Part shown: in pieces, positions 1 through 27,542 of the stretch | Position numbering within the stretch: the stretch's first letter is position 1 | Layout of the letters: each line of letters begins with the position of its first letter | DNA from: a virus | Taxonomy: Duplodnaviria > Heunggongvirae > Uroviricota > Caudoviricetes | Strand: one strand, 5' to 3' | Length of the DNA stretch: 27,542 bases | Virus record (IMG/VR): IMGVR_UViG_2663762992_000005 | The notes under the pieces: model-generated | Database searches by the model: none | What the model was told of the DNA's origin: nothing | The model's input: only the letters and a program-made list of their open reading frames with translations | Translations under genes and position numbers: made by a program

Positions 1-298
<298 letters not shown>

Positions 299-416
299 AT
301 TGTTTCCCTTCAGTTTTTGTTTATAAGGCGCACCATGGCGTGCGCCTGAACAACATCACCCGCAGATGAATAAGTTCAATTGAATATATCGATCGATAAG
401 ATCGATTCTTCGATCT

Positions 417-761
417 TTAAATCACGACCTGCTCAAACCTGCATGAGAAATCAGTGTACCCCCCCAGATTGCTGACATCCCATTCAGGGCATATCACTCT
501 GACCAGCCGGTTCACCAGCGGCGGTCGCCACAAAAAAGCCCGGTACCCTGCATGCGCATCCAGAAAATCGTTCAGGGCGCGAATCTCCCTTTCCCCCTGA
601 ACCCGGAATACCGGCGACCACGTTTTCAGTTGCGCATTCAGCCCTGCCGCCCTGCGCTGCGAATACCCGTCACCAAATCTCACCGTGACAACAGACGGCT
701 TTGATGCCATCTTCATCCCTTCTCTGGGCGACCAGTGAAATGTTTTCAGTTGCGCTGTCAT
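417..761 (-). CDS. Phage minor tail protein, lambda gpM-like
   Basis: 114 aa; the motif VRFGDGYSQR and C-terminal FEQVV match my recollection of lambda M. ATG at 759-761 overlaps the tape-measure stop (ATGA). Confidence 0.75.
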   Translation of the reverse strand: MTAQLKTFHWSPREGMKMASKPSVVTVRFGDGYSQRRAAGLNAQLKTWSPVFRVQGEREIRALNDFLDAHAGYRAFLWRPPLVNRLVRVICPEWDVSNLGGYTDFSCRFEQVVI

Positions 762-3730
762 CTGTATGCTCCGCTCAGCCTGCCACCATCACGCCCCTGC
801 ACAGTCAGTGTTTTCATTGCTGCCTGTTCGGCAATCTCATACACCATCTTCAGCGCGCCGGGGCCTATTTCACCGTTACTGCCGTCATTCTGTATGTGCA
901 CACTGAACTGCTGATTAACCACCACGCCACCTCCCGTCCCTTCCATTCCCGTCGCGGTGACGGCCAGACGACCTTTACTGTCTCTGGTCAGCGGCATAAT
1001 CGCTTCCGGCCCCGCTTCCCCCATCAGTCCCGCCCCTTTGGCAAACGGAAACAGCGTGGGCCTGTCGACGACAGTAGAGCTGTAAGCACTGAGTCCCGGA
1101 GAGTCATAGACGCCCCCCCGGGCATTACCCACCACACCGGAAATTGCACTGCCAATCCCTCCCAGGATCCCTCCGGCACCACCCAGTGATCCGCCCAGTG
1201 CCTTCAGGCCGTTAACCAGCGCGGCATTCACCAGAATTTTCTGAATGGTCTGGAGTATCATCGTCCCCCAGTCACGCCATGAGCTTTTATTGCCGTTAAG
1301 GGTGGCGACAATATTATCCGCCAGCCCGTCCATGGCGTTCGACACTGCGTCCTTTATCTGCTGTGCATAGTTACCGGCCTTGTCCATCCAGTTCTTCATG
1401 CCTGCGGCGGCAGCTCCCGCAAAATCCTCCTCAGCCGCTTTTTTGTCTTCGGCGCCTTTTTTGACGATTTCAGTCTGCCTCTGCATTTCTTCGGCAAGCG
1501 CCTGTGTCTGTGCCTGGTAAAGCACTGATGAATGGTCTTTTACCTCCTCATCGAGCGCTTTCTGTTTCTGCGCAAAATCCTCACGGATCTGTTGCAGGGT
1601 GACCATCTGCTCATATTCCCGGTCGCTCATCGTCACCTGAGCAGCAGCGTTATTCTGCTCCTGCTGACGGCGTGCCGTTTCCTCCCTGACATCCCGGAGT
1701 TGCTTTTCAAGCGTCACGGCAAGATTACGTTGTGCGTTTTGCTTCTCCAGGGCTGCGTTTGTTTCAAGCTGGGCACGCAGTTGATCCTGCATAGCCAGTA
1801 CGCTTTCCTGGACCTTTGTCAGTTTTTTCCCGGCGTAAGACGCGATTTCCTGTTCAAAAGCCAGTAATTTTTTCTGACTTTCACCCATCCGCTCCGTTTC
1901 ACGCCCCTGCGCTTTCAGCACCACTTCCTGTTGCTTCAGTTGCGCCAGACGGCGAACACCCTCGCTGTCCTGATGGGCGGACACCCCGGTTTTTTTATCA
2001 CCGTAGAGTTTGTCTATCCCTCTCAGGGCAGAAGCGTACTCATCAGCGGTGATTTTTCCGGCCTTATAGCGGGTACTGAGATCGGCGGTGGCTTCTGCTG
2101 CAAGACGGGTTTTATCCGTCCCGGCCTTGATCCAGGCGGCCAGATTTATCTGGGCGGTGATTTCTTTGCTCTGCTCATCCTGGCGCTGACGGGCGGCCTG
2201 AGCCCGGTCTTCCTCCTGTTTTTTCTCTTCGTCCCGCTTCTCTTTGAGCTTTCGGGCGGGCTCATCAATATCCACCCCCACCGCGGCCGCCATCGCGCGA
2301 CTGGTCTCAATCTGCGCTGAAGCGTAGCCCTCAAGCCCTTCAGAAACAGCTTTCTTCAGCTTCTCCCACCAGCCAATGCTCTCCTCAGTCTGACGCTGTT
2401 GCTCCTTCATTTTGTCCGCAACGTCATCAAGCATGATTTTCTGCACCAGCGCCACCGCCTCGGCGGTTTTACCCAGGCGGGCCAGGGTGGCAATCTGCTC
2501 TATCTGCGCAGCATTAAATTCGTACCCCTGCTGCGTGGCATCCTGCATCGCTTTGACCGGATCGCCACTGATGGATGACAGCTGTCGGACCAGCTCATCA
2601 GCATTCCCCCCCAGTGATTCCAGCTGGCTACCGAGTGAGGACACGCGATCCAGCATCTCGCCGCTGAACCCGGCCTTAACCGCGGCCGTCACTGCCTTCA
2701 TGGAGCCATCCGTGTCACCCAGGCTTTTATTCAGCGCCCGGATCCGGGTCAGGCTGAGTGACGCGCCACTATTGCCTTGCAGTAATGCCGCATTCAGGGC
2801 TTTCGTTTTTTCTTCAGCTTTGCTGTAGGCAGACCACAGTGCCGTCACGCCAGAAACCAGCGCAATAATCCCCAGACCGACCGGCCCGCCTACCATCGCC
2901 AGTGCACCGTTCAGCAACGCGGTACCCGCGGCGGCGGCACGCGCTGACAGAGAAATCTCATAGTTCCTGGCGCTGATAAGACGCATGGCATCCGAGAGCT
3001 TCGACTTTCCGAGTGCTTCCAGTGCCTCCGCTTCTGCCGCTGCCTTTCCCGCCGCAGCCACCCGTTGTTTGGCGACGCTGGCCGCCATGTCTGACTCTTT
3101 AAGCTGCGCGTTTATCTTCCGGTATTCCTCTCTGTAACTGACCGCAAGACCGTACTCTTTATTGACTTTCTGCTGCTGATCGTAATGACGCGCCAGCGCC
3201 ACGGCATTTTCTTCGACAGCCTTCGCTGCTTCATAGTCTTTTGCCGCGCTCTGTGCCACATCCAGTGCTTTTTGTTTTGCCGCCTGCGCCGACTGGATTT
3301 GCGCCCGGGCGGCATCATATGCCGCCTGAGCGGTTTTGCTGAACGCGTCCCGCTGTTGCGCGAGTACACCTTTCAGTTGTTCAGCCCCCGTCAGCGTCCG
3401 GGATATCGCCGGTACCAGGGCATTAGCCAGCGTACTGGCGGACACATTCCCCGTGGCAGCAAAACCATTGAGAGCACTACGCAGTTGATCAAAGCCGCCG
3501 CTTCCTGTTTTCAGGCGCGAGGAAAGGCCTTCGAAAGTGCGTCCCAGCCCTCCGGCACTGGTACCCACACTGCCGATGGCATCCCCGGTCTCTTTCATTT
3601 CCCTGCGGGTGGACTCAGCAAATCGCCGGGCCTCACGGCTGCCGGTCTGATAAGCATCCATAAGGTCGGCTTTGAAAGAGGCGCTGTTCACATGCAGACT
3701 GACCGCCAGCGTTCCGGCATTACCACTCAT
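758..3730 (-). CDS. Tail tape measure protein
   Basis: 990-aa ORF with a long Ala/Gln/Lys-rich coiled-coil and a Gly-rich C-terminal region; sits between the G/G-T chaperone and M as in lambda. Confidence 0.85.
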   Translation of the reverse strand: MSGNAGTLAVSLHVNSASFKADLMDAYQTGSREARRFAESTRREMKETGDAIGSVGTSAGGLGRTFEGLSSRLKTGSGGFDQLRSALNGFAATGNVSASTLANALVPAISRTLTGAEQLKGVLAQQRDAFSKTAQAAYDAARAQIQSAQAAKQKALDVAQSAAKDYEAAKAVEENAVALARHYDQQQKVNKEYGLAVSYREEYRKINAQLKESDMAASVAKQRVAAAGKAAAEAEALEALGKSKLSDAMRLISARNYEISLSARAAAAGTALLNGALAMVGGPVGLGIIALVSGVTALWSAYSKAEEKTKALNAALLQGNSGASLSLTRIRALNKSLGDTDGSMKAVTAAVKAGFSGEMLDRVSSLGSQLESLGGNADELVRQLSSISGDPVKAMQDATQQGYEFNAAQIEQIATLARLGKTAEAVALVQKIMLDDVADKMKEQQRQTEESIGWWEKLKKAVSEGLEGYASAQIETSRAMAAAVGVDIDEPARKLKEKRDEEKKQEEDRAQAARQRQDEQSKEITAQINLAAWIKAGTDKTRLAAEATADLSTRYKAGKITADEYASALRGIDKLYGDKKTGVSAHQDSEGVRRLAQLKQQEVVLKAQGRETERMGESQKKLLAFEQEIASYAGKKLTKVQESVLAMQDQLRAQLETNAALEKQNAQRNLAVTLEKQLRDVREETARRQQEQNNAAAQVTMSDREYEQMVTLQQIREDFAQKQKALDEEVKDHSSVLYQAQTQALAEEMQRQTEIVKKGAEDKKAAEEDFAGAAAAGMKNWMDKAGNYAQQIKDAVSNAMDGLADNIVATLNGNKSSWRDWGTMILQTIQKILVNAALVNGLKALGGSLGGAGGILGGIGSAISGVVGNARGGVYDSPGLSAYSSTVVDRPTLFPFAKGAGLMGEAGPEAIMPLTRDSKGRLAVTATGMEGTGGGVVVNQQFSVHIQNDGSNGEIGPGALKMVYEIAEQAAMKTLTVQGRDGGRLSGAYR

Positions 3731-4313
3731 TTCATCACCCTCATAAAAGCAGCGCAGGCCGCGGCAGTATCATCCGGTGAAATGGCCGGTACATTCAGTC
3801 CGCTGTCGGGCGGGTCGCCAGGTGCCATACCATTAATTTCCGGAAGATTAAGAAACGCCAGCCACCCCATCAGAACAGAAGCTGGCAGAGACAGAATTTT
3901 CAGTGGATCGGGTTCTCCCAGGCGGTCAGCCAGCTGGTAAGCCAGCAACAGCCAGGGAGATTGCCTCAGTTTTTTTGCGCCTCCTCCAGCGTCCCGTAAC
4001 TGTGCCGCTGAATAACTGACACAGCCTCAATCAGGGCGGCGTTATCATGTACGGCCAGCAACTCATCCACGGTGGGGAGGCTTTTGGGTGGAATGGCATT
4101 CCCGTTTTCATCCACCAGCACTGAAAGGATGAGTCCGGCACTGAGTCGGGCGGGGACCAGCGCATTATTCGCTGCGCGGGCATCTGCGATGGCATCGTCG
4201 TAGTCTGCCGCCTCGAGTGCACTCATACGACGGATGTGCACCGGCACGCCCAGCAGGGTACAGTCCGCAACCGTATGGGTGGCAGACAGCAGCGCGCTTT
4301 TCAGATTTTTCAT
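3727..4313 (-). CDS. Tail assembly chaperone G-T fusion made by programmed -1 ribosomal frameshift
   Basis: The -1 frame is open from the heptamer A_AAA_AAC (minus strand, forward coordinates 3969-3975) through to 3727, and its stop overlaps the tape-measure ATG. The G/GT arrangement is conserved in long-tailed phages. Confidence 0.6.
3966..4313 (-). CDS. Tail assembly chaperone, gpG-like
   Basis: 115-aa ORF directly upstream of the tape measure; ends with the slippery heptamer AAAAAAC immediately before its TGA stop. Confidence 0.65.
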   Translation of the reverse strand: MKNLKSALLSATHTVADCTLLGVPVHIRRMSALEAADYDDAIADARAANNALVPARLSAGLILSVLVDENGNAIPPKSLPTVDELLAVHDNAALIEAVSVIQRHSYGTLEEAQKN

Positions 4314-4380
4314 TTATCAGAGTCCTTATTTACAGAAGGGGTAACAGGAAATGATGCGTTTAACGTGTGGCGCCGGGCGA

Positions 4381-4851
4381 TTATGGTTTTGGGGTAACCG
4401 GGGTAGTGGCTTTACTTCCCCATGTAATGGAGTTTTGCTTACCCTTCACCTCGAGCTGGATGACTGCGCTCGCCGGAGCCTTGATTTCCGCCATCTGCCA
4501 GCCCGCCAGCGCAATAACTGACGTTGATGTGCGACCATTGGGCAGTTCAACGTAAAACTGCACCACCTCGCGACGCTCTGCTGCGTTCAGAAAATCCGTC
4601 AGATACTGGTCTTCCGGATCATCAACAAACGTCAGCGTCTTATCCGGTCCGTCAGGCAGATCCGAAATGTACTGCTTCTGGGTGTCCAGCAGCGTGGTAC
4701 AGTCAACAAAACCACCCTGTAACCCCATCGCCCCCACGCCGGTACAGCTTTTCAGTGGCTTCAGCGCCGCGACATTGTCGCCGGGCATCCCCCACTTCAC
4801 GGCCGATCCTGCCGGAAGGGTCGCGTACTCAGATGATGTTTTACCTGTCAT
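4381..4851 (-). CDS. Major tail (tube) protein
   Basis: 156-aa ORF, ATG at 4849-4851 with a GAGG Shine-Dalgarno; position between the gp10-like protein and the G chaperone. Family assignment is by synteny only. Confidence 0.55.
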   Translation of the reverse strand: MTGKTSSEYATLPAGSAVKWGMPGDNVAALKPLKSCTGVGAMGLQGGFVDCTTLLDTQKQYISDLPDGPDKTLTFVDDPEDQYLTDFLNAAERREVVQFYVELPNGRTSTSVIALAGWQMAEIKAPASAVIQLEVKGKQNSITWGSKATTPVTPKP

Positions 4852-4865
4852 GTCTGACCTCGTGC

Positions 4866-5282
4866 TTATTGTTTATAACTGTTAATGCCCGCACGAATTT
4901 CACGTGCAAGCGTGCTAAGGATTTTGGGAATATTGTTATCGAGAGCTGGTCGCATAAAGGGTATGGCGACCTGTTTATACGTACCGTACTCCTGCGCGCG
5001 GGCTTTTATCGTGTGCGGTGCTGAGGGGCCCGCCCGGAATGTCATCAGGGTCGGCCAGCGGCCATCCCTGACACGGCTACGGCTTCTTACCCGGATGGTG
5101 TCACGCATATGCTCCCCGTCATTATCAGGGTTAAATCCCGCGTGCCTTATCATTTCATCCACCACCGGCTGCATGGCTTTCGTACCGGCGTCGCGTACGA
5201 TATTCAGGGCAATGTTTTCCCCGAGCGCTAGCAGGCTTTTCTCCAGCTCCGCCAGTCCTTCAACCTCAACGGATATTCTCAT
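4866..5282 (-). CDS. Tail component, HK97 gp10-like
   Basis: ATG at 5280-5282 preceded by GGAGG; contains the motif IPFMRPALD resembling the conserved PF(L/M)RPA signature of the HK97 gp10 family. The track ORF starts further upstream at an unlikely start. Confidence 0.6.
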   Translation of the reverse strand: MRISVEVEGLAELEKSLLALGENIALNIVRDAGTKAMQPVVDEMIRHAGFNPDNDGEHMRDTIRVRSRSRVRDGRWPTLMTFRAGPSAPHTIKARAQEYGTYKQVAIPFMRPALDNNIPKILSTLAREIRAGINSYKQ

Positions 5283-5694
5283 CGCCGACCTCCCCGACAC
5301 CATTAGCGTCAGCGCTTTGCGCGTACGTAAAGAAAAAGTCACGTGCCAGCCGGTACTGCACACTGCCGCTGGTCAGCACATTTTTATCCTGCTGAATGCC
5401 GCCCCGCGCCACGTACTGCACCGGAAACCCTTCTATCTGCCCGTGGACAACCGGCCGCCATGCACGCCAGATTTTTTGATCCAGTCGTAACAGTCCGGTG
5501 TAATCATCGGTGAGATACAGGGTTATCTGGAATCGCGCCGTGACAAGACCCGTACGTACCAGACCCACTTCAATTTCAGGATCGGAAATCCGCTGGTAAG
5601 TAACCCCCTCCAGCAGCTTATCGGGCAGGAGCAGAGGGTAAACAACCAGCCCGGTCAGGCGTTCAAGTGATGTCTTTAATGCCAGCTCGATCAT
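5266..5694 (-). CDS. Head-tail joining / tail completion protein (family unassigned)
   Basis: 142-aa ORF; its ATG at 5692-5694 lies 29 nt upstream of the preceding gene's stop, and its own 3' end overlaps the next start. Call is by position. Confidence 0.45.
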   Translation of the reverse strand: MIELALKTSLERLTGLVVYPLLLPDKLLEGVTYQRISDPEIEVGLVRTGLVTARFQITLYLTDDYTGLLRLDQKIWRAWRPVVHGQIEGFPVQYVARGGIQQDKNVLTSGSVQYRLARDFFFTYAQSADANGVGEVGDENIR

Positions 5695-6013
5695 GACGTG
5701 CGTCTGCCTCCCCCGTGATGATAATGCGGTCAGTAAGACGTTCGACGTTACGAACGGTATAAACCCGGTCAGACGTCGTTATTTTCCAGTCGATATCAAT
5801 ATTCAGGTTCGGATGAGTGGTAAAAAGACACGTTTCAACAACCTGCTGCTGATCCAGTGTGCGAACCTTTCTGCCTGACACCAGTTCGCGCTTCGCCCAG
5901 GCTTTCCCGGTCGTGACCAGTTTTTCCGGCAGGTGTTCACCCAGCGGCCCCCGTCCGGATTGCATATACCCAATCGAAAGGCGGCAGGTCATCTCCTCCG
6001 GCTTCAGGCTCAT
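5663..6013 (-). CDS. Head closure / head-tail adaptor protein
   Basis: Internal ATG at 6011-6013 overlaps the upstream stop (ATGA); size and position match the HK97 gp7-like slot. Confidence 0.5.
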   Translation of the reverse strand: MSLKPEEMTCRLSIGYMQSGRGPLGEHLPEKLVTTGKAWAKRELVSGRKVRTLDQQQVVETCLFTTHPNLNIDIDWKITTSDRVYTVRNVERLTDRIIITGEADARHDRAGIKDIT

Positions 6014-6327
6014 ACGGTATTCTCCTGCAACGGGAAAAGAAGAGACTGGACGGCATCCGTCTCCAGCCACTGACCAGTGAAACCATTCAGATACGCATCC
6101 CCGACCAGGTACTGCATGGCCAGCTGGATATCTTCATTCGCCACAAAACCGCGTACACCTTCCGGTAGCGCCTGCAGTTCGTCATCGCTTCTCACCAGTC
6201 TGCAGTAGTAGTCACGCTCAATACTCTTCTGCGCAGCCGCCATCATTTTACGGAGCATGTCGTCATGCTCCGTAAACTCCGGCTCCAGACGGAGCTGGGT
6301 TTTCACATCATCCAATTTCAGTATCAT
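6010..6327 (-). CDS. Head-tail connector protein, HK97 gp6-like
   Basis: 105 aa, ATG at 6325-6327; position and size after the capsid gene. Confidence 0.5.
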   Translation of the reverse strand: MILKLDDVKTQLRLEPEFTEHDDMLRKMMAAAQKSIERDYYCRLVRSDDELQALPEGVRGFVANEDIQLAMQYLVGDAYLNGFTGQWLETDAVQSLLFPLQENTV

Positions 6328-6682
6328 GGTTATCGGCTCCCTTGCGGGGACTCATCGCCTTTTTCGCATCTTTTGGCCATACCGCGATATGGCGTTCAAC
6401 CAGTTCCTCTGCGTACTCAGCATCAAAACAGGCCGTATCACCGCGTGAATAACGATGGTATGGTCCCAGGAAAAAAACCGCTTTCCGCATCACTTCTGCT
6501 CCCGTCAGGCCCGCGGCCCCGTTTGTTTCACTTCCGGTCAGATCAACACCGTCATTACCTGAACCAGCGGCAGTATTCTGGCCGCCATCCCCGTCCACCG
6601 TATGTTCCGTCGGCAGGTCATCCTGCTTTTTCACATCAACGGCTGCAGCCGCCGCCGCTTCTTTTTTCGCTTTCGTTGTCAT
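6308..6682 (-). CDS. Hypothetical head-module protein
   Basis: 124 aa with an Ala/Lys-rich low-complexity N-terminus; ATG at 6680-6682 with an AGGAG Shine-Dalgarno 7 nt upstream. Confidence 0.5.
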   Translation of the reverse strand: MTTKAKKEAAAAAAVDVKKQDDLPTEHTVDGDGGQNTAAGSGNDGVDLTGSETNGAAGLTGAEVMRKAVFFLGPYHRYSRGDTACFDAEYAEELVERHIAVWPKDAKKAMSPRKGADNHDTEIG

Positions 6683-6700
6683 CGTTTTGCTCCTGAAAAG

Positions 6701-6720
6701 AAAAAACCCGCTGCTGCGGG
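6701..6720 (-). terminator. Intrinsic terminator downstream of the capsid gene
   Basis: Minus-strand hairpin CCCGC-AGCA-GCGGG followed by six T (forward A-run 6701-6706). Confidence 0.55.
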
Positions 6721-6780
6721 CCTGGGGGATTACGTGCTTTTTACGCTGTGCGACCGTGGTCGCACAGCGTGCAGGACCGG

Positions 6781-8064
6781 TTAAAACAGCACTTTTGTCC
6801 CGAGTACAAGACCTTCCGGATGACGGAAGCCGATATCGTGCTCAGTCACCACACGGATCAATGACTGGTTACGGGAGAACGCGGAAACCATATTGCCGTC
6901 CCCGTCCTGGTAGGCGGCTTGCTGAGAGAATGCCACTTTCATGCTGCCGTCTTCACCGATAACCACATCATTGAAGTCAGCGAAGTAAATTTCTGACTCT
7001 TTGCCGGTGTCACCGAGGTTTGCCGGGATAGCGCTGGTGCGCTGAACCGGATATCCCTTCAGCAGCCCCAGGGCCATTTCCGGGTAAACCTTGTTGCCGT
7101 TACCGTCGCGCAGCCCGAACAGTTTCATGTAGGTCCGGTTCGACATGCCCCAGCCGCAGCTGATCATGTTGCTGTTCCCGTCCATAGCCATCAGGATGAT
7201 GTCATCCAGGTATGCATCAATAGAATTCAGGGATAAATCTGCGCCAGCCCATTGTTTAAGGCGATTCCACTCCGTTGCACGCGCTTTCATACCGATCGGC
7301 GTATCACCGGTACCATCATCACGCAGAAAAGCTTTATCTTCGCGAACAGAAATCGCCGTCAGAATATCCTGCAATACCAGTTGTTCAACGTTAAAACCTG
7401 CGCGGCCAATGAGCTGATTTGAGATGGGCACCATCGCAATCATGGTTTTCGCAGTGAGTTTCACATCGTCAAAGCGCGCTTCTGATGTTTTCGCATCCTT
7501 ACCTTCCCCGGTATAGTTCGCCGTCGCTCCACCGGCCAGACGCGGCAGCGCCATATTGCCGTTCGGCAGCGGAATGGAGCGCGCGCCCAGCTTACGAACG
7601 ATGGTACGATCGCGCAGTAGCTCAATCACTTCGCTGTGAAGGTTTTGCGGAATAAGAACGCCGCCTGACGCAGCGGCAGTGCTGATGGCCATCGAGACAG
7701 ACTGGTCATTCAGTTCTTCCGCCGCAAATTTTGCAGCCTCCTGGATGTTACCCTCCGCTGCTGCAATCGACATTACCAGACGGGTCATGCCTGCCCCGGT
7801 ATATTGCTTTGGCTCCGCCTTAACGATGACACCAGGAGCCTGCTGTGTGCCTCTAACCGGTGCGGCAACAAGCGCCGCAGCACGTTCAGCCGCTTCCAGA
7901 CGCTCAATTTTGGCGCTGATATCCGTGAACTGCTGCTGCATGCTGGCAAATTCGGTTAACTGCTCCGCTGTCAGCGTTCCACCGGTAGTTTCAATCGTGG
8001 CCAGGGCCTGTACCTGCTCATTAATACCCGCACGCTGACGACGTAATTCTTCAATCTGTGACAT
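6781..8064 (-). CDS. Major capsid protein, HK97-fold with N-terminal delta (scaffolding) domain
   Basis: 427 aa; N-terminal coiled-coil followed by a capsid-like body; follows the protease and portal as in HK97. Confidence 0.8.
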   Translation of the reverse strand: MSQIEELRRQRAGINEQVQALATIETTGGTLTAEQLTEFASMQQQFTDISAKIERLEAAERAAALVAAPVRGTQQAPGVIVKAEPKQYTGAGMTRLVMSIAAAEGNIQEAAKFAAEELNDQSVSMAISTAAASGGVLIPQNLHSEVIELLRDRTIVRKLGARSIPLPNGNMALPRLAGGATANYTGEGKDAKTSEARFDDVKLTAKTMIAMVPISNQLIGRAGFNVEQLVLQDILTAISVREDKAFLRDDGTGDTPIGMKARATEWNRLKQWAGADLSLNSIDAYLDDIILMAMDGNSNMISCGWGMSNRTYMKLFGLRDGNGNKVYPEMALGLLKGYPVQRTSAIPANLGDTGKESEIYFADFNDVVIGEDGSMKVAFSQQAAYQDGDGNMVSAFSRNQSLIRVVTEHDIGFRHPEGLVLGTKVLF

Positions 8065-8140
8065 AGTTTTCTCTCTTTTCAGGTATAAAAAAAACAGCGC
8101 TAAGGCTGCTTTCTGGTGGTAATGACGCGTGAGCGCCGGG

Positions 8141-9061
8141 TTACATTCTGGTTTGCAGGTCCATCGCGGCTGCCTGCAACTTTATGGACGTGGTTTGTTG
8201 AGGTTGTTTGTACTTTGCCGCAATGGCATTAATCGCAGACTGAGGATCCGAAACTTCATCAGCAAGACCTGCTGAAATGGCATCAGCGCCGAAGTAGGTT
8301 CCCGCCTGGGTATCGATTACTGCCTGCTGTTTAAGGCCCCGGTACTCAGCCACTGAGGAGGTAAATGTCTCGTACATGTCGTCGAGCATTTTGTCGAACA
8401 TCGCCAGGGCCGATTCACTCAACGAAGCATGTGGCGTGCCATTGTTCTTGTTATCTCCCCGGTAGAGTGCAGTAAATTTCACTCCCATGCTCTCTTCCAG
8501 CTTTGACGTATCAAGGTGCTCCATGATCACCCCGATGGAGCCAACGCCACTGGTCTGACTGACGACAATCTTGCTGCAGGCCGACGCGATAAAATACGCG
8601 GCAGAGAGGGCATTAAAGTTCACAATAGCGGTGATCGGCTTCGTTTCACACGACTGATAAATATAATCAGCCAGCTCTTTGCACCCGGGCGCTAAACCGC
8701 CGCCTGAATTAATATCCAGAACGATTTCACTGATGGATGGGTCATTTAATGCCGAATGCAGCTGGCTGCGGATTCGCTCATAGCTCGTCAGTTCGGTACA
8801 CATCGCTGTAATTTGCCCGCGCCGGGGGACCAGAATCCCGTGAACGGGAATAACCGCGATACCACCGGCTGGCTGAACCTCTTCAGGGGATGGCGAATCA
8901 TCCGGATTTAGCGCCATCGTAATGACCGGATCCGTCACCGCTCCCTGAATACGGGGAAGCAATACCGCCTTCACGGCGTCCATCGTCTGTTGTGTTGCGT
9001 AATGAGGCACACCGAAGACCATTTCTGCGAGGTGCGGCAGGTTAAGTAATTTTGTTGTCAT
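8141..9061 (-). CDS. Prohead protease, S49 (SppA/ClpP-like) family
   Basis: Motifs DINSGGG and SIGV typical of S49 peptidases; ATG at 9059-9061 (internal to the track ORF). Confidence 0.75.
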   Translation of the reverse strand: MTTKLLNLPHLAEMVFGVPHYATQQTMDAVKAVLLPRIQGAVTDPVITMALNPDDSPSPEEVQPAGGIAVIPVHGILVPRRGQITAMCTELTSYERIRSQLHSALNDPSISEIVLDINSGGGLAPGCKELADYIYQSCETKPITAIVNFNALSAAYFIASACSKIVVSQTSGVGSIGVIMEHLDTSKLEESMGVKFTALYRGDNKNNGTPHASLSESALAMFDKMLDDMYETFTSSVAEYRGLKQQAVIDTQAGTYFGADAISAGLADEVSDPQSAINAIAAKYKQPQQTTSIKLQAAAMDLQTRM

Positions 9062-9097
9062 GAGATATACCAGGTCAGCCCGCATAGCGGGGAATAA

Positions 9098-10357
9098 TCA
9101 GGCTCTGGCCAGAATAGTTTCGATTTCTGCCAGTTGTTTAGCTGTTGGCGCGTTATTGCCAGGTAAGATTTGTTTACTGTCGACCATATTCAGAGGCGTC
9201 AGGTATTTGTCCCCTCCGGCGATGGGAGGAAGGTTCTCCATGCGGCGAATGTCATTAACCGATAACCAGCCCCACTGACGGCCCAGCGCATAAGATTCAT
9301 AGCGTGACTTCTGATCCCCGCGCAGCAGGCCGGATACATTGAATTCAATGTACAGACTACCGCGCTCGCTGGGTAAAAGCAGATCGCGCATTAATGCGCC
9401 TTCATGACGCTTCAGCCAGGCTAAAAGCGTATACATGACGAACTGCAGCCCCTGATGCTCAATGTTGTTATTTGTGGCTTTCGCCAGCATCTGCACCATA
9501 TGAGGCGGGATTTTATAGAGTCGGCAAACTTCCTCCACGCCCCACTGGCGGGACTGCAACAGCTGCGCTTTCTCATTATCCTGAGATAGCTGTTTGTAGC
9601 TCATCCCTTCCTGAAGCAATGCGACAGAAAAGGCATTACGCATACCGGAATAACGATCCGTCCATTTAGCAAGAAGTTGGTCAATCTTCTCCTGGTTCTT
9701 TATTGTCGGAGCCTCCTTTGGTCGCTCAATAACGCCGCTCATCGTTGTGCCACGGCGAAAAACCTGAGAAGCATGCTCTTCAACGGCCAGGTTCAGCCCA
9801 AGAACGTCTGCGTTCGTCTGGATCGGAGAGCTACCGATATAACCATCCAGCGAGAAAACCTTCACATGATGCATCATGCGCATTGGCAACGTTTCGCCAA
9901 TTTCGGGGAGTTCATAATAGGGCATCCCGTCAGGCCCTTTCAGGACGATGACTTTTTTGGGATTAACCGGGATTAATTCGCGGGGATACCCTTTCCCGTC
10001 CCTGTCGATGATCGAGTAGCAATTTCCCTCCAGCCCGAGCAGGCCCTGTTGCTGCTCAAAGTATTCAAACGAGGTGTCTTTTTTGTTGGGCTGGGAATGA
10101 ATCAGATCATAAACAGGGTGGTCAGTCGCCCGTTCACGGCCTCCGTTAGCGCCTCGCCTGTAAAGTTCACACGGCAACTGCGCCACCGATTCTGCCAGAA
10201 GCGTTACGCATGCCCGGACCGCCGATAACGCCAGTGCGGTTTCAGGAGTGATAATGATCCCCGCCTTGCTCTGGCTGGAACTCACCCCACCCAGCATCGC
10301 CTGCCAGAAACCACCACCAGACTGAGATTTACCCCGAAACATCTGGGGAATGAACAT
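9098..10357 (-). CDS. Portal protein
   Basis: 419 aa between the terminase and the protease; ATG at 10355-10357. Confidence 0.8.
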   Translation of the reverse strand: MFIPQMFRGKSQSGGGFWQAMLGGVSSSQSKAGIIITPETALALSAVRACVTLLAESVAQLPCELYRRGANGGRERATDHPVYDLIHSQPNKKDTSFEYFEQQQGLLGLEGNCYSIIDRDGKGYPRELIPVNPKKVIVLKGPDGMPYYELPEIGETLPMRMMHHVKVFSLDGYIGSSPIQTNADVLGLNLAVEEHASQVFRRGTTMSGVIERPKEAPTIKNQEKIDQLLAKWTDRYSGMRNAFSVALLQEGMSYKQLSQDNEKAQLLQSRQWGVEEVCRLYKIPPHMVQMLAKATNNNIEHQGLQFVMYTLLAWLKRHEGALMRDLLLPSERGSLYIEFNVSGLLRGDQKSRYESYALGRQWGWLSVNDIRRMENLPPIAGGDKYLTPLNMVDSKQILPGNNAPTAKQLAEIETILARA

Positions 10358-10536
10358 TATTCACCCCCTGATTTAATTACGCTGGCGGACATCGATTTCG
10401 CGATTAAAAATGACCACAGCAGGCAGATTGAACCGCCAGTAATAAGCCCGGCTGCAGGTGAAATAAGCCAGGCACCGGCAGACACTAACCCGGCTCCGGT
10501 GAGGCCGATAATAAAACTTAAAAGAGTGATCAACAT
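10357..10536 (-). CDS. Small hydrophobic protein (59 aa) between TerL and portal
   Basis: Hand translation MLITLLSFIIGLTGAGLVSAGAWLISPAAGLITGGSICLLWSFLIAKSMSASVIKSGGE. Its start overlaps the TerL stop (ATGTTGA) and its stop overlaps the portal start (TAATG). Not in the ORF track (below size cutoff). Confidence 0.45.
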   Translation of the reverse strand: MLITLLSFIIGLTGAGLVSAGAWLISPAAGLITGGSICLLWSFLIAKSMSASVIKSGGE

Positions 10537-12251
10537 GTAATATCTTCCTCATCATAAGCCGATTTACTGACAGTTCCGTTCAGCATGGCTCGCCCGACTC
10601 CCATCATTAGTCCTACCGCGCCATCTATTTTGTTTTGCTTTCTCTCCTTCCCTGGGCGAACAATGTCATCGCTTCCTGGTAAGTAACGCCCTATAACATT
10701 CTGGATGCACCAGTTCATGATAGGGTTACCGTCATGATGAAAGCGTCCTGATGCCAGCGCCGCCTCAATTTCACGCATTGGATCACTCATATGTGTAAAA
10801 TTTTGCCTGATCTCAACGGATTCCAGCCCCTCCTCTTCAAGCAGATGGCGCAATGATGTTGCCCCGTAAGGATCTATCGGGCACTGGACAATTTTAACCT
10901 GCTGGCGTAACTGAAGAATTGACTCAAAAATTAACCGATAATCCACCTCAGCCCCTTCAGTAGGTATCAATACCCCCTGTTTCACAAATGACTGGTAACG
11001 TTCAGAAATGGTTTTCAGCGTGGGATCTGGTGAATAAATTGTATCTTCAGGCGCCCAGAACAGCGGCCCCACACAGTAAAAATGGGTTATACCAGCAACC
11101 TCTCTCCTGAACACTGGCACTACGGCATTCAGGTCTACTTTCGAGGCCAGATCAATACCCAGCCAGCAATCCTCATCAACAAAATCAGATAATTTAAGGT
11201 TTTTATCCGCAGCAGCCATCCATCTTTGCAGGTCATAAAAAACCGTTTTTGCACTTACCCACCGGTTAAAGTGCTTGGTCAGAATTTTGTTAGTCTGGCT
11301 GGGATTGGATATTCCCAGTAACTGCTTCGCCCGAAGAAAATGCTCTTTAACAGAAACACCAAAGTTGGGATTTGCTTTAATCAGCGCTTCGGGCCTGGTC
11401 CAGTCATCATCGTCATCCAGACCGTATATAATGCCAAATATTGTCTCGTTTTCTTCTCCTGTCCGGTTACGGCGGAGAATTTCCACTATCTGCACACGCT
11501 TCTCGTAACAGGGCGAAGTAATGTCATAACCCGCTGTAGTAATAATCAGAGTAACAGGCTGCTCCCTTGCCCCCATCCCGGTAGTCATCGTTGTATAAAG
11601 TGCATCAGTCTGATGCTCGTGATATTCATCAATAATTGCACATGAAGGGGAATCGCCGTCACCAGGATCGCCGATGACTGGCGCAAAAACAGAGCCATCC
11701 GGACGGGTCATTTTCTTCGCCCAGGGTTTGACTGAGTATTTTTGTCGCAATGCCGGGAGTTTTTTTACCATTTGTAGAGCGGGAGAGAAGACTTTCCAGG
11801 CTTGTTTTTCAGTAGTGGCGCCACAGTACACTTCTGCACCATGTTCACCATCGGCGCAAAACATATAATTACCAACGGCAGCTGCAATTGCGGATTTCCC
11901 ATTTTTCCTGGGCACCTCAATATATATTTCAGAAAAACGCCGGAATCCGGACTTCTTATTAACCCATCCAAATGGCACACCAAGGGCAAACTTTTGCCAG
12001 GGCTCAAATTCTATTCGTAGTTTCTTCCTGGCCCATTCACCGGCCGTATGAGGCATCTTCTGAGCAAAGCGCAAAAATCGCTCGGCCTTGTTTTTATCAA
12101 ACCGGTAAGGCCAGGCAGGATCCTTCGCACGTTCCAAATCATCAAGGTGTCTTTGACAGGCAAGCACAGTTAACTGACAAGCAAGGATCTTCCCGCCAAC
12201 AACATCTCTTGCATACTGGTTCGCTGCATTGACGTTCGGATATGTAGCCAT
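10530..12251 (-). CDS. Terminase large subunit
   Basis: 573 aa; Walker-A-like region GAEVYCGATTEKQ and nuclease-like C-terminal half; start overlaps the TerS stop. Confidence 0.9.
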   Translation of the reverse strand: MATYPNVNAANQYARDVVGGKILACQLTVLACQRHLDDLERAKDPAWPYRFDKNKAERFLRFAQKMPHTAGEWARKKLRIEFEPWQKFALGVPFGWVNKKSGFRRFSEIYIEVPRKNGKSAIAAAVGNYMFCADGEHGAEVYCGATTEKQAWKVFSPALQMVKKLPALRQKYSVKPWAKKMTRPDGSVFAPVIGDPGDGDSPSCAIIDEYHEHQTDALYTTMTTGMGAREQPVTLIITTAGYDITSPCYEKRVQIVEILRRNRTGEENETIFGIIYGLDDDDDWTRPEALIKANPNFGVSVKEHFLRAKQLLGISNPSQTNKILTKHFNRWVSAKTVFYDLQRWMAAADKNLKLSDFVDEDCWLGIDLASKVDLNAVVPVFRREVAGITHFYCVGPLFWAPEDTIYSPDPTLKTISERYQSFVKQGVLIPTEGAEVDYRLIFESILQLRQQVKIVQCPIDPYGATSLRHLLEEEGLESVEIRQNFTHMSDPMREIEAALASGRFHHDGNPIMNWCIQNVIGRYLPGSDDIVRPGKERKQNKIDGAVGLMMGVGRAMLNGTVSKSAYDEEDITC

Positions 12252-12685
12252 CAGTCAAACTCATCAAATTCATTCCCGTCGTCGTCAGGATCATTTCCAC
12301 CGCCACGCATCCGAATTCGGCTGAGCGGATCCAACCCCAGAAGCGAACCAAGACGGGCTATCTGGGAAACTGAATCATTTCTGATGTTAACGGCGGGATG
12401 TTTCTTTAATCCCCCCATTTCACTTTCGGTCGTCAGGCTTGACGAGAGCAATTTTTCAGCTTCAAGCATTAAATGGAAGGCATTGCAGTAAGCCACAAGC
12501 AGGGGCGCATCCTCCAGTTCAAACACGCCTCTTTCGATCAGAATTTTACTTTGGGTTTTCCACAGTCTTATTGCAGCCTCCCCCATTAACTCTGCAGGAG
12601 GTGCAATTCGGGTTAATTTACTTTTTTGTCCGGCGGGTAAGATGGGTTTTCTCCCCCCTCCAGACGATCGAATTCCACCAGCCAT
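12251..12685 (-). CDS. Terminase small subunit (P27-like)
   Basis: 144 aa directly upstream of and translationally coupled to TerL; acidic C-terminal tail. Confidence 0.65.
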   Translation of the reverse strand: MAGGIRSSGGGRKPILPAGQKSKLTRIAPPAELMGEAAIRLWKTQSKILIERGVFELEDAPLLVAYCNAFHLMLEAEKLLSSSLTTESEMGGLKKHPAVNIRNDSVSQIARLGSLLGLDPLSRIRMRGGGNDPDDDGNEFDEFD

Positions 12686-13019
12686 AACTCCTCTTTAATA
12701 GGTGAAACCTACCGGAAAAAAGATCCTTATTTATGACGTGCAAAAATGTCCTTCAGGCGGCAGTCCTGGAAGGCGAAAGGGGTCAGGGATTTGATCCCCC
12801 CTTCCCCTGGCCTGTGTGGGCATCAATCAAGATGGAAGTCATCATTCAGGCTGCGCCGACGACCGCAGCTCTCATTATGTGGACAGGCACTAGAGTTATG
12901 CCCTGACTGCCCACAATAGCTGCAGTGCAGGTTGGCGCGGCGCGATGAACCACCCCATTATTTTGGGCAGTTAGCTATTGTATAGAGCCGTGAACCAAAA
13001 TATGTGCAATGGGTCTAAC

Positions 13020-13388
13020 TCATCGGATACGCTCTCTTGCCGTCTTCGCTCTGTGGCAGTCCCAGCACAACGACTCAAGATTGAAATCGTCATCAGTACC
13101 GCCATGAGCTTTTGGAATGATGTGGTCAACGCTGGTCGCCTTTTTTGCAATCTTCTGCCGGCGATGGTTCTGACACAGGTACTTATCACGCTGAAGGATA
13201 CGCACCCGTTTAATTTCCCAGGTCCGCCCATATCCACGTTCCTGCCTGCTCTTTCCTGCCTGGTAGTTACGCCAGCCATCACCAGCATGCCGCTGTCGGT
13301 GTTGATCACAATAGCCACTGGCATCGTTGGTAACTGCCGCACAGCCCTTGTGCCGGCATGGACGCTTTGCTCGTGCTGGCATCGGCAT
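13020..13388 (-). CDS. HNH endonuclease (packaging-associated)
   Basis: Cys/His-rich motifs (CRHKGC, CDQH, CWDCH with a downstream H); ATG at 13386-13388. The HNH-TerS-TerL arrangement is typical of HK97-like cos phages. Confidence 0.75.
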   Translation of the reverse strand: MPMPARAKRPCRHKGCAAVTNDASGYCDQHRQRHAGDGWRNYQAGKSRQERGYGRTWEIKRVRILQRDKYLCQNHRRQKIAKKATSVDHIIPKAHGGTDDDFNLESLCWDCHRAKTARERIR

Positions 13389-13780
13389 TATCCTGTTTAT
13401 TTGATACAAACTTAGTAGAAAAAAAGGAATCAGAAACGGTCGCTAGCGGGAACTTCTCATTTATAAAGAGAACTTAGGCGGTCGCCGCCCAAGCATGTCG
13501 CAACGGCAAGTGACAATTAATAATGATAATACTTATACTTTATTGTCATTATGGAGGCTTTCAAGTGTCGACGTTATGCAGAAACCATGCCTGAGGAGAC
13601 CTTCGACAACACACTTATGTCTGACATGCTCAGCACTCAATTCCCTCCATCGGCAGTTTATGTTGTGCAACATAAATTATAGTGCCATCAATCACAGATT
13701 AAACAAGTGTGACTTATACACCCGTATCGTTGGATCAGTCTTTGGAGGAGTATTCATGATTGCCGTCATTAATCCGCGGA

Positions 13781-13814
13781 TTTTAATAAAAAAGCACTGG
13801 CAAATACCAGTGCT
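13781..13814 (-). terminator. Intrinsic terminator for the two-gene moron
   Basis: Eight-bp stem AGCACTGG/CCAGTGCT with a 6-nt loop, followed on the minus strand by TTTTTATT. Confidence 0.55.
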
Positions 13815-13889
13815 TTAACAATAACTCTACATCTAGAAAGTTAAAAATCTTAAAAGCAAAACATAAATAGCAATGTAAAATTAAATTAT

Positions 13890-14267
13890 TTATTTTTTGT
13901 CTTTAAAATAATAGCCAATTATAAACCCAAGAGATGTTCCTAACGCACTAACCATAATAGATAACACCTTATCTAACTCAAGTAGTGCGATACTTTTAGA
14001 AGCCTCCATGAGCCCTTTGCTTTGTAATTGAAGTACCCATTGCACTGCGCAATAGTTATAAACTATCACAAATATAAAAGAAAAAACGATAAGACCAAAA
14101 AAGCCTCTCATAAATGTTATGGTTAATGTACTCCTTGTTTTACCATCACGAAGAAATTGAGCCTGAATTTCATTTTCAATCTCTCCTGTTTCCTTCTCTA
14201 TTCTTTTATCTTCAAATCTTAACGCATTAACTTTAGATAACAAAGCCTGAATATCTTCCGTAGCCAT
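13890..14267 (-). CDS. Hypothetical membrane protein (coiled-coil N-terminus, two C-terminal TM helices)
   Basis: 125 aa; strongly AT-rich codon usage; ATG at 14265-14267 preceded by GGAGGGG located in the end of the upstream gene. Confidence 0.55.
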   Translation of the reverse strand: MATEDIQALLSKVNALRFEDKRIEKETGEIENEIQAQFLRDGKTRSTLTITFMRGFFGLIVFSFIFVIVYNYCAVQWVLQLQSKGLMEASKSIALLELDKVLSIMVSALGTSLGFIIGYYFKDKK

Positions 14268-14269
14268 TA

Positions 14270-14539
14270 TTACCCCTCCGACCTAAGCTCTGCTAATTTA
14301 TCGAGGGCATTAATGTATTTAGCATGTGCCTTATGATAATTGGCAATTGCTTTGAGCGACTCATTAATATCTTCAGAAAATGATGAATAAAATTCATATG
14401 GATCCTTACCAGCATAGTCAGGTAAGTTCGTTATGATTTTTTGTATTAAAACAATATTTTTATCCGTAAGTTCACCTGTAGCATCTCTGAATTCAAATAA
14501 ATTTTGAACTATAGCATCTATTTTTTTTACATTCGACAT
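14270..14539 (-). CDS. Hypothetical small acidic protein
   Basis: 89 aa, AT-rich, first gene of a two-gene unit with its own promoter. Confidence 0.55.
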   Translation of the reverse strand: MSNVKKIDAIVQNLFEFRDATGELTDKNIVLIQKIITNLPDYAGKDPYEFYSSFSEDINESLKAIANYHKAHAKYINALDKLAELRSEG

Positions 14540-14574
14540 ACATAATCCATTTTTCTCAGATTAACTGTTGAATT

Positions 14575-14604
14575 ATTATAGTTCATTTACACCTTTCATC
14601 TCAA
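14575..14604 (-). promoter_or_regulatory. Sigma70-like promoter for the two-gene moron
   Basis: Minus-strand TTGAGA (14599-14604), 18-bp spacer, TATAAT (14575-14580), about 35 nt upstream of the ATG at 14539. Confidence 0.4.
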
Positions 14605-15284
14605 CTTATCATACCATTGATAACACTTTTTTGAACCAGTCAGCTATGAGTGGCCCATCAAAGGATTTAGAGGTTCGATTCATCAGTGTTATCCAATTTA
14701 TCTTGACATCAATAGGGTAAACGGTTATGACTAAAACTACATGACTATCGCGTAGGCAATTCGGACAAAGGTGATTATCAAGCTTAGAAATGAAGGTACG
14801 TTTATATCCCACCAAATACCGTAACCACATTCATGGCGACTTTTTCAGTTCTGCGTTGATGCCAGACGTTGAGTTTGAGCCCCTCGTAATAGCCTAAACA
14901 GTCAGTAGTAGTCCGCAGACATCCTAGTGGGATAAGAAATCATATAGTTTTTTAATTTTCCGTCGCAAAGTAAAATCCCCAGGCGCAAACGGTTTACCCT
15001 AGCTAACTACTGTCACAGCATTCCCCTGAATGCCTGCTGCAATGCTCACTTAGTAGTGTTGAAGTCCTACCCCTTAAGCGATAAATCGGTAAAATTGAAA
15101 CTAAGGCTTCAATGATGTGACATAGAGACGGCGGTCCAATTCTATCAGTTTACCGATCAAAGCGACTACAAACTCCTTTTTTTTAATCTCATTCGATACT
15201 TCATATCGTTGAAGGAGTGTAGACTCAGGTCGTTGTGCATTGTGTAATTCATTTTCAATTTCTTTTAATGTATGGAGTAGAGTC

Positions 15285-15941
15285 ATGGGAATTCTCACTT
15301 TCGATATCACTTGCCCACATTGTCTGAGGGAAAATGCTGTCCTTGAAGGATGGGCAGAACTGCGTATCAACGCCGGGCCTTTAGTTAATATTGCATTTTG
15401 TTGTCGAAGCTGTTTTCAATCAGGTATTGCTATTGTAAAAATGAATAATCCCGGTGGTTATTTACCTCGTGCAAAATCTAGGCAAAATAATGATGTAAAC
15501 GTAATCATTCCTGGAAATACTGAGTACCAGTTGATTGATATCATCCCGAAACCCACCCTCCTTAACGCCCCCGAACACACTCCGCCACGTGCTGCTATGG
15601 CTTTCATAGAAGCAAAAGACAACTTAGGGCGCTGTCGTTTCGACACATCCGTTATGCTTTGCCGTAAAGTCTTGGACATTGCTACACGGGAGTTACTGGG
15701 AAATGACTCAAAAGATGAAAAATTGGTTAAACGGATTTCTATGTTGCATGCTAAGGGACTGATTACAGATCAAATGAGGGAATGGGCACATATAGTTCGA
15801 ATCGATTCCAATGGAGCAGTTCATTCTGATGAAGAATTTTCAAAAGAAGATGCTCAAGAAATGATTGGTTTCACCGAAGTATTTCTTCTATATGCCTTCA
15901 CATTGCCTGATATGGTAGACAACAAAAAACAAAATCAATAA
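15285..15941 (+). CDS. Zinc-ribbon protein with DUF4145/HEPN-like C-terminal domain; candidate abortive-infection or defence protein
   Basis: ATG at 15285 with GGAG 7 nt upstream. N-terminal CPHC and CCRSC cysteine pairs; C-terminal R-x7-H motif (VRIDSNGAVH) in a helical region, as I recall for DUF4145. AT-rich and opposite in strand to the surrounding phage genes. Confidence 0.55.
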   Translation: MGILTFDITCPHCLRENAVLEGWAELRINAGPLVNIAFCCRSCFQSGIAIVKMNNPGGYLPRAKSRQNNDVNVIIPGNTEYQLIDIIPKPTLLNAPEHTPPRAAMAFIEAKDNLGRCRFDTSVMLCRKVLDIATRELLGNDSKDEKLVKRISMLHAKGLITDQMREWAHIVRIDSNGAVHSDEEFSKEDAQEMIGFTEVFLLYAFTLPDMVDNKKQNQ

Positions 15942-16156
15942 GTTATAGAGCCACAGTTTGACATCCACACTTTGTTATGCATAAGAATGTCTTTCTTGGT
16001 CTGCCTGTCCAGCACTTCCCAATCATGAGCAGTGCCGTAGATGGGTTTTACCCAATCGCAGCCGGTGTCAATAACCTCAATCCTTACGTGTCCAGTTTTT
16101 GCGCAGCTCGCGATCAGCAGCGTCATCAGGCATATGGTTAACAGTCTGTTGTACAT
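15935..16156 (-). CDS. o-spanin (Rz1-like outer-membrane lipoprotein)
   Basis: Signal peptide with lipobox LIASC; start lies inside the i-spanin gene in another frame and the ORF extends past its stop (overlapped architecture). Confidence 0.65.
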   Translation of the reverse strand: MYNRLLTICLMTLLIASCAKTGHVRIEVIDTGCDWVKPIYGTAHDWEVLDRQTKKDILMHNKVWMSNCGSITY

Positions 16157-16346
16157 CCCTGGCTCCTTTTGTTGTTTCTACCCGGCGTTCTGCAACCGCT
16201 TCAATAGCTATTGCACGTTCTTCAGTGCGTTGTTGGTCCGCTTTTGTTTCAGCGATACTGGTACCGCGTGATTTGCCCAGCCCAAAAGCACCTGCAATTG
16301 CAGCCAGCACAGCAACAACCAGGCCGATAATCATTTCAAGCCCCAT
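16077..16346 (-). CDS. i-spanin (Rz-like)
   Basis: ATG at 16344-16346 just after the endolysin stop; N-terminal TM helix followed by a charged helical domain. Confidence 0.6.
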   Translation of the reverse strand: MGLEMIIGLVVAVLAAIAGAFGLGKSRGTSIAETKADQQRTEERAIAIEAVAERRVETTKGARDVQQTVNHMPDDAADRELRKNWTRKD

Positions 16347-16353
16347 ACTGACC

Positions 16354-16968
16354 TCACACCAGTGCAGCTTTAGCTTTGGCGTAACGTTCACGGCGGTCTT
16401 TAATGCCGTTCTGTCCGCCGTTAATAATCTGCGTAACGCGTGCCACGTCACCCGAATACATCAGGCAACCGCGTAACGTGAAGTACCACGCAGCCGAACG
16501 AGCCGCATGTCGCTCTTGCGTTAGCAATTCTGGCGTACTGATAAGGTCAAGTTTCAGCGCCGTGCCGCATTTGGTGTAGTTCTCACGACCCGTGATTTGC
16601 AGCAGGCCGCGACCGCGATATTTCCAGCCGTCACCCTGGCTGTTATTCCCCATGCGGTCACCATAAACCAGATTGGCTATTTGCGGCTGGTGGGCCACCT
16701 GCTTACCATCGACACGACCCAGCATTTCACACTGATAAGGAGTAAGCCGTTTACCAAAGGTTTTCTTCAGCCCCTCTACCGAGTAGTTGAAGCTTTCCAC
16801 CAGCGAGGTAAAGCCAGCAGACTCATGCCCAACCTGGGCGATGAACATAGCCAGATCGTTCGTAGCTGTAATGCCAAACTCTTTCATTGCCGCGTCAATG
16901 TGCGGAAACCAGCGCGCAGAAAGCCCGGCGCTGATACCAGCCGCCTGCTGAAATTGTGATTGGTTCAT
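16354..16968 (-). CDS. Endolysin, glycoside hydrolase family 19 (chitinase-like lysozyme)
   Basis: Motifs FIAQVGHESAGF and YRGRGLLQITGRENY resemble the GH19 signature; ATG overlaps the upstream stop (TAATG). Confidence 0.8.
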   Translation of the reverse strand: MNQSQFQQAAGISAGLSARWFPHIDAAMKEFGITATNDLAMFIAQVGHESAGFTSLVESFNYSVEGLKKTFGKRLTPYQCEMLGRVDGKQVAHQPQIANLVYGDRMGNNSQGDGWKYRGRGLLQITGRENYTKCGTALKLDLISTPELLTQERHAARSAAWYFTLRGCLMYSGDVARVTQIINGGQNGIKDRRERYAKAKAALV

Positions 16969-17249
16969 TAGTGCCTCAGATGATCAACCAGACGTGCCAC
17001 GTTGCCTCTTACGGCGACCAGCACGGACAGGAAAATAAAGTTGGCCCCGATAGTGGCCCATGATGAGTACGGGTAAATACCGCACAGATACGCCAGCGGA
17101 ACGGCGCTGTAGATGACCGTAAGCAGCCACGCTAAGCGAGATATCCACGGTCGATGTCGCGAGTCGCCGCGACGGTAAAACATCAGGGTTAACACTACCC
17201 CAGCACAAAGCAATGCATTAAAAGTTGCCGATGGGTCATTTTGTACCAC
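16968..17249 (-). CDS. Holin-like / antiholin-like small membrane protein
   Basis: 93 aa with two or three TM segments; GTG start at 17247-17249 preceded by GGGGAGG at 6-nt spacing; sits between the holin and the endolysin. Confidence 0.5.
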   Translation of the reverse strand: MVQNDPSATFNALLCAGVVLTLMFYRRGDSRHRPWISRLAWLLTVIYSAVPLAYLCGIYPYSSWATIGANFIFLSVLVAVRGNVARLVDHLRH

Positions 17250-17622
17250 CTGAACCTCCCCGGCGCGTTATCAGCGCCACCAGCGAGCCGACATCCTGAT
17301 TATTCAGGAATGTCAGGATTTTGACGGCTAAAGCAGAAACGATTACGGCGCCAATGGCATCCAGTGGTTTATCACTGTAGCCGGTAGCCTGAGCCAGCTT
17401 TGAACCCACCAGCCCGGAACAAAGGATCCCCGCGATATACGACACCAGAAAATATGCCAGTCGGCGCGCTGCACTTAGATCCGCTGCGGTTGCAATGTAA
17501 AATACAGCCCCGGCAAATGCGCCAAACACCACGCCGTAATCGGTTCCGGATAGAAATCCATAGACGCTGGCCCCCGTCAGGACACCACCAGCCATCCCAG
17601 AACCGGAAATCGGATCGGACAT
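17236..17622 (-). CDS. Holin
   Basis: 128 aa with three predicted TM segments and a charged C-terminus; ATG at 17620-17622 preceded by GAGGGGGG; first gene of the lysis cassette. Confidence 0.6.
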   Translation of the reverse strand: MSDPISGSGMAGGVLTGASVYGFLSGTDYGVVFGAFAGAVFYIATAADLSAARRLAYFLVSYIAGILCSGLVGSKLAQATGYSDKPLDAIGAVIVSALAVKILTFLNNQDVGSLVALITRRGGSGGTK

Positions 17623-17672
17623 TTAGCCCCCCTCTTTGTTGCTGTGAGTCCTCTCAGAATGAGGGGAAATGA

Positions 17673-17700
17673 TTGATTTTATACATTAAAATATTACAAT
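17673..17700 (+). promoter_or_regulatory. Sigma70-like promoter for the plus-strand membrane protein
   Basis: TTGATT (17673-17678), 16-bp spacer, TACAAT (17695-17700), 30 nt upstream of the ATG at 17730. Confidence 0.35.
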
Positions 17701-17729
17701 ATATTTTTGACCAACTTTTGAAGAATACA

Positions 17730-18392
17730 ATGGACTCGAATACCTTAACCATTATAGGAACATTTATTGTTGCCATAATAAGCGGATTACTGGCTTATTC
17801 ATCTTCTCTTTCTGCAAAGGAAAAAGAGGTCAAATTATCCGCATATGAAAAACTCGGACTTGATATACATGCCAATCTTGAAAAGCTTTACAATAATACA
17901 GAATGGCTTTTACTGATTTTTCAACACAAGAATACATTAAACCGCGGAGATTTAATTATTGCCAACAAACAAGTTTCTCTAGACGTTGACAAACTCAGAG
18001 AACTTAGCATAAGAATGAGATTTTTTGATAATGCTTGCTATAAGAAATATGAATCTGTAGTTCAATCGCATGGTAATTTAATACCACAAATACTTGGTTA
18101 TACTCGGCATCCACATGAAACCCCAAGAGATGCTTCAGAACTTTACTCTCGAGAAGAAACACAGGAATTTATAAATAAATTATCCATACTAAAAGATGAA
18201 ATAAATAGCACTAAGATCCATATAACGAACAAAATAGCCAAGGAATATAACAAAGCCCTATCATCTTCAAGGAAAGTTACAGTGCTAGCTTTCATAGTAT
18301 TATTTACTGCATTTATAGCATTTATAATTTTCCCTTTGAAAGAGCAGTCACCTTCGCCCGCAAAAGAAAAAGTCATGCTGCTCTCTTCATAA
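17730..18392 (+). CDS. Hypothetical membrane protein with N- and C-terminal TM helices
   Basis: 220 aa from the ATG at 17730 (the track ORF starts at an upstream TTG); AT-rich; transcribed opposite to the late operon. Confidence 0.5.
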   Translation: MDSNTLTIIGTFIVAIISGLLAYSSSLSAKEKEVKLSAYEKLGLDIHANLEKLYNNTEWLLLIFQHKNTLNRGDLIIANKQVSLDVDKLRELSIRMRFFDNACYKKYESVVQSHGNLIPQILGYTRHPHETPRDASELYSREETQEFINKLSILKDEINSTKIHITNKIAKEYNKALSSSRKVTVLAFIVLFTAFIAFIIFPLKEQSPSPAKEKVMLLSS

Positions 18393-18611
18393 AAACTCGC
18401 ATTTTAGGCTGATTTTTATGCACCTGTGCAGGTAAGAACGATTACTAATTTAGCCTCACCTCCGATAGTTCGTATGGCGCTGTGGTTGATGGAGGGGGGG
18501 GCTGGCTTATGCGCTATTATGAAAATGTGAAGATAAGTATAATTTGCGAAACCTGAAATTATAAAAGACTTCCATTTGGAAGCCTTTAAAATAGCAGCAA
18601 GCGACTCATTG

Positions 18612-19463
18612 TTATTTTGTAGGTTTAGGACCTAACGTGAATTTTGATTTAGTTCCTTTTCGCAACCGTCTAACATCAGGAAAAAGTTCTACTAATCTAT
18701 CTGTACACTTAGTCAAGGATTCAGTACAAATAATCATCCCCATAATCATATAGCCAAAGTCATAGTTGTTAAAACAACCAGTTCCTCTTCCGTTTGGCTC
18801 CATTTTATAATATGACATAGGTAGTATATGCGTATAATGAGATAAAAAATCGAACATTATTTTAAATGACTTTGGATCTTTTCCCAGTTTAACCAATAAC
18901 TCATCTCGATTTGGAATCATAAGCGCTTTTCCAGTCAAGCAACGTTTTCTGGTTCCTTGTTCAAGGGATAAAAAAACAGGGTTGTTATTAAGTCTCTCAG
19001 TTATTATATCTTTTTGTTCATGATAAAAATCCAATGCTTTCGTATTATCACTAGATGTAAATAACTCAATTCTCTTTACACAATCATTCATGTGCATGAC
19101 ATTCAACTTTGCTGACCACTCCTCAGTTGAATCTGGATTCTCAGATAAATACATAAACAATAACTCAGCTTCCAGAATCGCTCTTACATGAGGTGCAATC
19201 GCCGAAAAATCCCAAAAGTCATAATCCCGCTTAGCCCATCTTGATTTTGGTACGTTGGAAATCATTATTGAAGCATGAATGCAGATTCGTGAAAAAATGT
19301 ATGTAGACCACCCTTTAAAAGCCTCAGCCATTCGCACACCAACCCCCTGACTTACAGCATTCGCTTCACATACAGCTTTATCAAACTCCCTTAAGTAGTG
19401 ATGGAAGTCATCCATCGAAAAATCGTTTCGTTCAAGTGGATTTTCGGGATTATCTATTTTCAT
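18612..19463 (-). CDS. Hypothetical protein (orphan, AT-rich)
   Basis: 283-aa ORF between the tR'-like terminator and the holin; followed by its own hairpin plus T-run near 18565-18584. Confidence 0.55.
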   Translation of the reverse strand: MKIDNPENPLERNDFSMDDFHHYLREFDKAVCEANAVSQGVGVRMAEAFKGWSTYIFSRICIHASIMISNVPKSRWAKRDYDFWDFSAIAPHVRAILEAELLFMYLSENPDSTEEWSAKLNVMHMNDCVKRIELFTSSDNTKALDFYHEQKDIITERLNNNPVFLSLEQGTRKRCLTGKALMIPNRDELLVKLGKDPKSFKIMFDFLSHYTHILPMSYYKMEPNGRGTGCFNNYDFGYMIMGMIICTESLTKCTDRLVELFPDVRRLRKGTKSKFTLGPKPTK

Positions 19464-19510
19464 ACTTCACCTATTTAAAACAATTGGTTTAAATCGGTGA
19501 ATTATAACGC

Positions 19511-19534
19511 AAAAACCCGCTCATTGGCGGGTTT
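19511..19534 (-). terminator. Intrinsic terminator downstream of the Q-like gene (tR'-like)
   Basis: Minus-strand hairpin CCCGC-CAATGA-GCGGG followed by TTTTT, about 95 nt after the Q-like stop. Confidence 0.5.
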
Positions 19535-19626
19535 ATAAAACTTTGGCAACATATCAAATACGCTTCAAATATGGCTTATTTTGTTGCATTTTGCAAGCGC
19601 GTTTGAAGGAGATAGTGAAATTTACT

Positions 19627-20337
19627 TCACATTTCTGCCACTTTGAGGGCTTCTTCTTCCTCATAGTATTCAAGAGCCATTGCCAACGCAGATTCATCAA
19701 GCTGGGTAAAAGCGGCCTTTAACCCAGCCCAGTGCCCTGAATAGACACGCAACCATGTCGAACGATCAACGCTAACCATGCGGGCCAACGCTGCACCAGC
19801 ATAGTCTTTATAGGTTTCATTATTTCTGGTTGCGGCAATTTCCTGCCCTGCCAGCCATACCAGGCCAATCAGTTTCTTTACTACGCGCTCCTGAAGGGAA
19901 TTATCACCCAGGCATTTCTGATAAGTTTTCCAGACGTATTCACACATCATCACTTGGTGCTTATAGCTAAGGTCAAAACCGTAGCAGTACCGCAACCAGG
20001 CCTGCTGGTATCCACTAAGCGCGGACACTGCCCTACGCCACGGCGCGGACTCAAATTCCGCATCTTTTATCGGCGGCATTGGCCTGCAGCGGCTGCGTGT
20101 TTCCAGTACATACAATGGCGCGGAAAGCGAGTTAACAAAGCGAGGCCCCTTCTCTCCTTCGAGTTCGACGAGATGAATTCCACGGCGCGGGGTGGCATTT
20201 TTGTCTGCTGGTGGGTGTTCACTGAAAGCCTCAAGCTGCCCTTTTGTTCCCCCAGAGAGGTCAGGTAGCGCGCGGCGCAATTCTATTCTTACAAAATTCA
20301 GGTCTTGTTGATTCATGCTTCTTTGCGCTCCATACAC
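19627..20337 (-). CDS. Putative late-gene antiterminator (Q-like)
   Basis: Call is by position: immediately upstream of a terminator and the lysis genes, downstream of nin-region-like genes. A likelier ATG start is at 20314-20316. Confidence 0.45.
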   Translation of the reverse strand: MYGAQRSMNQQDLNFVRIELRRALPDLSGGTKGQLEAFSEHPPADKNATPRRGIHLVELEGEKGPRFVNSLSAPLYVLETRSRCRPMPPIKDAEFESAPWRRAVSALSGYQQAWLRYCYGFDLSYKHQVMMCEYVWKTYQKCLGDNSLQERVVKKLIGLVWLAGQEIAATRNNETYKDYAGAALARMVSVDRSTWLRVYSGHWAGLKAAFTQLDESALAMALEYYEEEEALKVAEM

Positions 20338-21366
20338 TTAAGCTTTCGCAATTACGCCGATCGCCAGCGCCCGATCCATAAAACGCAGTAGCAGCTCAAG
20401 CTGCGTACCATGCTTCTGCTCGAATGCCGATACATCGGCGTGTAACTCGTCGTGGCACTCTCTGCACAGAGGGATCACGAAGAGGTCATGGGCTTTTGTT
20501 GCTGTACCACCCATACCGTGCCCTACGATATGGTGCGGATCATCTGCTGGCCGTCGGCAACACTCACAGGGTTGTGTTTTTACCCAGCGGGTGTAAGTCT
20601 CATTTATCCAGCGGCGTCGCTTTGGCCTGAGCATGAAAGATTCCGGAGACTCCGGATCAACAGAGAGCGTGAGGATCTTCTTCGCCTTCTCCTGCACGAG
20701 GCTGGTTGCAGTAGCGGAAGGCACAATGTCGCTTTCCCTCATGACCGAGCGGATCTTCTCATCCGGAAGGCGTAGCCCCTTGTGCGCAACGCTTTCCGGA
20801 ATAACATCAGCCAGGTCGTTTCTGACCATCCACCAGCACAGTTCCGGAAGCGTCAGGATATGCGACTCGGGAAAACCAGAATCACGCCGAATGACTTCCA
20901 GAATCCAGGATACCAGGTTTCCTGCCGCTATACCTGCAAGCCGTTCGGTATGCTGCCCCGACAAAGTGTGATCGCAATGCCAGCACAGGCGAATACTTCC
21001 TGGTGGGTGCCGCATTGTTGTGAAGTTCTTGTCGTGCCACGATGAATGTGGCCACTGGCATTCAAACCGAGAACTCAGCCACTGCTCAAGGGAAGGAAGT
21101 CCACCGGCACGCTGAATAACCCGCTCATTCCCGAAGACCTGCCGCATTACCGGATCATCAGCCAGCGGCTGAATGGCTGCCGGAACAGCCCCGGTACTGA
21201 ATGACGCCATTTCTTCTGGTTCAGGCTCGAGCAGAACGCGACCACGCATGAAGAGGTGCATCAGTTTAGCACCGGGACGGAACAGCACAATCCCCATACG
21301 ATGGGCGATCTCGGGGGTAAGCAGAGCTCTCACGCGACCTGCCCCCTGGCAATGTGTTCTGCCCAC
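20338..21366 (-). CDS. DUF968-like protein with C-terminal HNH-like zinc finger
   Basis: C-terminal CECC, HH and CRECH motifs; adjacent to the Q-like gene, as I recall for ydfU next to quuQ in E. coli Qin. Start codon uncertain. Confidence 0.5.
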   Translation of the reverse strand: MGRTHCQGAGRVRALLTPEIAHRMGIVLFRPGAKLMHLFMRGRVLLEPEPEEMASFSTGAVPAAIQPLADDPVMRQVFGNERVIQRAGGLPSLEQWLSSRFECQWPHSSWHDKNFTTMRHPPGSIRLCWHCDHTLSGQHTERLAGIAAGNLVSWILEVIRRDSGFPESHILTLPELCWWMVRNDLADVIPESVAHKGLRLPDEKIRSVMRESDIVPSATATSLVQEKAKKILTLSVDPESPESFMLRPKRRRWINETYTRWVKTQPCECCRRPADDPHHIVGHGMGGTATKAHDLFVIPLCRECHDELHADVSAFEQKHGTQLELLLRFMDRALAIGVIAKA

Positions 21367-22013
21367 AGTCCACCAATCCAGCGCACGCCTTTCGCAGTGA
21401 AACGTGCCTGGCTGAATGCATGATTTGAGGTTACGGATGTGCCGGTTTTCACTTCAAAACGGCCCGCATCAATATGCTGATACCGTGGGGTCATCGTTCC
21501 ACCAAGGCGATACATGATGTCGTTCTCAAGGAGGAATAACCGCAGATCTGGCTCTTTTGCCTTAAGCAGTTTTGCCACCTGGCGGAATGACATTGACCCA
21601 CTGGCTGTACAGTACCGATCAACAAACGCTACCTTCGGCGCCGCGGCAGCCAGTTCGTTAGTCAACTGCTGTTTTTGTTCTGCAAGGTCAGCGGCAAGAC
21701 GTAGGGCTTCAGAGAATGATTGAGGAATCGTCTGCTGCTGTGCCTGCTCAAGCTCCTGCCAGCGATCAACCAGACGCGCGGTAAACTCCGGCGACAGCTG
21801 CGCGACAACGATATAACTGTCCCGCTTCCCTATCAGATAAACCGATACCGACTGATTGAGGTGATTTTTAACTTCCCCCATTGGGGGGAGTTCAATAACA
21901 CCGCGCTCTGCCAGGCGTTCAATGGACCGTTTAACATGGTCATGTCGTGATTCCACCAGCTCAGCAATATCGCTGCTGGACATGGTTAATGCTGTTGTTG
22001 CTAATTGGCTCAT
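21330..22013 (-). CDS. Rha-family phage regulatory protein (antirepressor-like)
   Basis: N-terminus MSQLATTALTMSSSDIAELVESRHDHVKRSIERL matches the Rha pattern; ATG at 22011-22013 with GGAG 7 nt upstream. Confidence 0.6.
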   Translation of the reverse strand: MSQLATTALTMSSSDIAELVESRHDHVKRSIERLAERGVIELPPMGEVKNHLNQSVSVYLIGKRDSYIVVAQLSPEFTARLVDRWQELEQAQQQTIPQSFSEALRLAADLAEQKQQLTNELAAAAPKVAFVDRYCTASGSMSFRQVAKLLKAKEPDLRLFLLENDIMYRLGGTMTPRYQHIDAGRFEVKTGTSVTSNHAFSQARFTAKGVRWIGGLWAEHIARGQVA

Positions 22014-22026
22014 ACTTTTCTCCATA

Positions 22027-22413
22027 TCAGGCGGCCGCACCCGCCGGTTCATATCTGCTGATCGTTATCTCTACCCGACCTTTCGGCACTACGGGTCCCC
22101 ATTCCACCAGCATGCGCTTAATCTGGCTGTCATCTTCCCAGACACCCGCATGCGTCAGCGCGTCAAACAGGGCTTTGTTGTAATTATCGATATCCCGGCG
22201 GCGCGCATCCGGCGGGTACAGAGTGATTTCTACCGCAGCCAGTTCAGTCGATGGCTTCGGGAGACGTCGTAATTGCTCAATGATCGCCACGCAGGCAGCG
22301 CTCTGGTATTTACGGCCTTCAGCGCTAATGAGGTGACGACCAGCCAGCGCCCCCTTGTTAGGAGCGCGCCAGTAAGTGTTCACGCTGGGTGGAAATGGGA
22401 GTATGAGCCTCAT
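22027..22413 (-). CDS. rusA: RusA-family Holliday junction resolvase
   Basis: 128 aa; motifs PPSVNTYW, SAEG and DARRRDIDNYNKALFDAL align with my recollection of E. coli RusA. Confidence 0.75.
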   Translation of the reverse strand: MRLILPFPPSVNTYWRAPNKGALAGRHLISAEGRKYQSAACVAIIEQLRRLPKPSTELAAVEITLYPPDARRRDIDNYNKALFDALTHAGVWEDDSQIKRMLVEWGPVVPKGRVEITISRYEPAGAAA

Positions 22414-22527
22414 TAAAAGCCTCCGTCATAATTCCTGAAACATACCTCAACTTTCCCGCTATAGTGACGAACACGTTGAACAACATCCGAAATAGGCGCT
22501 ATACCGGCAGGGCGATAAAAGACTGTT

Positions 22528-23850
22528 TCACGCATGAGTTACCCCCTGCATGCTGTCGACAAGACCACGCGCAATTGTGATTATTTCGCTGGTGGACATT
22601 CGTTCCAGCCAGAGTTGATTGATGTTGGCTTTCAGCTTGTTCTGCTGTGATTCATCCAGCATGTCAGCACCATCCACCTGGTCGAATACAATTCCAACCT
22701 CCAGTGGCCATATACGGGACTCGGGAAGCTGATCGGCTACTGGTTTAGCTTTCTCACGGATGTGCATGCGGATCTGGCGAATATTGGACCAACTGGAAAC
22801 ATCCAGGCTTCCCATAGCTGCAATGAAATCAGTACTGTTCATGCCATATTCACCAGATGCTTCAAGGGCAACAGTACGAATACGTTCCGACATATCCAGG
22901 CGCGCAGCAGCGTCATCGAATTCAATCGACAACAGCCACTCATCCACACCGAGCAAAATACTCTCACGAATAAGCAGCTTCGCTTTGTCGATCGTTAATG
23001 GTGATACCTGAGTGAATTCCGGTGCTTCGACAGAATCCGCCGCCCAGGTATGCCCAAACTTCGATTCACTGAATGTGTATTCTTCTTTATCGCCGAACGC
23101 AGCTCTAACGCATGCCCACGCCTCAACACCGCTGATATCAAAAATATCTTTCTGGGTAAGTGGCAACTCTGCTTCTGGCTTGTCAGCTACAGGTGGTGTG
23201 GCGGTTGCTGGCTGAGGTTTGCTGGTGGCAAACTGTGCCAAAGCCATAAACGCGCGCCCTTTTGTTTCCAGTTCTGTGCGGTTGATATAGCTGAATCGCT
23301 CGCCACGCCATGACTTATCGAATACAGCTATGGCTCCGGAAAAAAACGCGCTGGTGGGCTTCTGTTTTTCGTCAGCAGGTACAAACCACACTGGCAGATC
23401 GAAACCAATGCGCCCGCGAATGAATACAATGTGATCGGCATCTTCCGGCCACCACGTTTCACTCGGCGCGGCTTTTATCAGGAATACATAGCGACCGCCC
23501 TTCTCGCGCTGGGTTGCTGCGTACTTCATGATGTGCGTCATACCAGTGATCGCCTGTTTCTCGTGGTACTGCGAGCGGCTATATGGAGGGTTGGCAAAAG
23601 CCGCGCCACCCAGTTCTGCCAGACGTTCAGACCAGTCCTGCGTCAGTGCGTTATCTTCGGCGGTGTACCATGCCGGGCATTTCGCGTTGTCGTCGTCAGC
23701 AAACAAGTCCAGAACTAATGGACCAAATAGCGCGTTGATACCCCAGAAAAGCAGATCCGGTGTCCGCCACTGATCGCCAACTTCTTTCAATTCGTGAGCT
23801 GGTTTTGAACGCAGTTCGGCCAGCGCGCGGCAGTATTTGTTTTCAATCAT
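22528..23850 (-). CDS. DNA N6-adenine methyltransferase fused to a C-terminal domain of unknown function
   Basis: The N-terminal third contains the NPPY catalytic motif (FANPPYS) and upstream conserved blocks like phage Dam-type methyltransferases; the C-terminal ~250 aa are unassigned. Start overlaps the replication-gene stop (ATGA). Confidence 0.6.
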   Translation of the reverse strand: MIENKYCRALAELRSKPAHELKEVGDQWRTPDLLFWGINALFGPLVLDLFADDDNAKCPAWYTAEDNALTQDWSERLAELGGAAFANPPYSRSQYHEKQAITGMTHIMKYAATQREKGGRYVFLIKAAPSETWWPEDADHIVFIRGRIGFDLPVWFVPADEKQKPTSAFFSGAIAVFDKSWRGERFSYINRTELETKGRAFMALAQFATSKPQPATATPPVADKPEAELPLTQKDIFDISGVEAWACVRAAFGDKEEYTFSESKFGHTWAADSVEAPEFTQVSPLTIDKAKLLIRESILLGVDEWLLSIEFDDAAARLDMSERIRTVALEASGEYGMNSTDFIAAMGSLDVSSWSNIRQIRMHIREKAKPVADQLPESRIWPLEVGIVFDQVDGADMLDESQQNKLKANINQLWLERMSTSEIITIARGLVDSMQGVTHA

Positions 23851-24779
23851 CCTCTGAATCCCTCTGGAATTTTGGTATCTACCGGGCCGAACTTCATCGG
23901 GTCATGTTTCTTCTCGCCCCAGCTTTCACGAGGGGGACGGCCTTTCTTATCCCAGCGGAGCCCGCTTTGCAGATAACCCTCAAATTTTTTCGGCCCAAAC
24001 AGAGTTTCAGGCCGCATGTACTGATACTGCGCGTCATTGCCGTTCCAGTGTTCATGCTTGAGGTCAATCACCAGCGTTAAGTCGCTGACGGTATAACCTT
24101 CACGCAGACGGGCACGTATGTTTTCCAGAGAGGTTTTAGATTTCTGGTACCGGGAGCCGCTTACCTGGTTCAAATGAGTTAAAACCAGGATGGCGTTATC
24201 AGTGATCAACACCTCAGGGTCTGGTTGCGGCGCAACCGGACAAGAGGGGTTAATGATCTGTTTGTGGTGATCTGAGTAATGATCTGTATAGAGAATAGGT
24301 TCCGCGACTTCGCGGTTAGGGTTCCGCGATTCTGCGTTTTCGGTTCCGTGATTCTGCGGAATAGGTTCCGCGACTTCGCGTTTCCCGTTCCGCGATTCTG
24401 CGGAATCCAGCGTTGCCGGGAATAAAACATTGATTAGCGCTTCGCCATTGATACGGTAATGCGTCTTTTTCGTGCCGTTTACCTGTCGCTGCGCCTTTTC
24501 AACAACCCCTGGTAGCCAGCGGGTACAAATCTTGTTTACCAGGCGCTGCACCTGATCTTCACTCACGCCGCGAATCTCTGCCGCAAGCTCGCTGTGCTCT
24601 TTATAAAACCAGCCATCATTCAGATCTGATTTACCAGACCAGAACACGAGCTGGTTTAGCACAGCGCCCAAAGCATGCGCCTGCTGATCGCCGGAGAAAT
24701 AATCGAGGTACGGGACCGGAATGGTGATGCTATTCCTTTGCCCCGACAGCGATTGAACGATTTCAAATATCTGGCTCAT
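23847..24779 (-). CDS. Replication initiation protein (O-like) with conserved phage C-terminal domain
   Basis: C-terminal segment LNQVSGSRYQKSKTSLENIRARLREGY...YMRPETLFGPKKFEGYLQ matches the conserved phage C-terminus found in replication proteins; the gene contains an iteron array. Confidence 0.65.
   Translation of the reverse strand: MSQIFEIVQSLSGQRNSITIPVPYLDYFSGDQQAHALGAVLNQLVFWSGKSDLNDGWFYKEHSELAAEIRGVSEDQVQRLVNKICTRWLPGVVEKAQRQVNGTKKTHYRINGEALINVLFPATLDSAESRNGKREVAEPIPQNHGTENAESRNPNREVAEPILYTDHYSDHHKQIINPSCPVAPQPDPEVLITDNAILVLTHLNQVSGSRYQKSKTSLENIRARLREGYTVSDLTLVIDLKHEHWNGNDAQYQYMRPETLFGPKKFEGYLQSGLRWDKKGRPPRESWGEKKHDPMKFGPVDTKIPEGFRG
24299..24403. repeat. Iteron array: five copies of a ~17-bp unit GTTCCGCGAYTYYGCGG at exact 22-bp spacing (putative origin of replication)
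   Basis: Copies begin at 24299, 24321, 24343, 24365 and 24387; each has partial dyad symmetry (TTCCGC...GCGGAA); located inside the O-like gene as in lambda ori. Confidence 0.6.
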
Positions 24780-24948
24780 GATCGTCCGTTATCTCCCTGA
24801 ACTTTCGCCTGAAATGCTCAAGTGGGCTGAAGCATTCGTGCGGGTAGCCATCACGCAGATAGATAACGCGCTGTGTTTCAGGTTCCCAGCGGATAACACG
24901 GACTGGCACTCCACGGTAGTCTTTGAACCTTCGGTTAAGTTCGCGCAC
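24763..24948 (-). CDS. Hypothetical small protein (61 aa)
   Basis: GTG start; 3' end overlaps the replication-gene start by 17 nt. Ribosome-binding site is poor. Confidence 0.3.
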   Translation of the reverse strand: MRELNRRFKDYRGVPVRVIRWEPETQRVIYLRDGYPHECFSPLEHFRRKFREITDDHEPDI

Positions 24949-25120
24949 AGGCGTTTTGCCCTCCGGTTGTAGACCCCCACAATTGAAACCGCCCTACTGT
25001 GGTTACACGGAACCCAGCGGTTTGATAATCTGCGTTCATACCGAAACAACGGAGTACCCGAAACAGGGATCATCCTGAGTTGCGGTAGACGGTTAAAAGC
25101 CGTTAAACTATTCATGCGGA

Positions 25121-25669
25121 TTATTTCTCCATACTCGAAGAGTTGTTCGCCAAGGCGCCCGGAGCTGCACACTCGCGGGCGTCACTCTTTTCTGGAAGGC
25201 AGTAAACACGGGCAATCAAATTCAGAAAGGTCATCAGAGTTACCCTGAACTGATATGCAATGTCGTTAAGGCTCTGCCACTCACCCTTATCAACAACCCC
25301 ATCGTCGATATACCAACGGTAAGCGTTGACCAGTTCTCCTAGACGCCCCACCAGCTCGGCCAGCTTTAAGCCAATTTCTTCGTTTTCGTCATCTGGCACC
25401 GCACCCGGAACGTGTATCCCGTTATCTGTTTGACGAGAAAACGCATCAGCTATGTAGCTGACACCGGCGGCTTTCTGTAACACCATCGCCCATCCCATAG
25501 GGAAGATCTGATCCCCGTCGACGCGAAGGCGGTTAAACAATGCGTTCTCTGTCACCCCCAACCATTCCGCCGCTTCGGCGTAGCCACCAGGCAGATCGGT
25601 AATCGTTTTTTTAATCGCTACCACCAGCCAGGCTGGCTGACGTTCGACTTTCCATTGCGGTTCGTTCAT
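25121..25669 (-). CDS. Putative early regulatory protein (CII/YdaT-like by position)
   Basis: 182 aa from the ATG at 25667-25669 (GGAG upstream); second gene downstream of cro. Family not verified. Confidence 0.4.
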   Translation of the reverse strand: MNEPQWKVERQPAWLVVAIKKTITDLPGGYAEAAEWLGVTENALFNRLRVDGDQIFPMGWAMVLQKAAGVSYIADAFSRQTDNGIHVPGAVPDDENEEIGLKLAELVGRLGELVNAYRWYIDDGVVDKGEWQSLNDIAYQFRVTLMTFLNLIARVYCLPEKSDARECAAPGALANNSSSMEK

Positions 25670-25754
25670 TACTGCAACTCCATTATTGGCGCCGAACTTC
25701 CTGACGGTGATAGCCTGCAAGCTCTCACACCAACAGAACCGAAGGAGGTTCGAC

Positions 25755-25991
25755 ATGTCTGTAAATTCACTGCCTTACGGCAAGTCTCCCGAAGAAGCCG
25801 CTCACGATCTGGCCATGAATCTTGTCTTGTCTGGTCACTTCAAAACATTCCAGAAGTCGCCAGAAGAGGTTTTTCAGTTGATCACCAATGCAGAACTGGT
25901 CTTCAGTGAGCTTTACCGAAACAAACTGAAGGAAATAGAGTCCGCCAGATCAAAAGAAACCGAAGAGCAATATCAACGTACGCAGTGCTAG
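25755..25991 (+). CDS. Hypothetical small protein (78 aa), antisense to the early operon
   Basis: ATG at 25755 preceded by AGGAGG at 5-6 nt spacing; exactly fills a gap that is non-coding on the minus strand. Confidence 0.45.
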   Translation: MSVNSLPYGKSPEEAAHDLAMNLVLSGHFKTFQKSPEEVFQLITNAELVFSELYRNKLKEIESARSKETEEQYQRTQC

Positions 25992-26233
25992 CCATGAACA
26001 AACGAAAGATAGAACGTTGAATAACCACGGGCGGCGCTTTCAACTGCCGCCTGTATTTCCTCCGCGGATCTCCCTCTAAGGATCATCTCGTTTATCAGCT
26101 CGCCAATAAGGGGAAGGACAATTGGCTGGAATGACATGTAAACCCGCATCTTTCCTTCGGAAATGGTTATTTGTCCTTCATCGCTTTTAGCGGTCACGCT
26201 GTTTGTATCTTTTGTCTCGCTGCTGTTACCCAC
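25988..26233 (-). CDS. Hypothetical protein (81 aa)
   Basis: GTG start at 26231-26233 preceded by GAGGAG at 6-nt spacing; first gene after cro. Confidence 0.5.
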   Translation of the reverse strand: MGNSSETKDTNSVTAKSDEGQITISEGKMRVYMSFQPIVLPLIGELINEMILRGRSAEEIQAAVESAARGYSTFYLSFVHG

Positions 26234-26262
26234 GGTTAACTCCTCTCTTTTGTGGTTGTTGA

Positions 26263-26505
26263 TTAAGCTGCTGAATCTGCAGACTTTTGGAAAACATCAG
26301 GACGCAGTCTTTCTTTTGGGATGCCAGTAACGCTCTCAATGTACTGAGATTGCTTTATTGGCGACCTTTTTTCTCTGTTGAGCCAGTTCCATACCTGTTG
26401 TTGTTTAACTTCCTTCCCGGAACTTGCAGTTAGTTTCCGGGCTAACTCAGACTGGCCACCAGCAGTTTCAATTGCCTCTGAAAGGGCTAACTGCTCAGGT
26501 GTCAT
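26263..26505 (-). CDS. cro: Cro-like / YdaS-family HTH regulator
   Basis: 80 aa from the ATG at 26503-26505 (AGGAG upstream); sequence GGQSELARKL...VWNWL...IP resembles Cro/YdaS HTH proteins; divergent from the repressor gene. Confidence 0.65.
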   Translation of the reverse strand: MTPEQLALSEAIETAGGQSELARKLTASSGKEVKQQQVWNWLNREKRSPIKQSQYIESVTGIPKERLRPDVFQKSADSAA

Positions 26506-26526
26506 AGTTTTTCTCCTGTGGTTTGA

Positions 26527-26645
26527 GGTAAAAGTTGTTGGCACCATTGATCATACAACCTAAACAACTTTTACCACAACTTTTAGGTGTTGGAAAGCTA
26601 AAACATAAAGTTGTAATCTCTCCTAATACAGGGGGTAAAGTTGTG
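26527..26645. promoter_or_regulatory. Operator/promoter region between cro and cI with five copies of the half-site TAAAGTTGT / ACAACTTTA
   Basis: Copies at 26529-26538 (+), 26564-26573 (-), 26577-26586 (-), 26606-26614 (+) and 26636-26644 (+); the first two form a 13-bp inverted repeat GGTAAAAGTTGTT...AACAACTTTTACC. Confidence 0.5.
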
Positions 26646-27329
26646 AATACACTTGCGGAACGACTAAAAATAGCTAGAGAGAAGAAAGGCATGAGCCAGG
26701 CTCAGTTAGCCGAGCTAATAGGCCTGTCTCAACAATCTGTGGCGAAAATTGAAAATGGAGATACGCTTCAACCTAGAAAGATCAAAGATATTGCGAAAGC
26801 TTTAGATGTATCCCAAAAATGGCTACAGCTCGGAATTGAGGAGAATGGCTCTATTTCTGATTTTGTAGTTGAGGAACTTGAAGAAGCAAAACTTGATCCT
26901 GAAGTATTTGCCAACATACCCGTTCTCGATGTTGAGTTCTCTGCTGGCAATGGATGTGAAGCCGAAATTGTGGAATCAGTTGTTGATTCGTTCCCTCTTC
27001 GTCGTTTCGATCTTAGAAAAGCTGGAGTCAGTCCTGCTAACGCAAGAATCGTAAAGATTTGGGGCAACAGCCTTTTGCCAGTATTGAATAATGGGGATCA
27101 TGTCGCGATTGACATGTCACAGTCGAAACCTATCAGAGATGGTGATTTATACGCTGTTAGAGATGGAGTTTTACTTCGAGTTAAAGTTCTTATCAATCAA
27201 CCAGATGGTGGTTTGATACTGCGGAGTTTCAACAAAGAAGAGTACCCGGATGAAGTACTCAACTTTGATGAAAGAAGAGCCAGAATACACGTTATTGGTC
27301 GCGTGTTCTGGTCTTCACGTTCATGGTAG
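26643..27329 (+). CDS. cI: CI-like repressor (N-terminal HTH, C-terminal S24 LexA-like peptidase domain)
   Basis: [26 protein letters not shown] preceded by helix 1; C-terminal domain with GNSLLP (Ser) and a downstream Lys as in LexA/CI autocleavage domains. Probable GTG start at 26643 with GGGGG 7 nt upstream. Confidence 0.8.
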
Positions 27330-27542
27330 AGCGTGAAAAAGCATTTCTTCTGAAATGATTTTTAACTTAGCCCCTTCATCATCTCTATATGAGACTGCTT
27401 TTTCTATTTTCGACGGAGACAGGATCCAGCCCAGCGCACCGAACACCGCCGTCAGCCCCAGCACAATGCCGATACCCGGAAGAATGTATTTGCTGACACC
27501 AGCACCGGTCAGGCTGTTGGTTAAGGTATAGAGAACCGCGTC
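27321..27542 (-). CDS. Partial ORF, C-terminal end of a membrane protein convergent with cI (start lies beyond window end)
   Basis: Minus-strand frame open from the window end to TGA at 27321-27323; hand translation ends ...[55 protein letters not shown], including a TM-like segment. Confidence 0.35.

What the first reader, a model, noticed from the sequence alone, without database searches (positions are those of the whole stretch)
13781..14606. Autonomous AT-rich two-gene moron (89-aa soluble plus 125-aa membrane protein) between packaging and lysis modules
Two tightly spaced minus-strand genes have their own sigma70-like promoter (TTGAGA-18-TATAAT) and a downstream intrinsic terminator. 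The second gene's ribosome-binding site is embedded in the first. Base composition is visibly lower in G+C than the flanking phage genes. A small acidic protein paired with a coiled-coil/two-TM protein is an architecture seen in toxin-antitoxin, superinfection-exclusion and abortive-infection modules. I recognise no known family.
Basis: partly seen in the sequence, partly recalled or inferred. Interest (0 to 1): 0.7.

Follow-up and report, generated by a model that had tools for sequence, protein, structure and literature searches.

The report
Conserved two-gene membrane moron in prophages
A lambda-like prophage carries a self-contained, AT-rich pair of small genes (a soluble helical hairpin protein and a two-pass membrane protein). 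The same pair recurs in cargo and defence slots of many enterobacterial prophages, belongs to no characterised family, and is most likely a new phage-exclusion or abortive-infection module, though no function has been shown.

Summary
Two minus-strand genes, A (14270-14539, 89 aa) and B (13890-14267, 125 aa), sit between the only 11/12 sigma-70 match in the window and a strong intrinsic terminator. Their GC is about 0.31 against about 0.50 in the flanks. They lie between the lysis genes and HNH/terminase of a lambdoid prophage.

The pair is an obligately linked cassette. All 38 viral loci with upstream DNA, and the 6 enterobacterial genome loci, have an A-like gene abutting B. A related Klebsiella phage lacks the cassette at this junction. 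Elsewhere it sits in the P2 gpA-gpQ (tin/old) defence hotspot, beside an AbiL system, and next to an integrase. That argues against a lysis-specific role.

A is a confident helical hairpin with one conserved patch. B has a cytoplasmic helix followed by an N-in/C-in TM hairpin. Its second TM helix carries a GxxxGxxxG motif, is followed by YYFK, and is nearly invariant.

Pfam, NCBIfam, PADLOC, PDB sequence and fold searches and the literature gave nothing. Only two PHROGs of unknown function match.

Best reading (about 0.45): a lysogen-expressed membrane effector with a cytoplasmic regulator, acting in phage exclusion or abortive infection. A toxin-antitoxin or other conversion role remains possible. 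Function is inferred, not demonstrated.

The parts
14575..14604 (-). Sigma-70-type promoter, TTGAGA (14604-14599), 18-nt spacer, TATAAT (14580-14575)
   Evidence: It matches 11 of 12 positions. It is the only site with at least 11/12 in the window on either strand, and P=0.0076 in shuffles of the upstream 200 nt. Activity was not tested.
14270..14539 (-). Gene A: 89-aa soluble helical-hairpin protein (phrog_21707, unknown function)
   Evidence: - ORF listed. An in-frame stop 8 codons upstream rules out an N-terminal extension.
- AlphaFold2 gives mean pLDDT 93, with helices 2-42 and 47-88.
- A homologue lies immediately upstream of B in all 38 IMG/VR loci with upstream DNA and in 6 enterobacterial genomes.
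- The conserved residues L14, F17 and R18 face Y68, N69, S71 and Y75 across the hairpin.
14273..14279 (-). Shine-Dalgarno GGAGGGG for gene B, embedded in the last codons of gene A
   Evidence: Read directly from the sequence. It lies 5 nt upstream of B's ATG. A's stop and B's start are 2 nt apart, and in many homologous loci they overlap.
13890..14267 (-). Gene B: 125-aa inner-membrane protein (phrog_20796, unknown function). It has a cytoplasmic helix (1-47), TM1 (about 55-75), a periplasmic loop (76-100), TM2 (101-121) carrying G110xxxG114xxxG118, then YYFK and a basic tail.
   Evidence: - ORF. PHROG match at 4.5e-49. 132 homologues.
- Invariant and nearly invariant residues are listed.
- AlphaFold2 gives pLDDT 78, with helices 3-83 and 98-122.
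- Mean pairwise identity is 84% for TM2 and 22% for the N-terminus.
- Topology was inferred from hydrophobic stretches and the positive-inside rule. It was not computed with a topology predictor.
13782..13816 (-). Intrinsic terminator: 11-bp stem, 4-nt loop, T-run
   Evidence: Found in the scan. The fold gives -16.4 kcal/mol. Comparable hairpin plus T-run sites follow B in about half of the homologous loci.
13500..15950 (.). AT-rich cargo islet inserted between spanin and HNH. It holds the A-B cassette, a roughly 630-700-bp stretch without a convincing gene, and a divergently oriented DUF4145 gene.
   Evidence: - GC is 0.31-0.43 here against 0.48-0.55 outside.
- Gene calls on identical contigs show no gene between DUF4145 and A.
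- The related Klebsiella phage ST846-OXA48phi9.1 has only tiny ORFs at this junction.
15240..15941 (+). Neighbouring independent cargo gene: a DUF4145 protein. It is not part of the A-B operon.
   Evidence: Pfam DUF4145 at 8e-11. phrog_1305 at 7e-43. A weak PADLOC match to PD-T7-4 at E=0.0027. Other annotators start it at about 15285 (218-225 aa).

Best explanation
**What it is**
The element is a horizontally mobile prophage moron with its own promoter, two translationally coupled genes and its own terminator. It encodes a two-component inner-membrane module.

**The two proteins**
- B is the membrane component. Its conserved core is an N-in/C-in helical hairpin, with an invariant Y-N at the outer end of TM1. 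TM2 carries a nearly invariant glycine zipper and is followed by YYFK.
- A fast-evolving cytoplasmic helix precedes this core in B.
- A is a cytoplasmic helical hairpin. Its single conserved surface patch probably docks on B's conserved juxtamembrane segment (RDGKTRSxLT) at the membrane face.

**Most likely function**
The module is expressed from the prophage in the lysogen and protects the host and prophage against other phages. It could block genome entry at the inner membrane. Alternatively, when A senses infection or is lost, B could oligomerise through its glycine zipper and collapse the membrane potential (abortive infection). That would work like lambda RexA/RexB or a pinholin held in check.

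**Shown and inferred**
- Shown: gene structure, promoter and terminator motifs, composition, linkage of A and B, family-wide conservation pattern, genomic positions, and absence from known families.
- Inferred: expression in the lysogen, A-B contact, pore formation, and the anti-phage phenotype.
For: **1. Moron anatomy**
- The promoter is the unique 11/12 match in the window, and there is a -16.4 kcal/mol terminator.
- GC is 0.31 against about 0.50 in the flanks.
- The cassette has lower GC than its locus in every enterobacterial locus, 0.31-0.39 against 0.35-0.54.

**2. Mobility between phage backbones**
- The cassette sits downstream of at least two unrelated endolysin types (phrog_7 in 9 loci, phrog_181 in 7) and several spanin families.
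- It sits upstream of different HNH, TerS and TerL families.
- It is absent from the same junction in a phage whose terminase genes (TerL and most of TerS) are 77% identical at the DNA level.
- It is retained at 100% identity in prophages that have lost parts of the replication or head-tail regions.

**3. Positions outside the lysis region**
- Between P2 gpA and the portal gpQ (L045-L047). This is the cos-proximal tin/old defence hotspot of Rousset et al. 2022 (PMC9122126).
- Directly upstream of AbiLi/AbiLii, with PADLOC E-values of 8.6e-101 and 3.4e-27 (L005).
- Next to an integrase, a RhoGAP-domain protein and a sulfatase.
- In the window itself it neighbours a DUF4145 cargo gene.

**4. Prior from the literature**
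Six of 8 randomly chosen unknown-function gene sets from P4 hotspots gave phage protection (PMC13586616).

**5. Obligate A-B linkage and coupling**.

**6. Conservation pattern typical of a variable part plus a constant part**
- Mean pairwise identity is 25% for A and 22% for B's N-terminus, against 84% for TM2.
- The invariant residues are membrane-embedded or juxtamembrane.

**7. A acts at the membrane**
In Morganellaceae, A carries a conserved N-terminal TM anchor that ends right at the hairpin's start.
Against: - There is no experimental or homology-based link to any defence, exclusion or toxin family. PADLOC v2 gives no hit even at E<=1, Pfam and NCBIfam give none, and PDB and BFVD fold and sequence searches are non-specific.
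- Known defence genes are immediate neighbours in only a few of about 32 loci.
- Consensus promoters upstream of A are found in only some homologous loci. Lysogen expression may therefore not be general.
- Distant B-like proteins, each with a small upstream ORF, occur in an alphaproteobacterial MAG beside what looks by eye like the ribosomal protein L9 gene (not checked against a family model), and in Pirellulales and CPR bacteria. This hints at a non-phage ancestral role.
- The cassette is rare. One of 50,697 phage records carries it, and 2 of 5,426 complete E. coli genomes carry the E. coli-type cassette.
Confidence: 0.45

Rival explanations
1. It is a toxin-antitoxin (addiction or stabilisation) module. 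B would be a small membrane toxin and A its protein antitoxin, in the upstream, translationally coupled position. The role would be to keep the prophage or its cargo islet in the genome rather than to exclude phages. The layout resembles CptB(SdhE)/CptA(YgfX).
For: - Two small, tightly coupled genes with the soluble partner first.
- The cassette is mobile and AT-rich.
- It is retained intact in prophages that have lost other regions.
- B's TM2 carries a glycine zipper and B ends in a basic tail, features which, from my own knowledge, are typical of pore-forming small toxins.
- One locus has a frameshifted B with an intact A (L049). That is the decay pattern expected if B is costly.
Against: - No match to any TA family in Pfam, NCBIfam or PADLOC.
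- A has no DNA-binding fold for autoregulation. It is a plain helical hairpin.
- Toxicity is untested.
- TA and abortive-infection functions are not mutually exclusive, so this overlaps the best explanation.
Confidence: 0.2
2. It is a lysis or late-function accessory of the phage itself, for example an antiholin or holin-like timing device or a membrane factor acting with spanins. It would be read through from the late operon under Q antitermination.
For: - It has the same orientation as the late operon and lies immediately after the spanin genes, both in the window and in roughly half or more of the homologous loci.
- B has the topology, glycine zipper and charged C-terminus of class II holins. 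The holin comparison rests on my own knowledge.
Against: - The window already has two bona fide holins (Pfam Phage_holin_8 at 5.6e-34 and Phage_holin_3_7 at 1.1e-19).
- The cassette has its own promoter and terminator and a GC content about 20 points lower.
- It also occurs in the P2 gpA-gpQ hotspot, in a tail-module moron slot beside AbiL, and next to an integrase.
- A closely related phage does without it.
- There are no holin, antiholin or lysis PHROG hits apart from a noise-level match at E=0.09.
Confidence: 0.1
3. It is another lysogenic-conversion function unrelated to phages, such as modulating envelope stress, membrane potential or persistence, or host interaction.
For: - Moron anatomy fits.
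- In some loci the neighbours look like virulence or envelope cargo: a RhoGAP-domain protein and a sulfatase-family enzyme.
- Distant relatives occur in non-phage chromosomal contexts.
Against: - Nothing specific points to any such function.
- The fast divergence of A and of B's N-terminus and the occupancy of a defence hotspot fit a conflict system better.
Confidence: 0.15
4. It is not a functional unit: chance ORFs in AT-rich junk DNA.
For: AT-rich DNA readily yields promoter-like hexamers. Overall counts of promoter-like sites are not above the shuffled expectation.
Against: - B has 132 homologues and 227 representative clusters, with invariant residues across genera and phyla.
- A is conserved beside B everywhere.
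- A's AlphaFold2 model has mean pLDDT 93.
Confidence: 0.02

Closest known systems
Morons of lambdoid and HK97-like phages (as defined by Juhala/Hendrix; own knowledge)
   Same: An extra transcription unit with its own promoter and terminator. Its base composition is deviant. It is inserted between two conserved modules and is present or absent between related phages.
   Different: 'Moron' is a structural category and implies no function. This one carries two coupled genes rather than the usual single gene.
Lambda RexA/RexB abortive-infection system (own knowledge)
   Same: A prophage-borne two-gene unit with a cytoplasmic component upstream of a small inner-membrane component. The proposed logic is the same: the soluble partner controls a membrane depolariser.
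   Different: There is no sequence similarity and no Pfam hit at E<=0.1. From memory, RexB has four TM segments and RexA is about 280 aa. Here B has two TM helices and A has 89 aa. Location also differs: rexAB lies in the immunity region.
Cargo of the P2 gpA-gpQ cos-proximal hotspot (old/tin and others; Rousset et al. 2022, PMC9122126)
   Same: A variant of this cassette, with a 163-aa A, occupies exactly this slot in L045-L047. The window's slot (spanin | HNH-TerS) is presumably also cos-proximal, which is an inference.
   Different: The cassette is not among the systems validated there. B's conserved motifs GFIIGYYF and LGTSLGF are absent from the supplementary tables held (two of the tables were cut when stored). 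PADLOC's Rst_* models do not hit it.
Class II holins / pinholin S21-68 (own knowledge)
   Same: Two TM helices with N-in/C-in topology, a glycine-zipper motif in TM2, and a short basic cytoplasmic C-terminus.
   Different: There is no holin family hit. B has an extra 47-residue cytoplasmic helix. It is not the phage's holin, since two others are present. It has an obligatory soluble partner gene and its own promoter and terminator.
CptA(YgfX)/CptB(SdhE) type IV toxin-antitoxin pair (own knowledge)
   Same: An approximately 88-aa soluble helical protein is encoded just upstream of an approximately 135-aa inner-membrane protein with two TM helices.
   Different: There is no sequence similarity. 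From memory, YgfX has its TM helices at the N-terminus and a cytoplasmic C-domain, which is the reverse of B. SdhE is a five-helix bundle, not a hairpin.
Small inner-membrane superinfection-exclusion proteins (T4 Imm, P22 SieA/SieB, HK97 gp15; own knowledge)
   Same: Small phage-encoded inner-membrane proteins, two of them (HK97 gp15 and the P22 sie genes) prophage-expressed accessory genes. One cassette position, after the tail tube and chaperone genes in L005 and L025, resembles as I recall it the slot of the HK97 gene 15 moron.
   Different: No sequence similarity was detected in Pfam or PHROGs. Those are single-gene systems, whereas here a soluble partner is always present.

Membership tests
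Moron (autonomous accessory transcription unit in a prophage) | Own promoter upstream | tested here: met
   An 11/12 sigma-70 match 29-65 nt upstream of A. It is unique in the window, with P=0.0076 in shuffles. This shows the motif only; activity was not tested.
Moron (autonomous accessory transcription unit in a prophage) | Own factor-independent terminator downstream | tested here: met
   An 11-bp stem with a T-run at -16.4 kcal/mol. It recurs in about half of the homologous loci.
Moron (autonomous accessory transcription unit in a prophage) | Base composition different from the flanking phage genes | tested here: met
   GC is 0.31 against about 0.50. The cassette is lower than its locus in all enterobacterial loci.
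Moron (autonomous accessory transcription unit in a prophage) | Present or absent between otherwise related phages | tested here: met
   Klebsiella phage ST846-OXA48phi9.1 (terminase genes 77% nt identity) lacks it between spanin and HNH. The cassette is also found in unrelated backbones.
Moron (autonomous accessory transcription unit in a prophage) | Expressed from the repressed prophage | not testable with these tools
   This needs RNA-seq or 5' RACE on a lysogen.
Known anti-phage defence systems (PADLOC-DB v2.0.0) | Sequence match to a model of a known or candidate system | tested here: not met
   No family matched A or B even at E<=1.
Known anti-phage defence systems (functional class) | Residence in defence hotspots or next to defence genes | tested here: inconclusive
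   The cassette occupies the P2 gpA-gpQ hotspot, sits next to AbiLi/AbiLii, and neighbours DUF4145 in the window. Most of the roughly 32 loci have no known defence gene within three ORFs.
Known anti-phage defence systems (functional class) | Reduces phage plating or propagation | not testable with these tools
   This needs a phage challenge of a strain carrying the cassette.
Toxin-antitoxin systems | Two small adjacent co-transcribed genes | tested here: met
   The genes are 2 nt apart and B's Shine-Dalgarno sequence lies inside A. They overlap or abut in the homologues.
Toxin-antitoxin systems | Homology to a described toxin or antitoxin family | tested here: not met
   Pfam, NCBIfam and PADLOC gave no hits.
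Toxin-antitoxin systems | Toxicity of one product that is neutralised by the other | not testable with these tools
   This needs separate and joint expression of the two genes.
Holins (class II / pinholin) | Small protein with two TM helices, N-in/C-in, and a charged C-terminus | tested here: met
   Helices 3-83 (containing TM1) and 98-122, with KDKK at the C-terminus. Topology follows the positive-inside rule and is an inference.
Holins (class II / pinholin) | Match to a holin family model | tested here: not met
   There is no Pfam or PHROG holin hit for B. The window's two true holins score 5.6e-34 and 1.1e-19.
Holins (class II / pinholin) | Constant association with an endolysin as part of the lysis cassette | tested here: not met
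   The cassette occurs in the P2 gpA-gpQ slot, in the tail module, and next to an integrase, with no endolysin nearby. It also has its own promoter and terminator.
RexAB / Imm / SieB-type exclusion proteins | Sequence similarity to these families. From memory, Pfam holds models for RexA, RexB, Imm and SieB. | tested here: not met
   No Pfam family at E<=0.1 for A or B. The PHROG hits are only to families of unknown function.
PHROG phrog_20796 (B) and phrog_21707 (A), both of unknown function | Full-length profile match | tested here: met
   B matches at 4.5e-49 over residues 1-125 of a 126-position profile. A matches at 5.2e-08 over residues 5-85 of a 102-position profile.

The most novel reading that the evidence does not exclude
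The A-B pair is the founding member of an undescribed family of two-component membrane immunity systems. A fast-evolving cytoplasmic hairpin sensor or inhibitor controls a glycine-zipper two-TM effector that depolarises the cell or blocks genome entry. The family spreads as a cassette among cos-proximal and other cargo slots of enterobacterial prophages. It derives from an older two-TM family carrying the Y-N and GYYFK motifs, which reaches Planctomycetes, Alphaproteobacteria and CPR bacteria.
Probability: 0.35. Interest if true: 0.6.

Novelty: new variant of a known kind. Interest (0 to 1): 0.45.

Why it matters
If the pair is a defence or exclusion system, it would be one of the smallest two-component membrane systems known, at 214 aa in total. 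It has a clear split between a constant part (the TM hairpin) and variable parts (A and B's N-terminus), which makes specificity easy to dissect.

It would also support the spanin | HNH-terminase junction of lambdoid phages as a cargo hotspot comparable to the P2 and P4 cos-proximal hotspots.

If it proves to be a plain toxin-antitoxin pair or another conversion function, it still defines a conserved, uncharacterised protein pair that no curated library covers.

Tried and rejected
**Family and structure searches that found nothing useful**
- Pfam, NCBIfam and PADLOC scans of A and B gave nothing.
- PDB sequence searches with profiles of A and B returned only noise: rhodopsin TM segments and designed helical bundles.
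- Foldseek of the B model against PDB and BFVD, and of the A model against PDB, gave no match at E<=0.001. The A hits were generic helical hairpins.
- The afdb50 library was unavailable.

**DNA and literature searches**
- Megablast of the cassette against complete E. coli genomes and against phage records gave no match.
- A single-sequence homology search for A found only itself. A profile of context-derived partners was needed.
- The literature search for the TM2 motif and the PHROG id returned zero papers.
- The Rousset 2022 supplements do not contain the motif. Brenes & Laub 2025 is not held in the library.

**Tests that were blocked or uninformative**
- A mirror-tree test showed that A co-varies with every part of B. 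Spearman values were 0.15-0.39, with no specific signal for the N-terminus, so it is uninformative beyond shared ancestry.

**Ideas rejected**
- The lysis-accessory idea, because of the non-lysis locations and the autonomous signals.
- The packaging-accessory idea (link to HNH), because HNH is downstream in only 7 of about 31 loci.
- The 73-aa (14609-14830) and 89-aa (15101-15370) minus-strand ORFs in the gap. They have no family hits and are not called on identical contigs.
Full report
**1. The observation**

The window is a lambdoid prophage read on its minus strand. Its genes, in order, are:
- a cI-like repressor (26535-27329, plus strand);
- Q antiterminator (19627-20337);
- two holins (17236-17622 and 16968-17249);
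- a GH19 endolysin (16354-16968);
- an Rz1-like spanin (15935-16156);
- HNH (13020-13409), TerS (12251-12685) and TerL (10530-12251);
- portal, protease, capsid and tail genes.

Between the spanin and HNH lies an AT-rich stretch (GC 0.31-0.43). It contains the two ORFs of the finding: A at 14270-14539 (89 aa) and B at 13890-14267 (125 aa), both on the minus strand.

- TTGAGA-18-TATAAT lies at 14604..14575 and matches 11 of 12 positions. It is the only site that good in the entire window on either strand. Only 0.76% of shuffles of the upstream 200 nt reach that score.
- GGAGGGG lies inside A's last codons, 5 nt before B's ATG.
- An 11-bp hairpin with a T-run (-16.4 kcal/mol) follows B.

The stated coordinates 13781-14606 run exactly from terminator to promoter.

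**2. The pair is a real, obligately linked cassette**

B has 132 homologues at E<=1e-3 across Enterobacteriaceae, Erwiniaceae, Yersiniaceae and Morganellaceae. All are annotated as hypothetical.

A alone finds only itself. In the loci recovered through B, however, an A-like gene always sits immediately upstream, abutting or overlapping B:
- 10 loci came from GTDB genomes and 40 from IMG/VR.
- All 38 viral loci with upstream DNA have it, as does Klebsiella phage P7641.
- The 6 enterobacterial genome loci have it too.

These partners align with one another at 18-30% identity, with shared motifs L..FR in helix 1 and YN.S...DY..A.K.L in helix 2.

Four distant loci (an alphaproteobacterial MAG, Pirellulales, Parcubacteria and Dojkabacteria) also have a small ORF of 80-109 aa upstream of a B-like protein. 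Homology of those partners is not established. The retrieval pattern was itself LGFIIGYY, so the motif's invariance in those four loci is partly built in.

An unbiased profile search of 1.84 billion representative proteins found 227 clusters at E<=1e-3. All are small (38-228 aa among the 150 listed) and none is fused to another domain. They share R45, F52, F57, N71, G114, F115, G118, Y119, Y120, F121 and K122. The distant members are unnamed environmental sequences.

**3. It is mobile cargo, not part of the lysis or packaging machinery**

- *Composition.* Cassette GC is 0.31-0.39 in every enterobacterial locus and always below the locus average of 0.35-0.54.
- *Usual position.* I scanned the three ORFs on each side in about 32 non-redundant loci.
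  - Upstream are spanins, endolysins of at least two unrelated types (phrog_7 in 9 loci, phrog_181 in 7) and holins.
  - Downstream are HNH (7 loci), several TerS families and two TerL families.
  - The cassette therefore recurs at the lysis | terminase junction of different phage backbones. One example is an E. coli lambdoid prophage with a lambda-type holin and a GH24 lysozyme.
- *Absent from a relative.* Klebsiella phage ST846-OXA48phi9.1, whose terminase genes (TerL and most of TerS) are 77% identical at the DNA level, has only tiny ORFs at that junction.
- *Other positions.* The cassette also occurs in at least five other kinds of slot:
  - between P2 replication gene A and portal gene Q (L045-L047);
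  - after the tail tube and chaperone genes and directly before AbiLi/AbiLii (L005; PADLOC 8.6e-101 and 3.4e-27);
  - after a gp5-like spike, next to a RhoGAP-domain gene (L007);
  - near a sulfatase-family gene (L043);
  - next to an integrase (L022).
- *Hotspot.* The gpA-gpQ interval is the cos-proximal defence hotspot that holds old and tin in P2 (Rousset et al. 2022, PMC9122126).
- *Retention.* The cassette is kept at 100% identity in prophages that have lost parts of the replication or head-tail regions.

A terminator follows B in about half of the loci. Consensus promoters are detected less regularly.

**4. Anatomy of the proteins**

*Protein A.* AlphaFold2 models it with high confidence (mean pLDDT 93) as an antiparallel hairpin with helices 2-42 and 47-88.
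- The few conserved residues are L14, F17 and R18 in helix 1 and Y68, N69 (H in the window), S71 (A in the window), Y75 and A78 in helix 2.
- They face each other across the hairpin, because i + j is about 89. This gives one conserved patch about two-thirds of the way from the loop to the termini.
- Loop length varies. In the P2-hotspot variant A is 163 aa.
- In Providencia, Xenorhabdus and Proteus, A carries a conserved N-terminal TM helix (IFFPLxAxWxxWK) that ends right at the hairpin's first residue. This places the hairpin's base at the membrane.

*Protein B.* The model has pLDDT 78, with a long helix at 3-83 and a second at 98-122.
- From the hydrophobic stretches and charge distribution I infer this layout: cytoplasmic residues 1-47, TM1 about 55-75, a periplasmic loop at 76-100, TM2 at 101-121, and a cytoplasmic KDKK tail.
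- Conservation is very uneven:

| Region | Mean pairwise identity |
|---|---|
| N-terminus (1-44) | 22% |
| TM1 | 51% |
| Periplasmic loop | 42% |
| TM2 | 84% |

- The consensus around TM2 is LLELDKVLSIIIGALGTSLGFIIGYYFKEK, which includes G110xxxG114xxxG118.
- RDGKTRSxLT before TM1 and Y70-N71 at the outer end of TM1 are also conserved.

*Comparison with known proteins.* No solved or predicted viral structure and no PDB sequence resembles either protein beyond generic helices. Pfam, NCBIfam and PADLOC give nothing. The only matches are two PHROGs of unknown function.

**5. Mechanism: what is shown and what is inferred**

*Shown.* This is an autonomous-looking, mobile, translationally coupled two-gene unit. 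It encodes a soluble hairpin and a two-TM protein with an invariant membrane core. It recurs in prophage cargo slots, including a validated defence hotspot.

*Inferred.*
- (a) The unit is transcribed in the lysogen.
- (b) A's conserved patch binds B's conserved juxtamembrane segments. The support is A's TM-anchored variants and the obligate linkage.
- (c) B's glycine-zipper helix oligomerises into a pore or binds a conserved inner-membrane target.
- (d) The output is exclusion of superinfecting phages or abortive infection.

The variable-plus-constant conservation pattern fits a conflict system. So does the report that 6 of 8 randomly chosen unknown-function gene sets from P4 hotspots conferred phage protection (PMC13586616).

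I put this reading at about 0.45. The rivals are:
- a plain toxin-antitoxin or addiction module (0.2), which overlaps the best reading mechanistically;
- another lysogenic-conversion role (0.15);
- a lysis accessory (0.1), disfavoured by the autonomous signals, the deviant GC, the non-lysis locations and dispensability in a relative;
- chance ORFs (0.02).

**6. Comparison with known systems**

In logic it works most like lambda RexAB, with a soluble partner and a small membrane effector expressed from a prophage. It also resembles a restrained pinholin. In layout it resembles the CptB/CptA toxin-antitoxin pair.

It is a member of none of these. Every sequence-based membership test failed.

It fully meets the structural definition of a moron. 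The one criterion that could not be tested is expression from the repressed prophage.

**7. Novelty and score**

The kind of element is familiar: a prophage moron carrying a small membrane-protein module, probably for defence. The protein pair, however, is uncharacterised and is absent from Pfam, NCBIfam and PADLOC. I rate it a new variant of a known kind.

Interest is 0.45. It is a clean, compact and testable candidate with good contextual support. It has no demonstrated function and is rare: 1 of 50,697 phage records carries it, and 2 of 5,426 complete E. coli genomes carry the E. coli-type cassette.

Noticed in passing
window 15240-15941 (+): A DUF4145 protein (Pfam 8e-11, phrog_1305 at 7e-43) with CxxC...CxxC motifs near its N-terminus. 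It is oriented divergently from the A-B cassette, has GC of about 0.40, and gives a weak PADLOC hit to PD-T7-4 (E=0.0027). It looks like a second, independent cargo gene in the same islet. 'DUF4145' also appears among the P2-hotspot gene arrangements in Rousset 2022 Table S5.
   Followed up: partly
window 14607-15240: About 630 bp between the divergent A-B and DUF4145 units has no convincing gene. The 73-aa (14609-14830) and 89-aa (15101-15370) minus-strand ORFs have no family hits and are not called on identical contigs. There is no Rfam match. It may hold regulatory elements for both units.
   Followed up: partly
window 37-159 (-): A strong Rfam match to the isrC Hfq-binding sRNA (RF01387, 150 bits, E=6e-37, full length). 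It lies just downstream of the minor tail protein gene (417-761).
   Followed up: no
window 17673-18392 (+) and 18612-19463 (-): Two further ORFs of unknown function lie between Q antiterminator and the holins. One is 239 aa with no family hit. The other is 283 aa with only a sub-threshold DUF5677 hit. GC in part of this stretch is about 0.35. This looks like another cargo slot. In an E. coli prophage carrying the cassette, the same slot holds a KAP-family NTPase.
   Followed up: partly
window 13472-13494 (-): A second terminator-like hairpin (10 bp, 6 GC pairs) lies between the A-B terminator and the HNH gene. The cos site of this HNH/P27-type packaging module probably lies in 13410-13790, but it was not located.
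   Followed up: no
L004, L005, L006, L037, L038 and proteins P0125-P0141: In Morganellaceae (Providencia, Xenorhabdus) the A partner is 131-138 aa. It has a conserved N-terminal transmembrane helix (IFFPLxAxWxxWK) that is absent from the Enterobacteriaceae versions.
   Followed up: partly
L045:2701-3568, also L046 and L047: This variant cassette has a 163-aa A, with a longer hairpin insert. It sits between P2-type replication gene A and the portal gene, in the tin/old hotspot.
   Followed up: partly
L049:~5000-5370: B is split by a frameshift in the periplasmic-loop region while A is intact. This is either a pseudogene or a sequencing error.
   Followed up: no
L008-L011: Distant B-like proteins that share the Y-N and GFIIGYYFK motifs each have a small upstream ORF. 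They occur in an alphaproteobacterial MAG (beside what looks by eye like the ribosomal protein L9 gene), Pirellulales, Parcubacteria and Dojkabacteria. This suggests an older family that is not restricted to phages.
   Followed up: partly
L007:6481-7311 (-): A RhoGAP-domain protein (Pfam 2.7e-11) is encoded next to the cassette in a Providencia prophage. It may be a host-targeting effector carried as phage cargo.
   Followed up: no
L053, L056: Some copies of this prophage lack genes present in others. In L053 and L056, int-xis lies close to Q and the Dam/RusA/ANT/DUF968 genes are missing. In L056, portal-to-capsid genes are also missing. All copies still carry the DUF4145 gene and the A-B cassette unchanged.
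   Followed up: no

Follow-up and report, generated by a model that had tools for sequence, protein, structure and literature searches.

A distant relative of the ring-activated RNase RAZR and its conserved head-to-head partner gene in a prophage cargo cassette

A gene lying antisense to the lytic operons of a prophage raises the question of what its product does and in which phase of the phage life it is made. Such a gene adjoins the lysis cassette in the stretch of DNA analyzed here (27,542 nucleotides, hereafter the window), which belongs to a virus of the Caudoviricetes (IMG/VR record IMGVR_UViG_2663762992_000005). A sequence-only reading had described its product as a zinc-ribbon protein with a DUF4145/HEPN-like C-terminus and had proposed it as a single-gene candidate for prophage-encoded defence. 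The predicted plus-strand ORF of 218 aa was found exactly as claimed (Table 1), and it is indeed AT-rich, with a GC content of 0.406 (GC3 0.33) as compared to 0.53 and 0.58 for lysis genes and to a mean of 0.497 for the window. The convergent overlap with the o-spanin gene was also recovered, the two 3′ ends sharing 7 nt (15935-15941). To the right, the lysis cassette is encoded on the minus strand and is composed of two holins, a GH19 endolysin, the i-spanin and the o-spanin, while on the left, two small AT-rich genes are followed by HNH, TerS and TerL. The prophage backbone is close to Klebsiella phiKO2-like head genes (about 78% identity) and encodes its own portal at 9098-10357. The gene had been placed on the strand opposite to all its neighbours, which holds for the lysis and packaging genes but overlooked a small minus-strand gene, here called the partner, starting head-to-head with it.

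Table 1. Positions of the features discussed in the text, counted from the first letter of the window
Feature	Position	Strand	Basis or remark
Small gene, 125 aa, phrog_20796	13890-14267	-	GC 0.32
Small gene, 89 aa, phrog_21707	14270-14539	-	GC 0.32
Mobile two-gene cassette, about 0.93 kb	15010..15941	.	DNA alignment of close relatives
Partner gene, 61 aa, three-helix protein, phrog_8371	15101..15286	-	Translation, homology, dN/dS; ATG 15286-15284
Shine-Dalgarno GGAG of the main gene	15274-15277	+	Read from sequence; 7 nt upstream of the main ATG, within the partner coding sequence
Main gene, zinc ribbon + DUF4145/HEPN, 218 aa	15285..15941	+	ORF (ATG 15285-15287, TAA 15939-15941), Pfam PF13643, phrog_1305, AF2 model
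Cys4 zinc-ribbon core, aa 1-57, putative sensor domain	15285..15455	+	Invariant cysteines, model strands
Zinc ligands C10, C13, C40, C43	15312-15314, 15321-15323, 15402-15404, 15411-15413	+	Alignments
Hypervariable insert (aa 58-87) and proline-rich linker (aa 88-100)	15456..15584	+	Model, pairwise identity
DUF4145/HEPN helical domain, aa 101-218, putative RNase effector	15585..15938	+	
Catalytic-type motif R172-I-D-S-N176-G-A-V-H180 (R-x3-N-x3-H)	15798..15824	+	Invariance, alignment to RAZR
o-Spanin gene	15935..16156	-	phrog_1275 Rz-like spanin, E=1.8e-28
ORF, 239 aa, putative membrane protein	17673-18392	+	Hydrophobic stretches, no matches
Gene for a 283-aa protein	18612-19463	-	Sub-threshold DUF5677 match, E=2e-4

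An exact-sequence look-up identified the main protein as WP_044690700.1, known from Citrobacter braakii, C. koseri and E. coli; DNA searches at near-identity, which covered phage records and complete E. coli genomes, did not retrieve the gene. The protein matches phrog_1305 over its full length (E=3e-42), and members of its clade occur frequently in the lambdoid and Stx prophages of E. coli, Shigella, Citrobacter, Klebsiella, Salmonella, Yersinia and Proteus. The Shine-Dalgarno sequence of the gene is kept in close relatives according to DNA alignment. A scan for sigma-70 promoters and terminators around the gene pair returned sites no commoner than in shuffled sequence and none positioned to drive the main gene or the partner. 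A repeat search at the locus detected short repeats only, probably due to chance, and Rfam gave no match within 13400-16100.

The protein begins with MGILTFDITCPHC, followed further on by FCCRSC and, in the C-terminal helical region, by VRIDSNGAVH. Both CxxC pairs noticed at the N-terminus, CPHC (C10/C13) and C-RSC (C40/C43), are present, and little or no variation is seen at their four cysteines when 35, 51 or 103 homologues are aligned; C39, the leading cysteine of CCRSC, is not conserved. In the AF2 model (pLDDT 85.6), the ribbon is formed by beta-strands at aa 4-6, 20-27, 33-40 and 46-53, and profile searches gave marginal matches to RPB9/RPA12/TFIIS zinc ribbons, including 1QYP. It is followed by an insert predicted to fold as a short helix and a beta-hairpin (H61-65, E73-75, E81-87). 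Assignment of the C-terminal half to DUF4145 was substantiated by the Pfam HMM (PF13643, E=7e-11, 42.5 bits against a gathering threshold of 23.1 bits, aa 120-198). PF13643 is found in 120 of the 120 homologues listed, some of which also match PF05168 (HEPN); PF13643 belongs to the Pfam clan KNTase_C/HEPN, and the domain is an alpha-helical bundle with HEPN topology. The R-x7-H motif pointed out in VRIDSNGAVH corresponds to R172 and H180, its spacing being the R-x3-N-x3-H of DUF4145 proteins rather than the canonical R-x4-6-H of HEPN proteins. R172, D174, N176 and H180 are invariant in family alignments (45-98% identity), and R172, N176 and H180 are at least 90% conserved in a superfamily alignment of 103 sequences, whose representatives are roughly 25-35% identical. 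Among 51 homologues, mean pairwise identity is 47% for the ribbon, 26% for the insert, 48% for the linker and 71% for the HEPN domain. The family was thus correctly recognized from sequence, and the feature is real.

This conservation pattern bears on the name 'DNA binding protein', which PHROGs and RefSeq give to the family without a stated basis. Under such a reading, the protein would be a nucleic-acid-binding regulator, for instance a transcription or RNA-binding factor expressed during lysogeny, which would act through its zinc ribbon and in which the HEPN-like domain would be catalytically irrelevant. The annotation of phrog_1305 and of gp19 from Shigella phage 75/02 Stx, the resemblance of the ribbon to RPB9/TFIIS-type ribbons, which contact nucleic acid, and the existence of HEPN-fold proteins that are non-catalytic regulators (MtlR matches) are all in line with this view. 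However, the strong conservation of R-x3-N-x3-H is what is expected for catalysis, and for a DNA binder with sequence specificity one would expect the opposite of a most conserved HEPN domain combined with a most variable ribbon. In addition, the ribbon of RAZR, a characterized protein of the same architecture, binds protein and not DNA (PMC13017515). We therefore consider a regulatory function the least probable of the readings envisaged here.

RAZR was first described as PD-T7-4, annotated as 'Zn finger-HEPN' and assigned to abortive infection (Vassallo et al., 2022; PMC9519451). It was renamed ring-activated zinc-finger RNase and solved by Zhang et al. (2026, Nature; PMC13017515), the protein being RRL46918.1 from E. 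coli UMB1727 (PDB 9Y9C/9Y6U). It has been shown that its Cys4 zinc-finger domain, for which 1QYP served the authors as comparator, binds ring-shaped phage proteins, namely the portals of T7, T3 and SECphi18 and the Erf-like Gp77 of SECphi27 (PMC13017515). RAZR then forms a 24-mer around the ring, and its HEPN domains cleave ssRNA nonspecifically (PMC13017515). Defence is abolished by the R146A and by the H154A mutation, and specificity is set by the zinc-finger domain, which varies more than any other region of the protein (PMC13017515).

Homology of the main protein to RAZR itself is statistically supported by three approaches. The best PDB match of the superfamily profile (103 sequences) is 9y9c_OA, the RAZR chain (E=3.9e-7), with an alignment that spans the linker, the HEPN domain through CRIVGNQAVH and, weakly, the ribbon; taken alone, the ribbon section is not significant (6.7 bits). 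For pairwise comparison, full-length RAZR^Ec was rebuilt from two partial database proteins, giving 219 aa and reproducing 10/10 published residue landmarks. BLASTP against this sequence yielded 28% identity over 151 columns (aa 70-216, E=3e-4), and hhalign gave E=5.5e-5 with a probability of 66% over the HEPN core only, the zinc ribbon not being covered. The superfamily profile, BLASTP and hhalign all pair R172, N176 and H180 with R146, N150 and H154 of RAZR, and the linker (aa 88-100) aligns with residues 63-79 of RAZR. The PADLOC model for PD-T7-4 (PDLC04109), which recovers the rebuilt RAZR^Ec as a positive control with E=1.3e-102 (339.7 bits, positions 1-209/211), only touches the HEPN half of the main protein (aa 102-216, E=0.0023, 15.5 bits), short of a family-level match; the same model also touches 49 of the 103 superfamily representatives. 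An exhaustive profile search (E<=1e-3) delineated a superfamily comprising 2,815 clusters (50% identity), the majority of which are full-length proteins with 205-230 aa. On these profile and alignment data, the main protein is a distant relative of RAZR belonging to a separate clade.

The two proteins have almost the same length (about 219 aa for RAZR, 218 aa here) and share an N-terminal Cys4 ribbon (CPHC...C-x2-C), a proline-containing linker and a C-terminal DUF4145/HEPN domain with identical R-x3-N-x3-H spacing. Both also combine a most variable sensor domain with a conserved HEPN domain and are carried on mobile elements. They differ at both ends. The N-terminal module of the main protein is ~25 aa longer, its helix and beta-hairpin insert being absent from RAZR, whereas the C-terminal helix-loop-helix extension of RAZR comprises ~35 more residues and the main protein ends ~10 residues after the last HEPN helix. 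Similarly, the residues D179, D180 and R184, which form the dimer-dimer salt-bridge in RAZR, have no conserved counterparts in the main-protein family; BLASTP places P208, D209 and N213, from the variable tail, opposite to them in an alignment-dependent manner. As interface residues and extension are both without counterparts, higher-order assembly may differ between the two clades. At the genomic level, RAZR is a single gene which overlaps the 3′ end of a co-oriented integrase gene, and its loci are devoid of a partner gene, in contrast to the main gene, which resides in lambdoid prophage cargo hotspots, antisense to lytic operons and next to a conserved divergent partner. The main gene is therefore not a stand-alone single gene of the RAZR/PD-T7-4 type. 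The earlier proposal of a defence function is now founded on homology to RAZR/PD-T7-4, but the single-gene part of that proposal gives way to a two-gene cassette.

In public gene calls, proteins of the RAZR clade itself (L092-L096) are systematically shortened to about 146-166 aa: the 5′ end encoding the zinc finger overlaps with the integrase gene upstream, and the calls therefore begin at the internal Met63. As a result, the sensor domain of this clade is largely missing from sequence databases.

Taken together, we favour, with a probability of roughly 0.65, an abortive-infection sensor-effector of the RAZR type, carried in a prophage cargo cassette and expressed in the lysogen. By extension from a relative of 28% identity, the variable Cys4 ribbon domain, enlarged by its beta-hairpin insert, would recognize a protein of an invading phage. 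If the RAZR triggers are taken as a guide, candidate ligands would be portals, an Erf-like recombinase or other large oligomers with a ring shape. Trigger binding would rearrange oligomers of the protein in such a way that active composite RNase sites arise from the DUF4145/HEPN domains (R172, N176, H180). Cleavage of cellular and phage RNA at these sites would halt translation and abort the infection.

The genomic setting of the gene provided further information on when it might act. When close relatives residing in different phage backbones are aligned, DNA similarity stops 50-90 bp past the partner stop codon, and the right end of the cassette abuts and overlaps the o-spanin stop. As similarity ends just beyond the partner, the mobile unit is therefore composed of the main gene and the partner. 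A 98%-identical copy is located at this spanin/terminase junction in phages whose terminases are of the lambda Nu1/GpA type, while more distant copies, often adjacent to toxin-antitoxin modules of the RelE/ParE type, are found at the Q/holin junction or, in Stx-type phages, at the replication/nin junction (about 40 loci). A related E. coli prophage (C7, L101), with the same holin-endolysin-spanin...HNH-TerS-TerL backbone as here, carries two unrelated hypothetical genes at the spanin/HNH site (2474-3342 in that locus), which confirms this site as a variable cargo hotspot. The cassette thus moves between prophage hotspots as AT-rich foreign cargo, and in every hotspot the partner reads in the direction of the flanking lytic operon and the putative RNase gene against it. 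At other hotspots, the cassette adjoins RelE/ParE-HTH or RelB/YafQ toxin-antitoxin modules, with which it forms small cargo clusters in Stx-type and Salmonella prophages (L001, 4141-4702; L099, 1687-2232).

Since the main gene is antisense to the prophage lytic operons, its expression in the lysogen would depend on a promoter of its own. This arrangement has to be weighed against the possibility that the RNase benefits the phage during its own lytic cycle, through host shut-off or RNA processing. The gene is phage-encoded, it adjoins lysis and packaging genes, and HEPN RNases can process RNA. Nevertheless, its antisense orientation in every hotspot is typical of morons expressed during lysogeny, and it has the hallmarks of AT-rich foreign cargo, being present or absent among otherwise similar phages. 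A role in the lytic cycle thus appears highly improbable.

The second gene of the cassette had escaped notice, and most gene finders do not call it. The sequence CATG at 15284-15287 contains both start codons, that of the partner on the minus strand and that of the main gene on the plus strand. An equivalent arrangement exists in Shigella phage 75/02 Stx, in which gp19 is homologous to the main protein and the start of the small divergent gp20, homologous to the partner, overlaps that of gp19 by 2 nt. A partner with this CATG overlap was found at about 56/80 related viral loci, and nearly all members of the 213-224-aa clade of the main protein possess one. Within otherwise diverged sequences, two motifs, DRPEFTLMQRYE and ALIGKLIEQDR, are conserved. 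Synonymous sites are saturated (pS 0.74, pN 0.37), and unsaturated pairs give a dN/dS of about 0.29. Judging from this substitution pattern, the partner is conserved and protein-coding. A profile search retrieved 61 clusters, every one annotated as 'hypothetical'. The most distant partner, in Alcaligenes, is again divergent beside a DUF4145 gene and has the same 2-nt start overlap; comparison of these loci supports that partner and main gene are co-inherited from Enterobacterales to Alcaligenes. The AF2 model of the partner consists of three helices (pLDDT 90), and searches of Pfam, PADLOC and NCBIfam-type models returned no match, nor did structural and profile searches return a specific one.

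A conserved pair of this kind is reminiscent of a toxin-antitoxin module, in which the HEPN RNase would be a constitutively dangerous toxin and the 61-aa protein its antitoxin. The cassette would then serve chiefly to maintain itself in the prophage by addiction, defence being a mere by-product. In HepT/MNT systems, the antitoxin is an MNT nucleotidyltransferase; here, the partner is a three-helix protein without Pfam match, it is divergent and not co-transcribed, and no MNT antitoxin is adjacent in an operon as in HEPN-MNT type II/VII modules. HepT/MNT and minimal HEPN toxins (5YEP, 7AE2/7AE6) also contain R-x4-6-H, unlike the main protein with its R-x7-H and additional zinc-ribbon sensor domain. 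Furthermore, in the closest relatives of the main gene copy (L004-7, L014, L015), the HEPN gene is intact although the partner has lost the start codon ATG or is cut to a length of 32-45 aa, and a whole sister clade of 212-aa proteins (e.g. that of Klebsiella phage 2b LV-2017) is entirely without partner. Finally, RAZR is non-toxic when overproduced alone (PMC13017515). Because of its loss beside intact RNase genes, of the partner-less clade and of this innocuity of RAZR, an essential antitoxin role of the partner is unlikely; it is probably a modulator, which makes a toxin-antitoxin pair an unlikely explanation of the cassette.

The partner-truncating indels coincide with a homopolymer tract, namely a poly-T run at ~15167-15174 (within 15155-15175) that reads as A8 on the partner coding strand, in KKK codons. 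A 9-nt deletion is found there in L004/L007 and a 1-nt difference in L015, and the tract may be prone to slippage that turns the partner off.

Within the favoured reading of a RAZR-like sensor-effector, the presence of a partner means that regulation or mechanism differs in some respect from RAZR, which needs none. The orientation of the partner suggests that it is produced during the lytic transcription of the prophage, which would also run antisense through the sensor gene. Our favoured guess is that the partner and this antisense read-through together keep the sensor from firing on the ring proteins of the prophage itself. A more specific version would make the partner a built-in self-immunity switch, neutralizing the RAZR-like sensor during prophage induction. 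The partner ribosome-binding region lies antisense within the first codons of the sensor gene, and since the partner is also co-directional with the lytic operon, it would be made only upon induction. It would then bind or otherwise neutralize the sensor, so that the portal or recombinase rings of the prophage trigger no suicide. We regard this version as tentative and, on balance, doubtful. If true, this phage-encoded defence would come with its own off-switch, and the RAZR family would have a natural protein inhibitor in the partner.

The combination of a Zn-ribbon with DUF4145 has been known as a defence protein since 2022 and its mechanism was explained in 2026; the main protein is thus not a novel kind of system. 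What is new is a clade that PADLOC does not call, with an enlarged sensor, a different C-terminus and a conserved head-to-head partner. RAZR is so far the sole characterized Zn-ribbon/DUF4145 defence protein, and this knowledge rests on two closely related homologues. Members of the clade are publicly annotated as merely 'DUF4145' or 'DNA binding protein' and are not called by current defence finders. They make it possible to assess whether ring-templated activation generalizes beyond RAZR, offer new trigger specificities and give access to the question of how a prophage keeps its portal-sensing immunity from being set off by the prophage itself. Practical consequences concern host range in phage therapy and the annotation of prophage cargo genes carried by Stx phages.

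Other known systems share single features with the main protein. DS-38 (DefensePredictor, WP_001313577.1), a validated E. coli defence protein also described as 'HEPN + zinc finger', was considered as a match and rejected: this 366-aa protein has an N-terminal HEPN domain and a C-terminal multi-zinc-finger array, and it is unrelated because the domain order is reversed. HepS, a HEPN defence protein of the Gifsy-1 prophage (PDB 9OIK), senses the lambda J tail tip but contains no zinc ribbon, and as no sequence similarity to the main protein was detected, the analogy is conceptual only. The type I restriction subunit HsdR, BxaP and Ishtar1 have the Pfam domain DUF4145 in common with the main protein, but they are large multidomain proteins without zinc ribbon, with DUF4145 in N-terminal position ahead of helicase/REase or other modules.

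Other parts of the window are also rich in AT. For the two small genes between HNH/terminase and the cassette, Pfam and PADLOC gave no match, and both genes look like further prophage cargo; the 125-aa product has a hydrophobic C-terminal stretch, a putative transmembrane segment. A stretch of about 560 bp outside the cassette boundary (14540-15100) contains no convincing ORF, Rfam match or conservation among relatives, and related phages (L004-L006) have an unrelated gene of 157-170 aa at this place. A second AT-rich island (GC 0.32-0.36) is located between the Q antiterminator and the holins and contains the 239-aa plus-strand ORF and the gene for the 283-aa protein with its sub-threshold DUF5677 match (Table 1). 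In Alcaligenes (L097, 3316-4134), a bona fide DUF5677 gene directly adjoins the module formed by the zinc-ribbon-HEPN gene and its partner.

Follow-up and report, generated by a model that had tools for sequence, protein, structure and literature searches.

The lambda bor gene and the porin genes lc of PA-2 and nmpC of DLP12 are lambdoid morons located in or near the lysis region, and prophage morons adjacent to lysis cassettes have been proven to supply functions in exclusion, defence, and virulence. In Stx phages, the interval between the antiterminator gene Q and the lysis genes is filled by the stx genes (PMC6266700, PMC7547250), and the late promoter of these phages is constitutive but its transcription is terminated at tR' in lysogens (PMC7547250). 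In phage P22, the moron sieA is located in the late region, is expressed from its own promoter, and codes for a small inner-membrane protein; three sieA types less than 30% identical to each other occupy one fixed site (PMC10883804).

The window analysed here, a stretch of 27,542 nucleotides, is a lambdoid prophage whose genes are for the most part read from the minus strand, and it harbors on the plus strand, next to a holin gene, a gene for a protein with two predicted transmembrane (TM) helices, referred to below as the two-TM gene. Like the lambdoid morons, it is cargo of foreign composition at the junction of Q, late leader, and lysis genes, where it keeps a fixed position and leaves the late operon undisrupted. 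The products are unrelated, a toxin for stx, a lipoprotein for bor, and a porin for lc and nmpC as compared to a helical inner-membrane protein here, and whereas stx has the orientation of the late promoter and is expressed from it, the two-TM gene is antisense to this promoter and has a promoter-like site of its own. Similarity to P22 SieA includes the small inner-membrane product encoded by a prophage, the separate promoter, putative in the window, and the moron location in the late region (PMC10883804), and as with sieA, sequence types less than 30% identical are found at one genomic position. In contrast, SieA proteins have 162-164 amino acids, are predicted to contain three TM helices, and lack a four-helix bundle, the sieA gene adjoins the tailspike gene instead of the holin gene, and no sequence similarity between SieA and the two-TM protein was detected (no PHROG match at E <= 0.1); exclusion by the two-TM protein is putative.

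An open reading frame called mechanically at this place extends from a TTG codon at 17673 to 18392 on the plus strand and would encode 239 amino acids. However, all 17 homologue clusters (46-61% identity, lengths of 219-222 amino acids) begin at the methionine encoded by ATG 17730, and a purine-rich stretch resembling a Shine-Dalgarno sequence precedes the start ATG in all loci examined, including this one. The coding sequence is thus assigned to 17730..18392 including the stop codon, with a product of 220 amino acids. This is the length given in the original prediction, whose start coordinate of 17673 has to be moved to 17730; the proposed -35 hexamer begins at position 17673, and the TTG found there merely opens the mechanical reading frame.

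Kyte-Doolittle windows exceed 1.6 only at residues 3-29 and 179-207, and both segments are helical in an AlphaFold2 model obtained with an 18-sequence alignment (pLDDT 82, pTM 0.66), in agreement with the predicted single TM helix at each end of the protein. In this model helices comprise residues 3-66, 72-79, 86-99, 101-122, and 141-204, the first of them continuing from TM1 into the soluble part and the last one continuing into TM2, and the protein is confidently modelled as a four-helix bundle with a TM helix at each end, which also bears out the helical middle expected beforehand. TM1 (residues 5-27, 17742..17810) is the most conserved segment, with an invariant stretch V14-L20 in the homologue alignment and a small-residue motif formed by A15, S18, G19, and A22. 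The predicted central bundle (residues 28-182, 17811..18275) carries the conserved juxtamembrane motifs S-x-KEKE-x-KL and Y-x-K-x-x-SSS-K, TM2 (residues 183-203, 18276..18338) is hydrophobic and variable in sequence, and the C-terminal tail of 17 residues (18339..18389) is disordered in the model, with pLDDT values below 50 for residues 206-220, and ends in a conserved KEKVxLL. The fraction of majority residues amounts to 94% in TM1, 88% in the 24 residues that follow, and 61% in TM2, and judged by this conservation TM1 looks like an interaction surface and TM2 looks like an anchor. The membrane location is predicted from the two hydrophobic helices. When Lys and Arg residues were counted in the 15 residues flanking the two TM helices in 22 family members, 161 were found on the side of the bundle and 65 on the side of the termini, and the N-terminal tail of these members contains an acidic residue and almost no Lys or Arg. 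According to the positive-inside rule, these counts suggest that the bundle is cytoplasmic and that both termini are periplasmic, which is the reverse of the topology of bacterial sensor modules.

A word-indexed search of 5.8 billion proteins yielded 18 clusters, all from Enterobacterales (E. coli, Citrobacter, Enterobacter, Lelliottia, and Kosakonia). When 1.84 billion representatives were searched exhaustively with a profile, 15 matches were obtained, ten of which are full-length relatives at 20-42% identity with the same architecture, the others being P0005 and four shorter proteins. The ten distant relatives share the motifs S-x-KEKE-x-KL in the juxtamembrane region and Y-x-K-x-x-SSS-K ahead of TM2, and members of the family retain their length, architecture, and motifs even at about 20% identity. 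All sources label these proteins as hypothetical, except for an automatic '4HB MCP domain' label on one Kosakonia member. The two-TM protein had no match in Pfam, PHROGs (E <= 0.1), NCBIfam, or PADLOC, and none in a sequence profile search of the PDB, and a Pfam scan of all 22 family members produced scattered chance matches only. A known structural or lysis protein, the finding that would have spoken against the original prediction, therefore did not appear in Pfam, PHROGs, NCBIfam, or the PDB, and to this extent the prediction survives. The scan with defence models that had been proposed along with it was negative for the window protein and its relatives P0025 and P0032 in PADLOC, and for P0029 gave only a chance-level match to ShosA (E 0.011); as matches in PADLOC, PHROGs, Pfam, and NCBIfam are lacking, there is no homology to a known exclusion or abortive infection (Abi) protein. 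The 50,697 phage and 72,556 plasmid records searched with tblastn contained no match, nor did a literature search with the protein accession yield one, and a pattern scan of GTDB species genomes returned 68 pattern matches of which 0 were confirmed. Of 5,426 complete E. coli genomes compared by megablast, none contained the cargo and 190 matched its flanks only. The family is a new and small one of Enterobacterales, unannotated in every library searched, and it is of a familiar kind, a membrane protein encoded by a prophage moron; its architecture is unusual, with a bundle anchored at both ends and a nearly invariant TM1, and it has remained in one slot across deep divergence.

The gene is AT-rich, as had been noted originally: its GC content is 0.33-0.35 over 17600-18400, whereas Q and the holin/endolysin block have values of 0.52-0.56, and it lies in an island of 33-38% GC within a lambdoid prophage of 52-56% GC. 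Six viral contigs from IMG/VR show the same difference, with 31-34% GC for the gene and 48-52% for the locus, and the composition is thus unlike that of the surrounding phage genes, as in a moron. Pairwise dN/dS values of 0.07-0.18 for orthologue pairs with more than 60% identity indicate that the two-TM gene is under purifying selection, and it is a real, conserved, and uncharacterised prophage cargo gene.

The exact protein is encoded in E. coli prophages, and among the matches listed, 4 of 8 loci are located beside icd and all 8 carry the same neighbouring gene for a DUF5677-like protein. In all other prophage copies that could be placed (L009, L011, L012, L015-L017, L021-L027, and L029, with 59% to 21% identity to the window protein), the two-TM gene stands by itself on the opposite strand, flanked by an antiterminator gene and by the gene for a holin of the Phage_holin_8 family; the holin flank of L009 is a degraded remnant, and L030, a contig of 2.5 kb, covers the antiterminator side only. 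Around the two-TM gene, the antiterminator belongs to one of three Pfam families (PF06323, PF06530/DUF1133, and PF03589) and the endolysin to one of three types (GH19, Phage_lysozyme, and GH108). In L012 the holin is 96% identical to that of the window while the two-TM protein is 52% identical, and in L025 the respective values are 86% and 39%; given the fixed slot and this gap in identities, the cassette is locked in its position yet diverges independently of its neighbours. In the E. coli prophage KSC64 (L014 3114-3899), the same slot between Q and the holin gene contains a different gene on the late strand, coding for a hypothetical protein of 262 amino acids (WP_000275196.1), and at least 14 other genomes share the slot span of 1,086 bp of KSC64. 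As this related prophage shares the flanking Q and holin genes but differs in the gene between them, the slot is considered a cargo site. Close relatives thus fill it differently, as is evident from the 190 genomes with flanks only, from KSC64, and from the presence of the DUF5677 gene in the E. coli version alone. Two homologues, the most distant of all (E 7e-10 and 3e-4), were found outside prophages, in mobile islands (L028 1-4361; L031 2017-5444 and 15503-16795). P0029 is encoded in an island that bears an integrase gene together with genes for a DNA methylase, a nuclease of the Mrr type (Mrr_cat), Hha, and Hcp, and P0032 is encoded beside a Hachiman pair (HamA and a helicase of 843 amino acids), a KAP NTPase, and genes of the ICE type. 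The apparent association with defence genes comes from these two remote homologues.

The original prediction had also assigned a promoter to the gene, and a -35-like hexamer TTGATT (17673..17678) and, 16 nt after it, a -10-like hexamer TACAAT (17695..17700) are indeed present on the plus strand and match 9 of 12 positions. This says little when taken alone, because a promoter scan detected 11 comparable sites in the region and 7.6 +/- 2.8 in shuffled versions of this AT-rich DNA. What strengthens the assignment is that about 14 orthologous loci have a promoter-like site at the equivalent position. The window shares with seven of these loci a -35-like hexamer just past a conserved hairpin of the holin leader; it is invariably TTGATT in the window, L009, L011, L012, L015, L016, and L021, and TTGCAT in L017. 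A -10-like hexamer (TACAAT, GATATT, or GATAGT) follows at 16-17 nt in six of these eight loci, the corresponding hexamer is weak in L011 and L021 (TGAAAC), and five further loci have a perfect TATAAT at the equivalent place. At the other end of the gene, in other genera, a canonical bidirectional terminator (AAAAAACCCGC...GCGGGTTTTT) is located directly 3' of the two-TM stop codon. It is present at this place in L009, L011, and L012 and is degraded in the window, where alignment identifies a decayed remnant at 18393..18425 on the plus strand with a weak fold only (-8.5 kcal/mol, z -0.05), so that the window has no strong terminator after the two-TM gene.

On the minus strand, Q (19627..20337) was identified by matches to PF06323 (E 3.7e-36) and phrog_304 (E 2e-71). 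Just downstream of it an intrinsic terminator resembling tR' (19511..19534, minus strand; AAACCCGC-CAATGA-GCGGGTTT+TT) has a folding energy of -13.4 kcal/mol (z -1.8), and its homologue in L011 directly adjoins the two-TM gene. A candidate late promoter, TTGCAA-17-CATATT (19568..19596, minus strand), was read from the sequence; it is weak and below the threshold of the promoter scan. Candidate promoter and terminator after Q would correspond to the expected PR'-tR' layout, with the position of the late promoter being only inferred. Its placement by homology to the PR'-6S-tR' region of lambda was rejected, since matches of 12-13 nt only were found, which is too weak.

The predicted location between Q and the holin gene holds on the holin side, which the two-TM gene adjoins; from Q it is separated by a gene for a DUF5677-like protein of 283 amino acids (18612..19463, minus strand), an AT-rich, separate piece of cargo that is co-oriented with late transcription and is followed by a hairpin with a T-run (18564-18587). 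The match of this protein to DUF5677 is weak (Pfam E 2e-4, below the cut-off), and it matches neither PADLOC nor PHROG models. Homologues with 41-99% identity, several of them labelled DUF5677, occur in Enterobacterales, Vibrio, Shewanella, Photobacterium, and Pseudomonas. As the intact homologue of the terminator is now located upstream of the DUF5677 gene, this gene would seem to be a later insertion that separated the terminator from the two-TM gene. A two-gene system formed by both was rejected, because the neighbour is absent beside the two-TM gene in all other genera, and it is also disfavoured by the much wider family to which the neighbour belongs.

The orientation against the late strand was predicted correctly, with the two-TM gene on the plus strand and Q and the holin gene on the minus strand. 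In the lineage of L029 and L027, which has an antiterminator of 120 amino acids (PF06530), a terminator that borders directly on the Q stop codon also overlaps the stop codon of the two-TM gene, and a second minus-strand terminator, located between the two-TM gene and the holin gene, adjoins a 13-nt identity to lambda 6S RNA (TGGTCACTTCGAC; L029 2563-2727 and 3400-3430, L027 5795-6001). Here the cassette may lie inside, or even upstream of, the late leader. Because of this terminator layout the antisense relation is possibly not universal in the family; it is plausible for this window and is not established for the family as a whole.

On its other side the two-TM gene is divergent from the gene for the Phage_holin_8 holin (17236..17622, minus strand; PF16931, E 5.6e-34), with the two start codons 107 nt apart. 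The lysis block continues with a second holin of the Phage_holin_3_7 family (16968..17249) and an endolysin of the GH19 type (16354..16968), both recognized by family matches, and with putative spanin-like reading frames after the endolysin. The left edge of the cassette is marked by a conserved hairpin in the 5' leader of the holin gene (17650..17666, minus strand). Within this leader (17623-17668, minus strand), the CCCCUC tract of a conserved element can pair either with the adjacent GAGAGG, forming a hairpin, or with the Shine-Dalgarno sequence GAGGGGGG of the holin gene, and the element is kept in most of the orthologous loci compared. As the fold is no better than that of shuffled sequences (z -0.6), the element is only a possible translational switch. 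An Rfam scan of 17000-20000 produced sub-threshold chance matches only.

We tentatively favor the explanation that the two-TM gene is a classical moron and that its product is a membrane protein expressed in the lysogen for exclusion or abortive infection. The cassette would consist of the promoter, the coding sequence for 220 amino acids, and an originally bidirectional terminator, and would sit between the holin gene and the region of the late terminator; its predicted product would be an inner-membrane protein, a four-helix bundle tied to the membrane at both ends. In the lysogen, transcription of the two-TM gene would start at a sigma-70 promoter within the cassette, and transcripts from the late promoter would end at tR'. 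After induction, Q-modified polymerase would cross about 1.9 kb via the DUF5677 gene and, antisense, through the two-TM gene to reach the holin gene, and because of this antisense reading the cassette should then be silenced. The almost invariant TM1 and the juxtamembrane segment most likely act on a conserved membrane partner, and the purpose might be either to keep other phages out by a block of DNA entry, as in the case of P22 SieA, or to kill infected cells via the membrane. Presumed expression in the lysogen and not in the lytic state, foreign composition, fast divergence within one slot, conservation of a TM interface, and remote relatives in islands of the defence type would fit an anti-phage membrane function of benefit to the lysogen. 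The original prediction is partly supported: an independent, AT-rich cargo cassette with a conserved promoter-like site, a membrane protein under purifying selection, and an orientation against the late operon agree with it, and the remote homologues in mobile DNA resembling defence islands were counted in its favour, whereas for its putative exclusion or Abi function homology in PADLOC or PHROG is absent. If the two-TM protein blocks phages, it would be a new single-gene membrane defence; as it stands, the two-TM gene is a well-supported but ordinary 'hypothetical moron'.

Lysogenic conversion without phage defence is an unlikely explanation, though one that deserves consideration: as a copy of a TM/four-helix-bundle/TM sensor devoid of output, the protein might alter envelope signalling or stress tolerance of the host, for example by mixing with sensor kinases or chemoreceptors. 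The predicted four-helix bundle between two TM helices does resemble the sensor modules of NarQ, QseE, and Tar/Tsr (4HB_MCP_1). However, the fold match from which this proposal derives is generic, as de novo designed helical bundles score equally, and Foldseek searches of BFVD and PDB gave no significant match (best E about 0.04, TM-scores mostly below 0.5). There is no sequence match to these modules, 0 of 22 members matching the 4HB_MCP Pfam model at E <= 1, the positive-inside counts (161 versus 65) place the bundle in the cytoplasm, opposite to sensors, and with only 17 residues after TM2 a cytoplasmic output domain is lacking. A role for the protein itself is what the conservation argues for, and it appears most improbable that the protein is incidental and that the cassette is a selfish or decaying passenger, or acts mainly as a convergent transcription unit, shielding the lethal holin from transcripts that run beyond tR'. 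Such a reading would agree with the convergence of the cassette with late transcription directly upstream of the holin gene, with the decay of the terminator in the window, and with the rarity of the family, which is absent from the phage and plasmid records searched; against it stand the strong purifying selection on the protein and the length, architecture, and motifs retained at about 20% identity.

The unbroken adjacency to Phage_holin_8 would equally fit a role in lysis. Wherever the flank is intact, down to 21-26% identity, the two-TM gene is divergent from the Phage_holin_8 gene at a distance of about 100-200 nt, while antiterminator and endolysin have been swapped, and only a function linked to the holin explains this. 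The two-TM protein might then be an accessory of lysis control that binds the Phage_holin_8 holin or its Phage_holin_3_7 partner, either to guard, like a safety catch, against leaky holin expression in the lysogen or to set the time of lysis in the manner of an antiholin; both the two-TM protein and the holin are membrane proteins, and the nearly invariant TM1 has small-residue packing motifs. This would be a new kind of lysis control, and we regard it as decidedly unlikely, since the opposite strand, the putative separate promoter, and the foreign composition are unlike known lysis regulators, the gene lies off the late strand, and its product matches no holin or antiholin family in Pfam or PHROG. 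Nor does it co-vary with the holin (52% versus 96% identity in L012); the slot contains other cargo in E. coli prophages that have this holin too, from which it follows that the holin works without the two-TM protein, and the distant homologues are encoded in non-phage islands, where none of the called neighbours is a lysis gene. In a further variant, which we consider very unlikely, the protein would be a holin-specific factor of 'anti-lysis immunity' made in the lysogen, whose invariant TM1 binds holins of the Phage_holin_8 type, silences the leaky holin of its own prophage, and traps the progeny of superinfecting relatives; antisense late transcription would switch this factor off when its own phage lyses the cell. 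It would explain why the gene has been retained beside Phage_holin_8 while the other neighbours were exchanged.

Two further observations concern the region beyond the lysis genes. Just past the lysis cassette, a gene on the opposite strand (15240-15941, plus strand) codes for a DUF4145 protein (Pfam E 8e-11, phrog_1305) and occupies what we take to be the position of lambda bor; its weak match to the PADLOC model PD-T7-4 (E 0.0027) makes it a defence candidate itself. A third AT-rich island (13890-14539, minus strand; GC 0.30-0.34) contains reading frames of 89 and 125 amino acids that match phrog_21707 and phrog_20796, both of unknown function, and have no match in PADLOC. The product of 125 amino acids has putative membrane-like hydrophobic stretches, as read by eye from its sequence.

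Follow-up and report, generated by a model that had tools for sequence, protein, structure and literature searches.

RESULTS

A single-gene cassette between Q and the lysis genes

We analyzed a stretch of 27,542 nucleotides, hereafter the window, from the caudoviricete record IMGVR_UViG_2663762992_000005 of IMG/VR. The minus strand of its late-gene junction carries, in gene order, a DUF968 protein (20338-21366), the antiterminator Q (19627-20337), the target gene of this study (18612-19463), two holins, and a GH19 endolysin. Q, which matches PF06323 (E 3.7e-36) and phrog_304 (E 2.1e-71), defines the slot occupied by the target gene; downstream, this slot ends at the first of the lysis-cassette holins (17236-17622; PF16931, E 5.6e-34; phrog_198). 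The second holin (16968-17249; PF05449) and the endolysin (16354-16968) follow.

The original prediction for this DNA described an AT-rich minus-strand open reading frame of 283 aa, located in the Q-to-lysis junction between a tR′-like terminator and the holin and equipped with a hairpin terminator of its own downstream. All of these features were recovered. The open reading frame has the predicted coordinates and starts with ATG, preceded at 3 nt by an AGGTGA box; the PF06323 protein lies on its upstream side and the PF16931 holin on its downstream side. Its GC content is 35.7% (GC3, 30.3%), and it sits in a low-GC island at 17.5-19.5 kb with 34 to 40% GC, as against 52 to 57% in the flanks. 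Comparison with the copy in a Hafnia prophage gave a dN of 0.073 and a dS of 1.84, the latter saturated. Since the resulting dN/dS is 0.04, the target open reading frame is a real gene under strong purifying selection. An Rfam scan of the AT-rich island returned zero RNA families, and no tRNAs were found; Stx phages differ in this respect, in that they have tRNAs.

The gap between Q and the target gene measures 163 bp and contains a weak pR′-like match, a hairpin followed by a T-run, and a TATAAT box. The candidate pR′-type late promoter (19568-19596, minus strand; TTGCAA, 17 nt, CATATT) was assigned by its position after Q and agrees with 8 of 12 consensus positions when read by eye, where the scan tool has a threshold of 9 of 12. 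The tR′-like intrinsic terminator (19511-19534, minus strand) is a GC-rich hairpin with a T-run, AAACCCGCC-AATGA-GCGGGTTTTT, that folds with -12.0 kcal/mol (z -2.6). It also marks the left edge of the cassette held in common with the Hafnia prophage, as blastn homology with that locus begins at 19534. The leader of the target gene (19464-19510, minus strand) holds the TATAAT box at 19506-19501 and the AGGTGA Shine-Dalgarno-like box at 19472-19467; no credible -35 element for this TATAAT box was present in the sequence, and a consensus promoter scan of the leader reported nothing. On the other side of the gene, the terminator scan identified a hairpin at 18564-18587 (minus strand; -12.5 kcal/mol, z -3.9). 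The target gene is thus a self-contained single-gene cassette, composed of a terminator, a short leader with a Shine-Dalgarno-like box, the gene, and a second terminator.

The target protein is assigned to a divergent branch of DUF5677

A search with the target protein as a single sequence retrieved 71 homolog clusters, nearly all of about 280 aa and with 41 to 99% identity, from Hafnia, Enterobacter, Citrobacter, Yersinia, Pantoea, Raoultella, Klebsiella, Vibrio, Photobacterium, Shewanella, and Pseudomonas. A profile search raised the number to 282 clusters at 90% identity, and an exhaustive HMM search yielded 1,256 superfamily clusters at 50% identity (E ≤ 1e-3), of which 177 had E ≤ 1e-30. 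The description of the protein as an orphan was therefore given up.

The statement that it has no recognizable motif likewise needed revision. The protein matches Pfam DUF5677 (PF18928) with 21.7 bits (E 2.3e-4), which is below the gathering threshold of 27.1 bits; the match spans residues 84 to 219 of the target and positions 25 to 156 of the 166 in the profile. The same model was matched by 85 of 97 aligned relatives, with a best E value of 1.1e-8, and no second family recurred among them. Longer superfamily members reach 28.6 to 47.5 bits against DUF5677, many relatives have precomputed PF18928 matches, and several are named DUF5677 by NCBI. Because 85 of the 97 relatives match this model and no other family recurs, we place the target protein, by profile comparison, in a divergent branch of DUF5677. 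None of the homology found was to a phage morphogenesis protein, which is one of the findings that the original prediction had named as counting against it.

Other libraries gave no matches to the target protein: none of the 5,027 defense models of PADLOC-DB v2.0.0 matched at E ≤ 1, and scans against PHROGs and NCBIfam returned nothing. Domain scans of the target and its relatives for toxin, receptor-binding, or eukaryote-like domains were also negative. Pfam DUF5677 itself has no assigned function, so membership leaves the mechanism unexplained. In the literature, DUF5677 is mentioned in only two papers. One of them describes an untargeted test in E. faecalis with six phages, in which five constructs were protective and a Bacillota DUF5677 open reading frame was not one of them (PMC12632615). 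We note that this open reading frame is a very distant relative of the target and that the host in that trial was heterologous.

Predicted fold and conserved residues

An AlphaFold2 model built on the 97-sequence alignment (pLDDT 92.3, pTM 0.90) contains twelve helices and zero strands. With this model and a maximum 19-residue hydropathy of 1.19, the target is predicted to be a soluble, all-helical protein and not a membrane protein. Its N terminus is hydrophilic, with no signal peptide by inspection. Foldseek searches of PDB and BFVD with the model returned nothing at E ≤ 0.001, with TM-scores of at most 0.34, and a profile search of PDB sequences gave only chance-level matches (E ≥ 0.97). 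The remote-homology and structure searches that had been proposed as a check of the original prediction consequently had a divided outcome, in that they led to the DUF5677 family and to no significant structural neighbor in PDB or BFVD.

Across 100 distant representatives, the positions conserved in at least 80% include P72, W84, D85, R94, E98, Y105, E115, K/R119, D127, R131, G178, S208, H212, P215, K/R220, R226, G227, and G229. The pattern of conservation suggests that the polar set R94, E98, D127, R131, S208, H212, K/R220, and R226 forms a candidate catalytic or phosphate/nucleotide-binding pocket. When the target branch is compared with Pfam DUF5677, six of these polar residues (R94, E98, D127, R131, S208, and H212) are common to the 100 distant representatives, whereas the branch has three additions: a pair of N-terminal helices with D28 and C32, more conserved cysteines, and, at the C terminus, a basic tail that is invariant in the branch and missing from distant members. 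The tail reads R268-K-G270-x-K-S273-K-F275-S-P-G278-P279 and falls in a low-confidence segment of the model; its residues G270, S273, and P279 are present in 97 of 97 sequences. This invariant, disordered tail (R-K-G-x-K-S-K-F-x-x-G-P) probably serves as a peptide for docking or regulation.

The Q-to-holin slot across lambdoid prophages

We compared the locus with homologous loci in other prophages. Five enterobacterial prophage lineages carry the family gene, namely Hafnia (86% identity), Enterobacter (82%), Citrobacter (58%), Yersinia (57%), and a decayed copy in Raoultella (50%). In all five, it comes directly after the gene in the Q position, shares its strand, and precedes the holin. Scanning viral contigs added 27 family loci. 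With neighbors labeled by means of reference proteins already identified by Pfam, 22 of the 26 assessable viral contigs had a Q-type protein as the immediate upstream neighbor and a lysis cassette on the downstream side; in a 23rd (L071), an arsenic-resistance insert separates Q from the family gene.

The modules on both sides of the gene vary. Q types beside it comprise PF06323, in two divergent forms, DUF1133, PF06530, and PF03589, and in Enterobacter and Raoultella the Q position is filled by a 200-aa protein without a Pfam match. The lysis cassettes downstream are of two types, consisting of either holin_8, holin_3_7, and GH19 or holin_2 and lysozyme. Of 29 lambdoid loci, 25 have a terminator-like hairpin 34 to 212 nt ahead of the start codon, and most homolog loci have a hairpin 14 to 70 nt past the stop codon. 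The exceptions to the downstream hairpin include the Citrobacter-type prophages, in which an N6/N4 DNA methyltransferase gene comes next with no terminator between. At three loci (L079, L083, and L087), a Q-like open reading frame abuts the family gene, again with no terminator between. Placement behind tR′ is therefore the rule and is not universal. That the target is an extra gene of the Q-to-lysis junction behind a tR′-like terminator, as originally proposed, agrees with the recurrence of this layout in most homologous prophage loci.

The window and the Hafnia prophage are homologous at the DNA level (79.8% identity) between the upstream terminator (19534) and the stop codon (18612), and the Hafnia Q and downstream sequence are nonhomologous to the window. 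The cassette is thus the mobile unit. E. coli genomes with the Q and holin flanks of the window had no DNA-level copy of the island. In the one inspected, strain elppa4, the same Q and holin enclose an unrelated 261-aa gene (hhalign probability, 0.5%). The Q-to-holin slot is a swap site. Enteric copies of the family gene keep a GC content of 36 to 38% although synonymous divergence is saturated. No copy of the target gene turned up in 50,697 deposited phage genomes, which were searched at the DNA level and by tblastn. A preprint on hyper-variability hotspots of phages makes no mention of lambda, lambdoid phages, antitermination, holins, or lysis.

The family outside lambdoid prophages

Two family loci belong to P2-like prophages. 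In one (L082), the family gene is directly 3′ of the replication gene A (Phage_GPA, E 8.7e-100); in the other (L081), gene A (E 3.8e-75) is nearby, with a 331-aa open reading frame and two small ones between. Within the flanks retrieved for these two loci, the gene A side is seen and the portal side is not. In P2, the old and tin genes reside in the hotspot bounded by gene A and the portal gene Q, and work on this hotspot has validated cargoes as anti-phage systems (PMC9122126).

At 32 nonenteric loci, from Alpha-, Beta-, and Gammaproteobacteria and one Latescibacterota MAG, the family gene is solitary. All-against-all clustering of the flanking open reading frames of these 32 loci revealed no conserved neighbor, and the clusters that did recur were antisense shadow open reading frames. 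Among 135 neighbors of nonenteric homologs (within 3.5 kb; a set with no matched random-locus control), we detected strong matches to LmuB (6.9e-165), Old (1.9e-229), and ThsB (3.4e-129), as well as to type I methyltransferase and restriction enzymes, MzaA/E, MADS, PDC-S06, AbiLi, and AriA. Domains in the same set of neighbors included four TIR proteins, AIPR, and IS66. The family gene lies beside a type I-F Cas3/Csy2 CRISPR-Cas locus on a Pseudomonas megaplasmid and beside a DUF4365-TPR protein in Vibrio, and nine plasmid records carry it. Its GC content was below that of the distant flanks in 25 of 25 loci, with a mean gap of 8.4 points.

The convergent two-TM gene is independent cargo

On the plus strand, antisense to the late operon, the window encodes a neighbor (17730-18392) that the original prediction paired with the target as a convergent membrane protein. 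It is 220 aa long from its ATG and 239 aa from an upstream TTG at 17673, and its hydropathy profile has two strongly hydrophobic segments. Its family consists of 18 homolog clusters, mostly of 220 aa. The gene sits in an insertion of 952 bp (17660-18611) between the target gene and the holin leader, outside the DUF5677 cassette. The limits of this insertion are seen in two viral contigs (L064 and L066) whose alignment to the window covers 19445-18612, is interrupted by only 131 bp of their own sequence, and resumes at 17659; their identity to the window is about 80% at the DNA level over the target gene and 84% over the lysis module.

We then looked at where the two genes occur together. The two-TM gene was absent from all 32 nonenteric family loci and from the vicinity of the family gene in the Hafnia, Enterobacter, Citrobacter, Yersinia, and Raoultella prophages. 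Among viral contigs, the partner was confined to L061 and L068, which encode a target protein 100% identical to that of the window. Conversely, Enterobacter mori, Lelliottia, and Kosakonia have a partner homolog in this Q-to-holin slot, again antisense to the late operon, and no DUF5677 gene there. Both genes were found together, in identical layout, in at least 24 E. coli contigs of the prophage lineage of the window. In one locus of this E. coli lineage (L054), the integrase adjoins icd.

Because each gene occurs alone in several lineages and the partner resides in a discrete insertion, the target and the two-TM gene are independent cargoes stacked in one hotspot and joined only in the lineage of the window. 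The convergent layout of the proposed pair and the hydrophobic segments of the neighbor were confirmed, but the functional pairing was not. Co-occurrence of the two genes had been suggested as a check, with its lack to be taken as evidence against the proposal, and this is the result obtained, since the genes occur apart in both directions, each alone in several genera and together only in the one lineage.

DISCUSSION

The Q-to-lysis junction is best known as the site of the Shiga toxin genes. The target gene resembles lambdoid morons and stx in this slot in its position and orientation, in being flanked by terminators, in its deviant base composition, and in the presence or absence of its cassette between otherwise similar prophages. 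Patchy presence, deviant GC content, and a downstream terminator of its own are moron features found in the target. It differs from them in having neither a toxin domain nor, by inspection, a signal peptide, in belonging to a family that is kept in the slot over at least four Q families and down to about 44% identity, and in having family members outside phages, in defense islands. A second comparison is with P2 Old and Tin, the DUF4238 protein of the P2 hotspot, and BstA, which share with the target a solitary architecture, residence in prophage variability hotspots, and homologs in defense islands; the likeness to Old and Tin extends to the two P2-like prophages, in which the family gene is near gene A on the hotspot side. 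In contrast, the target has no sequence or fold relationship to any of these proteins and is a candidate only, and it is sense-oriented in the late operon, unlike defenses of the Old, Tin, and BstA type, which are autonomously expressed lysogeny genes.

Our leading interpretation, held tentatively and at a little short of an even chance, is that the target is a single-gene module for anti-phage or inter-element conflict that is expressed by leakage through tR′ and strongly upon Q antitermination. We favor a conflict function because of the defense-island and P2-hotspot contexts, the solitary architecture, the foreign base composition, the fusion of one relative to a RES domain (see below), and the absence from deposited phage genomes. 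Systems that have been validated experimentally can be located in prophages in E. coli and in defense islands elsewhere (PMC9519451), and the target family has the same split between prophages and defense islands. Its absence from the 50,697 deposited phage genomes fits a host or prophage defense better than a general phage counter-defense.

According to this interpretation, the protein would be a stand-alone factor for anti-phage or inter-element exclusion or for abortive infection. In the lysogen, transcription leaking past tR′, possibly together with the weak TATAAT box in the leader, would maintain low expression of the target, and the downstream terminator of the cassette would keep this leak away from the holin. 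Upon induction, Q-modified RNA polymerase would pass both terminators and produce a burst of expression ahead of lysis.

Several observations count against a conflict function. The protein has no PADLOC or PHROGs match and its fold no informative structural neighbor, the distant Bacillota DUF5677 open reading frame was not among the protective constructs, and no convincing promoter of its own was found for the gene. Moreover, the gene is strictly sense-oriented behind tR′, an arrangement that suggests a role for late expression under Q, and a function in the lytic cycle fits this orientation at least as well as protection of the lysogen does.

The orientation speaks for the main alternative, a late-acting factor of benefit to the phage, which we regard as possible and, on balance, unlikely. 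The target would then be the first late protein, made solely under Q antitermination, and would protect the lytic program or the progeny, for example by counter-defense against host sensors of late structural proteins or by blocking satellites or coresident prophages that hijack late functions. Consistent with such a role, about 28 lambdoid loci have the gene in sense orientation right after Q and tR′ although their Q and lysis modules differ, and the methyltransferase gene that follows it in Citrobacter-type prophages, with no intervening terminator, represents a typical progeny-protection function. There is also a precedent in phi80, in which atiEcA, a gene for counter-immunity, is part of the Q-dependent late operon and expressed from it (PMC11364771). 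However, the nonenteric homologs are solitary chromosomal or plasmid genes in defense islands and not phage genes, both P2-like prophages place the gene on the defense-hotspot side of gene A, no copy exists among the deposited phage genomes searched, and the conserved position could stem from common descent combined with shuffling of adjacent modules.

A more specific proposal, which we consider rather doubtful, is that this branch of DUF5677 constitutes a new class of enzyme that is coupled to induction and relies on being the first protein made from the late transcript antiterminated by Q, with a novel fold and active site and a C-terminal docking peptide. Such an enzyme may exclude satellites, coresident prophages, or superinfecting phages during the final minutes of the producer cell, or alternatively may disarm host sensors of late structural proteins, with the invariant C-terminal peptide docking on a host or phage target.

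The genomic slot that the target shares with stx, along with the terminator-gene-terminator layout of its cassette, also brings to mind a lysis-coupled payload on the Stx model, produced in bulk upon induction, released by lysis, and acting outside the cell on competitors or on a eukaryotic host. The stx genes are cotranscribed with the late genes after induction (PMC8065619). We judge this very improbable for the target, given its hydrophilic N terminus without a recognizable signal peptide, the lack of any toxin, receptor-binding, or eukaryote-like domain in the scans, and the occurrence of homologs in free-living soil and marine Proteobacteria, within defense islands.

There is similarly little likelihood that the protein is a HEPN-like RNase acting in abortive infection. 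This idea comes from the ten longer relatives that we scanned for fusions, of which one was informative, carrying an N-terminal RES toxin domain (P0226); such a RES-fused architecture occurs in a HEPN family (HEPN_RES_NTD1). Against it, the R-x4-6-H motif is not conserved (37 of 97 sequences at the best position), no Pfam family of the HEPN type recurs in this set, the Foldseek search of PDB was empty at the threshold given above, and hhalign against the DUF4145 protein of the window itself returned a probability of 0.2%. Membership in HEPN was rejected on the motif and on the profile comparison; the conserved Arg and His reside on different helices.

The convergent arrangement invites comparison with phi80 Tai/Ati, in which likewise one gene opposes the late transcript and the adjacent one is inside the Q-dependent late operon of a lambdoid prophage; in contrast to that system, the two genes in the window co-occur in one lineage only, and family scans found no homology to Tai or Ati. 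A two-component system of the target and the convergent two-TM protein, for instance an immunity/counter-immunity or sensor/effector pair coordinated by convergent transcription, might be read from the adjacency of the genes in the AT-rich island, from their shared layout in the E. coli contigs of the lineage, and from phi80 tai/ati as a functional, noncontiguous precedent in which late transcription lowers expression of the opposing gene (PMC11364771), but it is scarcely credible given the DUF5677 gene without the partner at the 32 nonenteric loci, in five enterobacterial lineages, and in all viral contigs outside the lineage of the window, the partner without the DUF5677 gene in Enterobacter mori, Lelliottia, and Kosakonia, and the discrete insertion in which the partner sits.

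We thus return to the target as a candidate stand-alone conflict gene. In terms of annotation, these results change the entry from "orphan" to "divergent DUF5677, late-operon leader cassette," and they set apart two cargo genes, independent of each other, whose appearance as a pair is confined to the lineage of the window. They also provide a confidently predicted fold without a solved relative. More broadly, one uncharacterized family is held in an stx-type position across many lambdoid prophages of Enterobacterales and is found elsewhere in defense islands, on plasmids, and beside gene A of P2, which raises the question of whether expression tied to the late switch is part of its mechanism. 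The target is uncharacterized hotspot cargo of temperate phages and a probable candidate for defense. As a candidate single-gene phage-conflict protein that is missing from current defense-finder libraries, it would be cheap to test.

Cargo of the Q-to-lysis slot

The two-TM gene at 17730-18392 (+), which lies within an inserted segment (17660-18611) and converges on the DUF5677-type gene at 18612-19463 (-), had been put forward as its partner in the original prediction. Its protein has hydrophobic segments at residues ∼3-27 and ∼179-207, separated by ∼150 helical residues, and belongs to a family of 18 clusters. In Enterobacter, Lelliottia, and Kosakonia prophages, members of this family lie antisense in the slot between Q and holin, and the DUF5677 gene is absent there. 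The proposed pairing is not supported: the two-TM gene is cargo independent of the DUF5677 gene, and lysogens probably express it. Its product is a candidate for superinfection exclusion.

A 48-bp stretch (18451-18498) shares 87.5% identity with a Citrobacter prophage sequence (L042 10180-10227) immediately 5′ of a holin_2-type gene, and also resembles the ribosome-binding region of an Enterobacter holin. It appears to be the remnant of an older junction with a different lysis cassette.

The arrangement of the slot varied among the compared loci. In viral contigs L079, L083, and L087, a Q-like ORF abuts the family gene (4 nt apart in the case of L083), and no intervening terminator was detected; in L083, a strong terminator lies 68 nt 3′ of the family gene. 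Q and the family gene may be cotranscribed in these contigs. In one further viral contig, L071, arsenic-resistance genes encoding ArsB and an FMN-reductase-type protein (2243-4682) sit between Q and the family gene, which shows that the slot also accepts nondefense cargo. In elppa4, the sole related E. coli prophage inspected, the Q gene (L060 3593-4283) is annotated as frameshifted, and this prophage may therefore be defective.

Other features of the window

A second AT-rich island (13500-16000; GC 34-41%), with the lysis genes on one side and the HNH/terminase genes on the other, resembles a further hotspot for cargo. It encodes a DUF4145 protein at 15240-15941 (+) that matched phrog_1305 (E 7e-43) and, weakly, PD-T7-4 (E 0.0027), together with small ORFs at 13890-14267 (-), whose translation has a hydrophobic stretch, and 14270-14539 (-). 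Separately, the Hfq-binding sRNA isrC was matched over its full length at 37-159 (-) (RF01387; 150 bits versus a gathering score of 39).

The family protein and its gene

The target protein ends in an invariant peptide, R-K-G-x-K-S-K-F-x-x-G-P (residues 266-283; window 18612-18665), in which G270, S273, and P279 were conserved in all 97 aligned sequences. This tail, which distant DUF5677 relatives lack, is a low-confidence segment of the model and is probably disordered. In a single superfamily member, P0226 (660 aa, recovered in the representative search), residues 6-265 form a DUF5677-like domain at the N terminus, and a RES toxin domain (450-576; E 5.2e-14) is fused C-terminally to it. In an Enterobacter prophage, the lysis cassette is followed by a RelA_SpoT-domain gene (L035 10855-11931), and in a Citrobacter locus, a DarT-HD gene (L039 16574-16855) lies ∼8 kb 3′ of the family gene; both are likely defense or toxin modules close to family members.

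In all 25 loci compared (drawn from L001-L032 and the enteric L033, L035, L039, L044, and L045), the family gene had a lower GC content than its distant flanks, and enteric prophage copies have held at 36-38% GC despite saturated synonymous sites. Together, these data suggest that the family gene is continually transferred or that its AT-richness is selected for.

Follow-up and report, generated by a model that had tools for sequence, protein, structure and literature searches.

The phage Dam family of DNA N6-adenine methyltransferases (PF05869, TIGR01712) includes the enzymes of the phages HP1, VT-2 and SfV as well as the YfdM relatives of CPS-53, and its members presumably recognise GATC, as judged from annotation and from the work on HP1, VT-2 and SfV. 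The Dam of SfV (217 aa) consists of the core without any extension, and Sb44 of ST64B and the Mtase of phiNP carry a small additional C-terminal module, referred to here as TAIL. In methyltransferases of other types, C-terminal add-ons that bind DNA are known, and CcrM depends on its C-terminal domain to bind DNA. Dependence on a separate component has been described in Stx phages, where M.EcoPA8orf6770P-PNB-2, an MT-A70 protein designated a 'DNA adenine methyltransferase', is a 16S rRNA methyltransferase whose function requires an accessory subunit, probably contacted via the C-terminus (PMC10810198). This accessory dependence resembles the role proposed below for two C-terminal modules and serves as a functional analogy for docking, but the enzyme belongs to MT-A70 and not to PF05869, acts on rRNA and has a winged-helix accessory subunit unrelated to those modules; it was therefore retained as an analogy only and rejected as a relative.

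The gene analysed here lies in a stretch of 27,542 nucleotides from a virus of the Caudoviricetes (IMG/VR record IMGVR_UViG_2663762992_000005), hereafter referred to as the window. An earlier note on this DNA had described the product as an adenine methyltransferase fused to a C-terminal part of roughly 250 aa, placed where a P-like helicase loader would normally follow the O-like gene. The domain organisation, the predicted fold, the selection and the genomic contexts of this protein and its relatives were examined, and it is on balance probable that the gene encodes an orphan phage Dam with two accessory modules acting in docking or assembly.

Methods

The open reading frames of the window and their products were compared with Pfam, NCBIfam and PHROG, and the 440-aa protein also with the PDB. 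Relatives were collected from IMG/VR, from species-representative genomes and from a set of representative proteins. Structures were predicted with AlphaFold2; a first model of the whole sequence, built from a shallow alignment, reached a pLDDT of 51 and was left out of the fold search. The names MID (~140 aa, residues 229-368) and TAIL (~60 aa, residues 382-440) were coined in this analysis.

Organisation of the gene and its neighbourhood

The coordinates of the gene, its parts and its neighbours are given in Table 1. The ORF begins with ATG, and the match of its product to phrog_111 spans residues 2-440. The N-terminal domain matches Pfam PF05869 (Dam; residues 19-199, E 9.6e-45, 152.7 bits against a cutoff of 28.1) and NCBIfam TIGR01712 (phage_N6A_met; residues 16-196, 205.5 bits against a cutoff of 97), and its sequence assigns the protein to the phage N6-adenine methyltransferases. 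The length and the NPPY motif reported in the earlier note are borne out, with the refinement that the motif, placed there in the N-terminal third, falls within the first fifth of the sequence, in a catalytic domain of ~205 aa. Residues N87, P88, P89, Y90, D48, L49, F50 and D52 are invariant in six homologues including the SfV Dam. The domain is 71-78% identical to the Dam proteins of SfV, ST64B and phiNP and has a dN/dS of 0.07; these proteins also share the DLFAD and NPPY motifs and the place after the replication gene and before rusA. The target of the enzyme is most likely GATC, by analogy with its subfamily. The window holds 113 GATC sites against about 107 expected, a count that does not bear on this specificity.

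Table 1. Features of the methyltransferase gene and its neighbours in the window
Feature	Coordinates	Strand	Evidence or remarks
Upstream replication gene, O-like/DnaD-like N-terminus + Phg_2220_C	23847..24779	-	PF09524 E 9e-24; phrog_428, phrog_9773, phrog_6493
Whole gene, predicted phage N6-adenine methyltransferase + C-terminal extension (Dam + MID + TAIL)	22528..23850	-	ORF, PF05869, TIGR01712, phrog_111
Catalytic Dam domain, residues 1-205 (DLFAD 48-52, NPPY 87-90)	23236..23850	-	PF05869, TIGR01712, motifs
Pro/Ala/Thr-rich linker, residues 206-228	23167..23235	-	variable length and sequence in homologues; dN/dS 0.30
MID sub-module A, residues 229-290	22981..23166	-	alignments; pLDDT >90; dN/dS 0.06
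MID sub-module B, residues 291-368, helical	22747..22980	-	alignments; dN/dS 0.13
Short inter-domain linker, residues 369-381	22708..22746	-	pLDDT drops to 68-72
TAIL module, residues 382-440, three helices	22531..22707	-	phrog_16025; alignment; dN/dS 0.13
40-aa ORF, fills gap to rusA	22413..22535	-	starts in 8-nt ATGCGTGA overlap
rusA, RusA Holliday-junction resolvase	22027..22413	-	PF05866; slot architecture

The methyltransferase gene directly follows the O-like replication gene, as the earlier note had stated. Its start overlaps the stop codon of that gene by ATGA and is preceded by a GAGG Shine-Dalgarno sequence, and the overlap indicates that the two genes are translationally coupled. 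The order of a Phg_2220_C replication gene followed by a Dam gene recurs with no extension (SfV), with TAIL only (ST64B, phiNP) and with the full extension, and is a trait of the lineage. The ORF list and the Pfam and PHROG searches revealed no P-like, DnaC-like or DnaB-like gene in the early operon of the window. On the downstream side, comparisons of the slot identify rusA as the conserved boundary of what may be called a modification slot. Between the two, the 40-aa ORF starts in an 8-nt overlap, ATGCGTGA, which is the same in phage Eeyore and which in relatives opens the gene of a large C5-cytosine methyltransferase. This gene (645 aa) follows with the 8-nt overlap in Eeyore and in some E. 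coli prophages, whereas the window has the 40-aa ORF instead and holds no PF00145 gene. The 40-aa ORF, a putative gene with no PHROG match, was considered as a possible leftover of this gene; the common part is only the start junction (Met-Arg-Glu), beyond which no DNA or protein homology to the C5 methyltransferase was found.

The C-terminal extension

An extension is indeed present. It is slightly shorter than had been noted, about 235 aa (residues 206-440) instead of 250, and is a composite of linker, MID and TAIL rather than a single domain. The first linker, of low pLDDT in the full-protein model, is the most relaxed segment of the protein; the second is the junction at which the Dam+TAIL forms of 293 aa rejoin the alignment. 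MID sub-module A carries the motif LPL..I...SGVEAWAC..AAFG.K.EYTF.ESKF.HTWAADSVE.PE and occurs without sub-module B in two relatives (P0173 and P0134), and a Dam+MID-A architecture also exists. Sub-module B has the motif W.NIR..R..I close to its end and predicted helices at residues 284-308, 314-335, 339-347 and 357-368 (model numbering +225). TAIL, with the motif WP.EV..VF.Q..G...L...Q..LK..IN..WLE, has predicted helices at residues 383-391, 400-415 and 420-439, and residues 379-434 match phrog_16025 (E 1.4e-11).

The AlphaFold2 model of residues 226-440 is almost entirely helical with a mean pLDDT of 90.5, and the dN/dS values of 0.06-0.13 across MID and TAIL indicate purifying selection on both. 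The computed pI is 4.4-4.8 for MID-A, MID-B and TAIL, and with this acidity the modules are not DNA-binding in character. A domain-level HMM search, which the earlier note had proposed, gave nothing in Pfam for residues 220-440, 220-377 or 378-440 with the threshold relaxed to E<=10, nor in NCBIfam for residues 220-440 at E<=0.1. The full protein has no sequence match in the PDB, and the last ~235 aa of the predicted model match no entry of the fold library. The function of this part is thus as unassigned as had been claimed. No similarity to a known target-recognition domain or DNA-binding fold emerged from the Pfam and fold searches, no Walker A/B motifs were found in the extension, and the PHROG matches of the protein are to methyltransferase families only, with no loader family among them.

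Distribution of the MID and TAIL modules

A close relative is a protein of E. coli Nissle 1917 (WP_001704140.1), which is 92% identical and has the same Dam+MID+TAIL architecture and the same neighbours, as do the homologues in the phages Eeyore, Flotzy and Phi06_2987; a further identity figure for this long-form group is 74%. Some homologues are labelled 'phage N-6-adenine-methyltransferase', and several are mis-annotated as 'PAPS reductase' or 'phosphoadenosine phosphosulfate reductase'. With 328 MID-encoding loci in IMG/VR, in addition to the Nissle copy, this Dam-like gene is not rare, and MID gave 43 matches among 1.84e9 representative proteins. An exact 50-mer search of the species-representative genomes returned no match, and no relatives of P0127 were found in IMG/VR. 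No link was found to the non-specific methylases M.EcoGII, a class-beta enzyme (PMC7544214), and Hia5, PMC3299994 holding no relevant family or domain information; no usable literature was found on the Nissle 1917 methylome or its prophage-3 methyltransferase.

In the window, MID is recognised by the motifs SGVEAWAC..AAFG, ESKF.HTWAADSV and W.NIR..R, C-terminal to a DNA-acting domain and after a Phg_2220_C replication gene. Among its carriers are Dam+MID proteins (391-399 aa), Dam+MID+TAIL proteins (439-448 aa) and, at 13 of the 23 species-representative loci, ParB-like proteins that are not methyltransferases. The latter (435-491 aa; AH07 gp48 and proteins of Pantoea and Erwinia prophages) consist of ParB-N, HTH_ParB and a C-terminal MID that is 35-43% identical, lack TAIL, and occupy the same slot, after a Phg_2220_C replication gene and PerC and before rusA. 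In Pantoea phage AH07, the ParB+MID gene is followed by a DpdA-like transglycosylase gene. The possibility that ParB+MID serves DpdA in the manner of DpdB was considered and found to be only partly supported: DpdA-like and/or MT-A70 genes follow at three (AH07, L275 and L284) of the 14 loci with readable flanks, and many ParB+MID genes are directly followed by rusA. MID-less relatives of the ParB-like protein have different surroundings, for instance in front of lambda O/P. Stand-alone MID proteins were also considered as separate genes, and most turned out to be pieces of fused genes interrupted in draft assemblies by N-runs or frameshifts; one (P0131), located in a degraded island, may be truly free-standing.

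A Phg_2220_C replication gene lies directly upstream in 79/80 long-form viral loci of IMG/VR, in 34/34 MID-bearing loci and in 21/23 species-representative genomes, and MID has the same position at the loci L099 and L008. Where Dam or Dam+TAIL occurs without MID, such a neighbour is present at 18 loci and absent at 26. The association of MID with these replication genes is real, although it is confounded by shared ancestry, the counts being drawn from related prophages in which the events are not independent.

TAIL has more than 1000 homologues. Besides the Dam+TAIL architecture (293-297 aa; hundreds of Citrobacter and Salmonella entries), to which the protein in the window adds MID between core and TAIL, it is fused to a different class-I methyltransferase in one relative (P0160). 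The phrog_16025 proteins (85-94 aa, ~42% identical) are free-standing homologues with an extra N-terminal helix, encoded in phages whose replication modules differ, for instance O + DnaC-like or DnaB. In 79/80 IMG/VR loci the free TAIL ORF precedes, with an overlap, a PF00145 protein of 575-729 aa; the same C5 methyltransferase follows at 35/80 long-form loci. TAIL is nevertheless kept in many phages without this enzyme (among them the window, Nissle 1917 and ST64B), so that it either has, or has kept, a function independent of the C5 methyltransferase or is on the way to loss, its dN/dS arguing against decay.

Probable roles of the accessory modules

From the domain identity, the modular architecture, the confidence of the fold, the purifying selection and the co-occurrence observed here, we infer the following as the best explanation. 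The gene would encode an orphan DNA N6-adenine methyltransferase of the HP1/VT-2/SfV type, expressed from the early-right operon in coupling with the replication gene and most likely methylating phage DNA at GATC-type sites as it replicates. The last 235 aa comprise two independent, acidic and almost entirely helical modules, which enterobacterial lambdoid phages shuffle among DNA-acting proteins between the Phg_2220_C gene and rusA, and which most likely act in assembly or in docking between proteins. TAIL probably pairs with the large C5-cytosine methyltransferase, multispecific in appearance, whose gene normally comes next, and MID probably tethers its carrier, whether Dam or ParB-like, either to itself or to a partner specific to the lineage. 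This docking role is read from comparisons of sequences, and acidic helical domains could alternatively act as regulators or DNA mimics. On this explanation the extension serves neither in target recognition nor as a helicase loader.

That the extension is a P-like loader replacing a missing loader gene is extremely improbable, and comparison with relatives already contradicts it. The idea is based on position, directly after an O-like gene in a window devoid of P, DnaC or DnaB homologues. The same slot, however, holds the extension-free Dam in SfV and Dam+TAIL in phiNP, which has a Phg_2220_C-type replication gene (E 8e-44), has no MID and forms plaques (PMC6456863); together with the 18 further Phg_2220_C loci having Dam or Dam+TAIL, these show that MID is not required wherever the initiator is present. 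The absence of family or fold matches and of Walker motifs, as well as the acidity, also stands against it, and the loader reading was rejected. A domain for target recognition or DNA binding, changing or widening the specificity of the Dam core, would suit the very small PF05869 core (~165 aa) and the fusion of TAIL to at least two methyltransferase families, yet it is improbable, since all the modules are acidic, MID is joined just as much to ParB-like proteins that have an HTH of their own, TAIL exists as a free 85-aa protein adjoining the C5 methyltransferase, short Dam forms with a 75% identical core do without the extension, and the Pfam and fold searches revealed no known target-recognition domain or DNA-binding fold. 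By analogy with the 16S rRNA methyltransferase of Stx phages, the real substrate might be an RNA such as rRNA, with MID and TAIL recruiting the enzyme; this seems very improbable, as that enzyme is of the MT-A70 type and the neighbours here are genes of DNA modification and processing (C5 methyltransferase, DpdA-like, RusA).

A softened form of the idea in the earlier note is that MID is a replication-coupling domain binding the Phg_2220_C initiator or the recruited host helicase or primosome, so that its carrier, Dam or ParB-like, would travel with the phage origin or replisome or be loaded there, and newly made phage DNA would be modified at once. The near-exclusive position of MID directly after Phg_2220_C genes (also in AH07), the occurrence of MID-less Dam forms both with and without this neighbour, the translational coupling, the presence of MID on two N-terminal partners within one slot, both DNA-acting but unrelated, and the other contexts of MID-less ParB-like relatives are all consistent with it, and we regard it as unlikely but worth consideration. 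A similarly tentative proposal is that MID is a docking domain not described before, which links DNA-acting enzymes to the Phg_2220_C initiator or its replisome, and that TAIL is a second one, which assembles the adenine and cytosine methyltransferases into one multi-enzyme anti-restriction complex; the former would imply that modification of nascent phage DNA is coupled to replication.

Conclusion

Enterobacterial prophages, among them those of the probiotic Nissle 1917 and of many pathogens, very commonly encode Dam-like methylases. The extra 235 residues of the protein analysed here are two conserved, selected and independently mobile domains, common to ParB-like proteins and C5-methyltransferase operons, from which two new domain families, MID and TAIL, can be defined. 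The analysis also corrects the database annotation of homologues labelled as reductases and removes the false lead of a supposedly missing helicase loader. It further provides the testable idea that phage DNA-modification enzymes may be assembled or targeted through dedicated docking modules.

Genomic context and catalytic domain

The window carries a lambdoid prophage, whose gene order as read on the minus strand is given in the table together with the segments of the 440-aa protein. The 40-aa ORF shares an 8-nt overlap (ATGCGTGA) with the methyltransferase stop and a single base with the start of rusA (TAATG); beyond the 8-nt junction, no homology to the tested sequences was found.

Features of the window in gene order, followed by the segments of the 440-aa protein
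Feature	Position	Strand	Place or remark
cI-like repressor	26535-27329	+	First in gene order
cro/YdaS-like gene			After cI-like repressor
CII/YmfL-like gene			After cro/YdaS-like gene
DUF4222 gene			Between CII/YmfL-like and replication genes
Replication protein, Phg_2220_C domain	23847-24779	-	Directly before Dam+MID+TAIL gene
Dam+MID+TAIL gene	22528-23850	-	Between replication gene and 40-aa ORF
40-aa ORF (MRETVFYRPAG...)	22413-22535	-	Between methyltransferase gene and rusA
RusA, Ant, DUF968/HNH, Q			In that order after 40-aa ORF
Low-GC island	17600-19500		After Q, before holins
ORF, 239 aa	17673-18392	+	In 17600-19500 island
ORF, 283 aa	18612-19463	-	In 17600-19500 island
Holins, endolysin			After first low-GC island
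Low-GC island	13500-15950		After holins/endolysin, before small terminase gene
ORF	15240-15941	+	In 13500-15950 island
Small unassigned ORFs	13495-13818, 13890-14267		With 13500-15950 island
Terminase, portal, protease, capsid, tape measure			End of gene order
Dam core	residues 1-205		Alignment with homologues of varied length
Linker	residues 206-228		Pro/Ala/Thr
MID	residues 229-368		Long forms only (alignment of homologues)
Short linker	residues 369-381
TAIL	residues 382-440		Also in medium forms

The island preceding the terminase (34-40% GC vs ~53% elsewhere) resembles a moron or a defence insert, its plus-strand ORF matching DUF4145 (E 8e-11) and phrog_1305 'DNA binding protein'. The other island (35-38% GC) occupies the site between Q and the holins, a home of cargo such as toxins and defence genes in lambdoid phages; its 283-aa ORF has a weak, below-threshold match to DUF5677 and its 239-aa ORF no match.

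Pfam PF05869 'Dam' covers residues 19-199 (E 9.6e-45) and TIGR01712 'phage_N6A_met' residues 16-196, the latter at a score far over the curated cutoff, with the catalytic motifs DLFAD and NPPY at 48-52 and 87-90. Over the core, identity with the SfV and Stx-phage Dam proteins is ~75%. Its catalytic identity as a phage Dam-type methyltransferase is secure, and we infer GATC specificity for it. The HP1 and VT-2 Dam enzymes are presumably PF05869 members. Both are cited as cloned Dam methyltransferases in the reference list of PMC7556043. The label 'phosphoadenosine phosphosulfate reductase', carried by this Dam family in many records (PP925821.1, NC_004313.1, NC_003444.1 and other phage records), is erroneous for the Dam proteins seen in this analysis and was likely transferred from phrog_33262, a family of PAPS-reductase-like + Dam fusions. 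An extreme C-terminal motif, VD..IPEGFRG, is common to otherwise unrelated replication proteins right before the Dam start (window 23847-23880; SfV orf39, locus L005), which points to a conserved junction at which modules may be exchanged or translation coupled.

A composite C-terminal extension

An NPPY methyltransferase with an unassigned C-terminal extension of ~250 aa had been described in the earlier note. The enzyme assignment is confirmed, and a domain-level HMM search of residues 220-440 gave no Pfam match at E<=10 and no NCBIfam match; the extension is present, at ~235 aa, and is composite rather than single. TAIL recurs in the abundant 293-297-aa medium forms (Dam+TAIL; e.g. ST64B Sb44, phiNP Mtase), intact ORFs of 391-399 aa encode Dam+MID without TAIL, and both modules are missing from the SfV Dam (217 aa). 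MID too is divisible: sub-module A (229-290) is found without sub-module B in two homologous proteins, P0173 and P0134.

An AlphaFold2 model of residues 226-440 (35-sequence alignment; mean pLDDT 90.5) is nearly all helix, with seven helices in MID, three in TAIL and a lower-confidence linker in between. Among 70 unique long-form genes, the dN/dS ratio was lowest in MID-A (0.06) and Dam (0.07), 0.13 in both MID-B and TAIL, and highest in the first linker (0.30); the extension is thus constrained to the same degree as the catalytic domain. MID-A, MID-B and TAIL are all acidic (pI 4.4-4.8), and none has a Walker motif. No relative was found in a PDB sequence search with the whole 440-aa protein, no Foldseek match of the extension to BFVD or PDB at E<=0.001, and no significant match of the MID and TAIL profiles to PDB sequences or of 10 MID sequences to Pfam.

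Distribution of the long form

The long form (Dam+MID+TAIL) is not rare. Genes 92% identical occupy the equivalent site in E. coli Nissle 1917 (WP_001704140.1) and E. coli MB06232, and among isolated phages, Eeyore, Flotzy and Phi06_2987 have genes 74% identical. MID is encoded at 328 IMG/VR loci, and the MID region of two IMG/VR loci (L019, L020) is 100% identical to that of the window. Nearly all of the best 80 of the 328 have the order Rep(Phg_2220_C), Dam+MID+TAIL (439-448 aa) and RusA, with a large C5 methyltransferase before RusA in 35 and truncated or frameshifted genes in a few. Only 43 matches to residues 220-440 came out of 1.84 billion representative proteins searched exhaustively with phmmer. 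In 185,579 species-representative genomes MID was found at 23 loci, the hosts being all Enterobacterales save two oddly labelled assemblies and including Citrobacter murliniae (97%), Mixta, Enterobacter, Buttiauxella, Phytobacter, Kosakonia, Erwinia, Chania and many Pantoea.

MID and TAIL in other contexts

MID is the C-terminal part of a ParB-N + HTH_ParB protein at 13 of the 23 loci in species-representative genomes and in Pantoea phage AH07 (gp48). This protein occupies the same slot as Dam, downstream of the Phg_2220_C replication gene (plus PerC) and upstream of rusA. In AH07 and two other loci (L275, L284), a DpdA-like transglycosylase gene (phrog_887, E 8e-97), an MT-A70 methylase gene or both come next; rusA is directly downstream in other ParB+MID loci. 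The ParB-like+MID gene of AH07 (genes 48-49; L013:7001-9075), L275 and L284 overlaps the DpdA-like (tgt-family) and/or MT-A70 gene, and these temperate Pantoea/Erwinia phages may encode a DpdA/DpdB-like 7-deazaguanine DNA-modification pair in a lambdoid early operon. Locus L099, where overlapping ParB-like and MID ORFs (possibly one frameshifted gene) precede a 91-aa MT-A70 ORF, may be a fourth case. Since bacterial DpdA requires the ParB-like ATPase DpdB (PMC10164549), a link of ParB+MID with DNA modification is plausible, though not general. Eho59 and Mulock have a MID-less ParB-like relative upstream of lambda-type O/P, and in OS31 and ep3 such relatives lie elsewhere.

TAIL has >1000 homologues, the majority free-standing 85-94-aa ORFs (phrog_16025), and is fused to another class-I methyltransferase in the homologue P0160. 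The gene after the free ORF encodes a 575-729-aa PF00145 C5-cytosine methyltransferase in 79 of 80 IMG/VR loci, the two genes overlapping in the loci read in detail. A variable middle of ~400 aa splits the PF00145 motifs of these enzymes (L001:6328-8265, L014:6255-8225, L017:6282-8471, L004:4878-6605), in which they resemble the multispecific methyltransferases of Bacillus phages. Phages with free TAIL have other replication modules, e.g. O + DnaC-like or DnaB. Dam(+MID)+TAIL and C5 methyltransferase genes share 8 nt where they meet in Eeyore, phiNP and E. coli LR881940; the ATGCGTGA junction starts a 645-aa C5-cytosine methyltransferase in Eeyore, whereas in the window it opens only the 40-aa ORF. 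Nearly all MID/TAIL proteins have one or two alanines at the C-terminus (EAA, DAA, KAA, HA, YA), consistent with a terminal GCA codon through which the next gene is joined in an ATGA overlap; some of the overlaps have a GAGG-type Shine-Dalgarno ahead of them. ATGA overlaps at the module junctions mark translational coupling, and the junctions may double as recombination joints.

Probable role of the extension

The gene lies where a P-like helicase loader was expected, and the earlier note had considered the extension in that role. This proposal is rejected and its likelihood negligible, because family, motif and fold evidence are all absent, SfV holds an extension-less Dam in the equivalent slot, and phiNP pairs a Phg_2220_C replication gene (E 8e-44) with Dam+TAIL, lacking MID, yet forms plaques (PMC6456863). 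A methyltransferase target-recognition domain is improbable, as the extension is acidic, is shared with ParB-like proteins having their own HTH, and includes TAIL, which occurs as a free protein; that the substrate of the enzyme is RNA seems more improbable still.

The Phg_2220_C replication gene lies just upstream at 79 of 80 long-form viral loci, all 34 MID-bearing viral loci (a set overlapping the former) and 21 of the 23 MID loci of species-representative genomes, while Dam or Dam+TAIL without MID has it at 18 loci and lacks it at 26, the loci in these counts being phylogenetically non-independent. MID may be tied to a lineage-specific partner, of which the Phg_2220_C initiator or the replisome is the most interesting candidate; the specific version, in which MID couples its carrier to either, is considered doubtful.

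As a variant of a known enzyme family, the protein is annotated and widespread. Its two C-terminal domains as defined here, together with their shuffling among Dam, ParB-like and other methyltransferase contexts, appear undescribed; a literature search of limited reach found no description of either. A phage methyltransferase depending on an accessory subunit has precedent in another family (PMC10810198). The best-supported reading, held with moderate confidence, is a general one, in which MID and TAIL would serve as mobile modules for protein-protein docking or assembly in a phage 'DNA-modification slot'; TAIL would have a functional tie to the large C5 methyltransferase and MID one to a lineage-specific partner.

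Follow-up and report, generated by a model that had tools for sequence, protein, structure and literature searches.

Does the repeat array inside the initiator gene of a lambdoid prophage mark the site where the phage starts to replicate, and what might the GATC repeats beside it do? Lambdoid prophage origins beyond the λ/Stx group are rarely annotated. The locus was analyzed in a stretch of 27,542 nucleotides (27.5 kb, hereafter the window). We read positions 24219-24402, with a probability of about 0.8, as a lambdoid replication origin, from a prophage that probably belongs to Enterobacter. The putative origin lies inside its own initiator gene, resembles oriλ, and carries a GATC-bearing, oriC-like candidate unwinding element.

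A five-iteron array lies in the linker of the initiator gene

As shown in Table 1, an iteron array, a GATC-bearing segment, and a GC-rich palindrome follow one another within the initiator gene. A self-match scan at lag 22 gave 68% identity at 24293 (z = 8.3), the runner-up anywhere in the window reaching 43%; no second array comparable to 24293-24402 was found elsewhere in the 27.5 kb. Every iteron contains the core GTTCCGCGAYTYYGCG on the plus strand, which is CCGCRRARTCRCGG followed by AAC in gene orientation, and two subtypes alternate to give a 44-bp super-period. Units 3 and 5 carry the dyad TTCCGC-N6-GCGGAA, and units 1 and 4 the dyad CCGCGA-CT-TCGCGG. The array occupies initiator codons ~125-162. 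The five partially palindromic iterons of exact 22-bp period that the initial annotation had placed inside the replication gene were thus borne out in number, spacing, symmetry, and location. Successive 22-bp units fall in three different reading frames, and only a 66-bp (22-aa) super-unit stays in frame; a peptide repeat is therefore impossible as the source of the DNA repeat.

Table 1. Positions of the putative origin elements and neighboring genes in the window
Feature	Coordinates	Strand	Basis
Dam-family N6-adenine DNA methyltransferase	22528..23850	-	PF05869 Dam, E = 9.6e-45
Initiator gene, 310 aa	23847..24779	-	PF09524 by Pfam; PHROG matches
GC-rich palindrome GTCTGGTTGCG-C-CGCAACCGGAC	24219..24241		91% complementary; directly past the GATC repeats
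Putative DNA-unwinding element, three GATC-bearing 12-14-nt direct repeats	24250..24292	-	Composition, conservation, position
Iteron array, five units	24293..24402	-	Exact 22-bp start-to-start spacing
cII-like	25121..25756	-	Lambdoid gene order
cro-like	26263..26547	-	Lambdoid gene order
cI-like repressor	26535..27329	+	Lambdoid gene order

The initiator consists of an N-terminal winged-helix domain (aa ~20-120), a linker (123-182), and a C-terminal helical Phg_2220_C domain (188-279). AlphaFold2 returned the same layout, with pLDDT < 50 over residues 123-182, exactly the linker that the putative origin encodes. Its PHROG matches were "replication initiation O-like" and "replication initiation protein." PF09524 was the sole Pfam family found, Phage_rep_O giving no match, and an HHpred analysis has placed PF09524 at the C terminus of λ O (PMC5509034). 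Our own comparison with λ O covered the N-domain only, for which hhalign with a 15-sequence profile returned a probability of 0.8%. DnaD_N was matched weakly by 3 of the 15 N-domain family members, Foldseek returned only generic winged-helix regulators for the initiator (E > 0.04), and no sequence homology of the N-domain to solved structures was found. The earlier label "O-like" thus holds for architecture and function, whereas N-terminal sequence homology to λ O was not detected.

The gene order is lambdoid (cI-like, cro-like, cII-like, initiator), which places the initiator in the position of a pR-type early operon with a putative promoter. A tblastn search detected no λ P homologue in the whole window, whereas a P gene lies directly downstream of the initiator in the relatives L031, L113, L115, L116, and L120. 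DnaA boxes (TTWTNCACA) were absent within 10 kb of the origin, known RNA families were absent from 23000-27542 at E <= 1, and a promoter and terminator scan gave nothing meaningful within the origin. A weak antisense promoter-like site was seen at 25002-25029.

Iterons co-vary with the initiator N-domain among relatives

In scans of genome contigs and viral contigs, a related N-terminal domain was found at 115 loci (35 and 80, respectively), which come from Enterobacter, Citrobacter, Serratia, Proteus, Providencia, Morganella, Erwinia, Vibrio, Algicola, and others. In most of them, the same codons hold some five 22-bp repeats. Among relatives the iteron keeps a constant outer TTC..GAA, and its inner arms show compensatory differences from lineage to lineage (CCGC..GCGG, CGGC..GCCG, GGCA..TGCC, GGCT..AGCC, and CGTC..GACG), and the iteron sequence co-varies with the lineage of the initiator N-domain. 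These patterns are consistent with the iterons being putative binding sites for dimers of the N-terminal winged-helix domain.

Modular exchange was seen on both sides of the block formed by the N-domain, iterons, and GATC units. Over the C-terminal half of the initiator (23847-24251), identity is 88% to phages LLS, Eeyore, and Flotzy, which have a different N-terminal domain and different, 15-bp iterons (TCTGAYGCNTCAAAA). The block itself is ~95% identical to Citrobacter proteins with a λ-O-type C terminus, and exchange breakpoints flank it at both ends. Folded as a single strand, the palindrome at 24219-24241 forms a hairpin (z = -2.6). It moves together with the C-terminal Phg_2220_C module and is common to the LLS-type loci despite their different iterons.

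A conserved GATC-bearing segment adjoins the iterons

The three plus-strand repeats are GATCTGTTTGTGGT, GATCTGAGTAAT, and GATCTGTATAGAG, followed by the iterons; in gene orientation each reads ..ACAGATC... Their GATC sites at 24255, 24269, and 24281 all occur as TGATCTG, with spacings of 14 and 12 bp, and TGATCTG was found nowhere else in the window; TAATGATCTGT occurs twice. The initial annotation had noted three GATCTG repeats in a more AT-rich stretch downstream of the iterons in gene orientation, and both statements agree with our measurements (GC 37.5-40%, against 55-58% over the iterons). The gene strand of the segment is A-rich and G-poor (7% G). By eye, the GATC units contained no match to the IHF consensus WATCAANNNNTTR.

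In a window of this size, a close GATC triplet is no rarity. A triplet of GATC in a pre-specified 45-bp stretch has P ~9e-4, while at least one triplet within 30 bp arose somewhere in the 27.5 kb in 48% of random-placement trials, and a second triplet does exist at 391-412. The real support for the putative GATC element lies in its conservation among relatives rather than in these within-window statistics. The relatives carry a G-poor, A-rich segment with two or three ACAGATC units, most commonly spaced 12 + 14 bp, followed by a GC-rich palindrome. Among 52 distinct variants, at least two GATC sites were present in 50 (three in 32, two in 16, and four in 2). The family mean GC is 32% in the GATC segment versus 53.5% in the iterons (about 37-40% versus 55-58% in the window), and the gene strand is nearly G-free outside the GATCs. 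The independent LLS-type iteron class likewise has two conserved GATC sites between iterons and palindrome in 66 of 69 variants. A chance cluster, for which the within-window numbers alone would be insufficient, was ruled out by conservation across the ~115 loci, which supports the triplet as a real, selected feature of the sequence.

A possible if tentative refinement of the origin reading is that the ACAGATC 12-14-nt units do more than melt easily: they would serve the initiator as specific recognition sites of a second kind, engaged for example as single strands in the opened region, with GATC as a secondary overlay. The yACAGA core and its spacing are kept across all iteron specificity classes of the N-domain family. 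Moreover, Staphylococcus phage phiMR11, whose N-domain is only ~31% identical, has ACAGAG units 12 nt apart after its 23-bp iterons, with no GATC, and the initiator domain is the only component obviously common to these distant phages. Precedents exist as well: such binding has been shown for RK2 TrfA, F RepE, and DnaA, plasmid initiators bind the 13-mers of unwinding elements sequence-specifically as single strands (PMC4081077), and the O proteins of λ and Stx phages also bind single-stranded DNA of the AT-rich region (PMC7466680). However, at the distance of phiMR11 the ACAGA core could equally reflect a conserved linker peptide, with T-D/E every 4 residues. This phage keeps the T-D/E-x-x pattern, and the 12-nt period equals 4 codons, so the first two units may also be constrained to some extent by the protein they encode. 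Furthermore, LLS-type origins carry a GATCCRTCAG repeat in place of the ACAGATC units, which means that the ACAGATC sequence is not universal.

The tripartite layout matches oriλ

oriλ consists of four 18-bp iterons and a 38-bp high-AT sequence (PMC3349717), and its AT-rich region is strongly strand-asymmetric (PMC5043065), with 62% A on the gene strand. The locus studied here, like oriλ and the origins of Stx phages 933W and P27, sits midway along the initiator gene, within the linker that joins the DNA-binding N-domain to the C-terminal domain. Dyad-symmetric repeats of ~18-19 bp about two helical turns apart, a downstream AT-richer and strand-asymmetric segment followed by a palindrome, location in a pR-type early operon after cro-like and cII-like genes, and iteron specificity that moves with the N-terminal domain in modular exchange are further common features. 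The palindrome at 24219-24241 holds the position of the one adjoining the λ AT-rich region. Relatives with a λ-type C terminus come closer still, having a P gene and, right after the GATC units, tcgtcNgagaattctggcgaatcc..gac, a near-match to the λ palindrome beside the AT-rich region; the GATC units are thus positionally equivalent to the λ unwinding region. The likeness to the λ origin that had been proposed initially is therefore strongly supported by the linker iterons, the lineage co-variation, and the order of AT-richer asymmetric segment and palindrome.

The differences from oriλ are also plain. The window has five iterons of unrelated sequence, an N-domain without detectable similarity to λ O, and no P-type helicase loader. 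In place of a plain oligo-A tract it has three conserved GATC-bearing 12-14-mers, whereas the λ AT-rich region is GATC-free, and the AT content of its putative unwinding segment is only ~63%, compared with ~78% for the λ counterpart.

It is very unlikely that the array works chiefly in regulation, as an operator or titration site for, say, autoregulation, replication silencing, or incompatibility, with the true origin elsewhere in the phage. Iterons in plasmids and λ do serve copy-number control and replication inhibition as well, plasmid-borne ITN3-4 of λ are needed for the inhibition phenotype (PMC3349717), and the part of the element inspected here is limited to 27.5 kb. Nevertheless, the complete tripartite layout matches oriλ position by position, and the window holds no comparable array at another site. 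In addition, the natural variants L045, L017, and L033 retain at least the two iterons adjoining the GATC segment, in parallel with λ, for which the two AT-proximal iterons suffice in vitro (PMC7466680).

Other known origins offer partial parallels to the proposed lambdoid origin. In Escherichia coli oriC, the 13-mers GATCTATTTATTT, GATCTGTTCTATT, and GATCTCTTATTAG stand before DnaA box R1 in the same polarity, and their GATCs, which are Dam sites, lie in the part of the origin that SeqA binds and that opens first (PMC5043065). Both loci have three tandem direct repeats, all starting 5'-GATCT, that lie beside the initiator sites and read towards them. Unlike the oriC repeats, which are 13 nt long and spaced 15-16 nt, the units of the window measure 12-14 nt; their tails are not T-rich and do not follow the 13-mer consensus GATCTnTTnnTTT (PMC4081077). 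DnaA boxes are absent nearby, the initiator is a phage winged-helix protein rather than DnaA, and the element lies within coding sequence.

Plasmid P1 oriR and oriII of Vibrio cholerae chromosome II are gammaproteobacterial origins in which iterons likewise occur together with clusters of short repeats that carry GATC. Dam methylation is needed for replication from these origins, and the hemimethylated origin is bound by SeqA (PMC2865523; Brendler et al. 1995, cited in PMC4081077). In oriII, however, GATC lies inside the initiator-binding 11/12-mers, whereas in the window it lies outside the 22-bp iterons, and the origin type of the window, unlike oriR and oriII, includes GATC-free natural variants such as mEp390. 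A further parallel is offered by the "DnaD-like/replisome organiser" initiators of Firmicutes phages, for example Staphylococcus phiMR11 orf16 and the 80alpha family, which share a distantly homologous N-domain (31% identity) and a Phg_2220_C-type C-domain. phiMR11 has its 23-bp iterons and ACAGAG 12-mers at the same gene position; its units are GATC-free, and its initiator gene is followed by separate genes for a helicase loader and a DnaB-like helicase.

The repeats are selected as DNA

Third-codon-position conservation among relatives was 0.53 in the N-domain, 0.70 in the iterons, and 0.80 in the GATC units, with major-codon fractions of 0.57 versus 0.92 in the same analysis. The Thr165 codon was ACA in 29 of 29 sequences. 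The residue following Asp166 was H, Q, L, or P, yet its codon began with C in 29 of 32, and the third GATC lies in another reading frame (caG ATC). Together, these sequence patterns show nucleotide-level selection on the GATC sites. It is scarcely credible, then, that the repeats are a by-product of a low-complexity linker peptide (AESRNxxREVAEPI twice, YTDH/YSDH) and the GATC triplet a coding coincidence of Asp-His and Gln-Ile: a 22-aa peptide repeat does exist because 66 bp equal three iterons, the linker is predicted to be disordered, and a triplet somewhere in the window has a chance probability of ~0.48, but the basic period is 22 bp, the dyad symmetry is meaningless at the peptide level, the iteron arms change compensatorily between lineages while the encoded amino acids change freely, and synonymous sites are more conserved in the repeats than in the folded DNA-binding domain, so that the three-frame reading, dyad symmetry, and synonymous-site conservation rule out a peptide-repeat artefact.

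An adenine methylase adjoins the putative origin

The gene following the initiator had been called an adenine methyltransferase, and the PF05869 match in Table 1 confirmed this. Its Dam domain (aa 19-199) is followed by a ~240-aa tail matching no family, and its ATG overlaps the initiator stop codon (ATGA). The enzyme is 75% identical to its Stx2-phage homologue, and the Stx2-phage enzyme M.EcoVT2Dam has been reported to target GATC (PMC6602927). The two are presumably enzymes of the same type, and the methylase of the window may methylate the GATC sites of the origin.

Among distinct variants, an adenine methylase was found downstream in 33 of 40 GATC-rich origins versus 0 of 3 GATC-poor ones, counts that are uncorrected for phylogeny. 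The other 7 of the 40 GATC-bearing variants had none within the flank; methylase adjacency is thus frequent but not obligatory. A strict linkage between GATC units and a PF05869 Dam was rejected, as this family occurred in only 21 of the first 38 loci, the rest having other methylase families or none. The methylases beside GATC-rich origins belong to three unrelated families (PF05869, D12 class, and N6_N4). At the position of the orphan methylase, relatives have unrelated adenine-methylase families in its stead, and methylases are common at this gene position in lambdoid phages generally. GATC-free ACAGAC/ACAGAG 12-mers were found in the cultured phage mEp390 (L009) and in L030, and the origin units of L119 contain a single GATC. 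The GATC-free variants indicate that GATC is not essential to this origin type.

To our knowledge, the hosts involved are all Dam-positive gammaproteobacteria. The GATC sites cluster within about three helical turns and are conserved beyond coding needs, as is looked for in a Dam/SeqA origin. The conservation of the GATC repeats across genera suggests control by adenine methylation, and Dam-methylation-sensitive control of the origin is plausible on these grounds. More specifically, the unwinding element might act as an epigenetic gate, in which hemimethylated copies would be sequestered by SeqA or open poorly and the coupled orphan methylase would re-methylate them fast, licensing repeated lytic firing; we regard this version as doubtful.

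A model for initiation and its implications

From the anatomy of the locus we infer a pathway of initiator binding, unwinding, and helicase recruitment, with any effect of methylation acting on it. The five dyad-symmetric iterons, set at 22-bp intervals of about two helical turns, would be occupied by dimers of the N-terminal winged-helix domain. The resulting nucleoprotein complex would stress the adjoining ~45-bp AT-richer, strand-asymmetric GATC segment, which would act as the AT-rich region does in λ. Transcription of the rightward operon (here on the minus strand: cro-like, cII-like, initiator) would cross the origin, as in λ. The C-terminal Phg_2220_C domain would recruit the host helicase machinery; the window has no λ P homologue. 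The methylation state of the GATC sites may modulate opening, SeqA binding, or both, and the methylase, translationally coupled to the initiator, may help to maintain full methylation of the origin while lytic replication is rapid.

Within the open-access literature we found no description of this origin family, of origins associated with PF09524/TIGR02220, or of GATC-bearing unwinding elements in lambdoid phages, although an older description is possible. One widespread origin family is now defined by sequence; public phage and genome collections contain several hundred candidate loci for it, ranging from Enterobacterales to Vibrio and Algicola. Where λ has a plain AT tract, this family has specific repeats that contain GATC and recall the oriC 13-mers. 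The iteron family provides natural "compensatory mutation" data on iteron recognition; in practice, its classes predict how co-resident prophages divide by replication specificity and into incompatibility groups, and they mark the recombination boundaries of the replication module.

The role of phage-encoded Dam enzymes has been described as still poorly understood (PMC7556043). If GATC methylation matters at this origin, phage orphan Dam methylases would be tied to the control of replication initiation, and if the epigenetic gate proves true, it would give phage-encoded Dam enzymes a concrete function. GATC-free natural controls such as mEp390 make this link between methylase and initiation directly testable.

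An origin-like element inside the initiator gene

The putative replication initiator gene carries an array of iterons, three GATC-bearing repeats (GATC units) and a palindrome, and with a probability of about 0.8 we read this element, with the anatomy described here, as the phage's replication origin. As the initial annotation had proposed, five partly palindromic iterons with an exact 22-bp period lie inside this gene; lag-22 self-identity reached 68% at the iterons (z = 8.3) versus 43% at best elsewhere in the window. The iterons have partial dyads of the form TTCCGC-N6-GCGGAA or CCGCGA-CT-TCGCGG, form two subtypes alternating with a 44-bp super-period and, since a 22-bp period does not divide into whole codons, are translated successively in three frames. 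The three GATCTG repeats noticed downstream in AT-richer DNA were likewise found (GC 37.5-40% versus 55-58% over the iterons), and TGATCTG occurs only at these three places in the entire window. The units read GATCTGTTTGTGGT, GATCTGAGTAAT and GATCTGTATAGAG on the + strand and are oriented toward the iterons, while the palindrome folds as a single strand into a hairpin (z = -2.6). Within-window statistics back the iterons but do not alone back the GATC cluster, because random placement would give a GATC triplet within 30 bp in 27.5 kb with P ~0.48 and a second triplet exists at 391-412. The stretch holding that second triplet lies just 3′ of ORF 417..761 (-) and has repeated GATCGAT and TCGATC motifs.

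Features of the candidate origin and other sites in the window
Feature	Position	Strand	Remarks
Initiator ORF	23847..24779	-	310 aa; holds iterons and GATC units
Iterons (n = 5)	starts 24293, 24315, 24337, 24359, 24381	+ (reading)	exact 22-bp spacing; core GTTCCGCGAYTYYGCG
GATC sites	24281, 24269, 24255 (gene-orientation order)		each TGATCTG; 3′ of iterons
Palindrome	24219-24241		11-bp arms; just past GATC units in gene orientation
Methylase gene	22528-23850	-	PF05869 Dam, E = 9.6e-45
Methylase start/initiator stop	23847-23850		overlapping ATGA
DUF4222 ORF	24763..24948	-	E = 2.9e-16
phrog_1170 ORF	24789..25172	-	E = 1.6e-15; full-length match
Weak sigma-70-like promoter match	25002-25029	+	9/12; antisense to early operon
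Second GATC triplet	391, 400, 412		AT-rich intergenic ATATATCGATCGATAAGATCGATTCTTCGATCTTTAAAT, 380-420

The initiator protein matched Phg_2220_C (Pfam) at residues 199-271 and the PHROG families 'replication initiation O-like', 'replication initiation protein' and 'DnaD-like helicase loader'; Phg_2220_C (PF09524) has been tied to the λ O C terminus by HHpred (PMC5509034). AlphaFold2 with a 17-sequence alignment predicted a winged-helix N-domain (~20-120), a helical C-domain (188-279) and between them a linker (123-182) with pLDDT below 50; this linker coincides exactly with the stretch that the iterons, GATC units and palindrome encode. Foldseek matches of the N-domain were generic winged-helix regulators, and Pfam search and hhalign detected no homology to λ O.

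The minus-strand gene order (cro-like, cII-like, DUF4222, initiator, Dam-family methylase, RusA, antirepressor, DUF968/HNH), with a divergent cI-like repressor (HTH_3 plus peptidase S24), is that of a lambdoid early-right operon. No λ P homologue was found in the whole window, no DnaA box near the origin, and no Rfam family matching the origin region. The DUF4222 and phrog_1170 ORFs share ~160 nt in different frames, both with family matches, reflecting either dual coding or a family built from mis-called ORFs. The promoter-like site, between the cII-like and initiator genes, corresponds roughly in place to λ pO/oop; promoter-like matches in the scan were fewer than shuffle expectation, and no terminator matching this site was seen.

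Comparison with the λ and E. coli origins

The suggested resemblance to oriλ, the origin inside λ gene O, stands for the architecture, except for the P-type loader, absent from the window and present in some relatives; the N-domain has no detectable λ O homology. In λ (NC_001416; oriλ as defined in PMC3349717), four iterons are followed by a 38-bp AT-rich tract and then tcgtcagagaattctggcgaatcctctgac. Loci with a λ-type C terminus (L010, L012, L019, L022-L028 and L043 in our genome and viral-contig scans), including loci of Sodalis, Acerihabitans, Rosenbergiella, Morganella, Proteus, Providencia and Providencia phage PSTRCR_117lys, carry directly after the GATC units a near-copy of tcgtcagagaattctggcgaatcctctgac, e.g. 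tcgtcggagaattctggcgaatcccccgac; therefore, the GATC units are positionally equivalent to the λ AT-rich region. Across 52 distinct variants, mean GC was 32% in the GATC segment versus 53.5% in the iterons, and the base composition of its gene strand was 46% A with 8% G; outside the GATCs, a variant had one G on average. The λ tract has 62% A on the gene strand, and its strand asymmetry is reported to be strong (PMC5043065).

The GATC units also resemble the E. coli oriC unwinding 13-mers GATCTATTTATTT, GATCTGTTCTATT and GATCTCTTATTAG (consensus in PMC4081077), which are oriented toward DnaA box R1, in motif, number and polarity toward the initiator sites, but they lack the T-richness and the dependence on DnaA boxes. 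The 13-mers contain adenine methylation sites, whose methylation is expected to make strand separation easier (PMC5043065), and SeqA is described as binding both the region of the 13-mers and the core of the P1 origin with methylation specificity (Brendler et al. 1995, as cited in PMC4081077). Among the open-access papers searched, we found none that describes this origin family or reports unwinding repeats with GATC for a lambdoid origin.

Modular exchange and iteron variation among relatives

The nearest protein relatives of the initiator are from the Enterobacter cloacae complex (97% identity), and the whole gene occurred in only four E. coli genomes (92.5% identity). Over its C-terminal half (23847-24251), the gene shares 88% identity with the E. 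coli phages LLS, Eeyore and Flotzy, in which homology ends just before the GATC units and an HTH_36-type N-domain with 15-bp-period iterons is found instead; Citrobacter proteins show ~95% identity over the N-domain, iterons and GATC units, followed by a λ-O-type C terminus. Judged from these alignments, the module pattern is classic lambdoid. The palindrome travels with the C-terminal module, not the iteron module, and loci with a λ-type C terminus have the near-copy of λ's own sequence there, a pattern suggesting that the site has a conserved function or is favoured as a recombination junction. In the LLS-type class (L002, L003, L124-L203), a second, independent class of origin, 4-8 copies of the 15-bp iteron TCTGAYGCNTCAAAA (gene nt ~300-460) are followed by GGGGATCCGTCAGTAAA...GATCCATCAG and then the window's palindrome and C-terminal module; in 66 of 69 distinct sequences, two GATCs in a GATCCRTCAG repeat lie 24 bp apart between iterons and palindrome.

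Most loci with a related N-domain (35 from the genome scan and 80 from the viral-contig scan) have about five 22-bp-period repeats at gene nt ~370-490. The outer TTC..GAA and the GAATGGAAA-like spacer are constant across lineages, and the inner arms vary compensatorily by lineage (CCGC..GCGG, CGGC..GCCG, GGCA..TGCC, GGCT..AGCC, CGTC..GACG), as would be expected of sites read by a dimeric protein with co-evolving specificity. L045 (IMGVR_UViG_3300029184_000060), whose N-domain does not differ from that of the window, lacks three iterons through a loss of exactly 66 bp at gene nt ~420 that keeps the frame, indicating that iteron copy number is constrained by the overlapping coding sequence. In L045, L017 and L033, only the two GATC-adjoining iterons are left, which recalls λ, where two AT-proximal iterons suffice in vitro (PMC7466680).

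Selection on the GATC units, and the neighbouring methylase

The GATC-unit consensus is CTCTATACAGATCnnnACnCAGATCnnnACnnACAGATC. Among the 52 variants, from which the GATC-free type of the cultured phage mEp390 and L009 was left out, 32 had three GATCs, 16 two, 2 four, 1 one and 1 none, most commonly spaced 12+14 bp. Third-position conservation in a 33-locus codon alignment was 0.53 in the folded N-domain, 0.70 in the iterons and 0.80 in the GATC units; at conserved residues, the major codon had a share of 0.57 in the N-domain, compared with 0.92 over the GATC units. ACA is the sole codon at Thr165. Asp166 is followed by H, Q, L or P, which are chemically unrelated, and yet the codon at this position starts with C in 29 of 32, indicating selection for the C of GATC and not for the amino acid; the third GATC lies in a different frame (caG ATC). 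On this evidence, the GATCs themselves are under selection.

The gene next to the initiator is indeed an adenine methyltransferase, and its Dam domain is followed by a C-terminal extension (~240 aa) that matched no Pfam family and is variable or missing among relatives. It is 75% identical to a Stx2-phage homologue, and we infer a GATC specificity like that of M.EcoVT2Dam of phage VT2-Sa, whose reported target is GATC (PMC6602927). In other phages, genes with this Dam domain bear the annotation 'phosphoadenosine phosphosulfate reductase', and the PHROG family so named also matched. An adenine methylase lay within the flank of 33 of 40 distinct GATC-rich variants versus 0 of 3 GATC-poor ones (Fisher's exact about 0.01, calculated by hand and uncorrected for shared ancestry), leaving seven GATC-rich variants with none. 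The methylases beside these origins belong to PF05869 Dam, D12-class (often a C5-methylase fusion) and N6_N4 families; directly 3′ of the initiator, L006, L018, L055, L043 and others carry a large C5-cytosine plus D12-class fusion or N6_N4, and therefore unrelated methylases share one slot. Methylases at this position are common in lambdoid phages anyway. The control by Dam methylation that had been suggested, that is, a regulatory role for methylation of the GATC units, is possible but somewhat less likely than not.

GATC-poor lineages have the same units: mEp390/L009 (ACAGAC, ACAGAG, CAGAC), L030 and L119 (single GATC). Since mEp390 is a cultured phage, this origin type can work without GATC. 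In the very distant orf16 of Staphylococcus phage phiMR11 (L042; N-domain 31% identity), 23-bp iterons (1815-1945) with the palindrome TTCTTAAGAA and the GAATGGAAA spacer, as in enterobacterial loci, are followed by ACAGAG units at 12-nt spacing without GATC; Staphylococcus is not known to have Dam. The deep core yACAGA may therefore be initiator or peptide related, and GATC may have been overlaid on it in hosts that are Dam-positive. To judge from phiMR11, the origin layout appears older than the divergence of Firmicutes phages from Proteobacteria phages.

Follow-up and report, generated by a model that had tools for sequence, protein, structure and literature searches.

A short open reading frame that runs against the early operon of a lambdoid prophage raises the question of whether it is a gene in its own right and, if so, from what signals it would be expressed and in which phase of the phage life cycle its product might act. 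The frame lies in the window, by which we mean the whole stretch of 27,542 nucleotides of viral DNA (IMGVR_UViG_2663762992_000005) that was analysed and whose right end is a lambdoid immunity/early region. The features considered below are collected in Table 1, in which related loci are designated by numbers preceded by L. The early gene at whose start the leader of the frame begins matched phrog_101 (‘CII-like transcriptional activator’, E = 7.5e-43) and, weakly and below the cut-off, PF06892 (E = 0.0027), and its homologues carry the RefSeq name ‘YmfL family putative regulatory protein’; beyond it lie a DUF4222-like ORF, a Phg_2220_C replication gene and Dam. The second of these, a replication-initiator gene at 23847..24779 on the minus strand, contains 4.8 copies of a 22-nt unit (24298-24406), which are probably origin iterons. 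The head and terminase genes (5381-12861) share approximately 77-79% identity with Klebsiella phages of the phiKO2 / ST846-OXA48phi9.1 type and the early region has its matches among prophages of E. coli and Salmonella, so that the genome is mosaic.

Direct reading of the sequence bears out the 78-codon ORF of the preliminary description, together with its ATG at 25755 and the AGGAGG upstream. The ORF had also been said to fill the only gap that is non-coding on the minus strand. The 318 nt from 25670 to 25987 are indeed without a minus-strand gene and are occupied by the ORF and its leader, with an 81-aa early gene on one side and, on the other, the YmfL/CII-like gene, whose start at ATG 25669 was also the choice of gene callers on identical contigs; this gap is the largest but not the sole one, since a second stretch of 172 nt (24949-25120), bounded by the ymfL-like gene and the DUF4222-like ORF, is also without a minus-strand ORF of plausible size. 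The tetranucleotide CTAG (25988-25991) holds the overlapping stop codons of the 78-aa and 81-aa genes, which thus meet tail-to-tail.

Table 1. Features of the locus in the window and alternative ORFs found behind the same block at related loci
Feature	Location	Strand	Remarks
YmfL/CII-like early gene, 182 aa	25121..25669	-	start ATG 25669, own GGAG; start abuts the leader block
Conserved promoter/leader block, 69 nt	25686..25754	+	from alignment with relatives; promoter inferred
Candidate -35 and -10 elements	25686-25691 and 25709-25714	+	TTGGCG, 17-nt spacer, GATAGC
Candidate extended -10 element	25708-25716	+	TGnTAGCCT (TGaTAGCCT in the window)
5' arm of stem, CGAACTTCC	25693..25701	+	complementary to the Shine-Dalgarno region; possible anti-SD element
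3' arm of stem, GGAGGTTCG	25744..25752	+	same stem; overlaps the Shine-Dalgarno sequence
Shine-Dalgarno sequence AAGGAGG	25742..25748	+	6-nt spacer TTCGAC, then ATG
78-codon ORF	25755..25991	+	ATG 25755-25757, TAG 25989-25991; read directly from the sequence
Convergent 81-aa early gene	25988..26233	-	GTG start, GAGGAG ribosome-binding site
GC-rich hairpin GGCGGCG-N8-TGCCGCC	26030..26051		within the 81-aa gene, 39 nt past the stop of the 78-aa gene
cro-like gene (YdaS_toxin/Cro HTH)	26263..26547	-	probable start ATG 26505 (80 aa)
cI-like repressor gene (HTH_3 + Peptidase_S24)	26535..27329	+	start codon uncertain
Alternative cargo, 153 aa	L027-29, L051/55		behind the block
Alternative cargo, 158 aa, two kinds	L021/22 and L023		behind the block
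Alternative cargo, 152 aa	L053, L056		behind the block
Alternative cargo, ORF of at least 95 aa	L057		behind the block
Alternative cargo, unannotated 92-aa ORF	L060 (OM284015.1, ‘Elizabethkingia phage EKP1’), 2501-2845	+	behind the block

Coding evidence and protein family

When the gap was shuffled 5000 times by mononucleotides, 57 of the shuffles (approximately 1%) held an ATG-initiated ORF of at least 78 codons closed inside it; the length of the ORF is by itself only mildly unusual, and it is conservation that decides. The preliminary description had named conservation of the frame in related prophages as a check, and by this check the homologues, of 65-81 aa, keep the frame uninterrupted and show purifying selection on it. 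Between the window and the related locus L001, 37 of 51.3 synonymous sites have changed against 21 of 182.7 non-synonymous sites (pS 0.72, pN 0.11), and in codon alignments dN/dS was 0.05-0.6 for all pairs with estimable dS, with synonymous sites near saturation and the protein conserved. These patterns of codon substitution fit the plus frame. In L001 an in-frame TGA stands just upstream of the ATG and thereby fixes the start codon. An in-frame upstream extension of the ORF (from TTG 25686, 101 aa) was considered and ruled out, on the grounds of this in-frame stop and because the homologues all begin with MS or MT.

That the ORF has arisen by chance or mis-annotation, and that there is no gene here, might be argued from its occurrence in about one in a hundred shuffles of the gap and from the want of any family annotation. 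Against this stand a conserved length and N-terminus, dN/dS values well under 1 across approximately 25 clusters and five genera, a strong Shine-Dalgarno sequence at ideal spacing and a confident structural model; the codon substitution evidence refutes such a reading, which we regard as hardly credible. The gene has been called by automatic gene callers on many contigs, and the exact 78-aa protein is already public (NCBI, UniRef) as a ‘hypothetical protein’ of E. coli and Salmonella, from 27 contigs. Judged from these alignments, the ORF is a genuine protein-coding gene, previously predicted and uncharacterised.

Homologues that are likewise 78 aa long, with 71-77% identity, were recovered from Salmonella and a metagenome by a word-indexed search, and a second profile search extended the family to approximately 25 clusters of 65-81 aa with 33-77% identity. 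When 1.84 billion representatives were searched exhaustively with a profile, seven clusters came back, all of them small proteins resembling the 78-aa family. The hosts are Salmonella, E. coli, Enterobacter asburiae, Enterobacter ludwigii, Trabulsiella and Klebsiella-type contigs, and the family is confined to enterobacterial prophages. Neither the 78-aa nor the 81-aa family was found by tblastn with three queries in 50,697 deposited phage genomes, and neither the 78-aa gene nor the block upstream of it by megablast and blastn in complete E. coli genomes.

The protein is acidic (9.0 kDa, pI 5.3), and its AlphaFold2 model, built on an alignment of 22 sequences (pLDDT 84.8), is a helical hairpin in which a short helix (residues 12-25) is joined through a conserved SGHF loop to a long one (residues 36-76). 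The conserved core comprises residues 1-58, with the pattern LPxGK(T/S)PEEAAH(D/E)L..LV.SGHF...PEE(V/I)F....AE..F..LY, and the tail is variable. Sequence searches of Pfam, PHROG, NCBIfam, PADLOC and PDB revealed no relative of the protein or of its distant relatives, and fold searches with the model returned generic helical hairpins only, none of them informative. The best-known exclusion proteins are membrane-bound; the 78-aa protein differs from them in having no hydrophobic or membrane segment (maximum 19-residue hydropathy 0.36).

Genomic contexts of the 78-aa gene

The preliminary description had the ORF co-oriented with cI and on the far side of cro, which holds for the window, and called this position unusual. 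The gene does lie antisense and beyond cro; its position is, however, less unusual than that wording suggests, because the family is antisense to the flanking phage genes at every related locus examined and because other prophages carry other antisense ORFs in the same slot, behind the same leader. Nine distinct contexts were recovered, and in all nine the 78-aa-family gene is antisense to the phage genes on both sides. Six of them are early-right operons, in which the gene lies just past cro, following either cro with an 81-aa gene or YdaS and YdaT with a gene of the 81-aa family. Its convergent neighbour is cro itself in Enterobacter asburiae and, in a Trabulsiella-like contig, an Ant-like gene that stands behind cro; in Klebsiella-type phages and E. 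ludwigii the gene adjoins the terminase genes.

The arrangement in the window may be compared with that in E. coli prophages that are 94% identical to it from Dam through ymfL. In these relatives cro stands 23 nt from ymfL, neither small gene is present, and homology to the window ends at base 25654, at the start of ymfL. By this comparison, the 81-aa and 78-aa genes together make up an insertion of approximately 570 bp where the relatives have cro and then directly ymfL. The 78-aa gene is thus present in some close relatives and absent from others, and across the nine contexts its orientation does not follow that of the surrounding operon. A patchily distributed insertion with a direction of its own is the signature of a moron, and by its sequence and distribution we take the 78-aa gene to be an ordinary ‘moron’-type accessory gene of a lambdoid prophage, belonging to an uncharacterised family. 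Genes that lie antisense to prophage lytic genes and have their own promoter are typical accessory loci of Salmonella prophages (Owen et al., PMC7067206). L001 (6745-7212, plus strand) and L056 (1296-1763) carry a further gene of moron-like character, which shares its strand with cI and the 78-aa gene; it encodes a 155-aa protein (phrog_6315, with a very weak match to SLATT_4, E = 0.096) and lies antisense in the early operon, between cro and an 82-aa gene.

The 81-aa gene has a family of its own, which comprises 27 clusters and is likewise uncharacterised. Its product was modelled by AlphaFold2 as a beta-hairpin with two helices (pLDDT 76), and neither Pfam, PHROG, NCBIfam, PADLOC and PDB nor a fold comparison gave any match. 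In a one-genome-per-species collection there was no match for the 81-aa family or for the block. The GC-rich hairpin within this gene has a predicted energy of -14.8 kcal/mol (z -2.2) with a weak U tract, and could possibly form the 3' end of a plus-strand transcript. As a dedicated terminator of the 78-aa gene it was rejected for lack of specificity, being found in all genes of the 81-aa family, with or without a 78-aa neighbour.

A conserved block with alternative cargo

Upstream of the ORF, the window and the loci L039/L041 share 90-98% identity, both across the 69-nt block (25686-25754) and over 25660-25750, falling within the coding sequence from 70% to 36%, and to 45-60% on the ymfL side. 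The Shine-Dalgarno sequence is invariant, or nearly so, across all relatives that carry the block. The same block is joined, at the ATG, to at least six other ORFs without evident similarity to the 78-aa family (Table 1). Four of the alternative cargo proteins were searched with PADLOC and gave no match, and Pfam and PHROG scans of the cargo returned nothing significant. Since apparently unrelated ORFs are joined to it by their ATG in different prophages, the block is a leader that is both conserved and portable, and the antisense slot, itself conserved, has several alternative cargoes, of which the 78-aa gene is one. Where the block fronts the 92-aa ORF, the EKP1 record annotates in its place ‘hypothetical protein 21’, which overlaps it on the other strand. 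With DUF4222 and cro/cI, the early region of EKP1 resembles that of enterobacterial lambdoid phages, which does not sit well with the host given in the record.

Within the block, the candidate -10 element reads GATAAT in L001 and L057 and TATATC in L006 and EKP1, and in the candidate extended -10 element the sole base that varies among the TG-containing variants falls on the ‘n’. A scan for the sigma-70 consensus gave no promoter at threshold in the window and three homologous loci, and no convincing intrinsic terminator was found downstream of the 78-aa gene. As regards signals of its own, then, the gene has a conserved block with -35/-10-like elements that lack a consensus match, and a downstream hairpin with a weak U tract; since neither a consensus promoter nor a convincing terminator came to light, we can only infer that it forms an autonomous transcription unit. 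Searched against Rfam, the interval 25000-26800 matched no RNA family.

The 5' part of the block may in addition fold back on the ribosome-binding site. The stem CGAACTTCC/GGAGGTTCG was predicted unaided by RNAalifold, and in 13 diverse blocks 88% of its cells are paired. Both partners have changed in two of the pairs (from AU to GC in L001/L005; the outer pair, CG or UA, in EKP1 and L006), a covariation that amounts to about two independent events in closely related sequences. The wobble pairs are G-U on the plus strand only; the minus-strand version of the stem is predicted to fold about as well. The full block has a folding energy of -24.1 kcal/mol (z -2.4), against -7.1 kcal/mol (z -0.2) for a leader starting near 25721. 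Taken together, these predictions are suggestive, though not strongly so, of a stem that sequesters the Shine-Dalgarno sequence. A local hairpin at the same site (GAACC/GGTTC) was not favoured, because it is not conserved in L001, whereas the long-range stem is kept there. Fold-back inhibition of translation was reportedly described for the IS10 transposase by Davis, Simons and Kleckner in 1985. The block resembles that case in having upstream sequence complementary to the ribosome-binding site, such that only transcripts entering from outside would have the Shine-Dalgarno sequence sequestered; it differs in being the leader of a prophage gene, not part of an insertion sequence, and the support from covariation is thin.

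Other known systems set the locus in relief. With the lambdoid morons (bor and lom of lambda, the morons of HK97/HK022, and STMMW_20121 of ST64B, the last treated in PMC7067206) the 78-aa gene has in common that it is a patchy extra gene inserted in an operon in the opposed direction, with translation signals on its own strand. It differs from them in that no consensus promoter or terminator was detected, in that its product matches no family or function, and in the reuse of the conserved leader before unrelated ORFs. We know of no description of such reuse for classical morons. Like the accessory hotspots of P2/P4-like elements, and like the cI-N region in which lambdoid phages carry rexAB or bstA, the slot is a fixed site with conserved bounds and unrelated alternative cargo. 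The cI-N region is a site of accessory genes (PMC7067206); the present slot differs in lying on the other side of cro, within the PR operon, and in having cargo that shares one leader, and, in distinction from accessory hotspots, the cargo tested here was without match to known defence models. The unusual part of the locus is the reusable leader with the swap of cargo at the ATG, the single gene being otherwise ordinary.

A further-reaching interpretation, which we put forward tentatively and rate as possible but less likely than not, is that the block acts as a portable expression socket, comprising promoter, leader and anti-SD guard and placed antisense in the early operon of enterobacterial lambdoid prophages, into which unrelated cargo would be swapped at the start codon by recombination. 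The 78-aa hairpin protein would then be one interchangeable lysogen-phase effector, for example of anti-phage defence or exclusion, which convergence with PR would switch off on induction.

Expression and possible role in the prophage

A half-site AAAGTTGT/ACAACTTT occurs in five copies between 26531 and 26644, in the cI-cro intergenic region, where approximately one would be expected by chance, and nowhere else in the window; these copies are likely the OR operators. No cI/Cro operator half-site was found near the 78-aa gene, all five copies of AAAGTTGT lying in the interval just given, and no LexA box (CTGT-N8-ACAG, with up to one mismatch) anywhere in 18000-27542, so that there is no sign of direct repression of the gene in the lysogen. 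Small antirepressors of the Gifsy type have a LexA box in their promoter and a partner repressor without a self-cleavage domain; here there is no LexA box, and the cI of the window has a Peptidase_S24 domain. The preliminary description had suggested that the gene could encode a lysogeny-phase regulator or a small exclusion protein. Orientation, patchy presence and the lack of a nearby cI/Cro operator or LexA box would all fit an accessory gene expressed in the lysogen, but with no promoter at consensus and no informative homologue or fold match either function is conjecture.

We consider it probable, if by no means assured, that the locus is a lysogen-phase moron package, that is, a conserved antisense 78-aa gene behind a portable leader, expressed while PR is repressed and encoding an accessory factor that binds protein. 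The block would supply the gene with a weak or factor-dependent promoter of its own and with its ribosome-binding site, and in the lysogen, with PR repressed, transcription would proceed from the block in the direction of cro and cI, and once the prophage is induced it would suffer interference from convergent PR transcription. The plus transcript would overlap the 3' end of the mRNA of the 81-aa gene. Pairing of the 5' part of the block with the Shine-Dalgarno sequence, combined with a promoter inside the block, would mean that only read-through transcripts are silenced. The acidic, soluble helical hairpin would presumably act by binding another protein, and its most likely role would be that of a lysogen-phase accessory factor in exclusion, defence or host modulation; a role in defence or exclusion in particular is a guess from context.

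The moron package has to be weighed against the possibility that the block is an activator-dependent promoter of the pRE/pE kind, firing toward cI and antisense through the 81-aa gene and cro, with the 78-aa ORF as first cistron, made along with CI during the lysis-lysogeny decision and not constitutively in lysogens. The geometry of the window is that of lambda pRE and 186 pE, the latter being convergent with pR and activated by CII (PMC7708051): a non-consensus region at the start of a CII-like gene (17 nt from that of ymfL), convergent with PR and directed toward cI. Strong conservation without a sigma-70 consensus would also fit an activator-dependent promoter, and cI lies downstream on the same strand in most contexts. 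No direct repeats were obvious around the -35 region, where they were sought by eye only. The block differs from pRE and pE in having a strong Shine-Dalgarno sequence and variable cargo directly after it, and in occurring also with an unrelated type of post-cro gene and also away from cI. Thus, it is found near-identical both with a CP76/YmfL-type CII-like gene and where none is called and a YdaT-type gene follows cro, and its sharing by YmfL-type and YdaT-type prophages makes one activator for both unlikely. At the terminase-proximal loci of Klebsiella-type phages and E. ludwigii the pRE-like geometry found in the window is lacking, there being no cI downstream. Moreover, an exchange of unrelated cargo at the ATG is what one would sooner expect of a moron slot than of a transcript with a core regulatory function. 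On balance, we hold an establishment transcript to be unlikely, although it deserves to be kept in mind.

A different relation to the neighbouring genes would obtain if the 78-aa and 81-aa proteins were partners, an antagonist and its target or a pair resembling toxin and antidote, such that the 78-aa protein made in the lysogen would neutralise 81-aa protein arising from leakage or from an incoming phage. The two genes stand tail-to-tail in six of the nine contexts, with stops overlapping by 4-14 nt or 17 nt apart, and are found together elsewhere, upstream of terS/terL in Klebsiella-type phages, while the E. coli relatives have neither; both proteins are small, acidic and helical, and their profiles resemble each other weakly (P 3e-4 to 6e-4). 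Yet 81-aa genes that are 93-98% identical (in the window and L039/L041) lie beside 78-aa-family alleles only 45% identical, 81-aa genes also stand beside unrelated cargo of 153 or 158 aa, and the 78-aa family occurs without any 81-aa gene. There is thus neither co-variation nor exclusive pairing, and the obligatory co-occurrence and co-variation of a toxin-antitoxin or defence pair were not seen, each family being found without the other. Furthermore, the resemblance of the two proteins is not significant (hhalign probability only 28-40%), the search of 1.84 billion proteins returned nothing but small proteins like the 78-aa family, and neither protein matched PADLOC, a toxin-antitoxin family, Pfam or NCBIfam, so we judge a partnership distinctly improbable. 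A descent of the convergent genes as inverted paralogues was also considered and is unproven (hhalign 40%, falling to 28% with deeper alignments; no BLASTP match; no 81-aa protein recovered by the profile search). Still less probable, in our view very much so, is that the locus serves mainly as an antisense RNA, by OOP-like pairing with the 3' end of an mRNA after cro or by transcriptional interference with PR, with the protein secondary. Lambda OOP, a non-coding RNA of 77 nt, lies opposite the 3' end of cII. The function of OOP, and an analogue of it at the corresponding position of BTP1, are covered in PMC7067206. The 78-aa gene is like OOP in its position relative to cro and the next gene and in its direction back to cro and cI, beginning beyond the gene after cro and running back into its 3' end, and a stable hairpin lies 39 nt past its stop, inside that gene. 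As for complementarity to the 3' end of the early gene, the stops of the 78-aa and 81-aa genes overlap by 4 nt, and the candidate hairpin for an RNA 3' end lies at 26030-26051. In place of a short non-coding transcript, however, there is here a 237-nt ORF under protein selection, and the gene overlapped encodes an unrelated 81-aa protein, not cII. Strong purifying selection on the amino acids with saturated synonymous sites shows that the protein itself is selected, whereas the alleles show no conservation of the RNA as such (56% nt identity), the hairpin is present whatever the neighbour, and there is no Rfam match; even so, RNA and protein might both serve a function.

If the 78-aa gene is expressed from the prophage, its family of uncharacterised small proteins would join the accessory genes that prophages of E. 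coli, Salmonella, Klebsiella and Enterobacter express in the lysogen, among which many anti-phage and host-modulating functions are already known. A search with the block, moreover, locates the slot and its alternative cargo elsewhere, including ORFs that have been missed or placed on the wrong strand in annotation, as in EKP1.
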